A stretch of 64,000 bases of DNA, taken from positions 1,422 to 65,421 of the forward strand of contig JAKIWQ010000005.1 in assembly GCA_022749935.1 (NCBI GenBank). The letters are read 5' to 3'. Position numbers and translations under genes: made by a program. The notes beneath the pieces are model-generated. The model had not been told where the DNA came from and made no database searches. It saw only the letters and a list, made by a program, of their open reading frames with translations. Numbering within the stretch: the stretch's first letter is position 1; each line of letters begins with the position of its first letter. The stretch comes from Thermoplasmata archaeon. Lineage in GTDB: Archaea > Thermoplasmatota > Thermoplasmata > Lutacidiplasmatales > UBA184. Shown here piece by piece: positions 1 to 64,000 of this stretch.

Positions 1-162
1 GAAGCGGTGAGCACTCCCACCGGAGCGCGAGCGTCCTGATAAGGTCCGGGGGGTTTCGCGAGAGAGTTTCCGTCACGCTTCGGGGGAACCCTAATAAACC
101 GTTACCCCTCCCCCCGCCGTCCTGTGAAACGCTCCTCGAGGGTCTGGAAGAAGCGCGGCCAC

Positions 163-231
163 ATGCGCTGGAAGTGGCGCAAAAAGCGTATGCGGAGACG
201 CATGCGGGCACAGAAGATGCGAAAGCGCTAG
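163..231 (+). CDS. rpl41e: ribosomal protein eL41 (22-aa micro-ORF, absent from the ORF track)
   Basis: ATG163 to TAG231 reads MRWKWRKKRMRRRMRAQKMRKR. This matches the K/R-rich MR.KW.KKRMRR signature of eukaryotic/archaeal eL41. A T5 run follows the stop. Confidence 0.6.
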   Translation: MRWKWRKKRMRRRMRAQKMRKR

Positions 232-237
232 GGCGCA

Positions 238-242
238 TTTTT
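238..242 (+). terminator. oligo-T tract after eL41
   Basis: A T5 run lies 7 nt after the TAG. Archaeal terminators are typically oligo-T. Confidence 0.3.
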
Positions 243-361
243 CATCGGTCAGGTCCAACCACTTCTCGCCCACTTTCGACCCGGTCGGACGCGCTTTTAC
301 TGCGGAGCGACGGCTCAGATACCTCGATTCTGGGCGTCGGTCCTACCGCGCGCGGTCGCTC

Positions 362-583
362 CTACCAGCCGAGACGCTCGAGCTTCCGGGCCTCCTTGGT
401 CGTCTTCTTCCACTCTCGGTAGTGGTCGCGGCAGAGCGGCGCCCGCCGCCCCTTATCCGGGAGTCGGTCGAACGCCTTGCGCGCTTCGGCGAGGGCGAGG
501 TGGCGCACCGAGGGCGCGCCGCATCCGGGGACGATGCAGGGTTCCTCGACTTCGGGTTCGCGGGAAGGCCCCGGAGGGCTCAC
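362..583 (-). CDS. small Cys/His-containing basic protein, unknown function
   Basis: A 73-aa ORF whose GTG start overlaps the sucD stop as GTGA (580-583). It contains CIVPGC...C..H and a basic C-terminus (HYREWKKTTKEARKLERLGW). I recognise no family. Confidence 0.45.
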   Translation of the reverse strand: MSPPGPSREPEVEEPCIVPGCGAPSVRHLALAEARKAFDRLPDKGRRAPLCRDHYREWKKTTKEARKLERLGW

Positions 584-1464
584 CGGTGGGCCTCACGCGC
601 GACGATCGCCGCGACCAGGTCGGGGATCTCGTACGGAAACCGCGCCACTTGGGCCCCCGCGGCCTTCAGGGCCGCGAGCTTCGTCTCGGCCGTACCGCGC
701 CCTCGGGAGATGATCGCTCCCGCGTGGCCCATCCGTTTTCCCGGTGGAGCGCTGCGGCCGGCGATGTACGCGACCACCGGTTTCGTGAAGTGATGTTGGA
801 TGTAGTCGGCGGCTTCTTCCTCCGCCGTCCCTCCGATCTCCCCGACCAGGACGAGCACGTCGGTCTCCGGATCCTCCTGGAAGAGCGGGAGGGCGTCCAC
901 AAAGGAGGTGCCGACCACCGGATCGCCGCCGAGTCCGATGCAGGTCGACTGACCGAGACCTACCTCCTTGATCCCGTTCACGATCTCGTAGGTGAGGGTG
1001 CCGCTTCGGGAGATGACCCCGACCCGACCGGGCCGGAACACGACGTTGGGAATGATCCCGATCTTCGCGACGCCGGGGCTCGCGACCCCCGGACAGTTCG
1101 GGCCCACGATCCGAGCCCCCTGCGACCGGGCGTAGTGGTACATCACGAGCATGTCGTGGAACGGAATGTGTTCCGTCACGATCACGGAGAGGGGGATCCC
1201 CGCATCCACCGCCTCGAGAAGGGCATCCTTGGCGAAGGGCGCGGGCACGAAGATGCACGACGCGTTGGCCCGGGTCGCGGAGATTGCCGCGCGGACCGAG
1301 TCGAAGACCGGGACCCCTTCGACGGTCGAGCCTCCTTTTCCCGGAGTCACTCCCCCGACGACGTTCGTCCCGAACTCGCGCATTTGACGCGTGTGCACGG
1401 TTCCCTGGTGTCCGGTGATCCCCTGGACCAGGACGCGGGTTTCGCGGTGAACCAGGACCGTCAT
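580..1464 (-). CDS. sucD: succinyl-CoA synthetase (ADP-forming) alpha subunit
   Basis: A 294-aa protein with RVLVQGITG near the N-terminus and the phosphohistidine loop MGHAGAII. There is a 4-nt overlap with sucC. Confidence 0.9.
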   Translation of the reverse strand: MTVLVHRETRVLVQGITGHQGTVHTRQMREFGTNVVGGVTPGKGGSTVEGVPVFDSVRAAISATRANASCIFVPAPFAKDALLEAVDAGIPLSVIVTEHIPFHDMLVMYHYARSQGARIVGPNCPGVASPGVAKIGIIPNVVFRPGRVGVISRSGTLTYEIVNGIKEVGLGQSTCIGLGGDPVVGTSFVDALPLFQEDPETDVLVLVGEIGGTAEEEAADYIQHHFTKPVVAYIAGRSAPPGKRMGHAGAIISRGRGTAETKLAALKAAGAQVARFPYEIPDLVAAIVAREAHR

Positions 1465-2594
1465 GCCGGACCCCTCGCCGCCGCAACAACCGCCTGGGCC
1501 GATTCCTTGAGCGACGGGATCGACGTGACCCCGGCGGCCCGCAGGATCTCGATCCCTTCCTTCTCGTTGTTTCCTCGGATTCGCGCGATGAGGGGGAACC
1601 GCTCGGCGGCCGGAACTTGACGCATCGCCTCGACGAGACCCTTGGCGACCGTGTCGCAGCGCGTCACCCCGCCGAAGATGTTGAGGAAAACGGCCTTCGG
1701 TCGGGCCCGGGCCATCAGCAGGAACGCTTCGGTGACTTTCTGCGGGTCGTCGGTCCCGCCCAAGTCGAGGAACACTCCGGGGTCTCCCCCGAACTCCTTC
1801 AGCACGTCGAGCGTCGCCATCGTAAGTCCGGCTCCGTTCGCGATCACTCCGATGTTTCCGTCCAGTTGGACGAACGCGATGTCCTTCTCGCGCGCGATCT
1901 CCTCGAGCGGGGTCCGGTCGTCCCGGATGTCCGCGAACTCCGGGTGGCGGAACGCCGCATCGTCCTCGATGATCACCTTGGCGTCGAGCGCAACGAGGCC
2001 ATCGCCTACCACGGCGAGCGGGTTCACCTCCACGAGCTCGGCGTCCTCGAGGAGGAAGAGTCGCCAGAGCGCCTCCAGCACTCGGTCGAGGGACTTGGCG
2101 GGACCCCCCGTTAGACCCAGCACCTGGGCCGCACGACGCTTTTCGTACCCGGTGAGTCCTGGGAACGGGTCCACCGATTGGCGGTCGATCTCGGTGTCGT
2201 CGACGGATTCGATCTCTACACCACCTTTAGCACTGGTGATGAGGACCGGCAGGCGCGCACTTCGGTCGAGGGTCAGGGAGAGGTACAGTTCCTTGGAGAG
2301 AACGAGTTTCTCCTCGAGGAGGACTTCCTTGACGCGTTCCCCCTTGAATTCGAGCCCGAGGATCGCCTCCGTCGCAGCCCGCGCTTCGCTGGCCGACGTA
2401 GCGAACCGGACCGCCCCGCCTTTCCCGCGGCCCCCGGCGAGCACCTGCGCCTTAACGACGCACGGAAGAGGTACGGTCCCCGCCCGCACGAGGGACACAG
2501 CCTCTTCCGGAGAACGGGCCACCGCACCCTTAGGGAGTGGAATTCCGTACTTCCGGAAGACGTCCTTGCCTCGCCACTCGGCCAGCTTGACCAC
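1461..2594 (-). CDS. sucC: succinyl-CoA synthetase beta subunit
   Basis: A 377-aa protein with an ATP-grasp N-terminus (EWRGKDVFRKYGIPLPKG, VVKAQVLAGGRGKGG). It is coupled to sucD. Confidence 0.9.
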   Translation of the reverse strand: MVKLAEWRGKDVFRKYGIPLPKGAVARSPEEAVSLVRAGTVPLPCVVKAQVLAGGRGKGGAVRFATSASEARAATEAILGLEFKGERVKEVLLEEKLVLSKELYLSLTLDRSARLPVLITSAKGGVEIESVDDTEIDRQSVDPFPGLTGYEKRRAAQVLGLTGGPAKSLDRVLEALWRLFLLEDAELVEVNPLAVVGDGLVALDAKVIIEDDAAFRHPEFADIRDDRTPLEEIAREKDIAFVQLDGNIGVIANGAGLTMATLDVLKEFGGDPGVFLDLGGTDDPQKVTEAFLLMARARPKAVFLNIFGGVTRCDTVAKGLVEAMRQVPAAERFPLIARIRGNNEKEGIEILRAAGVTSIPSLKESAQAVVAAARGPA

Positions 2595-2632
2595 GCCGTA
2601 ACACCTCTCGGCGCGCCGAGCCGGCCGGTCTA

Positions 2633-3976
2633 TTAAGGGCGACGGGGCCTGCGACGCCGGGCGCCGCCCCCGGCTCGTCGTCGGGGCGGGGGACCCCTCG
2701 TGCTCACGCCCGCGGAACGGACCGGGGACGATGCGCTCGGATGGGCGATGTTGCCCAACTCCCGCCCGAGGTCATCGAGCAGCTTTCCCGCGACGTCGGA
2801 TTTCGGGCCCCGGATCCATTGCCCGGGCCCGCCGGGTCCTAGCACGAGGACGCTGGCCTCGCTCGAGCCCATCGAACTGACATCGTTCGCGACGACCCAG
2901 TCGGCTCCCGTCTCCACGCGCAGTCGTTGGCCCTCGCGTTCCAAGTTGGCGGCCGTCGCTCCGGTCTCGAGCTTGAAGCCGATCAGTCGGGCCGGAGGAG
3001 GCGTCCAGCCACGCAGCGTCGGCAGGACCTTGGGAGCCCGGTGCAACGCGAGCGTCAGGAGGGGATGGTCTCGGGAGGGAATCTTCCCGGGCCGGGACTC
3101 GAGGGTGAAGTCGGAAAGGGCCGCCGGGACGAAGACGGCCGCCGATCGGGCGAGTTCACTCCGGTGGCGCCGGGCCAACGCGAGCAGGTCTTCGACTCCT
3201 TGCCACCGGACCACCGAAATCCAGGAAGGTACCGGGACCTGCAGCGCACCGGCCCAGAGCGCTACGTCGGCGCCCCGGTAGTAACTCTGCGTGGCGAGCG
3301 CGACCGCCATGGCCCCGGAACTCTCGTTGGTCACCGAACGCACCGGGTCGATCCGCTCCCGGGAGGCACCCCCAATGACGAGGACCCGTCGGCCCGCCCA
3401 GGGTCCCTCCGCCAGCCGATGCAAGACCGCGGCGGCGACCTCGTCCGGGGACGCGATCTTCTCCTCCCCCTCGGCCGAGGCCCCCGCGATGATCCCGACC
3501 CCCCAGGACCGGAGACGGTCGATGTTCTCGCGCACGGCGGGGTTCATGCCCATATGCGAGTGCATCGCCGGCGCGAGCAAGATGGGCACGCCCCCACCGA
3601 GGGCCACCGAGGCGCACGACGTGACGACGGTGTCGTCGATCCCGTGCGCGATCTTCGAGATCGTATTCGCCGTCGCGGGAGCGATGAGGAGGAGCGCGGA
3701 CTGCCCCTCCCCAGGCCCGAGCAGCGTCACGTGCTCCACATTCCCCGTTAGTTGCAGGACAGGGGCGTGTCCCGTGGCGAATTCGACGGCCTCGGGCGTG
3801 ATGATCCGGGTCGCCTCGGGGCTCATCACGGCCTGGACCTCGGCCCCATGACGTAGGAGTTCCCGGATGATGCGGGGCACCTCGACCGCGGCGATCGACC
3901 CGGAGATCCCGAAGACGATCCTCTTCCCTTCCAGGAGTCGGGTGGTCCGCCCACGGATCGCGCGACTGGGGTGCAC
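2633..3976 (-). CDS. coaBC: bifunctional phosphopantothenoylcysteine decarboxylase / phosphopantothenate-cysteine ligase (CoaBC)
   Basis: CoaC flavoprotein motif GKRIVFGISGSIAAVE and CoaB motif IDPVRSVTNESSG. The ORF extends to 4090, but GTG at 3976 (V39) gives a normal N-terminus and frees a divergent intergenic region. It has an R/P-rich C-terminal tail. Confidence 0.8.
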   Translation of the reverse strand: MHPSRAIRGRTTRLLEGKRIVFGISGSIAAVEVPRIIRELLRHGAEVQAVMSPEATRIITPEAVEFATGHAPVLQLTGNVEHVTLLGPGEGQSALLLIAPATANTISKIAHGIDDTVVTSCASVALGGGVPILLAPAMHSHMGMNPAVRENIDRLRSWGVGIIAGASAEGEEKIASPDEVAAAVLHRLAEGPWAGRRVLVIGGASRERIDPVRSVTNESSGAMAVALATQSYYRGADVALWAGALQVPVPSWISVVRWQGVEDLLALARRHRSELARSAAVFVPAALSDFTLESRPGKIPSRDHPLLTLALHRAPKVLPTLRGWTPPPARLIGFKLETGATAANLEREGQRLRVETGADWVVANDVSSMGSSEASVLVLGPGGPGQWIRGPKSDVAGKLLDDLGRELGNIAHPSASSPVRSAGVSTRGPPPRRRAGGGARRRRPRRP

Positions 3977-4064
3977 GGAGCTTCTCCGGGTCCCGCACCG
4001 GGTCCGACTATTAGGCCGTCCCGGGCTTCGCCGAGCTAAAGAGCCGCTACCGCTCCGCGGGTCG

Positions 4065-4919
4065 ATGGCGTCGCGTCCGGCGGGCGGCACCGACCCCGGT
4101 CCGCGGAACCCGGACGGTCCCGCTCCCGTTCCGGAAGGGACCGAATTACCGGTCGTCCGCTCGACGAGTCAGTTCGCCGAGATCGAGCGCCCGATCGGCC
4201 GGCCGGCGGGGGTCGTCGAGCCCAAGGAGGTGGCTCGAGGGGTGGTGGTCTTCGACTTGGATGGGACGCTGTTGGATGACCTTTGGTTGATCAGCTCCGT
4301 CGCGGCCGACCTGCTTGCGAAGGCGTTCGGCACCCCGGCCGAGGAAGCACGGGTCCACTACTTCGCCACGACCGGGATGCCCTTCGAGGCGCAACTCTCG
4401 CAATTGTATCCGGACGCGCCTCCGGAGCTCCGCGCGAGCACGGCCCGGACCTTCCACCAACGAAAAGTCACGGAAGCCTACGCGAAGGCCAAGCCGTTTC
4501 CCGAGGTCCCGAAACTCCTCAAGCGTCTCGACCGGGAAGGATGGACGATGGTGGTCTCGACCGGTGCGGAAACCGAGATGGCGGACCTCATCCTCGAACG
4601 GGAGGGCCTTCGGTACTGGTTCGAAGAGGTGCTCGGGTCGGCCGACGGGACCAAGCGGGAGCACCTGTCGGAGTATCGGCGGCGGTACCCCAAGGCACCC
4701 CTCTTCATGGTGGGCGACTCCCGATTCGACATGGAGGCGGCCGACTCGGTTCCCGGGGTCACGGCGCTTGGGCGGGCCTCCTCCATCCGCGCATGGACTC
4801 TCACTCCGGCCGACCTCGCTCAGTGGGGGGCCGTGTGGGCGGACTACTCCCTCACGAGCCTGCCGGAGGAGCTCGAGCGATTGACCTCGAAACCGAAGTC
4901 TCGACGTCGGGGCCGGTAG
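4065..4919 (+). CDS. HAD-superfamily hydrolase
   Basis: Motif I VVFDLDGTLLDD and motif IV MVGDSRFDMEAA. The start is placed at the first ATG (M67 of the 3867 ORF). The upstream part of that ORF is antisense to coaBC. Confidence 0.7.
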   Translation: MASRPAGGTDPGPRNPDGPAPVPEGTELPVVRSTSQFAEIERPIGRPAGVVEPKEVARGVVVFDLDGTLLDDLWLISSVAADLLAKAFGTPAEEARVHYFATTGMPFEAQLSQLYPDAPPELRASTARTFHQRKVTEAYAKAKPFPEVPKLLKRLDREGWTMVVSTGAETEMADLILEREGLRYWFEEVLGSADGTKREHLSEYRRRYPKAPLFMVGDSRFDMEAADSVPGVTALGRASSIRAWTLTPADLAQWGAVWADYSLTSLPEELERLTSKPKSRRRGR

Positions 4920-5090
4920 GGCCGGGACCGAGAGTCTCAGGGCGCGGGGGTGGGCCCCGTGCCTCTTTGAACCCGGGTCGAGGGATCCACAGTCCCCCAG
5001 GATAGGCCAAGCTACCCCATCCCGGCCACGGCGCGTGGAGTCCTCGGTCGCAAGAAAAGGTTTCCTCCGCTCGGAAGCTCCGAGCTCGTT

Positions 5091-5348
5091 TCACGGCTGG
5101 CGCGGGGTCCCCGGTTCCGAAGGGTTCTGGGCGGGGGGCCCCGACGCCGACAGGAAAACACGTCGCTCCCGCGCCTCCGCCCTTCCGACGTACACGAAAA
5201 AGACCCCGAACCCACCCGCCATTCCTGCGGCGAGGTAGGCGCTGGCGAACTCCGCGCCCGCGCCCGCCCAGACCAACCCCGCGATCAGGGCGATCCCGAG
5301 ACCGATGGTCAGGAATCCCCCGATCCAGAAGGTGTTCTCGCGGTGCAT
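5091..5348 (-). CDS. small membrane protein (2 predicted TM helices)
   Basis: An 85-aa ORF with two hydrophobic stretches (FWIGGFLTIGLGIALIAGLVWAG and AAGMAGGFGVFFVYVG). No family recognised. Confidence 0.4.
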   Translation of the reverse strand: MHRENTFWIGGFLTIGLGIALIAGLVWAGAGAEFASAYLAAGMAGGFGVFFVYVGRAEARERRVFLSASGPPAQNPSEPGTPRQP

Positions 5349-5384
5349 GGTCGATGCGGCCCCCGCGATCGGGGGTACCTCCGG

Positions 5385-6086
5385 TTACTTGTAAGCCCAC
5401 ACGACGGCCTGGCCGAAGAATCTCCAGGGTACCCCGACGTGGTGAAAGCCGGCACGGTCGAGGGCCGCGGTCTCGGCGACGAGCGTGCTCGGGTGGTCGA
5501 ACTGTTCGTGCTCGTGCCACACCTCCTGAAGTCGCGCCCAGGCCTGGCCTCCCCGCGGAGACCGTTGGGCCGCCGAGGCGATCTGGGCGTAGCGTTGGTC
5601 GAAGAGCGGATCCTCGGGAAGGTGGTCGTCGGCGTCCCCGAAATACCCCCCGCGGGGGAGCGCCCGGTAGATCCGGCGGAAGAGACGCCACTTCGCCGGG
5701 TCCGTGAGGTGGTGGATCGCGAGCGCCGAGACGACCGCCTCGTACGTCCCTTCGGCGAAATCGACCAGGTCGCCGTCCACGAGCTCCACCCGATCCCGGT
5801 AGGGTCGAAGTTTCGTCCGTGCCCGCGCGATCATCCGGCCCGACAGGTCGATCCCGGTGACGCGCGCGTGAGGGAACTGCTCTAAGATGAGCGCCGTGAG
5901 CGTGCCCGTGCCCACTCCGAGCTCGAGCACGCGGAACTCCCGGGTGGGAGAGTACGGGATCCCGCCGAGGAGGGTCCGGTGCAGGTCGCTGTACGCGGGC
6001 ATCGAGGCCCGAGCGGTTCGGTCGTACGCGGGGGCCTCCCGGTCGAACTCCCGACGGAGGGCCGGCCCCTGCCTCGGTGGAGTCAC
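5385..6086 (-). CDS. class I SAM-dependent methyltransferase
   Basis: SAM-binding motif I VLELGVGTGTLT followed by an acidic loop (GIDLS). Confidence 0.8.
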   Translation of the reverse strand: MTPPRQGPALRREFDREAPAYDRTARASMPAYSDLHRTLLGGIPYSPTREFRVLELGVGTGTLTALILEQFPHARVTGIDLSGRMIARARTKLRPYRDRVELVDGDLVDFAEGTYEAVVSALAIHHLTDPAKWRLFRRIYRALPRGGYFGDADDHLPEDPLFDQRYAQIASAAQRSPRGGQAWARLQEVWHEHEQFDHPSTLVAETAALDRAGFHHVGVPWRFFGQAVVWAYK

Positions 6087-6247
6087 GGTCTCGCTCAGGG
6101 ACGGGAGGACTTAGGCCTTCGTGCTCGGGGACCCCTTTCCGCCAACTCTAAGGGGACCGGAACGTAGCTCCCTCGGTCCACCCAAACCGGAGGGAGGGGT
6201 CTACGCGCGGGAGGGAAAATCGGGGGCTCGCGGCCCTCTTCGGCATC

Positions 6248-6568
6248 TTGGGCGCGGTACTCATCGCGCTCGAGGGTCTGGTCGACCTGCTCAAGGGGGT
6301 CGTGTTCCTCGTCCTCGGGCGGCCCTGGATCGCCGTGGGGGCGTTCTCCCAGGCCGTGCTTTTCGTCATCCTCGGGTTGATTCTCGGCGGATTCACGATC
6401 TACGGTAGGGCTGCGGGCGGCGACCGCTCCCTGGCGGCCGGGGTGGTGCTGATCGTCGTCTCGCTCCTGGGGTTGGCCGTCCTCGGGTTTACCGAAGGTC
6501 TCCTCGTGCTGCTGGGAGCGGTGCTCGTACTCATCGCGGGTGTTCTGTTCCTTGTGACCCGCCGATAG
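6248..6568 (+). CDS. small integral membrane protein (3 TM)
   Basis: A 106-aa ORF that is almost entirely hydrophobic. The only in-frame start is TTG, so the start is uncertain. Confidence 0.5.
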   Translation: MGAVLIALEGLVDLLKGVVFLVLGRPWIAVGAFSQAVLFVILGLILGGFTIYGRAAGGDRSLAAGVVLIVVSLLGLAVLGFTEGLLVLLGAVLVLIAGVLFLVTRR

Positions 6569-6639
6569 CCCGGCTTGGAACTGGGGCCCCGCGGAACGAC
6601 GGCGCAGGAAGGACCCGCCACGGTGGGCGCGCGACCGGT

Positions 6640-7278
6640 CTACGGGCAGGTCGTCGCCGTTTGGCAGTTGTTCATCGTGACGACGATGTCGCTGATGGAC
6701 GGCAGCGTCAGGGCCGATACGCCCAGGTCGACGTAGAGGGCGACCGCGAAGAAGGCGGCGTGCCCTCCCGTCGCGGAATTCGAGTCGAAGTATCCGGTTC
6801 CGAACGAGTAGATCGCGGGTCCGCCGGTGTTGTAGATGATCGCCACCTGCACGTCGAACCCCACTCCCGGGGTCGTCGGCTGGGTGACCGTGAGCATGAC
6901 CTGGAGCGCGGAGTCCCCGACAGCGAGACCGGCGGTGGTGGCGACCGCCGAGAAGTTCTCCTCACAGAACGAACCGGCACACGCGGTCAGGACCGCGTTC
7001 TTGGTCGTGGTCGAGTTGAGGCCGCCTCCGGCGCCGCCCGCCTGGACGCCCGCCGGGCCGTTCAATCCCGAGATGAGGACGCCCGAGACGGTGAGCATCT
7101 GGGTCGACTGGACCACCGCCACCGAGAATCCGCCGGGCGCAGTGACCGTGATGCTCGAATTCTGGGTCGGACCGGTCGTCGTGGTCGTGCCGGCCGCCAA
7201 CGTCCATCCCCCCGCGAGGGCGAGGATCGTGATGAGCGTGGCCGCGTAGACGGTCTTCCGGGGCAGCGGTTTTCCCAT
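6640..7278 (-). CDS. secreted/anchored T/G-rich protein, unknown function
   Basis: A 212-aa protein with a basic N-terminus plus hydrophobic segment (KTVYAATLITILALAGGW). It is Thr/Gly-rich with Cys pairs near the middle and at the C-terminus. Confidence 0.6.
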   Translation of the reverse strand: MGKPLPRKTVYAATLITILALAGGWTLAAGTTTTTGPTQNSSITVTAPGGFSVAVVQSTQMLTVSGVLISGLNGPAGVQAGGAGGGLNSTTTKNAVLTACAGSFCEENFSAVATTAGLAVGDSALQVMLTVTQPTTPGVGFDVQVAIIYNTGGPAIYSFGTGYFDSNSATGGHAAFFAVALYVDLGVSALTLPSISDIVVTMNNCQTATTCP

Positions 7279-7315
7279 GGAGGGTCCCTCGAGAACTACC
7301 TTTAGATGGAAAAGC

Positions 7316-7331
7316 TACGTATTAATACGTA
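7316..7331. promoter_or_regulatory. 16-bp perfect palindrome TACGTATTAATACGTA in a divergent AT-rich intergenic region
   Basis: Read directly from the sequence. It lies between the divergent starts at 7278 (-) and 7454 (+) in the most AT-rich stretch of the window. Confidence 0.45.
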
Positions 7332-7453
7332 TGCAAAAGATATACTCCGTGAGGGGTCCGGCTCGGGTTTCGTATAACCCGACGAACCGCAACCGAGTCG
7401 AAAGCATGAAAGGGGGGACGCGGCCCTCTCACCGCTGCCCGAGGTAGGGACGG

Positions 7454-8050
7454 ATGACCGCAGATTCATCAGGTTCGGCAGGAGACTCCGTGTCGGGTTC
7501 CTCCGGATTGGTCTGTAGCCTTCCGCTCTTCCTGCTCGGCGCCGTCTTCTTCGTCTCAGGGATTGCCGTTCGGTTCGACTATCCGACCTACGGACCGGGG
7601 GCGTTCACTCTCTGGGCTCTCCTCCTCGCCCTCGGATTCATCTCGACGATCGGCGCGGTCGCGTCGTGGACCCTAGCTGGCGACCCAGTCCCCGCCCCTC
7701 GCGAAGCCACGTCCGCCCCGGTCGTCCCCGCCTACCTGCCGATCGAGTTCCCAGAATCCACACCGTCTCCTAACCTCGACACGGCCGGCCGCACTCGCGC
7801 CGACTTCGGACGCCCGACACCGGAGGTCCGAGCCGCCCGGCTCGAGGGGGAATGGTACGAGGGACCGACCGAAACGGAACGATTTGCCGGCCGACCCGCC
7901 CGTGAGCCGACGGGAGTGGAGGCGCTCGAAGACCTCTCTTCGACCCCGGAGGTCGGAAGCGAACCCGTGGAGAAAGTGCTCGCGGACCTGGAGGGGATCG
8001 AGAAGGACTTGGCCCCGCGAGCACGGCCGGTGGACGTCGCGACCGCGTGA
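7454..8050 (+). CDS. membrane protein with acidic disordered C-terminal tail
   Basis: A 198-aa protein with two hydrophobic helices near the N-terminus followed by a P/E/T-rich tail. Confidence 0.55.
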   Translation: MTADSSGSAGDSVSGSSGLVCSLPLFLLGAVFFVSGIAVRFDYPTYGPGAFTLWALLLALGFISTIGAVASWTLAGDPVPAPREATSAPVVPAYLPIEFPESTPSPNLDTAGRTRADFGRPTPEVRAARLEGEWYEGPTETERFAGRPAREPTGVEALEDLSSTPEVGSEPVEKVLADLEGIEKDLAPRARPVDVATA

Positions 8051-8088
8051 ACTGCCACTCTTAAGAGGCTCCGCCGCGGTCGGCCGCT

Positions 8089-8703
8089 ATGACTCTAGCC
8101 CCCATCGCGTCGGTCGACGCGTCCGCGATGCGATGGCTGCGAACGGGATCCCGCCCGCCGGCATTCGAACTCTGGGCGGGCGACCAGCGGGTGGAATCAC
8201 TCAGGTGGTCCAAGTCGACCGGCTCGTACGCGGAAGGGGAGTCAAGCGACGCTCGCTGGACCCTAAAACGAGGCGGATTCCTCCACCCCCACACGACCCT
8301 GCGTCGCGCCGGAGATGACGGGGACGTGGCCCGGATCACTCTCCATCTCGGGGAGCACCGTCGCTCTTCGGGCGACCCCCCGGGTCCTTCCCCCCTTGTG
8401 GGCGAGTACTACCACAAGATCGATTTCGCCGGTGGCGAGACGTATCGTTTCCACCGTGCGGGAGTTCATCTTCCCGCTTGGAAGATCACGACCGATCAGG
8501 AACTGGAGCTAGTGCACATCGAACCGATCCGGGAAGGGCGAACGTTGACGGGTGCTGCGGTCCTCGTCACTCCCGACGGGGTGAAGTCGACCGCCCTTGG
8601 GAATCTCCTCCTCTTCTCCTGGTACTTCATCGTGCTCGCTTGGTTCGAGGACGAGGCGCTCCTCCCGTTCGAGAAGGCGCTGTCCGAAGTGGAAAAACTC
8701 TAG
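8089..8703 (+). CDS. hypothetical protein with C-terminal hydrophobic helix
   Basis: A 204-aa ORF with an ATG start, coding-like GC3 and one helix (LGNLLLFSWYFIVLAWF). No family recognised. Confidence 0.5.
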   Translation: MTLAPIASVDASAMRWLRTGSRPPAFELWAGDQRVESLRWSKSTGSYAEGESSDARWTLKRGGFLHPHTTLRRAGDDGDVARITLHLGEHRRSSGDPPGPSPLVGEYYHKIDFAGGETYRFHRAGVHLPAWKITTDQELELVHIEPIREGRTLTGAAVLVTPDGVKSTALGNLLLFSWYFIVLAWFEDEALLPFEKALSEVEKL

Positions 8704-8711
8704 TCCCCGAT

Positions 8712-8861
8712 TCAGGCCGGCGGGATGGAGCGCTTCTTCAGTGTCGAGAAGCAGTCGCTGCACACATTGTGCATCTTGGTTCCCCCGCTTTCGAGCTCCG
8801 CGGTCGTACGGCTGATCGGTTTCTGGCACGAGTCGCAGATGATCTGACCATCGCGAATCAT
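8712..8861 (-). CDS. 49-aa zinc-ribbon micro-protein (absent from ORF track)
   Basis: MIRDGQIICDSCQKPISRTTAELESGGTKMHNVCSDCFSTLKKRSIPPA. It has two CxxC pairs and about 80 percent G/C at third codon positions by my reading. An AT-rich box lies about 45 nt upstream. Confidence 0.45.
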   Translation of the reverse strand: MIRDGQIICDSCQKPISRTTAELESGGTKMHNVCSDCFSTLKKRSIPPA

Positions 8862-9167
8862 CAGGAAGCGGACCCTGGCCGAGCCGATGTGACCAATCGG
8901 ACCCGATACTAAACGAGTGCTGCCGGCGGTGACGTTTCAGCGGGCGAAGCACCCTCGGGCCCAGCTCGGGAACATGAAACGGGCTCACCTCGCCGACCCG
9001 CTGAACGTCCCCACGGTCCTCGGCGCCGAAACGTTCGCGTCGAGCGTAGGTCGCGACCTCGTCGCTCAGGTCAGGGAGTCGGGCGAGGCTCCTGAACAAC
9101 TCCGGGCCGACGGGAGAGTGAGCGACAATCGGATGAGGCTCCCTCCGCTCCCGGTGGGGAGGCGCGA

Positions 9168-9533
9168 ATGCACCGATTAGGACCCGAGGCGTTCAAGGAC
9201 GGTGTTCTCCAACGACCGGGACGTTGGGTCGTCGATTTTTCGGCAGACTGGTGTCCGTATTGTGACGAGTTCCTGACGACGTTTCGCGGGCTGGCGGGGA
9301 CGGGGAGTTTCGACACGGCGATCGGGGACCTCACGGACCTGGAGAACCCGCTGTGGGAGGAATTCGAGGTCGACATCGTGCCCACGGTCATCGCGTTCCG
9401 GGACGGAGCCGTAGTGTTTCGCGCCGATGGACGCCGGGCGGAGGGGCTCCACTCGGACGATCTGCGGGGCCTTCGCGAGGCGCTCGACCACGGGCCGGTC
9501 CGCCCGCGGCCTTCCGGTCGCAACCGGCCTTAA
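9168..9533 (+). CDS. thioredoxin-fold protein
   Basis: WCPYC redox motif in a roughly 120-aa protein (VVDFSADWCPYCDEF). Confidence 0.75.
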   Translation: MHRLGPEAFKDGVLQRPGRWVVDFSADWCPYCDEFLTTFRGLAGTGSFDTAIGDLTDLENPLWEEFEVDIVPTVIAFRDGAVVFRADGRRAEGLHSDDLRGLREALDHGPVRPRPSGRNRP

Positions 9534-9558
9534 GGCCGCTACCGCTCTCCTGCGGGCG

Positions 9559-10392
9559 ATGGAAGTGGGCCCGGGCCACTCGCACCCCTCGCGACCCGTC
9601 GCTCTGGTGACGGGCGGAGGAACCGGTATCGGTCGCTCCATCGCCGCCGGACTCGCGGTGGATGGATACGACCTCGTCATCGCGAGTCGATCGGCCGTCC
9701 ATCTGGCGGAAGGGGCCCGCATCCTTGTCGGGCAGGGCGCCCGCGTCCTCGAGATTCCCGTGGACGTGCGCCGGCCCGAGGAGGTCGAGAGGATGATGCA
9801 TCGGATACGGTCGGAGTACGGCCGCCTCGACCTTCTCGTGAATAACGCGGCGGGGAATTTTATCGCACCGGCGGAAAATATCACGCCGAATGGCTGGCGG
9901 GCCGTGATCGGAATCGTGCTGGACGGCACGTTCTTCTGTTCTCGGGCCGCGTTTCCGCTCCTGCGCGAGAGCGCCGCCCCGTCCATCGTGAATATCGTCG
10001 CATCGTATGCCTGGATGGCCGGCCCCGGAACCGCGCATTCGGCCGCCGCGAAGGCGGGGGTCCTCGCCCTTACCCGTACGCTCGCGGTCGAATGGGCGCC
10101 GCATCGCATTCGGGTGAACGCGGTCGCCCCCGGACCCATCCACACCGAAGGCACCGACCGCCAACTTTGGGTCTCCGAGTCCTTGGTCGAGCGTGTGCGC
10201 GCGGGGGTACCCCTCGGCCGATTCGGTACTCCGGAGGACGTCGCGGAGGCGGTACGGTTTCTCGCGAGCCCTCGGGCGTCCTACATCACCGGCCAGGTGA
10301 TCCCGGTCGACGGGGGACAGTGGCTCGGGAAAGGCGTCCTGGACCTTTTAGAGCCGGATTCGGGGGCACCCGACACGCCGCCCCGCGACTGA
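9559..10392 (+). CDS. short-chain dehydrogenase/reductase (SDR)
   Basis: TGGGTGIGRSIA Rossmann motif and NNAAGNF. The start is set at M45 of the 9427 ORF. Confidence 0.85.
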   Translation: MEVGPGHSHPSRPVALVTGGGTGIGRSIAAGLAVDGYDLVIASRSAVHLAEGARILVGQGARVLEIPVDVRRPEEVERMMHRIRSEYGRLDLLVNNAAGNFIAPAENITPNGWRAVIGIVLDGTFFCSRAAFPLLRESAAPSIVNIVASYAWMAGPGTAHSAAAKAGVLALTRTLAVEWAPHRIRVNAVAPGPIHTEGTDRQLWVSESLVERVRAGVPLGRFGTPEDVAEAVRFLASPRASYITGQVIPVDGGQWLGKGVLDLLEPDSGAPDTPPRD

Positions 10393-10426
10393 GAAGAATC
10401 CTGCCGTCGGGGGAACGAGCCCTCGC

Positions 10427-11257
10427 TCAGTGGGTCGGGACGTTCCGCTCCAGAAGAAAGGAGAGGAGGAGGCCCGCATACTCCGAGGGGTGTGTGACGT
10501 GGGGGGCGTGTCCAGCACCGGGGAGCTGGAGTTCGGTGACGTTCGGAAGCTGCGCGGTGAGGACGTGACGGATATCGGTGAGGAAGCGCGGACTCTCCGA
10601 GCCCGAGGTGAGCAGGATTGGCAGCATGAGTTCCGATAGGAGCCCCGGGGGAAGTCGGAGCGAGTCGGGGTCCGAGTATTCTTCCCGCCAGCGATTCATC
10701 CGACCGGCGAACTCTTCGCGGGTCGACGGAGGGAGCCGTTCCCACGCACCCGGTTCGGTCGAGAACACCTCCACCACTTCCCGGGCGGCCTCGACCGACT
10801 TCCCATCACGTACTTGGTCGCAGATCGTGGAGACTTCGTCGAGAAGCCGATGTCCCTCGGTGGCCGTCGACGCCTGATCGGCCAACAATCCAAGGAGCGG
10901 TGGTTCGTGGATCGACAGGCTTCGGACCAGTTCCGGACGCTCCGACGCCAGGCGGAAGGCGACCGAACCCCCGTACGAGTGGGTGATGAGATGGACCGGA
11001 AAGAGGTCGAGTGCCTCCAGGAGGTGGGCCAGGTCGGCCACGTCGGTCTTGACGGGTCGACTCGTCGCCCCCGAAGGGCTCGCACCGAAGCCGCGCCGGT
11101 CGTAGGTGAGTACCGTCACGCTCTGGGAGAGCAGGGGGATCAGCCGAGCCCACACGCTGCGGTCCACGAGGGAGCCGTGGACGAGTACGACCGGGTCTCC
11201 CGCATCGCCCCGCGTCTCGTAGAAAAGGTCCGTTTCGGCGAGATGTGCGAGTGGCAT
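10427..11257 (-). CDS. alpha/beta-fold hydrolase
   Basis: VLVHGS oxyanion region and nucleophile elbow THSYGGS. The start is set at M65 (MPLAHLAETDLFYE). Confidence 0.8.
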   Translation of the reverse strand: MPLAHLAETDLFYETRGDAGDPVVLVHGSLVDRSVWARLIPLLSQSVTVLTYDRRGFGASPSGATSRPVKTDVADLAHLLEALDLFPVHLITHSYGGSVAFRLASERPELVRSLSIHEPPLLGLLADQASTATEGHRLLDEVSTICDQVRDGKSVEAAREVVEVFSTEPGAWERLPPSTREEFAGRMNRWREEYSDPDSLRLPPGLLSELMLPILLTSGSESPRFLTDIRHVLTAQLPNVTELQLPGAGHAPHVTHPSEYAGLLLSFLLERNVPTH

Positions 11258-11464
11258 GCGAAGGTGCGAGTCGGCCGAGGCGACCGACTCGGGGCCCGAG
11301 AGGGAGGGACCCCTTAGCCCCGCGGGTCGCCCGAGCCGGGCCTGTCGGAAGGGTTTAGAAGCGCCACCGGGGTGCGCCGTCCGAGTGGAGAGGATGCCGC
11401 CTTTCGTGACCCCGGGTCCCGGGCGGGCCGCATGAGCGCGATTTTTCAACGACCCCTATGTGAC

Positions 11465-11728
11465 ATGGGCGCGGCGTACGACTACAGTTTCCGCCCGACG
11501 GTTGGCGACCCCGAAGCGGGGTCCGGGGGTGGGTGCGATGAACGCCCTCACCGGGTGGAACTCTTCTCGGCCACGACCGATCCGGGTGCGACCCTGGCCG
11601 AGTGGCGTCCGTTCGGCCTGTGCACGGAGCACGAGTCCCAACTCCAAGGGTACGACCGCCGGCTCGTGGGGCAGGGACGGCCTTCCCGGTTCCGCGCACG
11701 TCCGGCGTCCGGGCCCGGTCGAGCCTAG
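11465..11728 (+). CDS. hypothetical small protein
   Basis: An 87-aa candidate (MGAAYDYSFRPTVGD...) in a 490-nt gap. A GATTTTTCAA box lies about 22-25 nt upstream of the ATG. No family recognised. Confidence 0.35.
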   Translation: MGAAYDYSFRPTVGDPEAGSGGGCDERPHRVELFSATTDPGATLAEWRPFGLCTEHESQLQGYDRRLVGQGRPSRFRARPASGPGRA

Positions 11729-11746
11729 GGAGAGGATCGATCCGAC

Positions 11747-12598
11747 ATGACCGACCGGTTCCCCACGGGGCTCGACTCGACCTACCGACTCAATCAGGGA
11801 ATCGAGATCCCGTGCTTCGGGCTGGGGGTTTTCCAGATGGGTCCGGGGGCAGAAACCGAACGCGCGGTCCGTTGGGCTCTCGAGAGCGAGTACCGAATGA
11901 TCGACACCGCGACTCTCTACAAGAATGAGGCGGACGTGGGCAATGGGGTTCGCGCGAGCGAGTTCGAACGCAGCGACGTGTTCGTGACGACCAAGCTGTG
12001 GCACACGGACCACGGGTACGAGTCCTCTCAACGGGCCTGCCGAGAGAGCTTGCAGCGCCTGGGGTTCGACTATGTCGACCTCTACCTGATCCACTGGCCC
12101 CGAGCCCCGACGCCGGCCGACCGCCTCGCCTCCTGGCGGGGCCTCGTGAAGCTGCAGAAAGAGGGGCTGTGCCGGGCCATCGGGGTCAGCAACTACTCCG
12201 TCCGGCACCTCCAGGAGCTCCTCGCGGACTCCGAGGTGGTTCCCGCGGTGAACCAAGTCGAATTTCATCCCTTCGTCTACGACCCCGAGCTCCTCACCTT
12301 CTGCGGAGACCACGGGATCCGGCTCGAGGCGTACTCCCCGATCACGCGAGGCCGACGATTGGACGACCCCACGGTGGGGGGCATTGCGAGGGCCCGTAAA
12401 CGTTCCCCGGCACAGGTCTTGCTTCGATGGGGGATCCAGCACGGGATCGTCGAGATCCCGAAGTCCATCCACCAGGAGCGGATCATCGAGAACGCACAGG
12501 TCTTCGATTTCGAGCTCGGGCCGAACGAAATGTCCGCACTCGATGGCCTCGCGGGCGGTGCCAGAGTGGGGGCGGGGAACCCCGCCGAGATTCCATAA
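11747..12598 (+). CDS. aldo/keto reductase
   Basis: AKR signatures MIDTATLYKNE, VFVTTKLW and DYVDLYLIHWP. Confidence 0.9.
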   Translation: MTDRFPTGLDSTYRLNQGIEIPCFGLGVFQMGPGAETERAVRWALESEYRMIDTATLYKNEADVGNGVRASEFERSDVFVTTKLWHTDHGYESSQRACRESLQRLGFDYVDLYLIHWPRAPTPADRLASWRGLVKLQKEGLCRAIGVSNYSVRHLQELLADSEVVPAVNQVEFHPFVYDPELLTFCGDHGIRLEAYSPITRGRRLDDPTVGGIARARKRSPAQVLLRWGIQHGIVEIPKSIHQERIIENAQVFDFELGPNEMSALDGLAGGARVGAGNPAEIP

Positions 12599-12675
12599 TC
12601 AATGAGGTTTTGCCTCGCTCCGGAGGAGCTCCCCGGAGCCGCCGGACCGTCCCTGGATTCCCGGCTCGGCGTGGC

Positions 12676-12685
12676 TTAATATATT
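12676..12685 (+). promoter_or_regulatory. TATA-like box TTAATATATT upstream of ferredoxin gene
   Basis: AT-rich element about 35 nt upstream of ATG 12715 in an otherwise GC-rich spacer. Confidence 0.45.
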
Positions 12686-12714
12686 CATCGTCGGTGCGAC
12701 CGAAGGGTCACCGC

Positions 12715-12993
12715 ATGGTCAGTGTCGAGGTCGTTCTCGAGAAGTGCACGGGGTGCGCCCACTGTCGGGACGTCTGCCCCGTGACCGTGTTCGAAATGCA
12801 GCCTCGCGAGAACTGGGCCAACGTCGTCGACGACCCCGCGGTCGCCGCCAAGTTCCAGTTCCGGGCGGAAAAGTCGGCCGTGATCCACGGACCGGATTGC
12901 ATCATGTGCGAGGCCTGCCTGTTCGAGTGCGAGGGGGAGTGCATTACCATCGTCGACGACGAGGGCACCGTGCACAACTCCACCTACAAGTAA
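12715..12993 (+). CDS. 2x[4Fe-4S] ferredoxin
   Basis: CTGCAHCRDVCP and CIMCEACLFEC cluster motifs. The start is at M97 of the 12427 ORF. Confidence 0.8.
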   Translation: MVSVEVVLEKCTGCAHCRDVCPVTVFEMQPRENWANVVDDPAVAAKFQFRAEKSAVIHGPDCIMCEACLFECEGECITIVDDEGTVHNSTYK

Positions 12994-13047
12994 GCCGGCG
13001 CGCACCATTCCCCGGCGGTCGGACTCCCGGTTCCTCGCCTAGCCGGG

Positions 13048-14052
13048 GTGCTGTATACCTCGAGACCTTCCCGGCACATGCTTCCCGAACACGCGCCTTC
13101 CGGGTCCCCTCCCGTCGGATTCATCGGTCTCGGCCAGATGGGGTCGCCGATCGCCCTGCGCCTCGCGAACCAGGGGACGTCGCTCGTCGTCCACACACGG
13201 ACCCGCGCGTCGGCCGAGGCCGTACTGGCGGCCGGCGCCCGCTGGGCCGAGACCCCGAAGGAGGTGGGGCGCCTCGCGAGCGGTAGCATCGTGTTCACTT
13301 CCCTCCCCGACGGACGCGCCGTTCGGTCGGTCCTCTTCGGTCGGAACGGGGTCGCCGCCGGCGCGCGGGCCGGCACGGTCCTCGTCGACCTGAGCACCGT
13401 GGCGCCGGAGGAGAGCCGCGCGTGGGCCGAGCGGCTCGCCCGTCGCGGGGTCCACTTCCTGGACATTCCGCTCGGAGGGAGCACCGACGCGGCCGCCGCG
13501 GGAAAGCTTCTCCTGTATGTCGGGGGCGACGCGACCGTCCTCGAACGAGTCCGGCCCCTGCTCGACAAGTTCGGCCGTCGGGTCGAACGACTCGGGCCGG
13601 TGGGAGCGGGGTCGGCGATGAAGCTGGTCACCAACCTCGTGGGCCTCACGACAGTCGCGCTCGATTCGGAGGCCCTCGCGCTCGCGGAGGGGTTCGGACT
13701 CGACCGCAAGCGGACCATCGACCTCCTGCTGGACGGAGCCGGTCACTCGATCATGCTCGAGCGGAAGCGGGTCGAGTTCGAGGAGCGCCGATATCCCTCA
13801 AAGTTCCGGCTCCCGCTGGCCCGGAAGGACATCGCGCTCGTCGAGAAGACCGCCCGGGCCATCGGTGCCTCCAGTCGTCTCGCCCGGGAAGCCCGGCGGA
13901 TGATGGAAGAGGCGATCGCCGCCGGCCACGGCCCCGAGGATTTCTCGGTCGTGTTCGAGGCGGCCCTCGCCCGGAATCGTCCGGCCGCGTCGGTCGCCGA
14001 GGTCCCGACGTCTACACCGTCGTCTGCACCGGACGGTAGAACGCCGTCTTGA
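13048..14052 (+). CDS. NAD(P)-dependent beta-hydroxyacid (3-hydroxyisobutyrate-type) dehydrogenase
   Basis: GFIGLGQMGSPIA dinucleotide fold and typical family length. An alternative ATG lies at 13078. Confidence 0.85.
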   Translation: MLYTSRPSRHMLPEHAPSGSPPVGFIGLGQMGSPIALRLANQGTSLVVHTRTRASAEAVLAAGARWAETPKEVGRLASGSIVFTSLPDGRAVRSVLFGRNGVAAGARAGTVLVDLSTVAPEESRAWAERLARRGVHFLDIPLGGSTDAAAAGKLLLYVGGDATVLERVRPLLDKFGRRVERLGPVGAGSAMKLVTNLVGLTTVALDSEALALAEGFGLDRKRTIDLLLDGAGHSIMLERKRVEFEERRYPSKFRLPLARKDIALVEKTARAIGASSRLAREARRMMEEAIAAGHGPEDFSVVFEAALARNRPAASVAEVPTSTPSSAPDGRTPS

Positions 14053-14995
14053 CGAGAGGCTCGCCACCGCCTGCCGGGAATCGGACCCGGACCGCCTGGG
14101 ACCGGCCGAACGCCGTGAACTCGAGGGAATACCAGACGGCCTCCCAGTCGCCTCCCGGCCGCTCGAACGCCTCGCCGAAGTGGTAGGTCATCTCCATCAT
14201 TCGGCTCGCCTTTCGGGCGAGCGCGTACGACCAGTCCAGTGCCTCCACGGCGGTGTGCGGCGTGGTCGAGTGGGTCCCGAGGGTCAGCGACCCCTCGACC
14301 GTGAACGGCCCCGCGACCAGTCCCCGCCCGAGCTGGTACCGGGCCCAGGTCGTCCGAACGGTCGTTCCGTCGCGCCGTTCGGAGAGGAGGAGCCACCGGA
14401 ACGGGTTCCCCGTCGGGATCGGGACGGCGTCGGGCGCGAGGGCTCCGCGATGCCTCGTGATGAAGTAGCGACCCGCGAGACGGATCCCGATGTACGCCCC
14501 GTAGAACGCCATCAGACCGTAGACCGTCGCGACGTACCACGCGAACGGCACGTGATTCCGCTCCACGCCCAGGAGGAGGTAGAACGAACCGACCGAGACC
14601 GCGAGGGTGAGGAAGTTGATGGCCCGGTCCGCATCGAGTTCGAGCTTCACCTCGGAGAACGGCAGCAAGGGCGGGACCGAGAAGTGGGTGAACCCGTCCC
14701 CGAGGACGTGGGCGATCCCGCCGGCTTCCATGACGAGGAAATAGACGAGCGGGGCACCGGGCGCGAGGATCGGGGCCACCAGCGCGCCGGCGAGCGCGAC
14801 GACCGTGACGCCGAATAGGGAGTGGGTGATCCCGTGGTGGCGCAGGATCGGGAACCGACCCGCGATGGGGAAGAAGAGCGCGTCCGCGTCCGGGAGGCCC
14901 CCGGCGAGCGCACCCGCCGCGAGATACGCGGGGTTCGCGCCCACAAGGCCGAAGGTGAGCAGGTAGGCGAGCAGGACGTGGGTGAACAGGTCCAC
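14012..14995 (-). CDS. membrane-bound metal-dependent hydrolase (DUF457/YdjM-like) with extra C-terminal domain
   Basis: MDLFTHVLLAYLL, HHGITHSL and HVLGDGFTH His motifs in a TM-rich N-terminal half. Confidence 0.7.
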   Translation of the reverse strand: MDLFTHVLLAYLLTFGLVGANPAYLAAGALAGGLPDADALFFPIAGRFPILRHHGITHSLFGVTVVALAGALVAPILAPGAPLVYFLVMEAGGIAHVLGDGFTHFSVPPLLPFSEVKLELDADRAINFLTLAVSVGSFYLLLGVERNHVPFAWYVATVYGLMAFYGAYIGIRLAGRYFITRHRGALAPDAVPIPTGNPFRWLLLSERRDGTTVRTTWARYQLGRGLVAGPFTVEGSLTLGTHSTTPHTAVEALDWSYALARKASRMMEMTYHFGEAFERPGGDWEAVWYSLEFTAFGRSQAVRVRFPAGGGEPLVKTAFYRPVQTTV

Positions 14996-15010
14996 GGCAG
15001 GACGGGGGGC

Positions 15011-15277
15011 CTAGAGCAGGCCCTCCTCCATCACTTCGACCGACTCGACGTGGGGGACCTTCGCGAGCGCGTGCTCGGTCGACTCGAGCACGCCGCCCGT
15101 GTCGGGCATGACGACGGAGACGAGGAGCGATTTGAGTCCGTAGGCGATCTCCTTGACCTGCACGCCCCGAAGGGTGACGGTGGCCGGGAGCGACGCACGG
15201 GCCGATTTGGCCACCGCCTCCATGTCGGTCTCGACGCCCTGGGGCATCAGACGGAACAGCACGGCGACCTGACCCAT
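15011..15277 (-). CDS. ef1b: translation elongation factor aEF-1 beta
   Basis: An 88-aa protein MGQVAVLFRLMPQGVETDMEA...EIAYGLKSL...VEVMEEGLL, typical of aEF-1beta in size and sequence. The start is set inside the 15011..15640 ORF. Confidence 0.85.
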   Translation of the reverse strand: MGQVAVLFRLMPQGVETDMEAVAKSARASLPATVTLRGVQVKEIAYGLKSLLVSVVMPDTGGVLESTEHALAKVPHVESVEVMEEGLL

Positions 15278-15285
15278 CGTCGCTC

Positions 15286-15483
15286 CTACGGTCCCTCGAA
15301 CCCGCACTTCGGGCAGAGGTAGCCGACCGACTGGTCGCGGCAGCGGGAGCAACGGCCGATCGCAGCGTCCCCGCACTGGGGGCAAGGGAATTGGGTCGCC
15401 CCGCGGGCGGGCACGGCCCGGCCGCACGAAGTGCACCGGAGTTCGGATACAGAGTGCATGGTGGAGGGTCCGGAGAGGCTCAC
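15286..15483 (-). CDS. HVO_2753-like four-C(P)xCG zinc-finger micro-protein (DUF1610)
   Basis: It carries CTSCG, CPQCG, CSRCR and CPKCG. It lies immediately upstream of aEF-1beta, as in other archaea. Its GTG start overlaps the upstream stop as GTGA. Confidence 0.7.
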
Positions 15484-16298
15484 TTCTTCGAAGTGCCGCG
15501 CCGGCGCGCGCCCACCCGGGCCCCGAATATAAGGAGTGCCCCGAAGAACGCGGTCGCCCCCGCCACGTACCAGATCGTGTAGCTGGTCGGGGGGCCGGGG
15601 ATGGTGAACGAGACCGAGTAGGTGGTCGTCCCGTTCGCAAACCGGACCAGTCCGTGGACGGTGGGGAGGGAGACGGTGAACGTGTGCTCCCCCGCGCCCA
15701 GATCCGTGACCGCGTACTGGAACTGGAAATGGTAACTGGCGTGCGGGAGCATCTCGGGGATGCTGACGTTGCCGACCGCGACTCCGTCCAGGTCGACCAG
15801 GAGCGCGAAGCTGGTCACGCTGTCATTGCCCAGGTTCAACAGGGTCGTGGAGAGGACGAACGGTTGGACGACCGTCACGCTCAGCGTGAAGTTGGTGGAC
15901 GCGTTCGACCCGTTCAAGGTCGACGCGAGTTCGACCGAGATCGTGAGAACCTCGCTCACGTTCGCGACGGTCAGGCTCACCTTTCCGGGGGCCCCGGTCA
16001 GGATCCGACCCTGACTCGGTGCGATCGACACGCCGGTCGTGTTCGGTCCGGTGACCTTGAGGTAGTAGGTGAGGTTGCCGACGATCGTTCCGTTCGGCGC
16101 CACGGCGGGCCCGCCGGTCCCGTTGATGGTGTAGGCGCCCGCCCCGTGGTAGGCGAGGACGGTCTTGCCGACGATCGTCCCGGTGACCGGACCGGAGGTG
16201 CTGGCGGCCCGAACCGGGGGAGCGGCGAGGGAGAGCGCCCCGACCGAGGCCGGCACCAGGATCACCAGCAGCAGGAGGGCGAGGAGCGGGGTTCTCAT
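15480..16298 (-). CDS. sequon-rich, tail-anchored surface protein
   Basis: A 272-aa protein with a signal-like N-terminus ([20 protein letters not shown]) and a C-terminal helix plus basic tail ([30 protein letters not shown]). I count 11 N-x-S/T sites. Its ATG overlaps the aglB stop as ATGA. Confidence 0.7.
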
Positions 16299-19200
16299 CG
16301 TCGGGTCCACCTCCGCGTCTTCAGCCACCGCCGCACGAGGAGGGCCACGGCGAGGCCGATCGCGGGCACGAACGCGAGGAGCGGGATGACCCAGTCGGGG
16401 AGGGTCGCGGGGGGCGTCGCGACGCCCGGCCCGGTGACGGTGAACGGCGCGCTGGCGTTCGTGCTCCCCGGAGCGACCGTCGCCACCGGCACTTTGAGCG
16501 TGGTCGACGCCGCGACCGAACCACTCGCGTTGGTGACGATGGCTGAGAGGGTCACCGTCCCGACCGGCACGAAGATGGTGCTGGTCGTGGTCAGGTTGAC
16601 TTCCGCCGTCGAATTCACGCCCGGCGCGAGCCCGACCGGGCCGGCGAGGGTCCCGTTCTGGGCGTGGATGTTGACGTTCCACCCCAGCGATTGGATCCGG
16701 ACCTGGTCCACGACGGTCAGGTGGACGGTCTCGTAGACGTTCCCCGTGTCCACGAGGAAGAACGGCAGCAGCGCGTGCGTCAGGCTGACGGTGGGCGGCG
16801 TGGTCGGCGAGGGGCCGATCGCGACCCCGTAGTATCCGTTGATCCGGAGCGAAGGCGAGGGGGCCACCGTCCCGGCGAACGTACCGTTGGCCAGCAGGAG
16901 CTCGAGGAGCACCGGCGGGTGGAGCACGACGGTCCCGCCGGGGACGTGGATGGTGACCGAGGCGGCGAGCGCGGAGCCTCCGGGGCCCGGGTTCAGGGTG
17001 GCGTTCGTGAAACTGAAGCTGAAGTTCCAGAACGAGGGGGATCCCGTAGGGTGGACGGTGATGGGCGCGTTCCCCGAGTCACGGACCGAGAACTGGTAGG
17101 TGACCTGCGCGCCGGCGTTGAGCGTCTGGTCCGGGCTCCCGAGCAGCGTGCCCGCGGCCTGGTAGTGGAACGCATAGACGAGGGGGACCGTGACCGCGAC
17201 GTTTCCGGCGGCGACGAGCAGGGGCACCGTGGCGGTCGCATTGGCCGGCACACCGTAGGGCGAACCGACGGCCGTGGCCTCGACCGTGTACTCCCCGAGC
17301 GGGAGGGCGAGGGAGAACGGGGTACCGATGGTCACGCCGGCGTACACCGCTCGGCTCCCCGTCGCGCTCCGAACGAGGACGGTGGCGTTGCCCAGCGTTC
17401 GGGCGGAGCCATTGGGCGGGCCGACGGTGATGGTCGCGCTCCACGTCGGTTGGAGGTCGAGAGCGATCGGAGCGCTCGTCGGCAAGGCGACAACGCCCGA
17501 GAGGTTGGCGAGCAGTTCGGAGGCCCCACCGCCCGTGGCATAGACCGAGTACGCTCCGGGAAGGACCTGCGTCGAAAACGTTCCATCGGTCGTAGTGAGC
17601 AGGGTGACCGAACTGGCCGGGTACGGTCCCGCGATCCGCACGGTTCCGGGGATGAGCCCGGGAACCCCCACGGCCGACAGCGTGCCGTTCAGCCAGACCC
17701 GGTTCGTGACGGGCACGACGTTGACGGTGCAGGTGGAGACGTTGCTGGCCGTGCCGATGACGCACACGGAGCCCGGGGCCGTCGTGTAGGTCACGAAGTA
17801 ACTCCCGTTGACCCCCGAGGTCAGGGCCGTCACGTTCGTGGTCGCGAGGAACTGTCCGCCGGCCGGTAGGCTGGTGGAGAACGTCCCGTTGGCGATCTGC
17901 GTATGCAGCTTCGAGCCGTCCGGAGCCGAGAGCGTGAGGACCGCGTTCACCGGGACGGTCTTGCCGCCGGTCCCCACGAGCTTGCCGGTGACGGTCACCC
18001 CGGCCGTCCGGAGCGAGAGGCCGGGCGTGATCGTGCCGCCCGCGCTGATCGTGACCCGGGTCAGGTTGGTGTACGCGACCCCGTCCGTGGTGAGGCTCGC
18101 ATGGGCCGAGTACGTCCCCGGGGCGACGTAGAATCCCCGGGTGAAATTCGTCCCATTGACGGTGATGTTGAACAGCGGAGACGTCAGCGCGATGGTGGCG
18201 TTCCCCCGGGACCCTCCCGGCGGCAAGAGCAGCGTTCCCGACGCGTTGATCCCCGGGACGACGAGGAGCGTCAAATTGGTCGAGTACGCTCCGAGAGGAA
18301 TGGTCGTGTTGAGAAGGGAGGAGGGCAAGTAGACGACCGTGCCGTGGCCGATGACCGCTCGTGCGGAGACGGTGTACCGGCCGGGCGTGGTCGTGAAGGT
18401 GAAGACCGGACCGCCCGAGAGGTCGTGGGTCGTCGCGGGGTCGCTCAGCGCGGTCAGGTTGGCCAGCACGGGGGTGCCGGACGGAAGTCCCGTGATCGTG
18501 AGGCGGACGTTGACCGGCCGAAGACCGAGCGTGAACCGGCTCATGGTGGCCAGGCCGTTCGCGGAGATACCGCATTCCGTGGACGGGAGGAACCCTGCCG
18601 ACTGCGCGTTGAGACAGTACCCTCCGGCCGACAGCGGGAACGAGGCCGGCACGTAGAACGCGACCGTCCCGTTGCCCGTGGCGAGGGTCGGGATGGTCGG
18701 CCCACCGGGACCTGCCGAGATCGAGACCTGGGCCGCGGCCGCGGGGTAGACACTCCCGCTCGGCAAGGGCGAACCCACGACGAATCGCGTCGCGACCGCG
18801 GTCGTCGGGGAGAGGTGGAGGACGGTCGGGAACCGCAGGGTCACCTGGGCGAGGGCGGCCGAGAGACCGGTCGGCACGGTCGGCGGGCCCTGGAGCGCGA
18901 GCACGGTGTAATTGCCGAGCGGCAGGAGGAGGGAGTACGACCCGTTGGAGGCGGCCCACGTCGTGACCTCATCCAAGCCGGATCGGTAGGCGAGCACGGC
19001 CGTCGCGGTCGTGTTCGTCGCGGGCCCGGCGCGAGCGATCGTGCCGGAGAGTCGCGCGGTCGTCCCCAGCACCAGGGGCGTGGGTCCGACCGGCAGCCCC
19101 GGGAACGCGGTCACCGTCGTCAACGCCGAGAGGAGGTTCGACCCGACGTATCCGAGGGCGTAGACCGAGTAGTTTCCGACCGGAAGGGTCGCGGTGACGA

Positions 19201-22200
19201 GTCCCCCCGGGCCCGAGAAGATCACGGTCCCGTTGGACGTAGAGCCCTGCAACGCGGCGATCGGAGATCGAGAGGAATCGGGATAGCTCGGCAGCGGGAC
19301 GAACCGGACCGGCAGGTTGCCCACCGGAGCCCCGTTCGCCTCGAGGACGAACTGGACGGTCGCCGTCGGCTCGACCGTGAGGTTGGTGGCCACTCGGGTT
19401 CCGGGCGACACGACCTGGACCGTGACGCCGGAGGAGCGCATGAACGACGCCGGCCCGGTCGCGATGAGCGAATAGTTGCCGGGACCGAGTCCGCTGATGG
19501 TGTAGATCCCGGTCGCGTTGGAGGTCGTCGACCCGACCGCTCCGGACAGGTTGTACACCGTGACGAGCGACCCGGTGACCGGAACGTTCTGGAGGAGTAC
19601 CGTGCCGGTGAGCGTGGCGGGGCTGAGTCCGACCGTGCCGTTGTGGCTAACCCCCGGGGTGAGGAACTGCGCGGCCTGGGTGTAGTTGTGGCCGCCGAAG
19701 AGGATACTGTAGTTGTAGACTCCCGGCACCACGTTCGTGAGGTCGAACGTCCCATCCCGGTCGGTGACCGTGGTGACCCGCTTCTCGCCGTTGGGGCCCC
19801 ACAGGACGATCTGAGCCCCCGCGACCAGCGGGTCCCGGTACGGCACGTACGTCGTGTTGTTCGCCACGTTCCAGTAGATCGTACCGGTGAATTGGGAGGT
19901 GCCGAGCTGGACGACGCGCGAAAGGGGCGGGGAACTATACCCGAGACCGTACGAGTTGGACACGTACAGTTTGAGGGTTTTCAGGGGGACCGAGCCTTGC
20001 TGGGAGAGGCCGACCAGGCTCCCCGTGGTGAAGTTGAGCGTGTCGTTCCCCGGCGGAAGCACGAGGGTGAACGACCCGTCGGCAGCGGTCAGGGTGGTCA
20101 TGTGCGGGATCCCCCACTGGTCGAAGACCGTGACGCGAACACCCGGCGCGGCGGATCCGTCCGCGAGGCGGGCCGCTCCCAGGAGCGTTTGCCCGGGATA
20201 GTACTGGAGCATCGCCTCCCCTCCCTGGAAGTACCGGAAGGTGGAGGTGTTGGCGACGGCCCCCTTGGTATCGTTCGCCCGTTCGACCGCGTCGGGGAGG
20301 TTCGACGCGAGGCAGTTTGAGCGATTGTCGTCCGCCTTGGTGGGGCAATAGTAGGCCGTCCGATAGACCACCTGGAAGTGTTGGAGCATCCAGCCGGGCT
20401 CGATCGGGGAGCTCTGGAGGTTCGAGGAAAGCCCCGGGATACCGCCCCCGGCCTGGCCGATGTTCGTCCCGTTGTACCCGATGTACGTCCGGTAGATCAT
20501 CGAGTGATAGAACGCCGAGAAATAATTGATATTGTACTGAACGGGAGAGACACCCGCCGGTACCTGGCCGAGCGGGTAGGAGTTCCCGTCCGAACCCAGT
20601 ACGGTGACGTTGAAGAAGGTCGAGGGAAGTCCGGCGGCGTTGATGACCCGGCCCGTCAGGTCAGCGGGGGCGTAGAAGATCCCGGTGTCCTGTCCGCTGA
20701 ACGGAAACAGGCGGCTGTCGGTCATGTCGTAGCGGATCGTCCAACCTGTGTACGCTTGCAGGTCGTCGTAGAGTTTCGAGACTCCCGTCAGCGTCAGTGA
20801 GGATCCGAGGAAGTAGGAGACGGCGAGGTACATCGCGTTGTCATCGGTGAGGGAGTTCGGGTTGACGGGGAGGTACCGGTTCGGGTTCGCGACCACGAGC
20901 CGGTAGTCGGCGCTCGTATTGGCCAGCAGAGGATGCAACTGACTGACGTTCACCCCGTCAGCGGTGAGGAGGGTGTTCACGGACGGGAGAAGGTACGTGT
21001 CGCCGCTCCTGCGCTGCTCCGCCTGGAGGAGCGTGGTGGCCAACACCCCGATCGCGTTCGACTCGTTCTGCGCGAGGAGGAACTGTCCCGCCGGGTCGAT
21101 CCCGTTCTGGAAGTTGTCGGCGACGCTGGGGTGGTTCCCCTGATCGATCGCCTGGAATCCATAATCCCACCAACTGATGAACGCCGGACGATTCGGCGCG
21201 GGAGTATTCGTATCCTGCTGGGCGAGCCAATTGTACCCGGCGCTATCGTACTGATTGGGCGTATCGAGCGAAGTTCCCGCGGCCCCGAAGTAGGCGTTCG
21301 AGGCCCCGACCGTCGAGCTTGGCTGAAGCCAGGAAGGAAGCGAGGAGGCGACCTGCTGGGAGAGCTGAGACTTCGAGTTGCCCGGGATACCGGCATCGAC
21401 CGAGATCCAGAGGTTGGGCAGGAGCAGGCCGAGGACGAGCGCGAAGACGAGTACGTGTCGGATCTTGAAGGCCCGACGGAAGGCGGAGAACTGGCTCCGT
21501 CGGTCCGACAGGGAGGCGACGGTCCGCCGGAGTTCGGGGAACCCGGCGATATCGAGCGCCCGCCGGAGCGCCTCCGCGGGGAGGAGCGCGAAGGCCGGCG
21601 AGCCGAGTAGGAAGAACTTCGCGGCCGAGATGGGCAGGTAGATCGACAGGATGGCGAAGACCAAGAACACGGCGATCCCTCTCGGGAACCGGCCCCGTGC
21701 CAACTGGAAGACAAAGAGCGCGAGGCCGACGAAGGCGAGGAAGAACGTGATGACGCCATACCCCACCACGAGCTGGTCGATGGACGGCGCCTGCGCTTCG
21801 GCGACGGTCGAGTAGATCAGATTCTTGACGAAGTATCCCTGCCCGGTCACGATACTCGTGAAGTAATCCGGGCTCAGCAGGGCGAGGCCCACGGCGGCGA
21901 GCGCGACGATCCCCGCCAGGATCGGGATGGAGACGACCCAGGGGGTGTCGCGCAGGAGGACGAAGGGTAGGAGGATTCCGAGGACGCCGAAGAAGAGCAG
22001 GAGGGGCAGACCGAACCAGATGGCGAACTGGCTCTGGGCGAGGTAGTACGGGATGGCCATCGGAAAGCCGACCAGCCCGACGATCCACGCGCAGACGTAG
22101 AGTCCGAACGAGTCCACCCGCCGGATCCGTTCGGCGACGAGGAGGATGAGCAGGGAAAGTGCGATGATCACGACGCCGTAGGTGTACCCCTGCCACGCGA

Positions 22201-22903
22201 GGGCGAGGGCGCCCACGCTCACTCCGGTGAACACGGCCCACTTGACGGCGGAACGTTCGGTACGGAGGAAGACCCGCAACCCCCCGTAGATCTGCTTCGG
22301 GTCCCGGAACGAGCCGACATACCTCGTACGACCGACGGTCTTCACCGTCCGGATCCACGAGTACAGTACGATCAGGATGAGGAAGGTGTAGAACGAGAGA
22401 TAGTTCGCATACCCGAAGATGGAGGAGTTGATGCTCGCCGGAATGAAGGGGAAGATCATCGCCGCGATGAGGCCGGTCCGGCGAGAGCTGATCTCCTTCC
22501 CGACCAGATACACCGGGAACACGCTCATCGCCGCCCAGAGGGGTCCCTGCAGGTCGAGGAACCAGGCCCCGGCGACGACGGCGTTCCCTCCAAAGAACGG
22601 GGCGAAGACGAGCCCGAGGATCGCGTTCATCCAGTCGAACAGCGGTTCCCGCGGATTGATCGCCCCGAAGGGGAACTTCAGCATCTGGTCCTTGACCAGG
22701 TTCGTGTGGTTCAGTACGATGTACTGCATCACGCGGGAGTGGTAGAACGAGTCGGACCCCCCCGCGTAGGTGTAGAGGGCGCCCCACTGCTCGATGACGG
22801 GGTAGGTCCAGACGGTCCGGACGATGAACGCCGCGGCAAAGGCGCCCAGGAGGATGGCGACCGTCCAGACGTTACGACGCCACCAGCCTGAGCTCGACTC
22901 CAT
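16295..22903 (-). CDS. aglB: archaeal oligosaccharyltransferase AglB/STT3 with giant C-terminal extension (2,202 aa)
   Basis: It has a multi-TM N-terminus, GGSDSFYH in the first loop, TVAE in the long external loop and WWDYG at aa 578-582. It then continues uninterrupted through beta-sandwich repeats to a C-terminal TM helix. Confidence 0.9.
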   Translation of the reverse strand: MESSSGWWRRNVWTVAILLGAFAAAFIVRTVWTYPVIEQWGALYTYAGGSDSFYHSRVMQYIVLNHTNLVKDQMLKFPFGAINPREPLFDWMNAILGLVFAPFFGGNAVVAGAWFLDLQGPLWAAMSVFPVYLVGKEISSRRTGLIAAMIFPFIPASINSSIFGYANYLSFYTFLILIVLYSWIRTVKTVGRTRYVGSFRDPKQIYGGLRVFLRTERSAVKWAVFTGVSVGALALAWQGYTYGVVIIALSLLILLVAERIRRVDSFGLYVCAWIVGLVGFPMAIPYYLAQSQFAIWFGLPLLLFFGVLGILLPFVLLRDTPWVVSIPILAGIVALAAVGLALLSPDYFTSIVTGQGYFVKNLIYSTVAEAQAPSIDQLVVGYGVITFFLAFVGLALFVFQLARGRFPRGIAVFLVFAILSIYLPISAAKFFLLGSPAFALLPAEALRRALDIAGFPELRRTVASLSDRRSQFSAFRRAFKIRHVLVFALVLGLLLPNLWISVDAGIPGNSKSQLSQQVASSLPSWLQPSSTVGASNAYFGAAGTSLDTPNQYDSAGYNWLAQQDTNTPAPNRPAFISWWDYGFQAIDQGNHPSVADNFQNGIDPAGQFLLAQNESNAIGVLATTLLQAEQRRSGDTYLLPSVNTLLTADGVNVSQLHPLLANTSADYRLVVANPNRYLPVNPNSLTDDNAMYLAVSYFLGSSLTLTGVSKLYDDLQAYTGWTIRYDMTDSRLFPFSGQDTGIFYAPADLTGRVINAAGLPSTFFNVTVLGSDGNSYPLGQVPAGVSPVQYNINYFSAFYHSMIYRTYIGYNGTNIGQAGGGIPGLSSNLQSSPIEPGWMLQHFQVVYRTAYYCPTKADDNRSNCLASNLPDAVERANDTKGAVANTSTFRYFQGGEAMLQYYPGQTLLGAARLADGSAAPGVRVTVFDQWGIPHMTTLTAADGSFTLVLPPGNDTLNFTTGSLVGLSQQGSVPLKTLKLYVSNSYGLGYSSPPLSRVVQLGTSQFTGTIYWNVANNTTYVPYRDPLVAGAQIVLWGPNGEKRVTTVTDRDGTFDLTNVVPGVYNYSILFGGHNYTQAAQFLTPGVSHNGTVGLSPATLTGTVLLQNVPVTGSLVTVYNLSGAVGSTTSNATGIYTISGLGPGNYSLIATGPASFMRSSGVTVQVVSPGTRVATNLTVEPTATVQFVLEANGAPVGNLPVRFVPLPSYPDSSRSPIAALQGSTSNGTVIFSGPGGLVTATLPVGNYSVYALGYVGSNLLSALTTVTAFPGLPVGPTPLVLGTTARLSGTIARAGPATNTTATAVLAYRSGLDEVTTWAASNGSYSLLLPLGNYTVLALQGPPTVPTGLSAALAQVTLRFPTVLHLSPTTAVATRFVVGSPLPSGSVYPAAAAQVSISAGPGGPTIPTLATGNGTVAFYVPASFPLSAGGYCLNAQSAGFLPSTECGISANGLATMSRFTLGLRPVNVRLTITGLPSGTPVLANLTALSDPATTHDLSGGPVFTFTTTPGRYTVSARAVIGHGTVVYLPSSLLNTTIPLGAYSTNLTLLVVPGINASGTLLLPPGGSRGNATIALTSPLFNITVNGTNFTRGFYVAPGTYSAHASLTTDGVAYTNLTRVTISAGGTITPGLSLRTAGVTVTGKLVGTGGKTVPVNAVLTLSAPDGSKLHTQIANGTFSTSLPAGGQFLATTNVTALTSGVNGSYFVTYTTAPGSVCVIGTASNVSTCTVNVVPVTNRVWLNGTLSAVGVPGLIPGTVRIAGPYPASSVTLLTTTDGTFSTQVLPGAYSVYATGGGASELLANLSGVVALPTSAPIALDLQPTWSATITVGPPNGSARTLGNATVLVRSATGSRAVYAGVTIGTPFSLALPLGEYTVEATAVGSPYGVPANATATVPLLVAAGNVAVTVPLVYAFHYQAAGTLLGSPDQTLNAGAQVTYQFSVRDSGNAPITVHPTGSPSFWNFSFSFTNATLNPGPGGSALAASVTIHVPGGTVVLHPPVLLELLLANGTFAGTVAPSPSLRINGYYGVAIGPSPTTPPTVSLTHALLPFFLVDTGNVYETVHLTVVDQVRIQSLGWNVNIHAQNGTLAGPVGLAPGVNSTAEVNLTTTSTIFVPVGTVTLSAIVTNASGSVAASTTLKVPVATVAPGSTNASAPFTVTGPGVATPPATLPDWVIPLLAFVPAIGLAVALLVRRWLKTRRWTRR
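16394..20188 (-). other. AglB C-terminal extension: repeated CarboxypepD_reg/Ig-like beta-sandwich modules (aa ~906-2170)
   Basis: There are recurrent modules such as GARLADGSAAPGVRVTVFDQWG...TAADGSFTLVLPPGN. I count 43 N-x-S/T sequons by hand. It is followed by the TM helix WVIPLLAFVPAIGLAVALLV (16334-16393) and an [12 protein letters not shown] tail. Confidence 0.7.
21158..21172 (-). other. WWDYG catalytic motif of AglB
   Basis: FISWWDYGFQ read from the translation at aa 578-582. Confidence 0.85.
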
Positions 22904-22951
22904 CGATCGCCGGCTCTCCTCGAACCGGCGGCGCGCGAGACCGAGGGGGTG

Positions 22952-22959
22952 TATTTATA
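22952..22959 (-). promoter_or_regulatory. TATA-like box (minus strand CTATAAATAC) upstream of aglB
   Basis: The only AT-rich element in the 106-nt spacer, about 50 nt upstream of ATG 22903. Confidence 0.4.
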
Positions 22960-23009
22960 GCCTCCCAACACGGCGGTCGCGGTGGCTCGCCGGAGGCTCG
23001 CGCCGGTCG

Positions 23010-23537
23010 CTAGGGGTCGGTCGCGCGGAACCGGTAGAAGTACCGGCCGTCCCCGATGTCGAACGACTCGAGACGAACCGCGGAGCCGATCTGAAGCTCG
23101 GTCCAAGGGCGCCCCTCGATCCGTCCGAACAGGCGCAAGGGAGCCCCGTCGAGGTCGACCAGCCCCACGGCGAACGGAACCTCGTCCTCCATTCCGAGCG
23201 GAGCCCCTCCGAGGACCGCGCTGAACGCGTAGACGTGGCCCACCTCCGGGAGGTCGACCCACTCGAGCTCTTCGGAATGGCACTGGGGGCACGCCGTTCT
23301 CGGCGGCCAGTGGAGGAGTCCGTCCTTCGGGCACCGCGTCGTCGAGACCCGGCCCTCCTTCAACCGGTCGAAGAATCGGGAGAGGCGGGTCTGGTCCGAA
23401 GACTCGAGCGGGAAGAAGTCGAGCAGGAAGGGACGCCGCTCCCTCGTACGAACCGGAGGCAACGGGGCCTCAGGAGGTGGCGGGACCGGGGCGGCCAGGA
23501 TAGGTCCGGGTCGACGAGGTCGGGGCTCCGAGCTCAT
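23010..23537 (-). CDS. DUF35 OB-fold/zinc-ribbon acyl-CoA-associated protein (paralog 1)
   Basis: A rubredoxin-like CPKDG...CPQCHS followed by an OB-fold region. Its ATG overlaps the thiolase stop as ATGA. Confidence 0.8.
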   Translation of the reverse strand: MSSEPRPRRPGPILAAPVPPPPEAPLPPVRTRERRPFLLDFFPLESSDQTRLSRFFDRLKEGRVSTTRCPKDGLLHWPPRTACPQCHSEELEWVDLPEVGHVYAFSAVLGGAPLGMEDEVPFAVGLVDLDGAPLRLFGRIEGRPWTELQIGSAVRLESFDIGDGRYFYRFRATDP

Positions 23538-24718
23538 GCGGCGCTTCCTCCCTGGTAGATCATCACCGAATGGACGTTCGCGCTCCCCGACAGATTGTGG
23601 ACGAGCGCCCACTCCGGGTCCGGAACGGTTCGCGCGGGCGGGGCCTTTCGGGCGAACTGACGGTAGACTTCGACCGCCTGGGCGATCCCGGTCGCCCCGA
23701 GTGGGTGGCCGCACCCGAGCAGTCCCCCCCGCGGGTTGACGACCACCTTTCCGCCGATATCCGCCTGCCCGTCCGCGACGAACGCGCCCCCCTGACCCGG
23801 GGGGCACCATCCGAACATCTCGTATTCGATGATCTCGGAAACCGTGAAGCAGTCGTGGACCTCGGCGAAATCGATCGCCTCAGGACCGACCCCGGCCCGG
23901 CCGAAGGCTTCGCGAGCGGCGTGCTTCAACCCTGTCCACTCCGTCAGCGAGCCGGCGTGGGCGAGGTTGTGGAAGTCCGAGTACTGTCCGGTCCCGCGAA
24001 TCCACGCGGGGGTGTCGGTGTACTTCTTCGCACGGTCGGCGGCCACGAGGACGACCGCCGCCGCCCCGTCGGTCATGGACGAGCAGTCGCCGAGACGAAG
24101 GGGCGGTGCGACGATCGGGAGGCGGAGCAGTTTCTCTCGAGAGAACGTCTTCTCGTGGAACTGGGCCTCGGGGTTGGAATTCGCGAACCGGTGATTCTTC
24201 TCCGACACCGCCGCGAATTGATCCTCGGTGGTCCCGTATTCCAGCTGGTGCCGTTGGGCCACCATCGCGAAGAACGGGGGGGCGGTCGCCCCATGGGGCC
24301 CGTCCCAGGCCCGGTCCATCACGCACGCCATCGAGGTGTTGGCCTCCGCCATCGAGGGGAGGTTCATTTTCTCGACCCCCACGGCGACCGCTACATCCGA
24401 GAGTCCGGCGGCGATGGCGGCGTAGGCGGACCGGATCGCGGATTGACCTGACGCACAGGCCAGCTCGGTCCGCTGGATGATCCGATGGGGTCGCAGCCCC
24501 ATTTGCTCGGCGGCGAGGGGCGCGACGTGGGACTGAAAGGCGAACCGTTCGGGCTCGGCGGCCCCGAGGAAGAGCGAGTCGACGTCCTCGGCCCGAAGTT
24601 CCGGCATCTCACGGAAGAGTCGGGCTCCGACTTCTTGGGCGAGCTCGGCCCACGTCGACGGGCGGACACCGAATTTCGTGGTCGTCCCGCCCACGAGAGC
24701 GACGTCGCGTACGTTCAT
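23534..24718 (-). CDS. thiolase-family acetyl-CoA C-acyltransferase (paralog 1)
   Basis: A 394-aa protein MNVRDVALVGGTTTKFG... with active-site region ELACASGQSA and C-terminal GHPLGATG. The start is set at M321 of the long ORF and overlaps the leuB stop. Confidence 0.85.
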   Translation of the reverse strand: MNVRDVALVGGTTTKFGVRPSTWAELAQEVGARLFREMPELRAEDVDSLFLGAAEPERFAFQSHVAPLAAEQMGLRPHRIIQRTELACASGQSAIRSAYAAIAAGLSDVAVAVGVEKMNLPSMAEANTSMACVMDRAWDGPHGATAPPFFAMVAQRHQLEYGTTEDQFAAVSEKNHRFANSNPEAQFHEKTFSREKLLRLPIVAPPLRLGDCSSMTDGAAAVVLVAADRAKKYTDTPAWIRGTGQYSDFHNLAHAGSLTEWTGLKHAAREAFGRAGVGPEAIDFAEVHDCFTVSEIIEYEMFGWCPPGQGGAFVADGQADIGGKVVVNPRGGLLGCGHPLGATGIAQAVEVYRQFARKAPPARTVPDPEWALVHNLSGSANVHSVMIYQGGSAA

Positions 24719-25848
24719 GCGGCCGCCCCCCGGATCGCCGCGGCGACGCGGTCCCCGGCCTCGGAGGTGGTGGCGTGGCCCCCCTGGTCGTACGTCCCGG
24801 CCCCTCCGTGACTCAGGACCGTGCCGAGCGTTCGCTCGAGTCGGTCGGCCTGGGTGAGGAGGCGCGCATCGTGATGACGCTCTCCGAGCCAACGAAGCAT
24901 CTGTTCGACCGCGAAGAAGGTCGCGAACGGATTGACCTGGTTCTTGCCGGCATACTTGGGAGCGGAGCCGTGGACCGGCTCGAACATGGCGTGTTCGGCC
25001 CCGATATTCCCTCCGGAGGCGAACCCCATCCCCCCTTGCAGGACCGAGGCGAGGTCCGTGACGATGTCGCCCATCATGTTGGTCGTGACGGCCACGTTGT
25101 ACCGCTCCGGATTCCGGACGAGCCACTGCGTGAAGGCGTCCACGTAAGCGTAGTCCTTCTCGATCTCGGGATACTCGCGAGCGATCCGGTCGAACGTTTC
25201 CCGAAAGAACCGGCACCCTTCCATGACGTTCGACTTGTCGATGCAGGTCAGGCGCTTGACCCCGTCCTCCGGCGCTCCCCGGGGACGGGCTCGGGCGAGC
25301 TCGAAGGCGTACCGGATGACCCGCTCCGACCCCTTCTTCGTGATGATCCGGGAGTCGATCGCGACCTCGGTCTCCCCTCCCCGCCGAAGCCGTCCCCGGG
25401 CGGGGGTGTAGAGGTCCTCGGTGTTCTCGCGGACGATGACCATGTCGACGTGCTTCGGGGACCAGACCTCGCGATACGCCCCACTGATCCGGTGGAGCAC
25501 CCCCGGGTAGAGCCGGCACGGCCGGACGTTGGCGAACAGGTCGAGCCCCTCGCGCAGTCCGAGCACGAGGGCCCGGCCCGCGATGTCCCCGTTCGGGAGC
25601 GTCGCTCCCGGCCAACCGACCGCACCGAGCAGGATGGCGTCCGCCGATCTCGAAGCCGCCTCGGCGTCCGGCTCCCATTCCCGGCCGGTCTTGAGGTAGT
25701 ACTGGCCGCCCCCCGGGTACTCGGAGGCGTGCCAGGGCGCGGGCCCTCCCTCGGCGAGAGCGTTCAGGACCTTTCGGCCCTCCCGCACCACTTCCGGGCC
25801 GGTCCCGTCCCCCGGGAAGATGGCGATCTCGTACCCCGCGTCTTTCAT
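24715..25848 (-). CDS. leuB: isopropylmalate/tartrate-type beta-decarboxylating dehydrogenase
   Basis: AIFPGDGTGPEV, VRENTEDLY and EPVHGSAPKYAGK motifs. The sequence resembles the tartrate/D-malate/IPM dehydrogenase subgroup. Substrate is assigned only from the leuCD context. Confidence 0.8.
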   Translation of the reverse strand: MKDAGYEIAIFPGDGTGPEVVREGRKVLNALAEGGPAPWHASEYPGGGQYYLKTGREWEPDAEAASRSADAILLGAVGWPGATLPNGDIAGRALVLGLREGLDLFANVRPCRLYPGVLHRISGAYREVWSPKHVDMVIVRENTEDLYTPARGRLRRGGETEVAIDSRIITKKGSERVIRYAFELARARPRGAPEDGVKRLTCIDKSNVMEGCRFFRETFDRIAREYPEIEKDYAYVDAFTQWLVRNPERYNVAVTTNMMGDIVTDLASVLQGGMGFASGGNIGAEHAMFEPVHGSAPKYAGKNQVNPFATFFAVEQMLRWLGERHHDARLLTQADRLERTLGTVLSHGGAGTYDQGGHATTSEAGDRVAAAIRGAAA

Positions 25849-26369
25849 GCGGTCCCCGCGGCGGCCTTCCGGGCCAGAAGTTCCGCGCGGACCTTTTCCA
25901 CCAGCCCCCCCGCCTCGAGGAGGTCGAGCAGATGCGGGGGGAGCGGTGGGAAGGTCACGAACGCACCGGTCCGAAGATTCGTGATCCGGCCCGACCGCAT
26001 CTCGATCCGAGCGGTGTCGCCCTTCTCGAAGATCTTGCGGACTCCCCGGACCTCGATGGTCGGGATCCCGAGGTTGATCGCGTTCCGGTAGAAGATCCGT
26101 GCGAACGAATCGGCCACCACGGCACCGACTCCGATAGCCCGCATCGCCTGGGGGGCATGTTCCCGGCTCGAACCGCAGGCGAAGTTCTCGTCCGCGACGA
26201 TGATGTCGCCCTCGCGGGCCTCCTTCGCGAATTCGGGGAGAGCGATCTCGAAGACGTGCTTCTTGAGTTCGTTCGGGTCGATGATCGTCAGGTACTTCCC
26301 GGAGATGATCCCGTCGGTATCGACGTCCGCCCCCAGTACCCAGACGCGGCCCTCGATCACGTCCTTCAT
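25845..26369 (-). CDS. leuD: 3-isopropylmalate (or homolog) dehydratase small subunit
   Basis: A 174-aa short archaeal-type small subunit with GSSREHAP. There is a 4-nt overlap with leuB. Confidence 0.85.
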   Translation of the reverse strand: MKDVIEGRVWVLGADVDTDGIISGKYLTIIDPNELKKHVFEIALPEFAKEAREGDIIVADENFACGSSREHAPQAMRAIGVGAVVADSFARIFYRNAINLGIPTIEVRGVRKIFEKGDTARIEMRSGRITNLRTGAFVTFPPLPPHLLDLLEAGGLVEKVRAELLARKAAAGTA

Positions 26370-26377
26370 GGGCCCTC

Positions 26378-27661
26378 CTACATCAGGTCCCGCGGGTCGG
26401 TGAGCTCACCGCGGATGGCCGCCGCTACGGTGGCCGCCGGGGAGAGGAGGTAGATGCGGGCCTCCTTGGCCCCCATCCGTCCGGGGAAGTTGCGGTTCGA
26501 GGAGGACGCACAGACCTCGTCCGGCGCTAGGATGCCCATGTTCCCCCCGAAGCAGGCCGAGCAGCTCGAGTTGGTAAAGACGGCCCCGGCGTTCGTGAAG
26601 GTCTCGATGATCCCTTCCGCGAGGCACTGTTGGTAGATCTTCGTGGACGCCGGCGAAACGATGAATCGGACGCCGGGCGCGACCTTGTGGCCCTTCATCA
26701 TCGCCGCCCCTTCCCTCAGGTCTTCGATCCGGGCGTTCGTGCAGGACCCGAGGAAGACCTGGTCGACCTTGACGTGCTCCCGCACGACGTCCGGCAACGG
26801 GCGCACATTATCCGGAGAGTAGGGGCAGGCCACCATCGGCGGCATCTCCCCGACGTCGATGTCGATGACGCGTTCGTAGGCCGCGTCCGGGTCCGGGCGC
26901 AGCGGATGCATGGCGTGCTTCGCGATAGGCCGGAGGTAGTCGAAGGTCTTCTCGTCGGGGGCGACCATGCCCGCCTTCGCTCCCATCTCGGTCGTCATGT
27001 TGCAGATCGTGAACCGCTCGGGCATGGAGAGCGCCTCGATGGTCGGACCGCTGAACTCGACCGCCTTGTACGTCGCGCCGGTCGTCTTGACCTCGCCCAG
27101 AATCCGGAGGATGAGGTCCTTCGCCGTGACGCCGCGGCCGAACTGTCCGCGGACGCGGATGTGGAGCGTGGGCGGTACCTTGAGCCAGAGTCGTCCCAGG
27201 GCGAGGACGGCCGCCATCTCCGTGGGCCCGATGCCGGCGGCGACGGCCCCCATCGCCCCGAGCATGTTGGTATGCGAGTCGGTCCCGACGGCCAGGTCGC
27301 CCGGGACGACCCAGCCGTTCTCGGCCAGGATCTGGTGGCAGATCCCGTGGTTTCCCACGTCGTAGAAATGCGGCAAATGGGTCTCCGCCGCGAACTTGCG
27401 CAGGATCCGATGCAGGACCGCCGCTCCTTCGGTCGAGGCGGGAACCCAGTGGTCGATCGCGATCACGACGCGGTCCGGATCCCAGACGGTCTCGGCGCCC
27501 ATCTGATGGAACGGGAGGACGGTCTGGGCCCCCTGTTCGTGCATCATCGCGAGGTCGACCGTGCCGTCGACGATCTGGCCCGGGACGACACGGTCGAGGC
27601 CGCCGGCCCGTGCCAGGATCTTCTCGGCGAGGGTCATCCCGTGTCCGTTCGAACTCGTCAT
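26378..27661 (-). CDS. leuC: 3-isopropylmalate (or homolog) dehydratase large subunit
   Basis: Aconitase-family motifs VGTDSHTNMLG and LGSCTNARIEDL. The ATG at M15 overlaps the leuA-like stop as ATGA. The ORF extends to 27703. Confidence 0.85.
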   Translation of the reverse strand: MTSSNGHGMTLAEKILARAGGLDRVVPGQIVDGTVDLAMMHEQGAQTVLPFHQMGAETVWDPDRVVIAIDHWVPASTEGAAVLHRILRKFAAETHLPHFYDVGNHGICHQILAENGWVVPGDLAVGTDSHTNMLGAMGAVAAGIGPTEMAAVLALGRLWLKVPPTLHIRVRGQFGRGVTAKDLILRILGEVKTTGATYKAVEFSGPTIEALSMPERFTICNMTTEMGAKAGMVAPDEKTFDYLRPIAKHAMHPLRPDPDAAYERVIDIDVGEMPPMVACPYSPDNVRPLPDVVREHVKVDQVFLGSCTNARIEDLREGAAMMKGHKVAPGVRFIVSPASTKIYQQCLAEGIIETFTNAGAVFTNSSCSACFGGNMGILAPDEVCASSSNRNFPGRMGAKEARIYLLSPAATVAAAIRGELTDPRDLM

Positions 27662-28917
27662 GCGCTCACCGGCCGGATCCCTACCGCTTCCACCATCGTC
27701 CAAAATTCCTCATCCGACAGTCCCGGCCGTACGAACAAGCGGCGGTACTCCATGAGGAACCGGCGGAGGTCCGTTTTGGAGCGGGCCTCGGTCTCGGCCT
27801 TCACGTGCTGCAGGAGCTCGACCAGGAGGGGGTCGCTCGCCGTCAAGCCCCGCTCTTTGAGCTTTTCGACGACCGCGGTCTTTCCGGTATGCTTACCGAG
27901 GATCATGTGCCGCTCGCGCCCGACCACCTCGGGTTGGAGCGGCTCGTAGGTGAGCGTGTGGGCGAGGATCCCGTGCGTGTGGATCCCGGCCTCATGGGAG
28001 AAGGCGTTGTAGCCGACGAGCGCCTTGTTGGCCGCGACCGGGACTCCCGAGAGCTCCTCCACCAGTTGGGAGAGCTCGAAGAGTTTCTCTGTCTTGATCC
28101 CCGTGTGGACCCCGTAGAGGGCCTCGAGACAGAGGACGACCTCCTCCAAGGAAGCGTTTCCCGCGCGCTCTCCGAGTCCGTTGACGCAGACATGAGGGGC
28201 CGTCGCACCGCACTCCATCGCGGTCAGGGTGTTGGCGGTGGCGAGGCCAAAGTCATTGTGACAGTGCACCGAAAGGTCGCGGGGTTCGACCCTCCGACAG
28301 AACTCCTCCAGGTACCAACGAAACGTCAAAGGGGTCATGATCCCGACGGTGTCCGAAACGACCAGTCGGTCGGCCCCGGCGGCCTGAACCTCCCGATAGA
28401 GTCGTTCCACGAAATCGAATGGGGCTCGGACCGTGTCCTCCGTGACGAACGCCACGTGGAGTCCGGCGTCCTTGGCTTGCCGAACGGTCTTCAGACTCGC
28501 GGCGAGCACCTCCTCCTGGGTCATTTTCAGCTTGTACTGGAGATGGACATTGCTGGCCGCGACGAAGATCGCGATATGCGATGCGCCACTCTTGATCACC
28601 GCGTCGACATCGTCCGGCACGGTCCGCGCCGCGGCCAGGACCTTTGCCTTCAGACCCGCGTGGGCAAGGAGGTCGACGGCTCGGGCCTCCTTTTCGGAGA
28701 CCACCGGGATTCCCGCGTTGAGTACCGATACCCCGATGTCCGACAGGAGCTCGGCGATCTGGAGCTTTTCCTCTGGGGAAAAATGGACTCCCGGGGTCTG
28801 TTCGCCGTCTCGAAGCGTTTCGTCCCACAGGACGGGGGACTCGACGAGGTGGCGAGTGCCCGAGGTACGGGAATGGTAGTCCTCGACGAGGGTGGCGTCC
28901 ACCATCGACGCTTCCAC
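27658..28917 (-). CDS. 2-isopropylmalate/citramalate/homocitrate synthase family enzyme, short form without C-terminal regulatory domain
   Basis: HMGL-like TIM barrel with LRDGEQTPG and HCHNDFGLATAN. At about 415 aa it is too short to contain the LeuA allosteric domain. The alternative ATG at 28905 sits about 27 nt from a TTAATTC box. Confidence 0.8.
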   Translation of the reverse strand: MEASMVDATLVEDYHSRTSGTRHLVESPVLWDETLRDGEQTPGVHFSPEEKLQIAELLSDIGVSVLNAGIPVVSEKEARAVDLLAHAGLKAKVLAAARTVPDDVDAVIKSGASHIAIFVAASNVHLQYKLKMTQEEVLAASLKTVRQAKDAGLHVAFVTEDTVRAPFDFVERLYREVQAAGADRLVVSDTVGIMTPLTFRWYLEEFCRRVEPRDLSVHCHNDFGLATANTLTAMECGATAPHVCVNGLGERAGNASLEEVVLCLEALYGVHTGIKTEKLFELSQLVEELSGVPVAANKALVGYNAFSHEAGIHTHGILAHTLTYEPLQPEVVGRERHMILGKHTGKTAVVEKLKERGLTASDPLLVELLQHVKAETEARSKTDLRRFLMEYRRLFVRPGLSDEEFWTMVEAVGIRPVSA

Positions 28918-29001
28918 CCGTCGAGCCGAATTAACCTTTGGCGCGCGCCGGGTCCGGTCCTTCGAAGGTCGGGTGCGGTTTCGGCAACCTTGTCGTCAGT
29001 A

Positions 29002-29009
29002 CTTAAATA
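29002..29009 (+). promoter_or_regulatory. TATA-like box CTTAAATA upstream of OFOR alpha
   Basis: AT-rich element in the divergent 148-nt spacer between the leuA-like gene and the OFOR genes. Confidence 0.35.
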
Positions 29010-29065
29010 CCGTCCGGTGCTGAAACGCATTGTAGGTCGATTTCGACGGCCGTTCGAGGAACTAG

Positions 29066-30859
29066 ATGACCACGCCCGCCGCCAGAACCACTCCGCTCGT
29101 CGAGACTTCGTCGCCCGGCGCCGGACCCGTCGCACCTCAACTGACCGACGTGAGCGTGATGATCGGCGGTCAGGGCGGGGACGGGACGTTGACGGTCTCG
29201 GACCTGCTGGGCCGGTACTTCCGGAAGCGGGGGCTTTACGTCTACCTTTCCCGGAACGTCCTCTCCCGGATCCGGGGCGGACACGCGGACGCGTCCGTGC
29301 GGGGGAGCCAGGCCGCGGTGGCGGCCGTCAAGACCGAGGTCGACGTTCTCGTGGCGTTCGACAAGGAAGCGGTCGACATCGGCAAGGCGGAACTCGCGCC
29401 CCACGGGTACATACTCTACGACTCCACGACGTTCCAGGTCGACCTTCCGAACGCGACCGGTTTCCCGTTCGCTACCCTGGTCGGTGGGCCGCTCGGCCAA
29501 CCGATCTTCAAGAACACCGCCGCGTATGGCGCGCTCAGCGTCATCTTCGGCTTCGACGCGGTCGAAACACGGGCGGTCATCGAGGACCGGTTCAAACGCC
29601 GGGGCGGGGAGGCCCTCGAGAAGAACCTGAAGGCGCTCGAGATCGGGCGGAAGGCCGCTCTCGAGACGCCCGGCCTCGCCGACCGGTTCTCCATCGCCGA
29701 CGGAGACGCGCATGACTTCATCATGACCACGGGAAACCTGGCCGCCGCGATGGGGTTCGTGGTCGGCGGGGGCCGGTTCTTCGCGGGATACCCCATCACG
29801 CCGGCGACCGAGATCATGGAGCACCTGCAGAAGTATCTCCCGGCGTTCGGCGGCGTCGTCCGTCAGGCCGAGGACGAGCTCGCCGCGGTGAACATGATCA
29901 TCGGTGCGGCGTACGCGGGGGCCCGCGTCATGACGTCGACGAGCGGGCCGGGCCTCTCCCTCATGACCGAAGGGATCGGACACGCGGGGGCCGCCGAGAT
30001 CCCCATCGTCGTCGCGGATTGTCAGCGGGTCGGCCCGTCGACCGGACAACCGACCCGTCACGAGCAGTCGGACCTCTCCCATCTCGCCAACCTGGGCCAC
30101 GGTGAGTTCCCCCGATTCATCATCGCCCCCGGGACCCCCGAGGAGTGTTTCCTCCTCACCGCGGAGGCGCTCAACCTCGCCGAACGGTGGCGCCTCCCCG
30201 TGATCCTTCTCTTGGACGAGGCGCTCTGCCAGAACGCGACCACCAGTCGGCGCTTCGAGTTGGAGAAGGTGCGCGTCGACCGGGGCGAACGACTTTCGGG
30301 GGAGGCCGTGGCCGCGCTCACCCAGTACAAGGCGTACGCCTTCACCGATTCCGGTCGGTCCCCCTACGCGCCACCGGGCACTCCCGGTGTCTGGGCCGAG
30401 ATCACCGGTAACGAGCACGACGAGTGGGGCCACGTTACCGTGAACCCGGCGAACCGGGTCCGCATGATGAAGAAGCGGATGGAAAAGATGGTCAAGGCAC
30501 GCGATGAGCTGCCGACGGCCAACCTCTTTGGTCCCCCCGATGCCAAGGTCGGGATCATCGCCTACGGGAGCACGACCGGGCCCGTGCGCGAGGCCCAGGG
30601 GCTGCTCTCCGCGCGGGGGCAGTCCACGAAGTTCCTGCAACCCCGGACCCTGTATCCGGTCCCGGTCCACGAGATCGACCCCTTCCTCCAGTCCGTGGAC
30701 GTGTGCTACGTGGTCGAGCACAACTACACCGGCCAGTTCGCCCGGCTCCTTCGAGAGACGATGCCCTGGCACTTCCAGAAGCTGCGGTCGATCACCAAGT
30801 ACGATGGGGCGAACTTCCGCGCCCCGCAGATCATCGCCCAGATCAAGGAGGTCGCCTAG
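29066..30859 (+). CDS. 2-oxoacid:ferredoxin oxidoreductase alpha subunit (fused gamma-alpha, two-subunit type)
   Basis: A 597-aa protein. The N-terminal gamma-like region reads IGGQGGDGTLT, followed by alpha-domain motifs (AGYPITPATEI). Confidence 0.85.
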   Translation: MTTPAARTTPLVETSSPGAGPVAPQLTDVSVMIGGQGGDGTLTVSDLLGRYFRKRGLYVYLSRNVLSRIRGGHADASVRGSQAAVAAVKTEVDVLVAFDKEAVDIGKAELAPHGYILYDSTTFQVDLPNATGFPFATLVGGPLGQPIFKNTAAYGALSVIFGFDAVETRAVIEDRFKRRGGEALEKNLKALEIGRKAALETPGLADRFSIADGDAHDFIMTTGNLAAAMGFVVGGGRFFAGYPITPATEIMEHLQKYLPAFGGVVRQAEDELAAVNMIIGAAYAGARVMTSTSGPGLSLMTEGIGHAGAAEIPIVVADCQRVGPSTGQPTRHEQSDLSHLANLGHGEFPRFIIAPGTPEECFLLTAEALNLAERWRLPVILLLDEALCQNATTSRRFELEKVRVDRGERLSGEAVAALTQYKAYAFTDSGRSPYAPPGTPGVWAEITGNEHDEWGHVTVNPANRVRMMKKRMEKMVKARDELPTANLFGPPDAKVGIIAYGSTTGPVREAQGLLSARGQSTKFLQPRTLYPVPVHEIDPFLQSVDVCYVVEHNYTGQFARLLRETMPWHFQKLRSITKYDGANFRAPQIIAQIKEVA

Positions 30860-30860
30860 G

Positions 30861-31727
30861 ATGGTGGAGTCGGCGAAACCCGTCCCGCCCATCTGGTGCC
30901 CGGGGTGCGGGGACTTCGGGGTTCTCGCGGCGCTCAAGAAGGCCGCCGCCGAGATGAAAGTACCGACCCACGACCTCGTCCTGGTCGGAGGGATCGGTTG
31001 CTCCGGATCGATCCACAACTTCCTCGAGATCAACGGGATCCACGCCCTCCACGGCCGACTGCTCGCTCAGGCGGTCGGGGTGAAGCTCTCCAACCCCCAC
31101 CTCACGGTGGTCGCGGCCGGAGGCGACGGCGACGGGTACGCGATCGGGATGGGACATTTCATGCACGCGTTCAAGAAGAACGCGTCCATCATCTACATCG
31201 CCATGAACAACGAGACCTACGGGCTCACGAAGGGCCAGGCCTCGCCGACGAGCCAGATCGGGTTCGAGGGGAACATCGAGCGCCCGTTCGACGCCATCCT
31301 GACCGCCCTCTCCATCCCGGCCCCGAACCTCATCGCCCGCACGTTCTCGGGGGACCCCAAGACGATGATCCAGGTGCTGGTCGAAGCGCTGAAGTTCACC
31401 ACCGAGGGCCGGGGGTTCGCCTTCATCGAGGACCTCTCGCCGTGCGTCACCTACAACGACACGTACAAGCTCTGGCGCGAGAAGGTGCTCGACGTCTCGA
31501 AGTCGCCGGGGTATGACCCGACCGACCGCAAGGCGATGTTCCGGATCTGCCTCGAGACCATGGAGGCCGGCCGGATCCCGATCGGGGTCATGCACCGACC
31601 CAAGGAGCCTGCCCAGGAGGGCCTCGAGATGAAGCTCCTGGGAGACGCCGCCGGTCCGGCGCGCTCGGAGATTGCGATCGCGCCCAACCTCGGCGCCTAC
31701 CAGAAGCTGCTCGCCGGGCTCGCCTGA
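30861..31727 (+). CDS. 2-oxoacid:ferredoxin oxidoreductase beta subunit (TPP-binding)
   Basis: WCPGCGDFG Fe-S/TPP motif and GGDGDGYAIG. The ATG lies 1 nt after the alpha stop. The start is set at M120 of the 30504 ORF. Confidence 0.85.
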   Translation: MVESAKPVPPIWCPGCGDFGVLAALKKAAAEMKVPTHDLVLVGGIGCSGSIHNFLEINGIHALHGRLLAQAVGVKLSNPHLTVVAAGGDGDGYAIGMGHFMHAFKKNASIIYIAMNNETYGLTKGQASPTSQIGFEGNIERPFDAILTALSIPAPNLIARTFSGDPKTMIQVLVEALKFTTEGRGFAFIEDLSPCVTYNDTYKLWREKVLDVSKSPGYDPTDRKAMFRICLETMEAGRIPIGVMHRPKEPAQEGLEMKLLGDAAGPARSEIAIAPNLGAYQKLLAGLA

Positions 31728-31772
31728 CCGGCGCGAAGGGGCGGGTTCACCGTCCGCGCGGAGGGCGGGACG

Positions 31773-33083
31773 ATGTGGGTCGGGGTGGACGACACCGACA
31801 GTCCCGTCGGGGGCTGTACGACCTATGTGCTCACGGAGATCGTGGCCCTCGCCCGGGACCAGGGAATCGACCTCCTCGGTGACCCCCGACTCGTCCGCCT
31901 GAACCCGAACATCCCGTGGAAGACGCGCGGCAACGCGGCCTTGTCCGCTCGGTTCGGACACGGCCACGGGGCCCGGACCCGCGTGGGGGAGATCGACGGG
32001 AGACCGGTATGGTCGTTCCGCCGCGGGCGACCTCTCTCCGTTCCCGAGAAGGCGGCGTTCCTCGAGGACGCCTGGGGAGTCGTCCGACGCGCGGCCGAAG
32101 GGGGGGATCCCGCCAGTGACCCGGCGCTGGTCGCGCTCGAGCGGCGACCCGGGGCCGCGGCCTACTGGCAGGCCGTTCGCGAGGAGGTGGACCCGGAGGA
32201 GGTCCGCCGCGCTTTGGAACTGGGGGCGGCCTGGGTTCGCTGGCAAGGAACCCCCCGGGGTTTGGTTGGAGCCCGAGCGTCGATCGCTTGGGCCGGCGGC
32301 CACCCGACCTGGGAGGTCATCGCCTACCGGCAGCGACCCCGTTGGGGAACGCCCCGGGAAGTGAATGGCCGTTCCGTCCGGTCGGCCCAGCGCGACTACC
32401 CGAATCTGTTCCTCTGCTTTGACCCCCGAACCCGACGTATCCTAGTGGCACCCCACACCGCCTGTCCCATCCTCTTCGGACTCCGTGCCACGGATCCAGA
32501 ATCCCCCCTCCGGGCCCTGCGCAGGATCCGCTCGGAACCGGTCGATCGCTGGATCCGATTCCGGACGAATCAGGGGAGCGGTGACCACTTGGTCGGTCGC
32601 CCCACGACCCCCTGGCCCGCCTGGACCTCGGGGACCGTCCGGGGCCAGGTGGTGGGTCCTCCCGTGGTACAACCGGGCGGGCACGTGCGATTCGAAGTCG
32701 CGGATCGGGCCGGAGCGCCACTCTCGTGCGTCGCGTTCGAGCCGACCAAGACGCTGCCCCGGATCGCACGAGCGCTCACCGGCGGCGATCAGGTTCGGGT
32801 GTGGGGGAGCCGCGGCACGGAAGGAACCCTTCGGCTCGAGGGGATCGAGGTCGTCCGATGGGCGGCCTCCTTCGCGCGCCGAACCCCGCCCCGATGTCCG
32901 AGATGTCATCGACGAGCCGTGTCGGCGGGAAGGGTCCGCGGCTTCCGGTGCCGATCCTGTCGGACCCGGCTCCCCCCCGAGGCCGCCCAGCCGGTGCTTC
33001 GCCCCCCGCCCTTTCCGGTGGGGACGTACCACCCGACGCCCTCCGCCCGGCGACATCTGGCGCCCCGGGCCCCCGAATCCTAG
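31773..33083 (+). CDS. tiaS: tRNA(Ile2) 2-agmatinylcytidine synthetase TiaS
   Basis: N-terminal MWVGVDDTDSPVGGCTTY with NPNIPWKTRGN, and a C-terminal zinc ribbon (CPRCHRR...CRSC). Confidence 0.8.
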   Translation: MWVGVDDTDSPVGGCTTYVLTEIVALARDQGIDLLGDPRLVRLNPNIPWKTRGNAALSARFGHGHGARTRVGEIDGRPVWSFRRGRPLSVPEKAAFLEDAWGVVRRAAEGGDPASDPALVALERRPGAAAYWQAVREEVDPEEVRRALELGAAWVRWQGTPRGLVGARASIAWAGGHPTWEVIAYRQRPRWGTPREVNGRSVRSAQRDYPNLFLCFDPRTRRILVAPHTACPILFGLRATDPESPLRALRRIRSEPVDRWIRFRTNQGSGDHLVGRPTTPWPAWTSGTVRGQVVGPPVVQPGGHVRFEVADRAGAPLSCVAFEPTKTLPRIARALTGGDQVRVWGSRGTEGTLRLEGIEVVRWAASFARRTPPRCPRCHRRAVSAGRVRGFRCRSCRTRLPPEAAQPVLRPPPFPVGTYHPTPSARRHLAPRAPES

Positions 33084-33104
33084 CGCCGTTTCGGGGTCCG
33101 AGGC

Positions 33105-33109
33105 TTTTT
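33105..33109 (+). terminator. oligo-T tract after tiaS
   Basis: A T5 run about 22 nt after the TAG stop. Confidence 0.3.
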
Positions 33110-33227
33110 GAGGGGCTACCCGCCTCTATACTCGGCGGGAGGCGGTCATGAGCGGTTTGGCCCGTCCACCCCTTCCATTGGGAGCCGCCGGTCTCCGGCC
33201 CGGTCGGACCCGAATGCGGGACCTCGT

Positions 33228-34370
33228 ATGACCCCTCTCCAATTGCTCCTCTGCCCGGCCTGCGGTACGGCCGTCCCGGGAGAGGTCGACTCGTGCCCGA
33301 AGTGCCATCTTTCCGGTCAACTCTTTGACGCGGTACGGGAGGCGGCCGGCCCCCTGTCCGCTTCGGACCCCGCGTCCCTGAAGACGATCGGGGAGATCCT
33401 GGCGGCCGTGGACCTCGCCGGACCGGCCCCGCCGACGACCACCACCCCCACCGGCCTCCTCGGAAGGTCCGGCCGATTCCCACCGCTCCCGCGCGCCCCT
33501 CCCGTTTCGGACGACGACGAGATGATCGCCCCGGTGGCCCTCGACGAGCTCCGGGAGTTACCGAGTCTGCCCGCCGGGCCGAGCGAAGTGGAACTCGAGC
33601 GTCGGATCCAGGAGTACTTCCATCTCGGCCGGCGGCTCGGACTCGATTTCTCGGATTTCGAGAGTCGGCAGCACGCGGCGGACCTCGTGGCCGACCTCCC
33701 GTCGCTCGAGACGCTCGCCCGGGAGATGTTCGTGCATATCGTGAGCTCGCTCGCCGAGGAGTTCGAGGTCATCATCGGACGGCGGAACGAGCTCTCGGCC
33801 TTCGTTCCGACCCCGAGCGCCGACGTCGAGCTCGACGCGATCCGACGATCGATGGCGCAGGGCGACCTCTCCGGGGCTCAGCGCCGGATGTCGCACGTCC
33901 GCGACGAGCTCCAGCGGGCCGAGGAGGAATGGGAGGTCGGGAAGATCCTCGTGACCGAGGCCGAGATGCTCGCGACCACCGTCCGCGAGCTCGGAGGCGA
34001 CCCGAGCCCGGCGCTCGGACCCCTCGAGGAGGGCCGGAAGATGATCCGCTCCGGGCGGCGCAGCGAGGGCGAGCGCCTGCTCGCCCGGGGAGCGGTCGCG
34101 CTCTGGGCGGTCCTCGAACCCCGCCTGGTGGAAGACCTCCGCCGGTTGAAGGACCGGCTGGCCGAGCTCCGCTCCGCCGGGATCGACATCGGGCCGGCGG
34201 TCGAGGAGCTCCGGGCGGTGATGACCGAATTGCGCCAGCGGAATTTTGTCGGGACGATCGTCGCCTACCGGCGGGCGCGAGAGTTCGTCGAACAACACCG
34301 GGCTCCCGGCGAGGAGACCGGCCCGCTCCTCGAGGTCCCCGTGTCGGCCCGCCCGTTCAGTTCGACCTGA
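33228..34370 (+). CDS. zinc-ribbon protein with long helical C-terminal region, unknown function
   Basis: CPACG...CPKC at the N-terminus, a P/T-rich linker, then about 280 aa rich in E/R/L (helical). The start is set at M41 of the 33108 ORF. Confidence 0.5.
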   Translation: MTPLQLLLCPACGTAVPGEVDSCPKCHLSGQLFDAVREAAGPLSASDPASLKTIGEILAAVDLAGPAPPTTTTPTGLLGRSGRFPPLPRAPPVSDDDEMIAPVALDELRELPSLPAGPSEVELERRIQEYFHLGRRLGLDFSDFESRQHAADLVADLPSLETLAREMFVHIVSSLAEEFEVIIGRRNELSAFVPTPSADVELDAIRRSMAQGDLSGAQRRMSHVRDELQRAEEEWEVGKILVTEAEMLATTVRELGGDPSPALGPLEEGRKMIRSGRRSEGERLLARGAVALWAVLEPRLVEDLRRLKDRLAELRSAGIDIGPAVEELRAVMTELRQRNFVGTIVAYRRAREFVEQHRAPGEETGPLLEVPVSARPFSST

Positions 34371-34380
34371 CGAGGAACCG

Positions 34381-37300
34381 CTAGCGCTTCGGCGGCACGG
34401 CGTACTGCCAGGCCGGCCGGGCCGGAGGAGGGGGTCGCCGGGTCGCGAGGATCCCGATCACCAGCGCCAGGGTGAGCGCGAGGATCCCGAACCCCGCGGC
34501 GACTTCCCAGGCCAGGTTGGAGTTCGTCCCCGAACCGGGACCGGTGTTGTTCGCGAGCGGGACGAGGACCACCAGGACCGTGGTGGTCCCACCCCCCTGG
34601 ATCGTGACGTTGTTGAAGTACGGGTGGTAGCCGGAGGCGGTGGCCTCGACCGAGTGGAGTCCGGCGGGAAGGGACACGGAAAGGTTGCTCCCCGAGGAGT
34701 TGCTGACGAGCTGGCTGTCGATCCACACCTGGGCGCCGACCGGGTTGAATTGCAGGTAGAGCTGACCCGGGGCCCCGACTTCCGAGAACGCCAAGGTGAT
34801 GGTCGTGTTGCTGGTCAAGTTGAGCGAGCCCTCCATCGGGTCGGCGGTGTACCCCGCGGGGGGACTCACCGTGAAGTTGTAGGGCCCGGTCGCGAAGAGC
34901 TCGGCGGGGAATTGCGCCACGTTCCCGAGCTCGATGAACCCTCCCCACTGGGGGTTCGAGATGGTGATGGCCCAGAAGCTCCCGATCGGGAAGTTCACCG
35001 TGTGGAACGTGAGCGAGTAGATCCGGTAGAACGTGAGATTGTCGGTGACGTTGACGGACCCCACTTGGAGGTACTGGGTGTTGGGGATCCCGTAGGAGCC
35101 GTTCAGCGTGTTCGCGATGAGGAAGTACTGCCCGGAAGGCCACTTCTCGGTCAACACCGTACCGGTCGACGTGTTGTAGGCCACGCCCGTAGAGGTGTAC
35201 ACCCCGACGTGCCAGGACGTGCCCGCCGGAAGGCCCGACTCTTGGAACGTCACGGTGAACAGGGGGCCCGGTACGACCGGGTGCTCGTCCCCGCCGAGGG
35301 CGATGCGACCGCTCGAGTTGTACGGAAGGACCCAGTACGGGTCGTTCGACGTCCCGTAGTCCCACCAGTAGTTTCCGCCCAGCTCGTCGCCGCCCGCGAT
35401 ATTGAGTCCCGAGCGGGGGGTCACGTTCCAGAGCGAGTCGAACGGTAGTCGGGGAGCGAGGCCCGTGTACGGGTCGAGGGTCGGCGAGTAGGCGGTGTGG
35501 AAGTCGCCGATGAGGTTGTTGTAGAGGAGGTCGCCGCACCGGCACCCGGCTCCGGGGGCACGACCATCCCCGAAATCGGCGTCGAACACGCCGTTGGATC
35601 CGTGGACGGCGCCGGAGATGGAGCCGGCGTTCGCGGCGAGCGGGATGTACTGGAGGAAGGTGTTGTTCTCGACCGAATTGTTCTCCCCGCCGTACAGGTA
35701 CAGCGCCCCGCCTCCGGTGAGGAATGTGTTGCCGACCACCGAACTCGCGGACGTGTTCCAAAAGACGACGGAATACTGCGGCGCGCTCGGTCCGAAATAG
35801 GCCGAGTCGAACCACCAGCCGCCGATCGCGGCTCCTCCCGCGAGGGTGACGTTGGTGTCGTCGTAGAAGAACAGGCCGAGGTCGTTGGTGGCCGGGGTTC
35901 CGAAGCGGGCGGTCGCGTTCGCGAGCCACGGAGGGGTGGTCACCTCGAGCGATGGGGGTGAGGACACCACGACGTTCTGGACGTTCCAGAGGAAGATCCC
36001 CGGGAAGACCGGGAAAAGGAAGTCGTTGAACTCACCGAACCAGGGGAACGAAACCCCGGGGCCCCGCCCGGTTTCGCCCAGCGGACCGAACTCGTTGCCG
36101 TAGAGCGTGCACGCCCCGCCGCCACAACTGGAAGAAATGTTCGAGAGGTCGCTGGCCCCGAACGCCCACAGGGGAGTGTAGACCCCCAGGGCGGGGGCCC
36201 CCGTGAGCGTCACATTCAGGAACGCTCCCGCGAGGGTCAACACGGTGGTCGAGCGAATGGGAGCATATTCGGACGCGACCGACCAGATGGAATACGTTCC
36301 CGGCGGCAGGAGATACGTGGACCCACCCGGCGCCCATCCGAACTCGCTGAGGGGAGGAGCGGAGCCGACGCCGATGAAGGTGAACCCGTTCGAAGGCGCC
36401 ATTCGGTAGTGAAGGACCGCCTGACCGACCGAGCTCGGCGTCACATTCCATGCCCCGAACAGGAGAGAGGGCCCCTGGCCGAGGTGGATCGCGGGTCCGG
36501 AGGTACCTCCGAGTCCGAGGTCCCCGTGGGTCGTCCAACTGGTCGTGAGCCCCGCGGAGGTCTCGCCCGTCTCGGCGCCGGCGTTGTACGCCGAGGGAAC
36601 GACCTGGAAGCGGCTGCTAGTCGACGACCAATAGTAGAGGTCGAGGGCGGCGGAGGCGTTGAGCGCGTCAAAATTGCTCCCTCCCCCGGGGCCGACCACG
36701 TCCATTTCAAAATCATCCGGCAACCCCAACGCGTTGTAGATCGTGCCGTCCGCACGGTACACCGGGGAGGGAGGCACCCCGCCCCCGCCGCCTATCGGAG
36801 TTGAGTTGAACTGGACGTAGTCGTAGGAACCCGAGAGGGTTTTCGTCGCGTTCGCGAGGGTGTAGTTGAAGTAGACGAAGTCCGCCCCGGGCCCGGCCGC
36901 CGAGTTGAGGAACAGGGTGAGAGTGAACGGGTATCCCATCGTCAGGACCGGGCCGAGGGCGTAGTAGAACGTGGTACCGACCTGGGTCCCGTTCGGACCG
37001 TGCGCCGCGATCGCGTTCGTGGAGAGCGCGCCGGACGACCCGGAGAAGTTCCATACGTTGTCGACGAACGCGAGCTGATGGGAGAACGTGGAGTACTCCA
37101 TGACGTTCTGGGTCCAGAACTGGTAGGACGTGTTGCCCAGCAGCGTCACGTTCGTGAGCACGGCGTTGAGCTGGACGCCGTACGCGTCGGGCGCCCCGGA
37201 ATCCGGGGATACCCCGGAGAAGGCCGTGGGGGCGAAGGTTCCGGCCACCCGGGAGGTGTTGAGCACCGTGCCCACCAGCGTTCCCGACTCGTTCACGATC

Positions 37301-37719
37301 CCGAGGTCCGCGACTCCGATCGGTGCGGGAGAGGTCGGATAGGTCGGCTGGATGTGACCGTTGACCAGCCCGCTTCCCAGGTGCCCGTTGAGGTTGGGCA
37401 GGAAGGCATCCCGCAACGGGACCCCCAAGGATTCGATCGATCGAGCCAACCGGGCCGTGGCCCCGACGGGGGATCCGGTACCGATCGGGGAGGAGGGGGT
37501 CAGTCCGTTCGGGGCCTGAGGTGGCCCCCCCGCGGGTTCCGCGGAGGGCAGGTGCCCCCGGGCCGGGGGGGCCAAAAGAGGGTGCGCCCCGGGGCTTCCG
37601 TCCGGGCCCCGAGCACCCGCCGCAGGGAGCGAGAGGTTTCCGAGAAGTCCGATCGAGGCTACCACCATTAGGGCAACGACGAGGACGGGGCGAGCCAGAA
37701 CGCCCACACCGCGCGACAC
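34381..37719 (-). CDS. thermopsin-family (peptidase A5) protein with beta-helix and PEGA-like domains and C-terminal TM anchor
   Basis: Blocks SPAPIGVADLG, YGVQLNAVL, FWTQNV...FVDNVWNFSGS, FYYALGP and MDVVGPGGGSN parallel Sulfolobus thermopsin as I recall it. These are followed by NNSVENNTF-type beta-helix repeats, a PEGA-like module (VWIDSQLV...GLHSVEATASGYHPY) and a TM helix. The ORF runs to 37863, but GTG 37719 precedes the signal-like helix and avoids overlap with hisS. Confidence 0.8.
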   Translation of the reverse strand: MSRGVGVLARPVLVVALMVVASIGLLGNLSLPAAGARGPDGSPGAHPLLAPPARGHLPSAEPAGGPPQAPNGLTPSSPIGTGSPVGATARLARSIESLGVPLRDAFLPNLNGHLGSGLVNGHIQPTYPTSPAPIGVADLGIVNESGTLVGTVLNTSRVAGTFAPTAFSGVSPDSGAPDAYGVQLNAVLTNVTLLGNTSYQFWTQNVMEYSTFSHQLAFVDNVWNFSGSSGALSTNAIAAHGPNGTQVGTTFYYALGPVLTMGYPFTLTLFLNSAAGPGADFVYFNYTLANATKTLSGSYDYVQFNSTPIGGGGGVPPSPVYRADGTIYNALGLPDDFEMDVVGPGGGSNFDALNASAALDLYYWSSTSSRFQVVPSAYNAGAETGETSAGLTTSWTTHGDLGLGGTSGPAIHLGQGPSLLFGAWNVTPSSVGQAVLHYRMAPSNGFTFIGVGSAPPLSEFGWAPGGSTYLLPPGTYSIWSVASEYAPIRSTTVLTLAGAFLNVTLTGAPALGVYTPLWAFGASDLSNISSSCGGGACTLYGNEFGPLGETGRGPGVSFPWFGEFNDFLFPVFPGIFLWNVQNVVVSSPPSLEVTTPPWLANATARFGTPATNDLGLFFYDDTNVTLAGGAAIGGWWFDSAYFGPSAPQYSVVFWNTSASSVVGNTFLTGGGALYLYGGENNSVENNTFLQYIPLAANAGSISGAVHGSNGVFDADFGDGRAPGAGCRCGDLLYNNLIGDFHTAYSPTLDPYTGLAPRLPFDSLWNVTPRSGLNIAGGDELGGNYWWDYGTSNDPYWVLPYNSSGRIALGGDEHPVVPGPLFTVTFQESGLPAGTSWHVGVYTSTGVAYNTSTGTVLTEKWPSGQYFLIANTLNGSYGIPNTQYLQVGSVNVTDNLTFYRIYSLTFHTVNFPIGSFWAITISNPQWGGFIELGNVAQFPAELFATGPYNFTVSPPAGYTADPMEGSLNLTSNTTITLAFSEVGAPGQLYLQFNPVGAQVWIDSQLVSNSSGSNLSVSLPAGLHSVEATASGYHPYFNNVTIQGGGTTTVLVVLVPLANNTGPGSGTNSNLAWEVAAGFGILALTLALVIGILATRRPPPPARPAWQYAVPPKR

Positions 37720-37821
37720 GTGAACTCCCAGCGTGGACGCAGTTGATACCTCTTGGGGCGGCAAGGCCCTACCTGGCGGAGGGCGCCTGGGGGTGGCCCG
37801 AGCGACCACCGGGTCGAGCAG

Positions 37822-37829
37822 TTCATAAG
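37822..37829 (+). promoter_or_regulatory. TATA-like box TTCATAAG upstream of hisS
   Basis: It lies about 27 nt upstream of GTG 37853, consistent with a leaderless or short-leader transcript. Confidence 0.35.
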
Positions 37830-37852
37830 AGCGAAGGCACGCTGCCCCGGCT

Positions 37853-39154
37853 GTGCCGTTCACCGCGCTCCGGGGATTCCGGGACTATCCCCCTCCCGAA
37901 GCCGGAGCCCGGTCGGAGATCCGTCGCCGCATGCGCGCCGCAGCCCGTCGGGCGGGGTACTCCGAGCTCGAGGGCCCCTGCGTGGAGAGCTTCGAGCTCT
38001 ACCAGACCAAGAGTGGCGAGGGCATCGCGGCCGAGACCTGGCTCTTTCGGGACAAGGGCGAGCGTCCCGTGGCGCTAGTACCGGAGACCACCCCCTCGTT
38101 GGCCCGGATCTTTGTCGACCGGGCGAAATCGGAACCCCTCCCGGTCAAGTGGTTCACCATTTCGAAGATATGGCGGTACGAGGAGCCTCAGGCCGGGCGG
38201 ACCCGCGAGTTCCTCCAGTTCAATCTCGACATCCTGGGAGTGCCGGGCGTGGAGGCCGAGGCCGACCTCCTCTCCACCGCGGCTCTCGTGCTCGACGAGG
38301 TCGGGGCCGGTGGCCTCTACGCGTTTCGGCTCAACGACCGGGCCCTCGCGGAAGGGATCGGTCTGTTGTTCGGCGCCCAGGACGTCGGGAGATTCTTTCG
38401 TGCGGTCGACCGCTTCCACAAGATCCCGCCCGCCGAGTTCGAGGGCGAGGTGGCCCAGGCCGGCGTCTCCCCGGACGCGGCCGCCGAACTCGCCGTTCTA
38501 TTTTCAAAGGCGGGCGCTGGCGTGCCACCGGCGGAGGTCGAGCGGTTCCTCCAGGAGATCGAGGGTCGGGGCCTCGCCGAGGCGGGTCGGGCCGGGATCG
38601 TCCGCCTCCGCCGCCTCTTCTCGCTCCTCGAGCGGGCCCGTCTGGGGGACCGGGTGGTCTATGACCCCACCGTGGTGCGGGGGCTCGCGTACTACACCTC
38701 CACCGTCTTCGAGGCGTATTCCCGTTCCGGGGATGGACGAGCCCTTTTCGGAGGGGGACGGTACGACCATCTGATCGAGCTGTTCGAGGGGCCGGCGACG
38801 CCGGCGGCCGGCCTCGCGATCGGAGACCAGACGCTCGAACTCCTCCTCAAGGGCGCGGGCCGATGGCCCGATGGGGAGCCGCCCCTCGACAGCTATGTCG
38901 TCGTCAACGACCCCGAGCGCATCCCGGACGCCATCGAGCTCGTCCAGGAACTCCGCCACGCGGGGACCAGCGCGGACTGCGACCTGCTCGGCCGCTCGAT
39001 GTCCCGTCAGCTCAGGGAGGCCGCACGGCGCCGGGCCCGTCGCGCGCTGATCCTGGGGCTGAAGGAGGCCGGGCCAGGTGCGATCGTCGAGCGTGATCTG
39101 ACGACGGGTGTCCAGCGTGAGATCCCGCGGAAGGGGGCGGCACGACCGGGGTGA
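37853..39154 (+). CDS. hisS: histidyl-tRNA synthetase
   Basis: LRGFRDY N-terminus and class II motif 2 region WRYEEPQAGRTREFLQFNLD, in a 433-aa protein. Confidence 0.9.
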   Translation: MPFTALRGFRDYPPPEAGARSEIRRRMRAAARRAGYSELEGPCVESFELYQTKSGEGIAAETWLFRDKGERPVALVPETTPSLARIFVDRAKSEPLPVKWFTISKIWRYEEPQAGRTREFLQFNLDILGVPGVEAEADLLSTAALVLDEVGAGGLYAFRLNDRALAEGIGLLFGAQDVGRFFRAVDRFHKIPPAEFEGEVAQAGVSPDAAAELAVLFSKAGAGVPPAEVERFLQEIEGRGLAEAGRAGIVRLRRLFSLLERARLGDRVVYDPTVVRGLAYYTSTVFEAYSRSGDGRALFGGGRYDHLIELFEGPATPAAGLAIGDQTLELLLKGAGRWPDGEPPLDSYVVVNDPERIPDAIELVQELRHAGTSADCDLLGRSMSRQLREAARRRARRALILGLKEAGPGAIVERDLTTGVQREIPRKGAARPG

Positions 39155-39896
39155 TCCCCTCGAGCGTGTCCCCATCCCACAGGAGGATGCCCGGTGGGGA
39201 CTCCGCCCCCTCCACGTACCCGTACCAGTAGACCACGCCCCCCTCGCCGAACATCTCGGTGTAGGGGGCCAACTGGCGTCGGAGGTTCTTGCGCAACTCG
39301 ACGTCGTCCCCGAAGTTGGCCTTGGACTCGATCCACGTCAATTTCCGGCCGTTGAGGAGGATGGGCTCGTCCAGGAGCGCGTCGGGGGTCTTCGCGAACT
39401 TTCCGCGGAGGTCTTTTTCGGTCCGGTACCCGATCCCGTGCTTCTCCAACCAGGCTTGTAGCCGGTCCTCCCCCTTCCTCCCGCGTTCGCGTTGGAGCTC
39501 CATCCCCTCCGGGGAGTAGATGCGGTCCGCCGCGAGGAGCTCCTCGACCTCCTGGCGGATTCGCTGATCCGGCGCCGTCTCGGGGTGGAGGAAGGTCTGC
39601 CACACCTTCTTCCGCGGGATGCCGAGCTCACCGAGCATCTGCTGGCCCATGAGGACCGGAGGGAATCGCCACTCCTGGGCGATGTCGCGGATCGACCGAC
39701 CCCGCTTCCACTCGGAAACGAGCCGGGGGATCTGGCGGCGGACCACGTAGAAACGCCGGGTCGCGTCCCGAGTGACTCGGTGCGTGTGGATGACGAACAG
39801 CAGTTCCGGGTCCCAGTGTTCGTCGTGGGCGATCCGGTCGACGTCGGTCGATGTGACGAGGCTATCGTAGAGGCGCTGGTAGGTCGCTCGATCCAT
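39012..39896 (-). CDS. TPD-motif protein (CDIN1/C15orf41-like predicted PD-(D/E)XK nuclease)
   Basis: KFAKTPDALLDEP...LTWIESKANFGD matches the TPD / E.K nuclease core of that family, with N-terminal helical HTH-like repeats. The last ~45 aa are low-complexity and overlap the hisS 3' end. Confidence 0.65.
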   Translation of the reverse strand: MDRATYQRLYDSLVTSTDVDRIAHDEHWDPELLFVIHTHRVTRDATRRFYVVRRQIPRLVSEWKRGRSIRDIAQEWRFPPVLMGQQMLGELGIPRKKVWQTFLHPETAPDQRIRQEVEELLAADRIYSPEGMELQRERGRKGEDRLQAWLEKHGIGYRTEKDLRGKFAKTPDALLDEPILLNGRKLTWIESKANFGDDVELRKNLRRQLAPYTEMFGEGGVVYWYGYVEGAESPPGILLWDGDTLEGITPVVPPPSAGSHAGHPSSDHARRSHLARPPSAPGSARDGPGAVRPP

Positions 39897-39956
39897 GGAA
39901 GAGGGGGAGATATCGGAGGATTCTCGGGGCCGGTCAGGGGGAAGGCGCGGATAGCG

Positions 39957-40766
39957 TTACTCTCTCCAATCCAGTCCCACCGTGCGGAGGCCGACCTTCG
40001 CCACGGGCGGCAGCCGCCGCTTGTGGCGGCTCGTCGCGACCCGTTCGAGCACGCGCCGGACGGTTTCCAGGGATATCCCGCTCCGCTCGGCGATCTCCTC
40101 CGCGCGCAGCAACTGTTCGAGACCGTGGAGGATACGGTCGAGGTCTTGGTAGGAGCTCCCGAGTTCGCCCTCGTCGGTCTGGCCCTCCCAGAAACCGGCG
40201 GTCGGGGGACGGTCCAGGATCGGCCCCGGGAGCCCGAGCTCGGCGGCCAGGGCTCGGACCTCGGTTTTGTACAGGTCGCCGATGGGGAGGAGGTCCGTCC
40301 CCCCGTCCCCGTACTTCGTGAAGTAGCCGAGGAGGAGCTCGGATTTGTTCCCGGTCCCGAGCACGAGGCGATGGGTCTCGCGGGCGACTGTGTACAGTAC
40401 GACCATCCGGAGTCGCGCCACGGCGTTCCCGAGGGTCACCCGGTCCGTGACCTCGGGCACCAGAGCCCGGAACCGTTGGTCCATCTCCTCGACCGACAGC
40501 GTGCGGTGGGCGATCCCGAGCCGGTCCGCATACCCTTCTGTCTCCTGCCGGAGGGAGTCGGAGAACCCCGCGGCCGGCAGCAGGATCCCGAGGACCCGGT
40601 CGGCCCCGAGGGCGTCGCGGGCAAGGCGGGCGCAGAGCGCGCTGTCGATCCCCCCGGAGAGGCCCACCACGACTCCCTCCGCCGCCGGAGGCAGGGCGTG
40701 GGCCCGGAGGAATTGATGGATGGTGGATTCCGCGTGCTTCGGAAGATGGGGGGTGAGGTCCTTCAC
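39957..40766 (-). CDS. nadE: NH3-dependent NAD+ synthetase
   Basis: PP-loop GLSGGIDSALCARLA. GTG at 40766 overlaps the upstream stop as GTGA. The ORF extends to 40826. Confidence 0.85.
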   Translation of the reverse strand: MKDLTPHLPKHAESTIHQFLRAHALPPAAEGVVVGLSGGIDSALCARLARDALGADRVLGILLPAAGFSDSLRQETEGYADRLGIAHRTLSVEEMDQRFRALVPEVTDRVTLGNAVARLRMVVLYTVARETHRLVLGTGNKSELLLGYFTKYGDGGTDLLPIGDLYKTEVRALAAELGLPGPILDRPPTAGFWEGQTDEGELGSSYQDLDRILHGLEQLLRAEEIAERSGISLETVRRVLERVATSRHKRRLPPVAKVGLRTVGLDWRE

Positions 40767-41785
40767 GCTTCGACCCCGAGCGGTTCGAGCGTTCGGGAGA
40801 TCTCCCACTCGGTCCGGCAGGCGCAATCCAGTTCGTCGAGGAGGCCGAACTCCTGGTGGAGGGAGGCGAACTCGATCGCCTCGAGCACCCGGGCGTCACA
40901 CTTCCCGCAGTTGTGGGGTCCTCGGGCGAGTCCCCCCGCCGTCGGGAACGAGACCAGCCGAGTCGGGCCGCGTCGCGACGCGCCCTCTTTCAACGCTTCC
41001 ACGACCGACCAGAGCCAGGGCGGCCGGTATCGGCCCCGTCGGTACAGCCATTCGACGACGGTCCCGTTCTGGATGTGGACCGGATTGACGGAGAGGGCGT
41101 CGAACCGGGGCGCCGCCTCCTCGATCGACCGCACGACGTCCCGGATCGACTCCGACTCCGTGAGGTACGGGGGTTTGAGGAGAAGATAGGCCTTCGCGCG
41201 AAGGCCGAGGGCCCGAACCCGGTCTCCTGCCGCCAAGTACTCGGACGGAGGTGCGTTCTTGTGAACGTACTTTCCCAGCACCGTCGGGTCGGTCGATTCG
41301 AGTCCCAGAGCCACCTCCAGCTCGCCCGCGAACGCGGTATGCAGGGGTCCAAGGGTCTCGGGAGTGGCGAACTCGGGAAGGGTCTCGAAGAGGAGTCGAC
41401 GCGCGCGACCGGAGAACGTTTCGACGAGACGACGACGGCTCTCGGGGTCGACCTCACGGTCGTCCAAGAACGAGCCGGAGGTGTAGATCTTGACGTACGG
41501 CTCGTCGCGGTACCGGGCGACGGCGTGGGCGAGCTGCTCGGCGAGCTCCTCCGGTGTCGCCGAACGACCGAGGGTGTCCTTGGCGTAACCGCACATGGAG
41601 CATCCCTTCTCGTCGGCCCAGTAACACCCCCGGGTTCGCAGGATGAGGACGAACGCCGCGACTTGCTCCGGCCCGATCGCCTCCCGCTCGACCCACTGGT
41701 TCACGTAGCGGCGGGCATCGGTCGGACCGGCCGGCCCCGGGCGACGGTCGCGCGCGACCGCGCGGGCCAGCGACTCCGGGGTCAC
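40763..41785 (-). CDS. radical-SAM-like Fe-S protein (archaeal TIGR01210/RaSEA-like)
   Basis: Cys cluster RTRGCYWADEKGCSMCGY and TIM-barrel-like length. The family assignment is from memory of the archaeosine-associated radical SAM group. GTG at 41785 overlaps the ribK stop as GTGA. Confidence 0.6.
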   Translation of the reverse strand: MTPESLARAVARDRRPGPAGPTDARRYVNQWVEREAIGPEQVAAFVLILRTRGCYWADEKGCSMCGYAKDTLGRSATPEELAEQLAHAVARYRDEPYVKIYTSGSFLDDREVDPESRRRLVETFSGRARRLLFETLPEFATPETLGPLHTAFAGELEVALGLESTDPTVLGKYVHKNAPPSEYLAAGDRVRALGLRAKAYLLLKPPYLTESESIRDVVRSIEEAAPRFDALSVNPVHIQNGTVVEWLYRRGRYRPPWLWSVVEALKEGASRRGPTRLVSFPTAGGLARGPHNCGKCDARVLEAIEFASLHQEFGLLDELDCACRTEWEISRTLEPLGVEA

Positions 41786-42483
41786 GACTCCTCCAGCTCG
41801 AGCGCCACCGTATCGCCGTCCTTCAGGTGAAGTCGATCGCGCAGGCAATCGGCCGCGACGAACTCTACGACGTCCTTGTAGTGCGTGCGGTCGGGGTGGA
41901 TCAGGTGACAGGCCTTCCCGTTCATCCGTGCGGCGAAGCAGGTCGCTCCGCCGAACGTCCGGCCGCTGGCCTGGAACCCGTCGATGCGGATTCCCGTCCA
42001 GTGGGAGACGAGGGAGGCCTTCCGGAGGGCGTCCCCCGACAGACGTACGTTGAGGGTCCCGGGATACGGAGTGTAGCCCAATCGCTCGGAGAACTGGACT
42101 ACGTACCCGGGCTGGCTCAGGTAGTACCGCCCTTCCCCGAGGCCACTTGCCACCTTGCCGCTGTAGTTCAGCTTCGCGGGACCCTCGAAGATACGATGGT
42201 AGGCGTGGTACTCGGCCCGGAGCAGGTCCATCGCCGCCGGCGTGACCTGGAGTCGCTGCCTTCGCTGGGCGAGGGATCGCGTGATCAAGCCCCGACGTTC
42301 GAGGGCGACGAGATAGCGGTCGGCCGCTTGTTGGCTCATTCCGATCCGTTCGCCCACCTCGCGGGAGGTGAGGACGACGGGGGTGTGATCGGCTCCGGCG
42401 AGGGCGAGCAACTTCAGGACCGCGAGCGCCTCGCCCTTGGGGCGGGGGCGTCCATTCTCCGAGGCCGGGGGGGTGGCGGGCAC
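41782..42483 (-). CDS. ribK: CTP-dependent riboflavin kinase with N-terminal winged-helix domain
   Basis: C-terminal YPGTLNV and cradle-loop barrel region typical of archaeal RibK, with an N-terminal MarR-like wHTH (LTSREVGERIGMSQQAADRYLVALERRGLI). Confidence 0.8.
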   Translation of the reverse strand: MPATPPASENGRPRPKGEALAVLKLLALAGADHTPVVLTSREVGERIGMSQQAADRYLVALERRGLITRSLAQRRQRLQVTPAAMDLLRAEYHAYHRIFEGPAKLNYSGKVASGLGEGRYYLSQPGYVVQFSERLGYTPYPGTLNVRLSGDALRKASLVSHWTGIRIDGFQASGRTFGGATCFAARMNGKACHLIHPDRTHYKDVVEFVAADCLRDRLHLKDGDTVALELEES

Positions 42484-42491
42484 GGTCCGTT

Positions 42492-42728
42492 CTACTTGGG
42501 GGCGGGGGCTTGGGGTGCGTGGAGCGTCACGACATTGGAACCCCTCAGGACGACCCGGCCCAGGTGTCGACTCACCTCGGCCGTCGTCTCGTCCGTGTCG
42601 TCGAGTACGAGGTTTAGGTGCTCGTCGACTCCGAGGAGCGTGCCGACCATCTGGCGGGAATCCTTGAGGGTCAAGGTCACTCGTTGGGAGAGCAAACGCT
42701 CCACCAGAGTGGTCGGAGAGTCCACCAT
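42492..42728 (-). CDS. Sm-like archaeal protein (SmAP/LSm)
   Basis: A 78-aa protein with Sm1/Sm2 pattern VTLTLKDSRQMVGTLLGVDEHLNLVLDD...GRVVLRGSNVV. Confidence 0.85.
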   Translation of the reverse strand: MVDSPTTLVERLLSQRVTLTLKDSRQMVGTLLGVDEHLNLVLDDTDETTAEVSRHLGRVVLRGSNVVTLHAPQAPAPK

Positions 42729-42816
42729 CGGGCGACCGACGGGCTTTGGGTCTTTAGCGTTTCTGCCGCCGACCGGCGAGCGTCACGGCTAAGCCGCGCC
42801 GGGCGTCGATGCACCC

Positions 42817-43959
42817 GTGTCCGGCCGCCCGAACATCTCCAAGGGCCTCGATCACATCGTCGTCGACCGATCGTCCATCTCCTGGGTGGGCGGGGAGACC
42901 GGTGACCTGGTCTATCAAGGGTATGACGTCCGGACGATCGTCCCCGGGATCCCCTACGAGTCCGCCGTCCATCTCCTCCTTCACGGAGACCCTCCCCCGC
43001 AAGATCCCTCGCAGGAAGTGGTCGAGGCGTTGCGCCGGTACCGCGCCCCGCGCCCGGCTACCGAGCGGGTGGTCGACGCGCTCGATTCCAAGTTGCCCCC
43101 GCTGGACGCGCTGCGTACGATCCTATCGGCGATGGGCGATGGGAGCTTTGGCTACCCGCCCACCCTCGACGACGGGTGCCGACTGATTTCCCAGACGCCC
43201 GTCCTGCTCGCTCGATTCGTGCGGGCCGCGCGGGGGATGCCACCCGCCGTGCCCGACCCCGGCCTCTCGCACGCCGCGAACTACCTCACGATGGTGCTGG
43301 GGGAGCGGCCCACCCCCGAGCGGGTCTCGGCCCTCGAATCCTACCTCGTGCTTCTCGCCGACCACGGGATGAACGCGTCGACCTTTGCCCTCCGAACGGC
43401 GATCTCCACCCAGTCCGATCTCGCGAGCGCCGCCACGGCCGCTCTCGCGGTGTTGAAGGGCCCCGTCCACGGAGGGGCCCCCAGCCGGGTCTCCGACATG
43501 CTCGATGCCGTCGGGTCTCCCGAGCTCGCGGAGACGTGGGTCGCCCAGCAGGTGGCGCAGAAGGCGGTACTCTTCGGGTTCGGCCACCGCGCGTACAAGA
43601 CCGATGACCCTCGAGCGGTCGTACTGCACACTATCGCGCGAACCGTCGCCGACCCCGAACGACTCGTGCTCGCCGAATCGGTGGAACGGGCCGCACTCGC
43701 GGCCCTTCGGGCCGCCCATCCGGGGGCTCGGCTCTACACAAACGTCGAATTCTGGAGCGCCGTTGTACTGGAGGGGGTCGGCCTCCCGCGGGAGCTGTTC
43801 ACCCCGACGTTCGCCGTGGCTCGGACGGCCGGCTGGACGGCCCACGCCCTAGAGCAGGCGGCGGACAACCGGCTCATCCGACCGGACCTCGAGTACGTCG
43901 GTCCCCCGAAGGGGCGCGTGTGGCCCCGGCCGCTGGTTGGCCGGGGGACGACGGGGTAG
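42817..43959 (+). CDS. citrate synthase (or 2-methylcitrate synthase)
   Basis: GFGHRAYKTDDPR signature and catalytic His/Asp context, in a 380-aa protein. Confidence 0.9.
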   Translation: MSGRPNISKGLDHIVVDRSSISWVGGETGDLVYQGYDVRTIVPGIPYESAVHLLLHGDPPPQDPSQEVVEALRRYRAPRPATERVVDALDSKLPPLDALRTILSAMGDGSFGYPPTLDDGCRLISQTPVLLARFVRAARGMPPAVPDPGLSHAANYLTMVLGERPTPERVSALESYLVLLADHGMNASTFALRTAISTQSDLASAATAALAVLKGPVHGGAPSRVSDMLDAVGSPELAETWVAQQVAQKAVLFGFGHRAYKTDDPRAVVLHTIARTVADPERLVLAESVERAALAALRAAHPGARLYTNVEFWSAVVLEGVGLPRELFTPTFAVARTAGWTAHALEQAADNRLIRPDLEYVGPPKGRVWPRPLVGRGTTG

Positions 43960-43973
43960 GGGCGCCGCGGGCC

Positions 43974-45875
43974 CTACGCGTCGCCTTTCTCTTCCCCGCC
44001 GTCCTTGTCGACGACCTTGAAATCGGCGTCGACCGGGCCCGTCGTCGAACCGGCACTCGTGGGGGGAATCCCCTCGTCGGTGGGTGCTTCTCCCGTTCCG
44101 GACGCTGGGGGTGTGTCGGCGCCCGCCTGGTACAGCTTGGCGGCGATCGCGTGCAGGGCTTGGGTCAATTCGTCCGATTTCGCCCGCACCTGGTCTCCGG
44201 TGGCATCCTTCGAGCCGAGGATCTCCCTCAGGGATGCGACTTTGGCCCGGATGTCGGCCGACTCCGACTCGCTGATCTTTTCCTTCGCATCGGTCAGGAC
44301 CCGCTCCGCCTCGTAAGCGAGCGACTCCCCCGCGTTCTTCGCGGTGATGAGGTCCGCGCGTGCCTTGTCCTGAGTCGCGAACTCCTCCGCCTGGTGGACC
44401 ATCTTCTGGACGTCCTCCTTCGAGAGTTTCGTGGAGGCGGTGATGGTGATCCCCTGCTTTCGGCCGCTGGCCATGTCCTTCGCCGAGACACTGAGAATGC
44501 CGTTGGCGTCGATGTCGAAGCTGACCTCGACCTGCGGCACGCCACGGGGGGCCGGGGGGATCCCGGTCAGCAGGAAGCTCCCGAGCGCGACGTTGTCCGA
44601 GGCGATCGGACGCTCGCCCTGGCAGACCTTGATCTCGACGGACGACTGATTGTCGGCGGCGGTCGTAAAGATCTGGCTCTTCCGGGTCGGGATCGTCGTG
44701 TTCCGTTCGATCAGCTTCGTGAACACGCCGCCCATCGTCTCCACTCCGAGCGACAGGGGGGTCACGTCGAGCAGCAGGACGTCCATGACCTCGCCGGCAA
44801 GGACACCGCCCTGAACGGCGGCTCCCATCGCGACGCACTCCATCGGGTCGACCCCCCGCTCGATCGGGCGATCGATCGAGGTCTCGAGGAACTTCTGAAC
44901 GATCGGCATCCGCGTCGGGCCGCCGACCAGGACGATCCGTTCGATCTGCTCCTTCGAGAGCTTGGCGTCCTTGATCGATTGCTCGACGGGGGCCCGGCAC
45001 CGGTCCACGATCGGTCGCACGAGCTCTTCGAGCTTCGCGCGGGACAACGTGAGTGCGAGGTGCTTAGGTCCCTCGGCCGTCGCCGTGAGGAAGGGGAGGT
45101 TGATCTGGGTCTCGAGGGTCGACGAGAGCTCGATCTTCGCTTTCTCGGCCGCGTCCCGGACCCGCTGGGTCGCCATCTTGTCTTTTCGAATGTCAACCCC
45201 GGACTCCTTCTGGAACTCGGCGGCGATCCAGTCGGTGATGGCCGTGTCCATGTCGGTGCCCCCGAGCTGCGTGTCGCCACTGGTCGAGAGAACTTCGAAT
45301 ACGCCGTCCCCGAATTCCATGACGGTGACGTCGAGGGTTCCCCCACCGAGGTCGAAGACGAGGATCTTCTGGTTCTTGCCCGCCTTGTCAAGGCCGTAGG
45401 CGAGGCTTGCGGCCGTCGGTTCGTTGATGATCCGGACGACTTCGAGGCCCGCGATCGCCCCGGCGTCCTTGGTCGCCTGCCGCTGGTTGTCGTTGAAGTA
45501 CGCGGGAACGGTGATGACCGCTTTTTCGACCTTCTCACCGAGGAAGGCCTCCGCGTCGCGCTTGATCTTCTGAAGGAGGTAGGCCGAGAGTTGCTGGGGA
45601 GTGTACTTCTTTCCGTGAAGGGTGTAGACGTAGTCGGTGCCCATTTTCCGCTTGAACGCCGTGACCGTCCCCTCGGGGTTCGAGACGGCTTGCCGCCGAG
45701 CCGGCTCCCCGACGATCAACTGACCGTCCTTCGTGAACGCGACGTACGACGGGAACGCCTTTCCCCCACCGACCGTCGTTCCTTCCGCGCTCGGTACGAT
45801 GACCGGCCGACCCCCTTCGAGGAAGGCGGCGGCCGAGTTGCTCGTTCCCAGGTCGATTCCGATGATTTTTGCCAT
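43974..45875 (-). CDS. dnaK: molecular chaperone DnaK (Hsp70)
   Basis: [19 protein letters not shown] and [10 protein letters not shown] signatures, in a 633-aa protein. Confidence 0.95.
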
Positions 45876-46188
45876 GGTTGAATTCTCGCCGCCCGCCGAC
45901 TACAGGTCTACGTCGCGGGGGGCTCCTTTTACGCTATTAGTAAGTCAGGCCTCATATAAAAAGACAACCGACTTCGAAACCCCTGGACATCTGTCGGCTC
46001 CTCGGAACGAGGGTCTCCGGCCGAGAGGGGGCGGCCCAAGGAGGAGACGTCGCGTTCACCGCCGATGCACCAGAGATTCGATACGAGCGTGGAGATGGCT
46101 CCCCTCTACAGACTGGGTATGTGCCGGAATGGGCCGGGCCCGCGGGGCGTTCCCTCGGTCTTTTCTTTTCGTCCGAGCGTAGGGGGCG

Positions 46189-46947
46189 GTGGTCTTGGCC
46201 GCTCCTGGGGTTCCTCGACTCGTCCTGTTCGATCTCGACGACACGCTCTTCGACCACTCCCTCACTTCTCGGGCGGCGCTGAACGAGGTGCGTGAGGGGG
46301 AATCCCGGCTCCAGACACGGGAGCTCGACGAACTCTGGCGGGAGTACCTCCGCCTCCTCAATGAGGATTCCACCGGCATGCCGTCCACGCCCGAGCTTTA
46401 CCAGGTGCGGCGAGCGGAACGATTTCGACGTTTGGGGGTGATGTGCGGTTGGTCGATGGACGTGGCCGAGGCCAACGAGCTCTCCGCGTCGGCGCGTCGT
46501 AACTATCAGCGACTCCGCCGTCCGGTCCCCGGGGCCCCCGAGTTCGTCCGGCGCGTGGCGGCCCGGACGAAAGTGGGAATCGTCACGAACAACGAACTCC
46601 GCGAGCAGGAGGAGAAACTCGACTTCCTGGGTCTCACGGAGAGTGTGGAGGTGCTCGTGGTTTCGGCCGACGTAAAGGTGGCGAAGCCCGACCCCCGGAT
46701 TTTCAAGGTCGCCCTGGATCGGGCTTCGGTGCCTCGCGAGGAGGCCGTGATGATCGGAGACTCGTGGATGAACGACGTGCTGGGAGCGCGGGCGGCGGGG
46801 ATTCGGCCGGTATGGTTCAATCGTTTCGGATTGCGTCCGCCGACCCGTCACCGCGTCGTAGAGTTGGGAGCTTTCCGCCCGCTTTCCCACGCAGATGCGA
46901 TTGTTAACGGCTCCCACCGACCGAGAACGACCGTGCCGCGCGAATAG
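46189..46947 (+). CDS. HAD-superfamily hydrolase
   Basis: VLFDLDDTLFDH motif I and IGDSWMNDVLGA motif IV. Confidence 0.75.
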   Translation: MVLAAPGVPRLVLFDLDDTLFDHSLTSRAALNEVREGESRLQTRELDELWREYLRLLNEDSTGMPSTPELYQVRRAERFRRLGVMCGWSMDVAEANELSASARRNYQRLRRPVPGAPEFVRRVAARTKVGIVTNNELREQEEKLDFLGLTESVEVLVVSADVKVAKPDPRIFKVALDRASVPREEAVMIGDSWMNDVLGARAAGIRPVWFNRFGLRPPTRHRVVELGAFRPLSHADAIVNGSHRPRTTVPRE

Positions 46948-47001
46948 ACGGCGGGTCGTCGGCATCGCGCGCATTATAACGGATGGTCTGGTTGGCGGGC
47001 G

Positions 47002-48198
47002 ATGCCCGGTCGACTCGAACCCTGGGCCCCCGCGGCCCGCCGAGTGCTCCCGGCCATGCGGGCGTGGCGGATGGGGTTCCACCAGGAGCCGGAACTCTCA
47101 TTGCACGAGGAACGGACACGTGAGAAAGTGGTCCGGGCCCTGACGGAGCTCAACATACCGTTCACCACGTTCGGAGACTTTCCCGGAGTGGTCGGCCTCG
47201 TGGGCGGAGATCGTCCCGGTCCGGTCGTTGCGCTTCGCGCCGACATGGACGCGCTTCCCATCACGGAACAGACCGGACTTCCGTTCGCTTCGAAATATCC
47301 GGGGCGGATGCATGCGTGCGGTCACGACATGCACATGGCCTGCCTTCTCGGGGCCGGCGCCATCCTCTCTCGGAGCCCCCGACCGTTGGCCGGTCCGGTC
47401 AAGCTCCTCTTCCAGCCGGCGGAGGAGGAGGGGAACCAGGGGGGCGCGTTGCCGATGATCGAGCGAGGGTGTCTCGAGCATCCGAAGGTCGATTACATCG
47501 TGGGGCAACACGTCGAACCCAGCGTTCCGCTCGGGCGCGTCGCGTGGGGAGTCGGACCCTTCATGGCCGCGGCGGATTTCTTCCGTCTCACCGTCCGGGG
47601 CCGGGGAGGACACGCCTCCACCCCGCACCAGGGCCCCGACGCGATCGTGGTCGCGAGCGAGATCGTGGTCGGGCTGCAGACCCTCGTCAGTCGTATCCGC
47701 GACCCGCTCGATCCCGTCGTGGTCAGCGTCGGGTCCGTCCACGGCGGGACTCGGAACAACATCCTCCCCGACGAGGTCGTGCTGGAAGGAACCGTTCGGA
47801 CGCTCAACCCTACCACGCGCGTGACCATGGAGGCCGCCCTGCGTCGTCGCGTCCGTGCGATCGCGGCGAGCGTCGGAGCCCGCGTCCGGGTGGAGTATCG
47901 CCACGGGTATCCCGCGCTGGTCAACCACCCGGGGGCCACCCGCACCGTCGCGGCGGCGCTCGGGATGGAATTCGGGAGGGATCACGCCGTCGAAGTGGAC
48001 GGTCCGATCATGGGTGCGGAGGACTTTTCCCGGTACCTCGAGCGCGTGCCCGGCACCTTCCTGCGGCTTGGTGTCGGGATCTCCGGGCGACCGGCGAGCC
48101 TCCACTCGGCCACCTTCGCGCCCGATGAACGGGCTCTGGTGGTAGGGGCCGCGACGCTGGCGGCGGCGGCCGAGGGTCTCCAGGCAGGCGCACGGTGA
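47002..48198 (+). CDS. M20D-family amidohydrolase (N-acyl-amino-acid amidohydrolase type)
   Basis: FHQEPELS, MHACGHDMH and FQPAEEEG metal-binding motifs. Confidence 0.85.
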   Translation: MPGRLEPWAPAARRVLPAMRAWRMGFHQEPELSLHEERTREKVVRALTELNIPFTTFGDFPGVVGLVGGDRPGPVVALRADMDALPITEQTGLPFASKYPGRMHACGHDMHMACLLGAGAILSRSPRPLAGPVKLLFQPAEEEGNQGGALPMIERGCLEHPKVDYIVGQHVEPSVPLGRVAWGVGPFMAAADFFRLTVRGRGGHASTPHQGPDAIVVASEIVVGLQTLVSRIRDPLDPVVVSVGSVHGGTRNNILPDEVVLEGTVRTLNPTTRVTMEAALRRRVRAIAASVGARVRVEYRHGYPALVNHPGATRTVAAALGMEFGRDHAVEVDGPIMGAEDFSRYLERVPGTFLRLGVGISGRPASLHSATFAPDERALVVGAATLAAAAEGLQAGAR

Positions 48199-49562
48199 GC
48201 CTCGACGATCGCCGGGCGGATTTCCCGGCCCTCCGAGAGCGTCCCAACGCCCGCGGACCGGTCTACCTCGATTCCGCTTGCATGTCGCTCGTCCCGCAAT
48301 CGGTCCTCGACGCGATGGTCGAGTACTATCAGGACTTCCCAGGATGCGGGGGCCGGAGCCTCCATCGCTTCGCGGAAGAAGTGGGCCGTCGCTACGAGGC
48401 CACGCGGGCTGGGTTCGCCCGTCGGCTCGGGCGGGCCGACCCTCGAAACATCGTGTTCCTGCGGAACTCAACGGAGGCGATCAACCTCGTGGCCCAGGGC
48501 CTCGATTGGAAACCGGGGGAACGCGTCCTGATCTCGGACCGCGAACACAACTCCAACCTCGTCGTGTGGCAGCGCCTTGTGGCCGAGCGGGGGATCCGGA
48601 TCGAGGTACTGCCCCTGGCCGACAACGGGACGTTCGACCCCGAAGCGCTCGAGCAACGCCTCGCCCGGGGAATCCGCTTGGTGAGCTTGTTCCAGACGTC
48701 GAACCTGGACGGACAGTCGCTGCCGATCCAGGAGATCACCGAGAGGGCGCACGACCACGGCGCGCTGGTCCTCTTCGACGGGTGCCAGGCGGCCCCGCAT
48801 GAGCCCATCGATCTGGACCGGCTCGGGGTCGACTTCTACGCGGTCTCTGGCCACAAGATGCTCGGACCGACCGGCACGGGGATCCTTGCGGCCGCGCCCG
48901 GCCCGCTGGCCACGTTGCGTCCCCTGGTCCTGGGTGGGGAGACCGTCGAATGGAGCACGCTCACCGACCACGAACTTCGACCGCCCCCCTACCGGTTCGA
49001 GGCGGGCTTACAGAACTATGCGGGGATCGTCGGCGCCGGGGCCGCTCTCGAGTACCTCGCCCGGCTCGACGCCACGGAGATGCGGTCGCGGGAAGTCTCC
49101 CTCAACCGCCAGGTCACCGGAGCCCTCGAGGACGAACCTCGGGTCCGTTTCCTCGGACCTGCGGCTCCCGAAAAACGACCGAGCATCGTGGCCTTCACCC
49201 TCGAGGGGGTCGACCCGCACGACGCCGCCCTCTTCTTGGACGAGGGATACGGCGTGATGGTCCGGTCCGGTCGACACTGCGTGCATTCCTGGTACGCCGA
49301 ACGTGGGATCCCCGGAAACGTCCGCGCGTCCTTCTACCTCTACAATCGGAGTTCGGACGCGGACGCCCTCATCGCGGGCGTGCGAGAGCTGCTCGAGCGG
49401 GTGCCGTCTAGCGGTACATCGGCTGGGACGACGGGGTCGGCCCCTCGGCCCGCGTCCGGTCGGCGGCGTGGCGCTGGATCGAGAGCAACTGCTGCTCGAT
49501 CCGCTCGGCCTCGGCATAGAGTGGCACGGGGTCGAGCGAGGTATGCAAGAGGATCCGGTTGA
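48195..49562 (+). CDS. class V aminotransferase / cysteine desulfurase (SufS/CsdA-like)
   Basis: PLP-lysine motif SGHKMLGPTGTG. Its GTG overlaps the upstream stop as GTGA. The last ~50 aa are an R/G/A-rich tail overlapping the convergent gene. Confidence 0.85.
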   Translation: MSLDDRRADFPALRERPNARGPVYLDSACMSLVPQSVLDAMVEYYQDFPGCGGRSLHRFAEEVGRRYEATRAGFARRLGRADPRNIVFLRNSTEAINLVAQGLDWKPGERVLISDREHNSNLVVWQRLVAERGIRIEVLPLADNGTFDPEALEQRLARGIRLVSLFQTSNLDGQSLPIQEITERAHDHGALVLFDGCQAAPHEPIDLDRLGVDFYAVSGHKMLGPTGTGILAAAPGPLATLRPLVLGGETVEWSTLTDHELRPPPYRFEAGLQNYAGIVGAGAALEYLARLDATEMRSREVSLNRQVTGALEDEPRVRFLGPAAPEKRPSIVAFTLEGVDPHDAALFLDEGYGVMVRSGRHCVHSWYAERGIPGNVRASFYLYNRSSDADALIAGVRELLERVPSSGTSAGTTGSAPRPASGRRRGAGSRATAARSARPRHRVARGRARYARGSG

Positions 49563-50220
49563 TCGTCTCGAGGACCTTGGCCGCCGCGCGAGCATCGGGG
49601 TAGTCCGGTTGGGCCTCGGCCAGGAACGTGAGCACGTCGAAGCCGCGCCGTCGGCCCTCGTTCAGTAGTACGCCGGCGATCCCTGTGATTACGCCTTCGG
49701 CAAAGGGGATCGTGTTCGGTTCGATGTAGAGCTCCCGGGCTTTGCGCGTGCTCGCGACGCCGTACACCTTCACGTCGTTGAGGCGGGGACCCTTTCCCTT
49801 GCCACGAAGCGGGTCGGCCTCGACCACGAGCCCCTCCGGCGACACGAGCAGGGAACACCGTTGTTCCTGGACCCAGTCCATGATGGCGTTCGCGAGGGGG
49901 TGGATGATCGCGGGCGAGGGATGGAATTCAGAGACGAACGCGACGAGCTTGTCGGCCCCGCGCCCGGCCCGGTCGGCCGGGGGTTTCCCTGCATAGACAC
50001 GGACCGGGTGTTGCGGGTTTCCGTCGCGCACGAGCGAGACCGTGGGAAACGCCGGCGACTCGACGATCCCGATCTGTTCCATCTCGAGCGTGTCGATGAG
50101 GTAGTTCGCGACGATGGAGCTGACCAGCCCGACCGAGGGAAACCCGTCGATGACGAGCGCGCCCTCGACGTCCACCCGTTTGATCTCGTAGATCCGGACC
50201 TCGTCCGGGGCCATCCGCAT
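49408..50220 (-). CDS. PAC2-family proteasome assembly chaperone
   Basis: LVIDGFPSVGLVSSIVANYLID N-terminal pattern typical of archaeal PAC2/PbaA-B proteins. The start is set at M137 of the 50628 ORF. Confidence 0.7.
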   Translation of the reverse strand: MRMAPDEVRIYEIKRVDVEGALVIDGFPSVGLVSSIVANYLIDTLEMEQIGIVESPAFPTVSLVRDGNPQHPVRVYAGKPPADRAGRGADKLVAFVSEFHPSPAIIHPLANAIMDWVQEQRCSLLVSPEGLVVEADPLRGKGKGPRLNDVKVYGVASTRKARELYIEPNTIPFAEGVITGIAGVLLNEGRRRGFDVLTFLAEAQPDYPDARAAAKVLETINRILLHTSLDPVPLYAEAERIEQQLLSIQRHAADRTRAEGPTPSSQPMYR

Positions 50221-50222
50221 GC

Positions 50223-50579
50223 CTAGAGCGACCTCTCGACGATATGTCCGATCTCTTTCGACAGGAGGTTCACGATGTCCTCGAGGAGGGCGCGGCGTAC
50301 GTCCGGCGGTAGCGACGCGAGCCCGAGCCGAGCCGTGGCGGTCCCCACCCTCACGAGGGCCGCATACTCCGTCGCTCGGGCCTCGAGCAACTGGCGGACG
50401 GAGTCTTTGAGGTCCTGGGCCAATTTGGGGTCCTCGCGCAACGTCTTCTCCAGGTGGCGACGGATCTCCTCCTTGACGATGTCCCGCGTCGCATCGCGGA
50501 CGAGCTCTTCGGGACGGAGGAGGTCCCGAGCGCTCTTCATCAGGATATCGAGCGGCTCTCCGGCCGAGCCATCGGTCAT
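50223..50579 (-). CDS. small helical protein, unknown function
   Basis: A 118-aa protein rich in charged helical sequence. Its stop lies 2 nt before the PAC2 start. Confidence 0.45.
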   Translation of the reverse strand: MTDGSAGEPLDILMKSARDLLRPEELVRDATRDIVKEEIRRHLEKTLREDPKLAQDLKDSVRQLLEARATEYAALVRVGTATARLGLASLPPDVRRALLEDIVNLLSKEIGHIVERSL

Positions 50580-50716
50580 CGGCCATCGATGCCATGTGGC
50601 ACCCATAAGTGTTTGGTCGCGCCCCCATTCCCCTCGGCGAACGGATTCCCTTCGCGTCGGTCCGGAGGCGCGCCGAACCCCCGGTCGGGGACGGAGCCGC
50701 ACCCCCGGGGGGAAGG

Positions 50717-50723
50717 ATTTATC
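50717..50723 (+). promoter_or_regulatory. TATA-like box ATTTATC upstream of tRNA-Ala
   Basis: Centred about 32 nt upstream of the tRNA 5' end, the classic archaeal tRNA promoter spacing. Confidence 0.5.
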
Positions 50724-50751
50724 GTGCGCCGCTCCTCCGAGCGCCCGGCGT

Positions 50752-50855
50752 GGGCCGGTAGATCAGCGGAAGATCGCTACCTTGGCAAGGTAGAGGTCGC
50801 GAGTTCAAAGGGTCCAGGGACGAGCTCTCGGGGCCGGAAACTCTCGCCCGGTCCA
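50752..50855 (+). tRNA. tRNA-Ala (anticodon GGC) interrupted by a ~32-nt T-loop intron
   Basis: Hand-folded cloverleaf:
- Acceptor stem GGGCCGG/CCGGTCC with the G3:U70 alanine identity pair and A73.
- D stem GATC/GATC.
- Anticodon stem CTACC/GGTAG with loop TTGGCAA.
- T stem GCGAG/CTCGC.
The T loop TTCAAA|T is split by 50810-50841. CCA is not encoded. Confidence 0.8.
50810..50841 (+). other. non-canonical tRNA intron at position ~59/60 (T-loop)
   Basis: Removing GGGTCCAGGGACGAGCTCTCGGGGCCGGAAAC restores a 7-nt T loop and a 5-bp T stem. The junction could slide by 1 nt. Confidence 0.65.
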
Positions 50856-50922
50856 CTCTCCCCTCCGGGCCACCCCTCACATCGGCAAGTGTCGAGACAC
50901 GCCACCGACACGAACCGAGGCG

Positions 50923-50930
50923 CTTTATAC
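50923..50930 (+). promoter_or_regulatory. TATA-like box CTTTATAC upstream of HTH regulator gene
   Basis: It lies about 25-30 nt upstream of GTG 50954. Confidence 0.45.
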
Positions 50931-50953
50931 CGACCGTTTCCTCTCGGCCGTTC

Positions 50954-51631
50954 GTGGAGGGCGAGATCCGCGAGAAGATCGCCGGGGAGGTCGTTCTCTC
51001 CCCGCACCCGGGGCGCACCCTGCGCAAGTGGCGGGAGGATTTCGGGGTCTCCCAGCGGGATCTGGCCAAACAACTGACCACGGTGCCGTCCGTCATCTCC
51101 GACTACGAATCGGAGCGGCGGGTGAGCCCGGGGGCGGGATTCATTCGTCGATACGTCGATGGTCTCCTCGCGCTGGATGCGCAGACGGGCAGCAAGGTCG
51201 GGCAGAGGCTGGGGGTCCGATCCCATTCCGACGGGATCCTCGGGCTGCGCGAGTTCGCGGTCGCGATCCCCCTCAAGGCGCTCGCCGACCGGCTCGAGGC
51301 GCGTGCGGTCAGCCGGGTCGACCTGCACCGGGACATCCACGGGTTCACGGTCCTCGACGCACCTCGAGCGATCCTCTCCATCGACGCCTCCCGGTTCGTC
51401 GAGGTCTACGGCTGGACGACGCAGCGAGCCCTCATCTTCGCCAACGTGAAGTACGGTCGCTCCCCGATGGTGGCGATCCGAGCCCATCCCCTCAAGCCCG
51501 CGGCGGTCGTGTTCGCGAACCCCGGCCGGGTGGACGCGCTGGCCGTACGTCTCTCGGAGATCGAGAATATCCCCCTCCTCACGACGTCGCTCGCGGCGCC
51601 GGCGGTGCTCGAACGGCTCGAGGAGCTCTAG
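50954..51631 (+). CDS. XRE-family helix-turn-helix transcriptional regulator with C-terminal domain
   Basis: [34 protein letters not shown] is a Cro/C1-type HTH. It has a C-terminal domain of about 150 aa, as in archaeal COG1395-like regulators. Confidence 0.7.
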
Positions 51632-51650
51632 GACGGTCACGGAGAGTACG

Positions 51651-52703
51651 ATGGAGGCAGGGATCGTAAGTTACGGTGCGTACGTGCCGAGATACCGGAT
51701 CACACCTACCGAGATCGGTCGGGTCTGGGGGGCCGACGGGGAAGGGATGGGTCTCGCGTTGAACGTGCAACGCAAAAGCGTCCCCGCGCCCGACGAGGAC
51801 ACTATCACCATTTCCACCGAGGCGCTGCGCACCGCTCTCGTTCGAGGCGGCATCGACCCACAGACGATCGGGGCGCTCTACGTCGGCTCCGAGTCCCACC
51901 CGTACGCCGTCAAGCCGACCGCGACCGTGGTCGCCCAGGCCGTCGGTGCGACTCCCAACCTCACGGCCGCCGACTTCGAGTTCGCCTGCAAGGCGGGCAC
52001 CGCCGCGATCCAAACCTGCCTCGGCCTGGTGGGGGCGGACATGATCCGGTACGGAGTCGCGATCGGAACGGACACCTCCCAGGGAGCGCCGGGTGACGCT
52101 CTGGAATACTCCGCGAGCGCCGGCGGCGCGGCGTTCGTGATCGGACGGGAGAAGGTGATCGCTCGCGTGAACCGGACCCTGTCCTACACCACCGACACTC
52201 CGGATTTCTGGCGTCGGGAGGGCCAGCGCTACCCGAGCCACGGGGGACGGTTCACCGGGGAGCCGGCATACTTCCGTCATGTGACGGAATGCGCGCGGCG
52301 GATGTTCGAGGCCGTGGGAACCGCCCCCAAGGACTACGCCCACGTGATCTTCCATCAACCCAACGGCAAGTTCCCGGTCCGGGTCGGCAAGCAGCTCGGA
52401 TTCACGGACGCGCAAATGCGGTACGGCCTCGTGACTCCGTTCATCGGGAATACGTACTCCGGTGCCGCGCTGATCGGCCTCGCGAACGTCCTCGACCACA
52501 CGACGCCAGGAGAACGGATCCTGATGGTCGGATACGGGTCGGGCGCGGGCTCCGATGCGTTCGACCTCGAAGCGACCGAGGAGGTCGCGGTCTACGACCG
52601 TTCGTACGGCCGGACGACCCAAGAGTACCTGGAGGGCGGGGTCGAGATCCCGTACGCCGTCTACGCGAAGTTCCGGGGAAAGATCCAGATGGGAGGGAGC
52701 TGA
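51651..52703 (+). CDS. hydroxymethylglutaryl-CoA synthase (archaeal type)
   Basis: [15 protein letters not shown]-terminus and catalytic Cys context FEFACKAGT, in a 350-aa protein. It is followed by thiolase and DUF35. Confidence 0.9.
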
Positions 52704-52705
52704 CG

Positions 52706-53875
52706 GTGCGCGAGGTCGCCGTGCTCGGCGTCGGTCAAACGAAGTTCGGGGAGCTCTGGGACCGTTCGTTCCGCGAGATCGGCATCGAGGCCGGACTCCA
52801 GGCGCTGGTGGATGCGAAGCTCTCGAGCGCCGACCTGGGCGGTCTCTTTCTGGGGAACATGGCGTCCGGCACCCTCCTCGATCAGGAGCACATCGCCCCC
52901 CTCATCCTCGACTACGCCGGCCTCGCCGGCCGACACCTCCCGGCCGTCCGGGTCGAGGGGGGTGGTGCTTCCGGTTCGCTCGCGCTGCACCAGGGGTTCC
53001 TCGCCGTGGCGAGCGGCCTCTACGACTACGTGGTGGTGGGCGGGGCCGAAAAGATGACCGATGTTCCCGACACGACCGCCAATGAGATCATCAGTTCGAC
53101 CGCCGACCACGAGTGGGAAGTCGTGTTCGGCGCCACCCTACCGGCCCTATGGGGGCTCATCGCTCGGCGGCACATGCACGATTTCGGCACGACGCGCGCG
53201 CAGCTCGCCCAGGTGGCGGTCCACATGCACGAGATGGCGTCGAGGAATCCGCTCGCCCACTACCGGAACAAGCTCACTCTCGAACAGGTGATCGGTGCGG
53301 GCGGGGTCGCCGAACCCCTCGGTGTGCTCGACTGCGCCCCGATCTCCGACGGCGCGGCGGCCGTCGTCCTGGGACCGCTGGACGTCGCGGAGAAGCACAC
53401 CGACATCCCGATCCGGATCGCCGCGAGCGAGGTCGCGTGCGACTCGATGGCGGTCCAGCACCGGGCGAGCGTGACCACCCTCGAATCGACCGTGGTCGCG
53501 GCCCGTCGGGCGTTCGAGCGGGCGCGCCGTGCGCCGGCCGACGTGCGGGTCGCGGAGGTCCACGACGCCTACACGATCAGCGCGCTCCTCGCCCTCGAGG
53601 ACCTCGGGTTCGTGGAGAAGGGTCGAGCCGGACCGGAGTTCGAGAGCGGTCGCTTCGGCCCGAAGGGCGCGATGGTCGTCAACCCCTCCGGAGGGCTGAA
53701 AGCCCAGGGTCGTCCCTTCGGGGCGGTCGGAGTGGCCCAGGTCGTCGAGCTCGTGCGCCAACTGCGCGGCCAGGCCAAGGACCGCCAGGTGAGCGGCGCT
53801 ACCCTCGCGCTCGCCCACGATGTCGGCGGGACCGGGGCGACGAGCGCCGTCCATCTCCTGGAGCGGGTCAACTGA
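52706..53875 (+). CDS. acetyl-CoA C-acetyltransferase (thiolase, paralog 2)
   Basis: VAVLGVGQTKFGE with C-terminal NPSGGLKAQGRPFGAVG. GTG lies 3 nt after the HMGCS stop. The start is set inside the 52289 ORF. Confidence 0.9.
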   Translation: MREVAVLGVGQTKFGELWDRSFREIGIEAGLQALVDAKLSSADLGGLFLGNMASGTLLDQEHIAPLILDYAGLAGRHLPAVRVEGGGASGSLALHQGFLAVASGLYDYVVVGGAEKMTDVPDTTANEIISSTADHEWEVVFGATLPALWGLIARRHMHDFGTTRAQLAQVAVHMHEMASRNPLAHYRNKLTLEQVIGAGGVAEPLGVLDCAPISDGAAAVVLGPLDVAEKHTDIPIRIAASEVACDSMAVQHRASVTTLESTVVAARRAFERARRAPADVRVAEVHDAYTISALLALEDLGFVEKGRAGPEFESGRFGPKGAMVVNPSGGLKAQGRPFGAVGVAQVVELVRQLRGQAKDRQVSGATLALAHDVGGTGATSAVHLLERVN

Positions 53876-53887
53876 AGGAGGAAAAAA

Positions 53888-54379
53888 ATGTCGATCGCAC
53901 GATTCTGGCGCGAGACACCCCGGCGCTACAATCTCGGCGGGTCGAAGTGCACGATCTGCGGGACCGTGTACTTCCCGCCGCGGGCCGTCTGTCCCACGTG
54001 TCCGCACCATCGGGAGACGCTGGAGAAGATGGTCCCGTTCCAGTTGGTCGGCGATGGGGAGGTCGTCTCCTACACCGTCGTGCACGACGCCGCGGAAGGG
54101 TTCGAGATGCAGGTCCCCTACGTGATGGCGCTCGTCAAGACGGTCGAGGGACCGGTGCTGACCGGACAGATCGTGGACGTGGAGATCCCCGAGGTCGTGA
54201 TCGGTCTCAAGGTCCGCGCGACGCTCCGGAAGCTCCGGGAAGAGGGCAAGGCCGGAGTGATTCATTACGGTTACAAATTCACCCCCGCGCTCGACTCCGA
54301 CGTGCGGCCCCCCGCCCGGGGACCCGCCGTCCCCGCCGAGTCCGGTGCGCTGCCCGCCTCGGACCGGGCCCCGGCGTGA
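53888..54379 (+). CDS. DUF35 OB-fold/zinc-ribbon protein (paralog 2)
   Basis: CTICG...CPTCPHH rubredoxin-like knuckles followed by an OB-fold. This is the third member of the archaeal HMGCS/thiolase/DUF35 complex. Confidence 0.85.
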   Translation: MSIARFWRETPRRYNLGGSKCTICGTVYFPPRAVCPTCPHHRETLEKMVPFQLVGDGEVVSYTVVHDAAEGFEMQVPYVMALVKTVEGPVLTGQIVDVEIPEVVIGLKVRATLRKLREEGKAGVIHYGYKFTPALDSDVRPPARGPAVPAESGALPASDRAPA

Positions 54380-55167
54380 GCGCTCCGCCCCGCCGGGAGG
54401 GAGCGGTCCGGCCCCCCGGCGACGATCCGCCCGACGAAGGGTTCGCCCGGACCTACGCGGCCGGCTATGAGGAGGGGGTGCGGAGCGCGCTTCGGGAGGT
54501 CCTGGGGCACGCCTCCCGGGGCCACACTACGGCGGAGCTGCGCATGTTGATCGAGAGCCGTCTCGCCCGACTCTCCGAAGAGGTCGAACTCAAGCGACGG
54601 AGCCTCCTCGCACCCCCGCGCCAGCCGGCATGGGCCGCCCTTCTCCGTCCTCCTACCCCGGTACGGCCGTGGGGGGGTCCTTCGGCCACCGAGGCGCCGG
54701 CCCCGCCTCCCGCCCCGCTTCACCTCGGTGCGGGGACCAGCTGCCTCGTGAAAGAGGAGCGGCCGGTGCGAGCGGTGGAGGCCCTTCGGGAGAATGCGAA
54801 GCGGTTCCCGCGGGTCGTCCTCGTCTCGCTGCATCCCCCCGACCTTCCCGAAGTGCCACCGGATCAGCGGATCGTGATCGCGGTCGCCGGAGGAGGGGAG
54901 GGTCCGAACGCCGCTCCGATGGCCCCGGGCGAGATGGGCGGACGCCTTCGAGAGCAGACCCAGGCGCCGGGGGGGGCCCTCATCTATATCGACGCGCTCG
55001 AGTTTCTGGCCACCGAGCACTCGTTCGAACTGACGCTCCGCTTCGTCCATTGGCTCGTCAACCAAGTGGGCGAGAGCGGGTCGGCGCTGCTGGTCTCGTT
55101 CGACCCTCGGGTCCTCGACGTGAAGGACATGAGCCGACTCGAGCGTGCCTTCCAGTCCGTCCTCTAG
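54376..55167 (+). CDS. DUF835 domain protein
   Basis: The C-terminal pattern LIYIDALEFLATEHSFELTLRFVHWLVNQV...LLVSFDPRVL matches my memory of DUF835. Its GTG overlaps the DUF35 stop as GTGA. It is the in-frame tail of the spurious 53113 ORF. Confidence 0.6.
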   Translation: MSAPPRREGAVRPPGDDPPDEGFARTYAAGYEEGVRSALREVLGHASRGHTTAELRMLIESRLARLSEEVELKRRSLLAPPRQPAWAALLRPPTPVRPWGGPSATEAPAPPPAPLHLGAGTSCLVKEERPVRAVEALRENAKRFPRVVLVSLHPPDLPEVPPDQRIVIAVAGGGEGPNAAPMAPGEMGGRLREQTQAPGGALIYIDALEFLATEHSFELTLRFVHWLVNQVGESGSALLVSFDPRVLDVKDMSRLERAFQSVL

Positions 55168-55255
55168 CTCCGGGTCCCCTCCGCTCGCGTCCCGCCTGAG
55201 GACCGATAGGCATAGGACCCTGCACCGCACCGACCGGAGTGGAGGTCCATCGCCC

Positions 55256-56473
55256 GTGCAGGTCGCGTTCTTCACGGATTCCTACCCCCCCATGCGGGAC
55301 GGCGTCGCGGAGATCACGGGAGGGCTCGCTCGTACGCTCGTACGGCTGGGGGTCCAGGTGCGCGTCTTCGCGCCCAACCTGACCAAGGGCGCTCCGTCGG
55401 AAGAGAGCGAGGAGAACGGAGTCTCCATACGACGCGTCCGCTCGGTGCCGGTCCCCCTCTACGGTCAGTATCGTTGGCCGCTCTTTCCGCTCGGCCTCGT
55501 CCGCGAGGCCCGAGGGGTGGCCGAGGCCGACCTCCTCCACGTGCACTCGCCGGGCGGTATCGGGAGCGCCGGCTTTCTCGCCTCGCGCCGGTTCGGTCTC
55601 CCGCTCGTCGGCACCTTCCACACGAACCTCCGGGAGATGGCGGCGAGCGTCCCCCGCAAGTTCCTCGTCCCCCAATTCTTCCGGATCGCGTGGTGGTGGA
55701 ACCTCGGCCTGTACTGGCGCTGTGACGTCGCGACCGCCCCCTCGGTCGCGGCCCGGAGCGCCCTGGTCGGGAGCGTACGGAAACCGTTCCGAAGGACGGT
55801 GGAGATCGTCCCCAACGGCGTCGACGTCGCCCGATTCGGACCCGGGATGCGGGTCCCCGACTGGCGGGTCCGGTGCGGACTTCCCCCAAACCCCCTCGTC
55901 ACGTACCTCGGGCGACTCACCGTCGACAAGGGCGTCCACCGGTTCCTGGACGCGGTGGCCGACGCCTCGGAAGTCACCGACCTCGTCGCGATCATCGGCG
56001 GGGCCGGCCCGGAGGAGTCTGCGGTCCGGACCCGGCTCGCCCAGGACCCCCGGCTCTCGTCGCGCGTTCGGTACATCGGGCCGGTGGCCGAGGAGGAGAA
56101 GCCCGCCCTCCTCAGCCAGACGGACCTGTTCGTACTTCCGTCCACGAGCGACACGTCCAGTGTGGCCCTGCTGGAGGCGATGGCGTGCGGTGCGGCGGTC
56201 GTGGCGCCCTCGACGGGCGGAGCCGCCGAGCTGGTCCAGGAGGGAGTGACCGGACGTCTCGTCCCGATGCTCGAACCCGGGGCCCTTCCTCGGGCGATGA
56301 CCGAGCTCCTGGCCGACCCCGCCGCACGAAGGGCCCTCGGGGCGCGGGCCCGGGACGAAGTGGCCCGCCACGCGTCGCTCGAAACGATGGCCCGACGGTT
56401 TATCTCTCTCTACGAACATCTCCTTGAAGCCCGGAGGGTTGATGGCGGTCGTTCCGCTGCCGGAGCTCGATAG
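55256..56473 (+). CDS. GT4-family (GT-B) glycosyltransferase
   Basis: VAFFTDSYPPMRDGVA N-terminus and E-x7-E region PSTSDTSSVALLEAMACGAAVVA. The start is set at GTG (V38 of the 55145 ORF). Confidence 0.85.
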   Translation: MQVAFFTDSYPPMRDGVAEITGGLARTLVRLGVQVRVFAPNLTKGAPSEESEENGVSIRRVRSVPVPLYGQYRWPLFPLGLVREARGVAEADLLHVHSPGGIGSAGFLASRRFGLPLVGTFHTNLREMAASVPRKFLVPQFFRIAWWWNLGLYWRCDVATAPSVAARSALVGSVRKPFRRTVEIVPNGVDVARFGPGMRVPDWRVRCGLPPNPLVTYLGRLTVDKGVHRFLDAVADASEVTDLVAIIGGAGPEESAVRTRLAQDPRLSSRVRYIGPVAEEEKPALLSQTDLFVLPSTSDTSSVALLEAMACGAAVVAPSTGGAAELVQEGVTGRLVPMLEPGALPRAMTELLADPAARRALGARARDEVARHASLETMARRFISLYEHLLEARRVDGGRSAAGAR

Positions 56474-57512
56474 CCTCGCGCACGAACTGGCCCGCGAGCG
56501 TCACGGCACGTTCTCGGAGCGGGCGCTGGCTCGCGCGTACGAAGAGTACCTCGCCCGTCGCCGGACGCCGCTCGGGCCGTTCCGTCTGGAGGCCGACGGG
56601 CACGAATGCGCCTCGTTCTACGAGCTCATCGCCGACCAACGGCTCGGCGGGGAGAATATCGAGGTCCGTCTCGAACCACCCCCCAGCAACGGCGCCCCGT
56701 GGGAGTTTCTCCGTCCGTTCGAGCGGATCCTGTTCGACGCCGACGGGGGCGCCACCGTCTACCCTCTCGGCGGGGGGACCCCGATCCGGGGGATCGCCCG
56801 ATTCCTCCTGCGCGAGCACTACCTGCTCCGGACCCAGGCCGAGGAGGACCGTGCCTCCGGCGGGGGAGCGCGGGTGTCGCTGCCGACCCAACTCCGCTCG
56901 TGGAAAGAAGGCGTGGAAGGGTGTCGCGCCCGGGGCCTCCTCCCGTTCTCGGTCGCCGTCCTCGTCTACTATCCGGAGGAAAGGATCTCCTACGACCTCG
57001 ACCTGGTCCGATCGCTCGCGCTCACGGACCTTCGGGCGGGCCGGCTCGCCGGTCCCCGACGCGTCCATCGCACGTCTCGACTGAGCTGGAAGGTCGACCG
57101 GGCGGTCGGACGCGGGGACATGCCCCTCTTGACCGCGCGGTGCCTCTTCGTCCTGGTCGAGTCCCAGGGCCTCACCGCCATCGAGCTGGCGCACGTCCTG
57201 GGAGGGGTCCGGGAGACCGTGGACTCGGCCCTCCAGGGGCTGGCCGCCCGGGGGTTCGCGACGTTCGACCGCCGGACCGGAACGTACCGGCCCCGTCTCG
57301 ACGCGTTCGAGCCACCGCCCCTGGTGGCGGGCGAACCCTTGGGCACGGCGTCGCCCCCCGGAGGCTCGAACCCGGCGCTCCGCACCAGCGTCCAGGAACT
57401 GATCGCCGCCGCCGACGCCCGGGCCTCGTGCCCGCTCTGCGGCGACCCGTTGCCCCCCGGGACGATCGGGATCCTTTGCTCGAAGTGCGCGGCGGAGGTC
57501 AGCGCCGGATAG
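56442..57512 (+). CDS. hypothetical protein with wHTH-like segment and C-terminal CxxC...CxxC zinc ribbon
   Basis: LTAIELAHVLGGVRETVDSALQGLAARGFATFDRRTGTY looks MarR-like. CPLCGD...CSKCAAE lies at the C-terminus. It overlaps the GT4 3' end by about 32 nt. Confidence 0.5.
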   Translation: MAVVPLPELDSLAHELARERHGTFSERALARAYEEYLARRRTPLGPFRLEADGHECASFYELIADQRLGGENIEVRLEPPPSNGAPWEFLRPFERILFDADGGATVYPLGGGTPIRGIARFLLREHYLLRTQAEEDRASGGGARVSLPTQLRSWKEGVEGCRARGLLPFSVAVLVYYPEERISYDLDLVRSLALTDLRAGRLAGPRRVHRTSRLSWKVDRAVGRGDMPLLTARCLFVLVESQGLTAIELAHVLGGVRETVDSALQGLAARGFATFDRRTGTYRPRLDAFEPPPLVAGEPLGTASPPGGSNPALRTSVQELIAAADARASCPLCGDPLPPGTIGILCSKCAAEVSAG

Positions 57513-57613
57513 GGAGCGGGCCTGTCGGGAGTCTCCGCCGCCGGCGGGGTGCGCCGGAAGCCTTTGAACCCGAGTTAGCTGGCTTAGAAGGCCAGTGCTT
57601 CGTCCGGGCTAAG

Positions 57614-58216
57614 CTACAGGCCCCGAGGAGGACCGGCGCGGGGACGCTTAATGGTTCGGCCGGAGGCTCGGGGGCCGGGCGCCCCGGCCGACGCGACCAG
57701 GTGCGCGAGTCGTAGCGGTTCCGGAACGTGTCCCTGGACGATCGTCCGTCGCAGGAGGAGCACCGCGTCCACGCGGCGGCACCCGACGGCGGTCAGCAAG
57801 AGACGCGGCCCGGGAGAGGGGACGGCGTAGAGCCGGTGCTGGCGCAACAGCCCCCAGCGACGCGCCGCGTCGCGGGGAAACCATCTGCGCAGGGCTGCGT
57901 GGATCGCCGGGAAGTCGGGGGCCCGTCGGGTCACCGCCACCACGGGCACGCCCACCATGCGGTGCAACCGGTCGAGGTCGAGGACGTTGAACCCCCCGAC
58001 CACGACCCCGTCGAGAAGGACCGCGCGGAGCCCGTCGAGCCCGCCGGTCGCCCGGACGAGCCGCGCCACCTCCTCCGTAGCGTCGCGTCCGTCGACCCGA
58101 ACCCGTCCGAGGCGGATCGACTCGACCCGGTCGGGGGCCGCGACGGCGACGGCCGCGACGGGGGCCCACGTGTCCTCCCGACGGAACGATCCATCGTCCA
58201 CGCCCACGACGCGCAC
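57614..58216 (-). CDS. DUF99/UPF0215 family protein (EndoV-like fold)
   Basis: VRVVGVDDGSF...VRVDGRDATE...VLLDGVVVGGFNVLD pattern of archaeal DUF99. The start is set at GTG (V161 of the 58696 ORF). Confidence 0.65.
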   Translation of the reverse strand: MRVVGVDDGSFRREDTWAPVAAVAVAAPDRVESIRLGRVRVDGRDATEEVARLVRATGGLDGLRAVLLDGVVVGGFNVLDLDRLHRMVGVPVVAVTRRAPDFPAIHAALRRWFPRDAARRWGLLRQHRLYAVPSPGPRLLLTAVGCRRVDAVLLLRRTIVQGHVPEPLRLAHLVASAGAPGPRASGRTIKRPRAGPPRGL

Positions 58217-58276
58217 GTGGGCTTTGCCGAGTCCCCGCCGCAAGGCTAAGACCCCGGAGGAAATCGGTCGGCCAAC

Positions 58277-59200
58277 ATGTCGGGACCCCTGGTCAGCGTG
58301 CGGTGCCCGACCTGCGGGGGTCCGGTCTCCGTCTACGTGGCCCCGGCCCCTCCCACCCAATGGTTTGCCTGTCCGCATTGTCGAACCCCGGTACCGGTCG
58401 TCGTGCCGCGGGACCCCCCTCCGCTCTACACGTGGGAAGTCCTGCCCGGGCTTTACCCATCGCTCCCCGCCCCCCGCGCCCCTCGATGGCGGGCCAGTCG
58501 GGCCGCCGCGGGAGCGCTCCTGAACGTCGCGGTGATCGCGGCGGTACTGGCCGCGGTCCTCGGGTACTATGCCGTCGTGGCCGACACGCCGGGGAGCTTT
58601 TCGGTGAGCGGGAATGTGGGACTCTACCAGAGCCTGAGCGGGGAGATCGTTCCGGCCGCGGGGGCGCTCGTCGTGGCCACGGACGAGGCCGGTCACAATT
58701 TCACGACCAGCACCGGCATCGATGGGTCGTTCGAGGTCGCGGGGCTCCCGACGGGCGGGGTCTCCCTCAACTTCACCTTCCCGAACTACGCCCCGGTGAC
58801 CGAGGAGGTCTTCCTTTCCACGGTCTTTTCCTCCGGAGCGAGCTCGGTGTCGGTGGTGCTCGTCCCCGGAGGGGCCTCGAACTCGAGCGCCAGTTCGTTG
58901 ACACCGTTCGCGAACGTAGAGACGTTCGTCGCCGCGATCGGGGGCGCGGTCGTGCTGTTGGGCCTGATCGCCGTCGTGGCCGCGGCGAGCGCGATCCTGA
59001 CGTACCGTTCGGACCGGCCGGCGCTCGGGGTCGTGGGCGGAGGCGCCGGCCTGCTTTCCCCGCTCGCCATCGTCTTCCTCGGCCTCGGGAGCGCGTTCCC
59101 GGTCGTGCTCGCCGTGACGGCCGTCCTGGCCGCCATCGGTGGGTTCGCCCTAGCGATCCGGACCCTCGACATCGCGCTCGTCGGTTCGGCCCCCGACTGA
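58277..59200 (+). CDS. membrane protein: N-terminal zinc ribbon, TM, CarboxypepD_reg-like domain, C-terminal TM bundle
   Basis: CPTCGG...CPHC, then helix AGALLNVAVIAAVLAAVLGYY, then the module VVATDEAGHNFTTSTGIDGSFEVAGLPTGG, then three hydrophobic helices. Confidence 0.6.
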   Translation: MSGPLVSVRCPTCGGPVSVYVAPAPPTQWFACPHCRTPVPVVVPRDPPPLYTWEVLPGLYPSLPAPRAPRWRASRAAAGALLNVAVIAAVLAAVLGYYAVVADTPGSFSVSGNVGLYQSLSGEIVPAAGALVVATDEAGHNFTTSTGIDGSFEVAGLPTGGVSLNFTFPNYAPVTEEVFLSTVFSSGASSVSVVLVPGGASNSSASSLTPFANVETFVAAIGGAVVLLGLIAVVAAASAILTYRSDRPALGVVGGGAGLLSPLAIVFLGLGSAFPVVLAVTAVLAAIGGFALAIRTLDIALVGSAPD

Positions 59201-59249
59201 AGGGAACGGTCCCATCGGCGAGACGGTCTCGGTAGGACGGGTCGAGACG

Positions 59250-60086
59250 ATGGGCATGGAACTCCGCGTCGGCTGCTCGTCCTGGACGTCGGACGCCTGG
59301 TCGGGCCGGATCTATCCGCGGGGTCTGCCGGACGGGGAACGACTCTCGGTCTACGCGCGGCTGTTCGACACGGTGGAGGTGGACTCGAGCTACTACCGTA
59401 CCCCGCCGGCGGCGATGGTCGTCGGGTGGCGGCGGAAGACGCCGGAGGAGTTCCGGTTCACCCTGAAGTTCCCCCGGGACCTCCTCGACCCGAAGGTTCC
59501 GGTCGACCCGTCGAAGGTACGCGAATTCACGGAGAACGCCCGGCACCTCGAGAACAAGCTCGGGCCGATCCTCCTCCAGTTCCCCCCGTGGGTGCGACCC
59601 GGACGCGCCCAGGCGTTCCTCGAGACGCTCCTCGGTACGCTCGACCCGGGTCTGCGGTACGCGGTGGAACTGCGTGACGCGGGATGGTTCCGCGACGCGA
59701 CCGGAGCGTGGCTGCGCCAGACGCTCACGGACCGTGGGATCGCGCTCGTCTGGTCGTTCCTGACCTACGTCGACATCCCGCCCGAGCGGACGGCCGATTT
59801 CGTCTACCTCCGGTTCATCGGCGACCACACGACGGTCCCGGCCGAGTCGCACGGCGAGGTCCGGGTGGACCGGTCCTCCGAGACCGCGCTCTGGGCCTGG
59901 CGGCTCCGCGTGCAGGAGGACAGCGCCCGACGGGCGTTCATCTTCTTCAACAACCACTATGCCGGATTCGCTCCCGAATCCGTGAACCAGTTCCGCTCGG
60001 AGATGGGGCTCCCCGCCATCGACTACGGGCGACTGGCCCGAGGAGCACGACGACTGGACGACGCGGCCGACGAAGGAACGCCCTAG
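59250..60086 (+). CDS. DUF72 family protein
   Basis: LRVGCSSWTSDAW...FDTVEVDSSYYR...FRFTLKFPR...ILLQFPPW matches the DUF72 pattern. Confidence 0.8.
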   Translation: MGMELRVGCSSWTSDAWSGRIYPRGLPDGERLSVYARLFDTVEVDSSYYRTPPAAMVVGWRRKTPEEFRFTLKFPRDLLDPKVPVDPSKVREFTENARHLENKLGPILLQFPPWVRPGRAQAFLETLLGTLDPGLRYAVELRDAGWFRDATGAWLRQTLTDRGIALVWSFLTYVDIPPERTADFVYLRFIGDHTTVPAESHGEVRVDRSSETALWAWRLRVQEDSARRAFIFFNNHYAGFAPESVNQFRSEMGLPAIDYGRLARGARRLDDAADEGTP

Positions 60087-60574
60087 CCGGTCTCGCCGGC
60101 GCGGGTCGGGGCGGCGCGACGGGCGGTCGGGAGCGGACGCCGGGCGCGGAAACCTCCGGTCAGGGTGTGGAAGTGGCCGACCTCGGGTTCCCCCCGAAGC
60201 CAACAGAGGTAGACGACCTCGCCTCCGATGTAGCCGTAGAAGTCGACCAAGCCGCTGTCGACGTCCTTCAGCTCGATCGCCTCGCGCCGAAGCGAGTCGA
60301 CCGCTTCCTCGAGTCGTTGGGTGAGGTTGGCCCACTCGGAGTCGAGTTGGGACTTCCGCTCGTGATCCGCCTGGTCGGGTGCGTCGATCTCCTTACCCCA
60401 GAACTCGCTGAGGCGGCGAAGCTCGGCCTGCACTTCGCCGAGGCGTACCGTCCAAGCGCGCAACCTGGGGAGAAGCTCTTCGAGGTCCCCGATCCGGGCG
60501 TTCGCCTCCTCGACGGTCCAGAGCCGCGGAGGGTCGACCTCCGAGGGGTCGGGAGGGGGATCGGTGCGTGCCAT
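60083..60574 (-). CDS. DUF2203 family protein
   Basis: An N-terminal coiled region followed by IELKDVDSGLVDFYGYIGGEVVYLCWLRGE...HFHTLTGGFRARRPL. Confidence 0.65.
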   Translation of the reverse strand: MARTDPPPDPSEVDPPRLWTVEEANARIGDLEELLPRLRAWTVRLGEVQAELRRLSEFWGKEIDAPDQADHERKSQLDSEWANLTQRLEEAVDSLRREAIELKDVDSGLVDFYGYIGGEVVYLCWLRGEPEVGHFHTLTGGFRARRPLPTARRAAPTRAGETG

Positions 60575-60601
60575 CAGTACCGGAAAGACGCGATAGAGTA
60601 T

Positions 60602-61879
60602 TTACGCACGTGATGGGGGCGAGGTAAGCGGGTTCGTCGGCCCCGACCCGAGCGAAACGCGTTCGACGGGCCATCCCCGGTCCCGGTACGCCCGAAGTAC
60701 CTGCTCCCCGTGTTCGGCGTCCCGGACCTCGAGCTCGACCTCGACCGTGACCTCCCCCGGCGGACGGTCGGGGGACTCCCTCCCATGGAGGATGTGGCGG
60801 ACGTTGGCGGCCTCGGTCCGAGCGACGTCGAGGAATTGCTCGAGAGCCCCCGGCACGTCCTTCAACGGAGCACGGACCCGAAGGAGGCGTCCCTCGGCCG
60901 CGAGGCCGATGAACAGGATACGGTCGAGGACGAACGGGTCGAGATTCCCGCCGCTCACGACCAGGACGACCGGTCCGTCCGCGAGCAATTCCGAATGTTC
61001 GATCACCCCGGCCAGGGGAGTGGCGCCGGCCCCCTCGGCGAGCACCTTCGCGTGCTCGAGGAGGAGGAACGACGCGCGGGCGATGGTCCGATCGTCCGCG
61101 ACCAACGCCCGCGCCTTGCTCGCCTGGAGGATCTGGAGCGGCAGGTTTCCGATGTGGCGGGTCGCGAGACCGTCGGCAAAGGTGGTGGGTCGACTCCCGA
61201 CCACCACCCGACCTTCCGCGAGGGACGCCCTCAGGGTGTCGGCGCCCGCGGGTTGGATCCCGACCAGGTCGGCGGTACTCCCGCGCCCGCGAACCGCCGC
61301 AGCGATGCCAGCGAGTAACCCTCCGCCCCCGACCCCGACCACGATCCGGCGGACTCCCGGCAGGTCGTCGAGGATCTCGAGGCCCACGGTGCCCTGACCC
61401 GCGATGACCGCCGCGTCGTCGAAGGGGTGAACGTAGGTCGCTCCGGTCTCGGCCGCGAGGCGCATCGAGTGCTCGTGCGCCTCCTCGTAGTCGGCCCCGT
61501 GCAGGACCACGCGCGCGCCGAGCGCCCGGGTGCGGCTCACCTTGAGGGGAGAGGCATTCTCCGGCATCACGATCGTCGCCGGAATACCCCGCGCCCGCGC
61601 GGCCCAAGCGACGCCTTGGGAGTGGTTGCCCGCAGAGGCGGCGACGACCCCGCGTGCGGCTTCTTCCGGGGAAAGGCCGAGGATCTTGTTGAGGGCGCCC
61701 CGCAGTTTGAACGCCCCGGTCCACTGGAGGTTCTCCAACTTGAGGTAGATCTCGGTGGTAGGAAAGCCGGGAAACTGCGGCGCCCGTACGAGCGGAGTGC
61801 GTTGGACCTTTCCGGCGATCGTCCGCGCGGCCGCCTCGATCGCGGACAGCGGTACGGGAGTTTCCGGCGTCGCAGTCAT
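60602..61879 (-). CDS. ilvA: threonine ammonia-lyase (threonine dehydratase) with C-terminal ACT-like domain
   Basis: PLP-lysine motif TGAFKLRGA and GAGNHSQG-type loop (SAGNHSQGVA). The start is set at M69 of the 62083 ORF. Confidence 0.85.
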   Translation of the reverse strand: MTATPETPVPLSAIEAAARTIAGKVQRTPLVRAPQFPGFPTTEIYLKLENLQWTGAFKLRGALNKILGLSPEEAARGVVAASAGNHSQGVAWAARARGIPATIVMPENASPLKVSRTRALGARVVLHGADYEEAHEHSMRLAAETGATYVHPFDDAAVIAGQGTVGLEILDDLPGVRRIVVGVGGGGLLAGIAAAVRGRGSTADLVGIQPAGADTLRASLAEGRVVVGSRPTTFADGLATRHIGNLPLQILQASKARALVADDRTIARASFLLLEHAKVLAEGAGATPLAGVIEHSELLADGPVVLVVSGGNLDPFVLDRILFIGLAAEGRLLRVRAPLKDVPGALEQFLDVARTEAANVRHILHGRESPDRPPGEVTVEVELEVRDAEHGEQVLRAYRDRGWPVERVSLGSGPTNPLTSPPSRA

Positions 61880-62051
61880 CGACGATCGGCGCACGAGGGA
61901 CGCTCCGCCATTAACCGTTCGGGTATCCACCGACCGAAGCAACACGGCCCGCTCTCTACGCGCGCGTTCAGAGAGTTGGGGCCCCGGGACCATTCTCTCG
62001 CCGAGCCGGACGCCCTCTCCGCCGAGGTTCCGGCGGTTTTCGTAGCCGGCG

Positions 62052-62058
62052 TTATATA
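62052..62058 (+). promoter_or_regulatory. TATA-like box TTATATA upstream of the uL3 operon
   Basis: AT-rich element about 50 nt upstream of ATG 62109. Confidence 0.45.
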
Positions 62059-62108
62059 GGGTACCTTTCTCCCCCGTCCCCACCGGAGGCAGGACCCCCT
62101 ATCGACTC

Positions 62109-63107
62109 ATGGCCCGTCATCGTCCACGGCGAGGTTCTCTCGCCTTTTCCCCACGTTCACGTTCGGCCCGGCCGGTCCCTCGGATCCGCTCCTGGCCCCC
62201 CGGACCGAAGGCGCCGGCGCTCGAGGGATTTGCCGGTTTCAAGGTCGGGATGACCCATGCCTTCCTGGTCGATTATCGAAAGCGATCCACCACCGCCGGC
62301 CAGGAGGTCTCCGTGCCGGTGACGGTCATCGAGGTACCCCCGCTCCGAGCGGCGGGTGCCCGCGTCTACGCCAGCACACCCTACGGGCGGCACGTGGTCG
62401 CGGAGGTCTGGGGAGATGGACTGATTGACGAGCTTGGTCGTCGGATCCCGACCCACCCGGCGAGCAACGCGGAAGCGCTCTCCGCGTTCGGCGCCTCGTC
62501 CGGCGATGAAGTTCGGGTGATCGTCTACACGCAGCCCCACTTGCTGACGGGGATGGGCTCGAAGACCCCCTCCCTCTTCGAGGTCCGAATTTCCGGGGAG
62601 AAGTTTGAAGAGCGCCGGGCCTTCGCGCTCGCATCGCTCGGGAAGGAGATTCCGGCCGAGGAATTGGCCAAAGAGGGCGAATTCCTGGACGTACTCGGGG
62701 TCACCAAAGGATTCGGGTTCCAGGGCCACATCCAGCGGTGGGGCGTGAAACTCCAGCCCCGGAAGAACTCGAAGCACCGCCGGATGATCGGGACCCTCGG
62801 CCCTCACAACCCGAGTTTCGTCACCTACCGGATCCCGCAAGCGGGACAGCAGGGGTACCATCGTAGGACTCAATTCAACATGCGCGTCCTACGGGTCGTC
62901 CGGGACCCTCGGACCGACCCGATCACCCCCGCCGGAGGTTTCCCGCACTACGGCGAGGTACGAACGGCGTGCATACTTTTGCACGGCTCAGTTCCCGGTC
63001 CGGCGAAGCGACTGCTCCGGTTCCGCTCGCCGCTCCGGAGCCGCGTCGCTACGGTGGAGAAAGTCGATATTCGCTACTTGAGCACGCGCTCGAAGCAGGG
63101 GGCCTGA
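62109..63107 (+). CDS. rpl3: ribosomal protein uL3
   Basis: PRRGSLAFSPR N-terminus with FKVGMTH and GFQG motifs. It is the first gene of the conserved L3-L4-L23 order. Confidence 0.95.
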   Translation: MARHRPRRGSLAFSPRSRSARPVPRIRSWPPGPKAPALEGFAGFKVGMTHAFLVDYRKRSTTAGQEVSVPVTVIEVPPLRAAGARVYASTPYGRHVVAEVWGDGLIDELGRRIPTHPASNAEALSAFGASSGDEVRVIVYTQPHLLTGMGSKTPSLFEVRISGEKFEERRAFALASLGKEIPAEELAKEGEFLDVLGVTKGFGFQGHIQRWGVKLQPRKNSKHRRMIGTLGPHNPSFVTYRIPQAGQQGYHRRTQFNMRVLRVVRDPRTDPITPAGGFPHYGEVRTACILLHGSVPGPAKRLLRFRSPLRSRVATVEKVDIRYLSTRSKQGA

Positions 63108-63940
63108 TGACCGAAGGGGCCACTGGCGAAGCCGCGGCTCCGACCGAACACTCGACGCCGCACCACCGGGTCCATCTCGTGGGCCTGGATGGAAAGCAGG
63201 GCACCCACCAGGTCACGCTCCCCCTCGCATTCTCCCAGACCATCCGCCCCGACCTTATTCGGCGCGCGGTCGTCGCGGCGCAGTCCCACCGTCGTCAGCC
63301 GTATGGGACGTCACCCACCGCCGGACTCCGGCACTCGACCCGGTGGTCGGGCAAGGGGAAAGGCGTTTCGCGAACGCCCCGTCTGATGGACTCCATGCGG
63401 GGAGCGCAAGCCCCGAACACGGTCGGAGGACGGCCCGCCCACCCGCCGCGCGTCGAACGGATCTGGACGAAGAAGATCAATCGGAAGGAGTCGAGGCTCG
63501 CGTTCGCCTCGGCCCTCGCGGCGACGCGGGACAATGAGCTCGTCACCTCCCGCGGACACGACCTCCCCGACGGGATCCATCTTCCGCTCGTCCTCGAAGA
63601 CCCGGTCGAGCAGATCCAGTCGACGAAGGAGGCCCGCGCCCTGCTCGAGCGATTGCATCTGTGGGCCGACATCGAACGGGCCCGCGAAGGCACCCAGATC
63701 CGGTCGGGCAGAGCCCGGCGCCGCGGTCGGGGGCGACGCGTGCCCCGGAGCGTGCTGGTCGTGACCAGCCAGCCGGGACGGGCCCTCGGTTTTCGGAACC
63801 TCTCCGGGGTCGAGGTCGTCACCGCGCAGCGACTGGCGACCGAGGACCTCGCTCCGGGCGGCGACCCGGCGCGGCTTACGCTCTACTCCCACGCGTCGCT
63901 CGAGTTGCTCCGCGCACGCCTCCGTGAGGCGAGCGCATGA
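63107..63940 (+). CDS. rpl4: ribosomal protein uL4
   Basis: RRQPYG...GKGKGVSRTPR motif. Its ATG shares one base with the uL3 TGA. The start is set at M47 of the 62969 ORF. Confidence 0.9.
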   Translation: MTEGATGEAAAPTEHSTPHHRVHLVGLDGKQGTHQVTLPLAFSQTIRPDLIRRAVVAAQSHRRQPYGTSPTAGLRHSTRWSGKGKGVSRTPRLMDSMRGAQAPNTVGGRPAHPPRVERIWTKKINRKESRLAFASALAATRDNELVTSRGHDLPDGIHLPLVLEDPVEQIQSTKEARALLERLHLWADIERAREGTQIRSGRARRRGRGRRVPRSVLVVTSQPGRALGFRNLSGVEVVTAQRLATEDLAPGGDPARLTLYSHASLELLRARLREASA

Positions 63941-64000
63941 GCACGCTCCGACACCGGATCATCCTGCACGCGTACGTCACCGAAAAGTCGATGGACGAGA
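63937..64000 (+). CDS. rpl23: ribosomal protein uL23 (5' partial, runs off the window)
   Basis: MSTLRHRIILHAYVTEKSMDE, with an ATGA overlap on the uL4 stop and the expected gene order. Confidence 0.7.
   Translation, partial: MSTLRHRIILHAYVTEKSMDE

Follow-up and report, generated by a model that had tools for sequence, protein, structure and literature searches.

A giant AglB/STT3 homologue with a two-end-anchored beta-sandwich extension and an overlapping partner gene in a Lutacidiplasmatales archaeon

The aglB locus

The stretch of DNA analysed here (the window, 64,000 nucleotides) belongs to a Lutacidiplasmatales archaeon and carries a giant AglB gene followed by a small partner gene, orfD (Table 1). 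aglB is a single ATG-started open reading frame, and the TATA-box-like CTATAAATA upstream of it is a putative archaeal promoter. An earlier reading of the same DNA, made without database searches (the sequence-only reading), described an uninterrupted 2,202-residue frame with STT3/AglB motifs, and every motif it quoted was found at the residue it gave. It also described an AglB core fused in one frame to a sequon-rich beta-sandwich array with a transmembrane (TM) helix and a basic tail; this fusion holds, and the frame is conserved in relatives.

Table 1. Features of the aglB locus, in window coordinates
Feature	Position	Strand	Basis and remarks
aglB, giant gene of a Thermoplasmatota-type oligosaccharyltransferase	16295..22903	(-)	ORF listing and translation; 2,202 aa plus stop
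TATA-box-like CTATAAATA	22952..22960	(-)	Read from sequence; lies about 50 nt ahead of the aglB start codon; purine-rich GGGAGG precedes
N-terminal multi-pass (GT-C) membrane domain, aa 1-505	21389..22903	(-)	Hydropathy peaks; helical in AF2 model; aligns to AfAglB residues 7-596
GGSDSFYH, first acidic motif, aa 48-55	22739..22762	(-)	D51 = AfAglB D47 by alignment
GYANYL, site of second DXD/DXH metal-binding motif, aa 164-169	22397..22414	(-)	Alignments; degenerate
TVAE, TIXE motif of external loop 5, aa 366-369	21797..21808	(-)	E369 = AfAglB E360 by alignment
External catalytic globular domain, aa 506-905	20189..21388	(-)	Mixed alpha/beta in AF2 model
WWDYG motif, aa 578-582	21158..21172	(-)	Aligned to AfAglB WWDYG
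About 13 beta-sandwich domains (estimate), aa 906-2140, holding 43 sequons	16484..20188	(-)	Pfam; HHalign self-repeat; AF2; motif scan
C-terminal (14th) TM helix WVIPLLAFVPAIGLAVALLV, aa 2171-2190	16334..16393	(-)	Hydropathy 2.69; AF2 helix aa 2172-2196
Basic Trp-rich cytoplasmic tail, aa 2191-2202	16298..16333	(-)	Read from translation
GGAGGTG, Shine-Dalgarno-like element for orfD	16308..16314	(-)	Read from sequence; inside R-R-W codons of aglB tail; 9 nt before overlapping ATG
orfD, 272-aa partner gene	15480..16298	(-)	Signal peptide, N-terminal beta domain, CARDB domain, C-terminal TM, basic tail

The partner gene, which the earlier reading left unmentioned, has an ATG that overlaps the aglB stop codon (ATGA). 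orfD adjoins aglB with this 4-nt overlap in most loci, that of Thermoplasma volcanium included, and the pairing is conserved phylum-wide. Purine-rich elements equivalent to the Shine-Dalgarno-like element of the window occupy the same place in loci from all lineages. Through the overlap and the element within the tail codons, orfD is translationally coupled to aglB. A CARDB domain (PF07705) is detected in 24 of 25 orfD orthologues, and 11 of the 12 Asn residues of the orfD product sit in sequons.

A frame of this size might also be read as an assembly or annotation artefact in which two genes, for AglB and for a surface protein, are joined by a missed stop codon or a frameshift. No evidence supporting such an artefact was found, and its probability is practically nil. 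The same unbroken frame occurs in at least 120 protein clusters of 2,109-2,211 residues among the matches listed; they are full-length homologues at 53-74% identity with coverage of 96-100%. It is also present in some 40 genomes of Lutacidiplasmatales, each representing a species of its own, and in the finished genome of T. volcanium; these independent assemblies refute the two-gene reading. GC3 is 0.89 along the entire frame, the region of the core/extension junction is conserved in the family alignment, and dN/dS is below 1 for both core and extension. A missed stop or frameshift at the junction, for which the sequence-only reading had advised read mapping, is excluded by recurrence of the frame. 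Length is conserved very tightly, nearly all of the 120 listed clusters having 2,190-2,211 residues, and the family alignment has 2,289 columns for proteins of about 2,200 residues. The aglB frame is interrupted in a few loci from metagenome-assembled genomes (L014, L026, L043 and L053), which look like errors of those assemblies and not a split ancestral state.

The catalytic core

Residues 1-905 form a 13-TM GT-C core and an external globular domain that keep D51 and E369 (TVAE), the residues that activate acceptor and donor, and the WWDYG pocket. D51 of GGSDSFYH aligns with GGNDPWYYY of Archaeoglobus fulgidus AglB-L (AfAglB), its counterpart in PglB being D56, and T366-V-A-E369 aligns with TIAE, the glutamate of this TIXE/SVSE motif being E360 in AfAglB and E319 in PglB. 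The WWDYG motif constitutes the pocket for Ser/Thr at position +2. No variation is seen at D51, T366, E369 or W578-W579-D580 across 79 family members or across 31 diverse sequences. About 110 residues past WWDYG there is a conserved N689-A690-(M)-Y block, without alignment to a known DK/MI motif of the kinked helix; according to Kohda's group, variant DK motifs are hard to recognise without a structure.

The assignment to the AglB/STT3 family (GT66), already made from the letters, is borne out by profile and structure comparison. A broad profile of the core matches A. fulgidus AglB-L (5gmy_A) at E 7e-30 over residues 7-596, and a Foldseek search with the AF2 core model returns AfAglB (7e9s_A) at E 3e-16 with a target-normalised TM-score (TMt) of 0.54, followed by STT3A/B, yeast Stt3 and PglB. 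This core model is moderate (pLDDT 70.5), with low-confidence catalytic loops. Pfam STT3 alone scores 23.2 bits, just under its cut-off of 24.5, and TIGR04154 (archaeo_STT3, the archaeosortase A system-associated OST) scores 200 bits (E 6.8e-59) over residues 16-624 only, below the NCBIfam curated cut-off of 450 bits. Conservation within the protein is highest in the core, where identity is 62-85% (dropping after residue 850) and dN/dS is 0.14-0.24.

The second metal-binding motif

The canonical second metal-binding motif (DXD, DXE or DXH with a preceding Arg) is absent from the window protein; in the alignments S160, N167 and L169 stand in place of AfAglB R154, D161 and H163, and the PglB residues at this site are D154 and D156. 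The roles of the three AfAglB residues in the metal site have been described (PMC7226087). Most giant relatives carry R...ADHD at this position; by lineage, proteins of the Thermoplasmatales type read DGR(M/A)H, those of most other lineages ADHD and the window protein ANYL. Some members of Lutacidiplasmatales keep Asp at the first position (ADYL, ADYQ and SDYQ), and within the order the motif has drifted from ADHD through ADY(L/Q) to ANYL. The sequence-only reading made no mention of this degeneracy.

Activity of the enzyme is not assured, because the canonical second motif is absent. The giant AglB of Lutacidiplasmatales could instead be a non-catalytic pseudo-enzyme, acting as a structural or glycan- or peptide-binding envelope protein while another oligosaccharyltransferase (OST) carries out glycosylation. 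Such a role, which we consider fairly unlikely, would fit the replacement of three canonical metal-site residues, and short high-GC Thermoplasmatota AglBs of 1.1-1.25 thousand residues, which carry LDHD or ADHD, are possible paralogues; the genome may thus encode a second, more distant AglB. It is at odds, however, with the invariance of D51, E369 and WWDYG, with the strong conservation and low dN/dS of the core, and with the graded change of the motif within the order. Among the best 80 matches to Thermoplasmatota-type AglB loci no Lutacidiplasmatales assembly has a second locus, and no short-type cluster was found on the same long contig as a member of the giant family, although the latter is a weak test. 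A metal can also be ligated by the carbonyl oxygen of Asn, a further point against loss of catalysis.

The beta-sandwich extension

The extension comprises about 11 CarboxypepD_reg/transthyretin-like domains with a recurring PxGxY, followed by two CARDB-like domains with xxGN at residues 1942 and 2052; this domain count is an estimate, as is the arch geometry described below. The earlier proposal of repeated beta-sandwich modules stands in its general outline. HHalign self-comparison gives a register shift of about 108 residues across residues ~920-2060 (99.5% probability), and the AF2 model of residues 1003-2202 is all-beta except for the C-terminal helix (mean pLDDT 87, pTM 0.60), whereas a Pfam match to CarboxypepD_reg is confined to the vicinity of residues 1027-1167.

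Members of the family, and almost every giant relative, retain the C-terminal TM helix. Both the N-terminus and the C-terminal tail are positively charged, and the external domain lies between TM13 and TM14. The term 'stalk' used by the sequence-only reading is consequently a misnomer: with TM13 of the core holding it in the membrane at one end and the C-terminal helix at the other, the module must loop back, and it is an arch fixed at two ends, not a free stalk. The tail has no NCBIfam match at E <= 1, and none to PGF-CTERM or other sorting-signal models.

Residues 906-2202 contain exactly 43 N-x(not P)-S/T sequons, the number previously counted by hand, compared with 13.4 +/- 3.2 (maximum 23) in 2,000 composition-preserving shuffles of the same segment. 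Within it, 66% of Asn residues sit in sequons, and 21 sequon columns are retained in at least 80% of 120 sequences. The enrichment is shared by other exported proteins of the window, such as a thermopsin-like protease with 33 sequons in 1,160 residues and the orfD product; elsewhere in the window, 13.5% of Asn residues are in sequons. The suggestion that the extension presents a special, dense acceptor array in cis is not supported, since its sequon density equals that of the other exported proteins. This strong and positionally conserved enrichment, which extends to those proteins, implies that the organism probably has active N-glycosylation.

The sequence-only reading offered two interpretations, a self-glycosylating OST resembling a surface layer and an OST built into the envelope scaffold; both would be hypothetical. 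On the second, the extension might serve mainly as an envelope scaffold or S-layer substitute, many copies forming the glycocalyx or a pseudo-periplasmic spacer of the often wall-less Thermoplasmatota, with the OST built into it. The tight length range of nearly all listed clusters is what would be expected of a ruler or spacer, and the sequons are numerous and conserved in position. Pilins and the S-layer protein SlaB are among the Foldseek neighbours of the extension and core models (a generic multi-Ig fold similarity), and by sequence there is a likeness to NOMO, whose rod of 12 beta-sandwich domains ends in a C-terminal TM helix. Cultured members of Thermoplasmatales, Cuniculiplasma for example, have no S-layer yet retain AglB, which also fits a scaffold. 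Against this, the same architecture is found across the phylum whatever the type of envelope, the similarity to NOMO and pilins is generic and at the level of single domains, and enzymes are usually low in copy number. A mainly structural role is accordingly given little credence here.

Distribution across Thermoplasmatota

In a search of representative clusters, 271 scored E<1e-30. Of the 150 listed, which reach down to 28% identity, the majority of the full-length proteins have 2,000-2,775 residues. These giant relatives come from Thermoplasmatales, Methanomassiliicoccales and DHVE2; a C-terminal TM helix with a basic tail is present in nearly all of them. Named examples include T. volcanium GSS1 TVG1271204/Q979C6 (2,076 aa) and proteins of Caldiplasma and Ferroplasma. 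The novelty and rarity that the sequence-only reading implied for the architecture are contradicted by these matches: judged from them, the giant form is the standard AglB of the phylum, common, automatically annotated and long present in databases. The literature searched yielded no paper describing it, and the window gene is an ordinary member of a large, automatically annotated and unstudied clade.

Proposed role

We think it likely that the window protein is the AglB oligosaccharyltransferase of this archaeon in the form typical of Thermoplasmatota. On the outer side of the membrane, its core would transfer a dolichol-linked glycan to Asn-x-Ser/Thr of exported proteins, and the enzyme presumably remains active despite a remodelled metal site. 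Beyond the core, the polypeptide continues extracellularly in an array of about 13 domains that is constrained in length and probably heavily N-glycosylated; it then re-enters the membrane through the 14th TM helix and ends in the basic cytoplasmic tail. AglB and the orfD product may form a stoichiometric membrane complex in which extension and partner, rather than being a dedicated cis-substrate, would act like non-catalytic accessory subunits, shielding or spacing the catalytic site or setting its position in the glycocalyx.

A broader proposal is a multi-component OST made of a GT-C core, a two-end-anchored arch of about 13 domains and a single-pass CARDB protein co-translated in stoichiometric amounts, doubling as a major glycosylated structural element of the often wall-less cell surface. 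In Lutacidiplasmatales it would work with a remodelled catalytic site in which S/N/L replace the equivalents of R154/D161/H163 and the canonical DXD is missing, which would make it an OST with a variant metal site or else a pseudo-enzyme. Taken as a whole, this combination seems improbable.

Significance

The OSTs of archaea and bacteria are viewed as enzymes with a single subunit of about 600-1,050 residues, and accessory subunits as a eukaryotic elaboration. Thermoplasmatota AglBs consistently have about 2,100-2,800 residues, a second anchor, a length-constrained ectodomain and a coupled partner. If these pieces form a complex, they would represent an independent archaeal route to a multi-module OST and could explain how the glycocalyx is organised in Thermoplasmatota, many of which are without a cell wall. 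The degenerate second motif of Lutacidiplasmatales provides a natural test of which residues of the active site are needed in the STT3 family. Because cultured species carry the same operon (T. volcanium directly, its relatives by inference), such questions can be tested experimentally, beyond metagenomes.

Comparison with known systems

The structurally characterised archaeal OST is AfAglB-L (PDB 3WAJ/3WAK/5GMY/7E9S), a protein of 868 residues that ends after the globular domain. The window protein shares its fold and order of motifs (13-TM GT-C domain, first acidic Asp, TIXE Glu, WWDYG and globular domain) and continues past them with beta-sandwich domains totalling about 1,300 residues, one more TM helix (the 14th) and a tail in the cytoplasm. 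It further differs in its coupled partner gene and in having S160/N167/L169 for R154/D161/H163. Another counterpart is T. volcanium TVG1271204 (BAB60377.1, Q979C6), like other giant Thermoplasmatota AglBs, with the same core, long beta-sandwich array, C-terminal TM helix and basic tail, and with a downstream CARDB gene that likewise overlaps the stop codon by 4 nt. The two cores are about 29% identical, and where the window protein has ANYL as second motif, the Thermoplasmatales type has DGR(M/A)H and most other lineages have ADHD. No experimental study of giant Thermoplasmatota AglBs was found in the literature searched.

PGF-CTERM/archaeosortase-sorted surface glycoproteins, defined by a signature motif such as PGF ahead of the TM helix, have a similar tripartite C-terminus in which a TM helix is joined to a basic cluster. 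Matches to PGF-, Loki- or Heimdall-CTERM models occur in the tails of certain distant giant AglBs, some of them reaching the Loki- or Heimdall-CTERM cut-offs. Identity as an archaeosortase substrate is not supported for the window protein, whose tail matches none of the CTERM models.

NOMO strings together about 12 beta-sandwich domains of the transthyretin/CarboxypepD_reg-like type and ends in a single C-terminal TM helix with a short tail. It is the best PDB match by sequence profile (BOS complex, PDB 9C7V; E 4e-19) and resides in the membrane system where N-glycosylation takes place, but it is a separate type I protein that, unlike the window protein, is not fused to STT3. Specific homology over the whole array is not supported: the five HMM matches to NOMO2 all fall at profile positions 1022-1205, which cover two domains, and the likeness is a generic one between domains. 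The top 50 Foldseek matches do not include NOMO, and the NOMO-specific Pfam domains remain under their cut-offs.

The eukaryotic OST (STT3A/B, ribophorins and OST48) is comparable in combining an STT3 core with single-pass partners that have beta-rich lumenal or external parts, and a Foldseek comparison of the core model of the window protein with human and yeast STT3 gives E values of 1e-11 to 1e-8. No OST accessory subunit appeared among the Foldseek or HMM matches of the extension and partner. The window system differs from the eukaryotic one in that one accessory-like module is fused in cis, within what would be a hypothetical complex.

One reading frame for core and extension

The aglB gene lies in a window of 64-72% G+C, and its GC3 is 0.89 over the whole ORF. 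A motif scan of the translation places the 2,202-aa ORF and every motif of the sequence-only reading at the residues that reading had named; these are listed in the table with the other features discussed here. The cytoplasmic N-terminus, where W7, W8 and R10 hardly vary, is similar to the likewise Trp/Arg-rich C-terminal tail, and the cytoplasmic face is the side of both ends.

Coordinates of aglB, its motifs and neighbouring features in the window
Feature	Nucleotides	Strand	Residues	Remarks
aglB	16295-22903	-		ATG-started single ORF, 2,202 aa
TATA-like CTATAAATA				~50 nt 5' of the aglB ATG; read from the sequence
AglB N-terminus MESSSGWWRRNVW	22865-22903	-	1-13	cytoplasmic, Trp/Arg-rich
GGSDSFYH			48-55	motif scan
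TVAE			366-369	motif scan
WWDYG			578-582	motif scan
Hydrophobic helix			2171-2190	motif scan
Basic tail			2191-2202	7 Arg/Lys among 12 residues
orfD (partner gene)	15480-16298	-		272 aa; ATG overlaps aglB stop (…CGA CGA TGA / ATG AGA…)
Shine-Dalgarno-like GGAGGTG				9 nt 5' of the orfD ATG, within Arg-Arg-Trp codons of the aglB tail
HVO_2753-like zinc-ribbon protein	~15290-15480	-		PF07754, E 4e-16; directly 3' of the partner gene
aEF-1beta	~15011-15290	-		~90 aa
DUF35/ChsH2-type OB-fold + zinc-ribbon protein, thiolase	23010-25678	-		immediately 5' of aglB
Thermopsin-family exported protease	34381-37863	-		1,160 aa

Among 5.8 billion proteins searched, 365 relatives were retrieved. The top 120 of these, drawn from independent NCBI, JGI, ENA and Logan assemblies, are all 2,109-2,211 aa long, with 53-74% identity and 96-100% coverage, and the family alignment spans no more than 2,289 columns. 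The continuous frame reported across the core/extension junction recurs in these 120 relatives and in about 40 species-representative genomes, which makes read mapping across the junction unnecessary; that the fusion is an assembly artefact is scarcely conceivable. In four MAG loci (L014, L026, L043 and L053) the frame is broken into ORFs of 1,051-1,996 aa with nonsense tails, most likely through frameshift errors of those assemblies. Identity to the window protein in the family alignment is 62-85% in the core, up to about aa 850, and 35-55% in the extension. Rough dN/dS estimates span 0.14-0.24 in the core and 0.26-0.59 in the extension, values usable solely as 'below 1' since dS is near saturation and GC3-biased.

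An AglB core with a probably remodelled metal site

Profile and fold matches to Archaeoglobus fulgidus AglB (AfAglB), together with most of the catalytic motifs, confirm the basic interpretation of the gene as a fused AglB with a GT-C core. The core scores just below the cut-offs of Pfam STT3 and AglB_core and matches NCBIfam TIGR04154 with E 7e-59 (200 bits versus a cut-off of 450). PDB searches by single sequence or narrow family profile matched only the WWDYG region of short AglBs and NOMO. It took a broader core profile, drawn from 24 diverse genome loci, to reach AfAglB-L (5GMY/3WAJ), the oligosaccharyltransferase (OST) of known structure, with E 7e-30 over residues 7-596. The AlphaFold2 model of aa 1-1110 is moderate (pLDDT 70.5); its best structural neighbour is AfAglB 7E9S (E 3e-16, target-normalised TM-score 0.54), followed by human STT3A/B, yeast Stt3 and PglB. 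D51, T366, E369 and W578-W579-D580 show no variation across 79 family members or across 31 sequences of 27-63% identity.

The second metal motif has changed. Metal-site residues are D161, H163 and R154 in AfAglB, D154, D156 and R147 in PglB, and D166 and E168 in the yeast enzyme (PMC7226087). The relatives' consensus R...A-D-H-D aligns with AfAglB R154 and N160-D161-H162-H163, and the window AglB carries S160, N167 and L169 in the columns of R154, D161 and H163. Asp occupies the first position of this motif in 86 of 122 representatives and the third in 93; N-Y-(L) occurs in 10, and D-G-R-(M/A)-H in about 21 Thermoplasmatales-type members. Within Lutacidiplasmatales almost all genomes have GYANYL and a few have ADYL, ADYQ or SDYQ, so the change is graded. 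The loop that adjoins the degenerate motif contains N159 (22427-22429, minus strand), a position that is Asp in at least 90% of the family (consensus NIDSS versus SINSS in the window); it creates an N-S-S sequon present in only 2% of relatives.

Such a motif could belong to a pseudo-enzyme. No assembly was seen twice among the 80 best genome loci, where a second AglB was sought; short high-GC Thermoplasmatota AglBs do exist, however. We consider a pseudo-enzyme unlikely and favour an active enzyme whose metal site has been remodelled, because exported proteins of this organism are strongly selected for sequons and the other catalytic residues are invariant.

The shorter AglB type of the phylum comprises proteins of 1,057-1,263 aa that carry a few beta-sandwich domains and lack both a terminal TM and a partner gene. 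Two of them, L082 (3475-6945; 1,156 aa) and L083 (2616-6080; 1,154 aa), lie on contigs of 68-69% G+C, as in Lutacidiplasmatales, and may be either paralogues in the same genomes or members of another high-GC order. No contig was common to the short-type clusters and the family in a comparison whose listing left out the family itself, and no genes shared between the neighbours of short-type and giant-aglB loci were found. The fused versus split comparison proposed earlier, with AglB and a separate surface protein as the split form, yielded no split arrangement: the short AglBs (1,154-1,156 aa) are complete genes lacking a C-terminal TM, and the gene that follows them resembles neither orfD nor a detached array. 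At L083, a 317-aa CarboxypepD_reg gene stands by itself some 0.9 kb downstream of the AglB gene.

A tethered array of beta-sandwich domains

The repeated beta-sandwich modules proposed for the extension are recovered both as a self-repeat and as an all-beta model. HHalign of the extension against itself gives 99.5% probability at a shift of about 108 residues across aa ~920-2060, and the AlphaFold2 model of aa 1003-2202 (mean pLDDT 87, pTM 0.60) is all beta except for one helix at aa 2172-2196. We estimate 11 CarboxypepD_reg/transthyretin-like and 2 CARDB-like domains. Single-domain profiles aligned with the whole extension in HHalign recovered only a few sister domains, so this predicted count relies on the whole-array self-match, the recurring PxGxY motif, xxGN at aa 1942 and 2052, and the strand pattern of the model.

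With an external AglB C-terminal domain and a basic tail behind the last helix, the array must, judging from the predicted topology, be tethered at both ends as an arch or hairpin. The term 'stalk' is therefore inapt, as neither end of the array would be free.

Sequon density in exported proteins

The hand count of 43 sequons in the extension is exact for N-x(not P)-S/T in aa 906-2202. Same-composition shuffles contain 13.4 +/- 3.2 (maximum 23 in 2,000 shuffles), and 66% of the extension's Asn residues lie within sequons. The extensions of 120 family members contain 27-50 sequons each (median 37), and these take in a median 61% of the Asn there; 21 sequon columns, including 16 from the extension, are each present in 80% or more of the sequences. 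As both the columns and the enrichment are conserved over the family, glycosylation of the array is very probably real.

The same density is found in the window's other exported proteins, and the acceptor array in cis loses the special status it had been given. The thermopsin-family protease has 33 sequons, with 46% of its Asn in sequons, and in the CARDB protein downstream of aglB 11 of the 12 Asn lie in sequons; the pooled share of Asn in sequons for all other window genes is 13.5%. The cis array would thus simply be the usual look of exported proteins in this lineage. Besides its thermopsin (acid protease) domain, the protease has NosD and PEGA/CarboxypepD_reg segments, and a TM helix anchors its C-terminus. 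A second 'WWDYG' in the window, at about aa 832 of this thermopsin/NosD protein, is coincidental.

A translationally coupled partner

The product of orfD, the gene just downstream of aglB, is a single-pass protein: its Sec-type signal peptide is followed by an N-terminal beta domain and a CARDB domain (PF07705), and it ends in a TM helix and a basic tail. Orthologues lie directly 3' of aglB in 57 of the retrieved loci, from Lutacidiplasmatales, Methanomassiliicoccales, DHVE2 and further lineages, in most cases with a 4-nt overlap; CARDB is matched in 24 of 25 aligned orthologues (best E 9e-17). In the finished genome of Thermoplasma volcanium, the 2,076-aa AglB is likewise followed by a 259-aa CARDB protein with a 4-nt overlap. 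Purine-rich equivalents of the GGAGGTG element occur at the same position in every lineage, and the tail RWWRTRRWTRR scarcely varies among members of the order, which dual coding and Shine-Dalgarno use probably explains. Conservation of this translational coupling across the phylum argues for stoichiometric production of AglB and its partner, and a physical complex of the two may be inferred. The idea that the partner is a copy of the extension's C-terminal domains is unsupported (family-versus-extension HHalign E 0.04).

The core would glycosylate exported proteins, its own array and the partner included, in cis or in trans. Array and partner may act as non-catalytic, accessory-subunit-like modules that shield or space the active site in the glycocalyx or link it with further components of the envelope, and the strictly conserved length of the array would fit a ruler or spacer role. 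That the protein is primarily a structural coat appears decidedly improbable. A major membrane glycoprotein of 152 kDa was described by Yang and Haug (1979) and, should it prove related to this AglB, would bear on that reading.

Genomic neighbourhood

No agl glycosylation cluster surrounds aglB in the window; its neighbours are housekeeping genes. Upstream lie genes for a DUF35/ChsH2-like OB-fold protein, thiolase, isopropylmalate dehydrogenase and aconitase-type subunits, and downstream those for an HVO_2753-like zinc-ribbon protein, aEF-1beta and YdjM. The pairing of a DUF35 protein with thiolase is that of the archaeal acetoacetyl-CoA thiolase complex; here the pair is followed by a gene for an isopropylmalate/isocitrate dehydrogenase instead of HMG-CoA synthase. 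As listed, the 209-aa ORF at 15011-15640 overextends aEF-1beta.

Distribution and comparison with known oligosaccharyltransferases

An exhaustive HMMER scan of 1.84 billion cluster representatives with the core only gave 271 matches at E<1e-30, so the supposed rarity does not hold and the window gene is unexceptional within a large clade. Among the 150 listed, most full-length proteins have 2,000-2,775 aa, down to 28% identity, and nearly all giant relatives carry a terminal hydrophobic helix and basic tail. Named members come from T. volcanium GSS1 (TVG1271204; BAB60377.1, UniProt Q979C6; 2,076 aa), Caldiplasma sukawensis and a Ferroplasma species; others come from Methanomassiliicoccales and DHVE2 MAGs and many 'Thermoplasmata/Thermoplasmatota archaeon' MAGs. 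Their automatic annotations are STT3, GT39 or 'carboxypeptidase regulatory-like domain-containing protein'. Nearest to the window are the genomes of Candidatus Lutacidiplasma silvani and of 'Thermoplasmata archaeon' MAGs from soil and peat, and the closest orthologue lies on the 2.3-Mb contig CAWEHV010000002.1. For Lutacidiplasmatales a G+C content of about 69% and a genome size of about 2.1 Mb are described (PMC9287336), which matches the window.

Five distant giant AglBs from Thermoplasmata MAGs (P0186, P0190, P0197, P0208 and P0243) have a PGF(E)-type motif before the C-terminal TM, and two of this set reach NCBIfam cut-offs for Loki- or Heimdall-CTERM sorting domains. This suggests that some lineages process the AglB C-terminus in the archaeosortase manner; the NCBIfam models gave no match of this type in the window AglB tail.

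A full-text literature search found no description of the giant size, of the membrane helix after the extension (the 14th TM) or of the partner, and as far as we found the clade is undescribed. Follow-up would pay most for the coupled partner and the degenerate metal motif. Foldseek relates the extension to generic multi-Ig/macroglobulin-domain proteins (alpha-2-macroglobulin, complement, pilins, teneurins, SlaB), with no OST accessory subunit or NOMO in the top 50 matches. By sequence profile the best PDB match is NOMO2 (E 4e-19), whose five matches are confined to two domains. AfAglBs of known structure are 868, 591 and 593 aa long (PMC3703281). The giant AglB clade is a distinct variant of a known enzyme class, one that has been in the databases since the T. 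volcanium GSS1 deposit.
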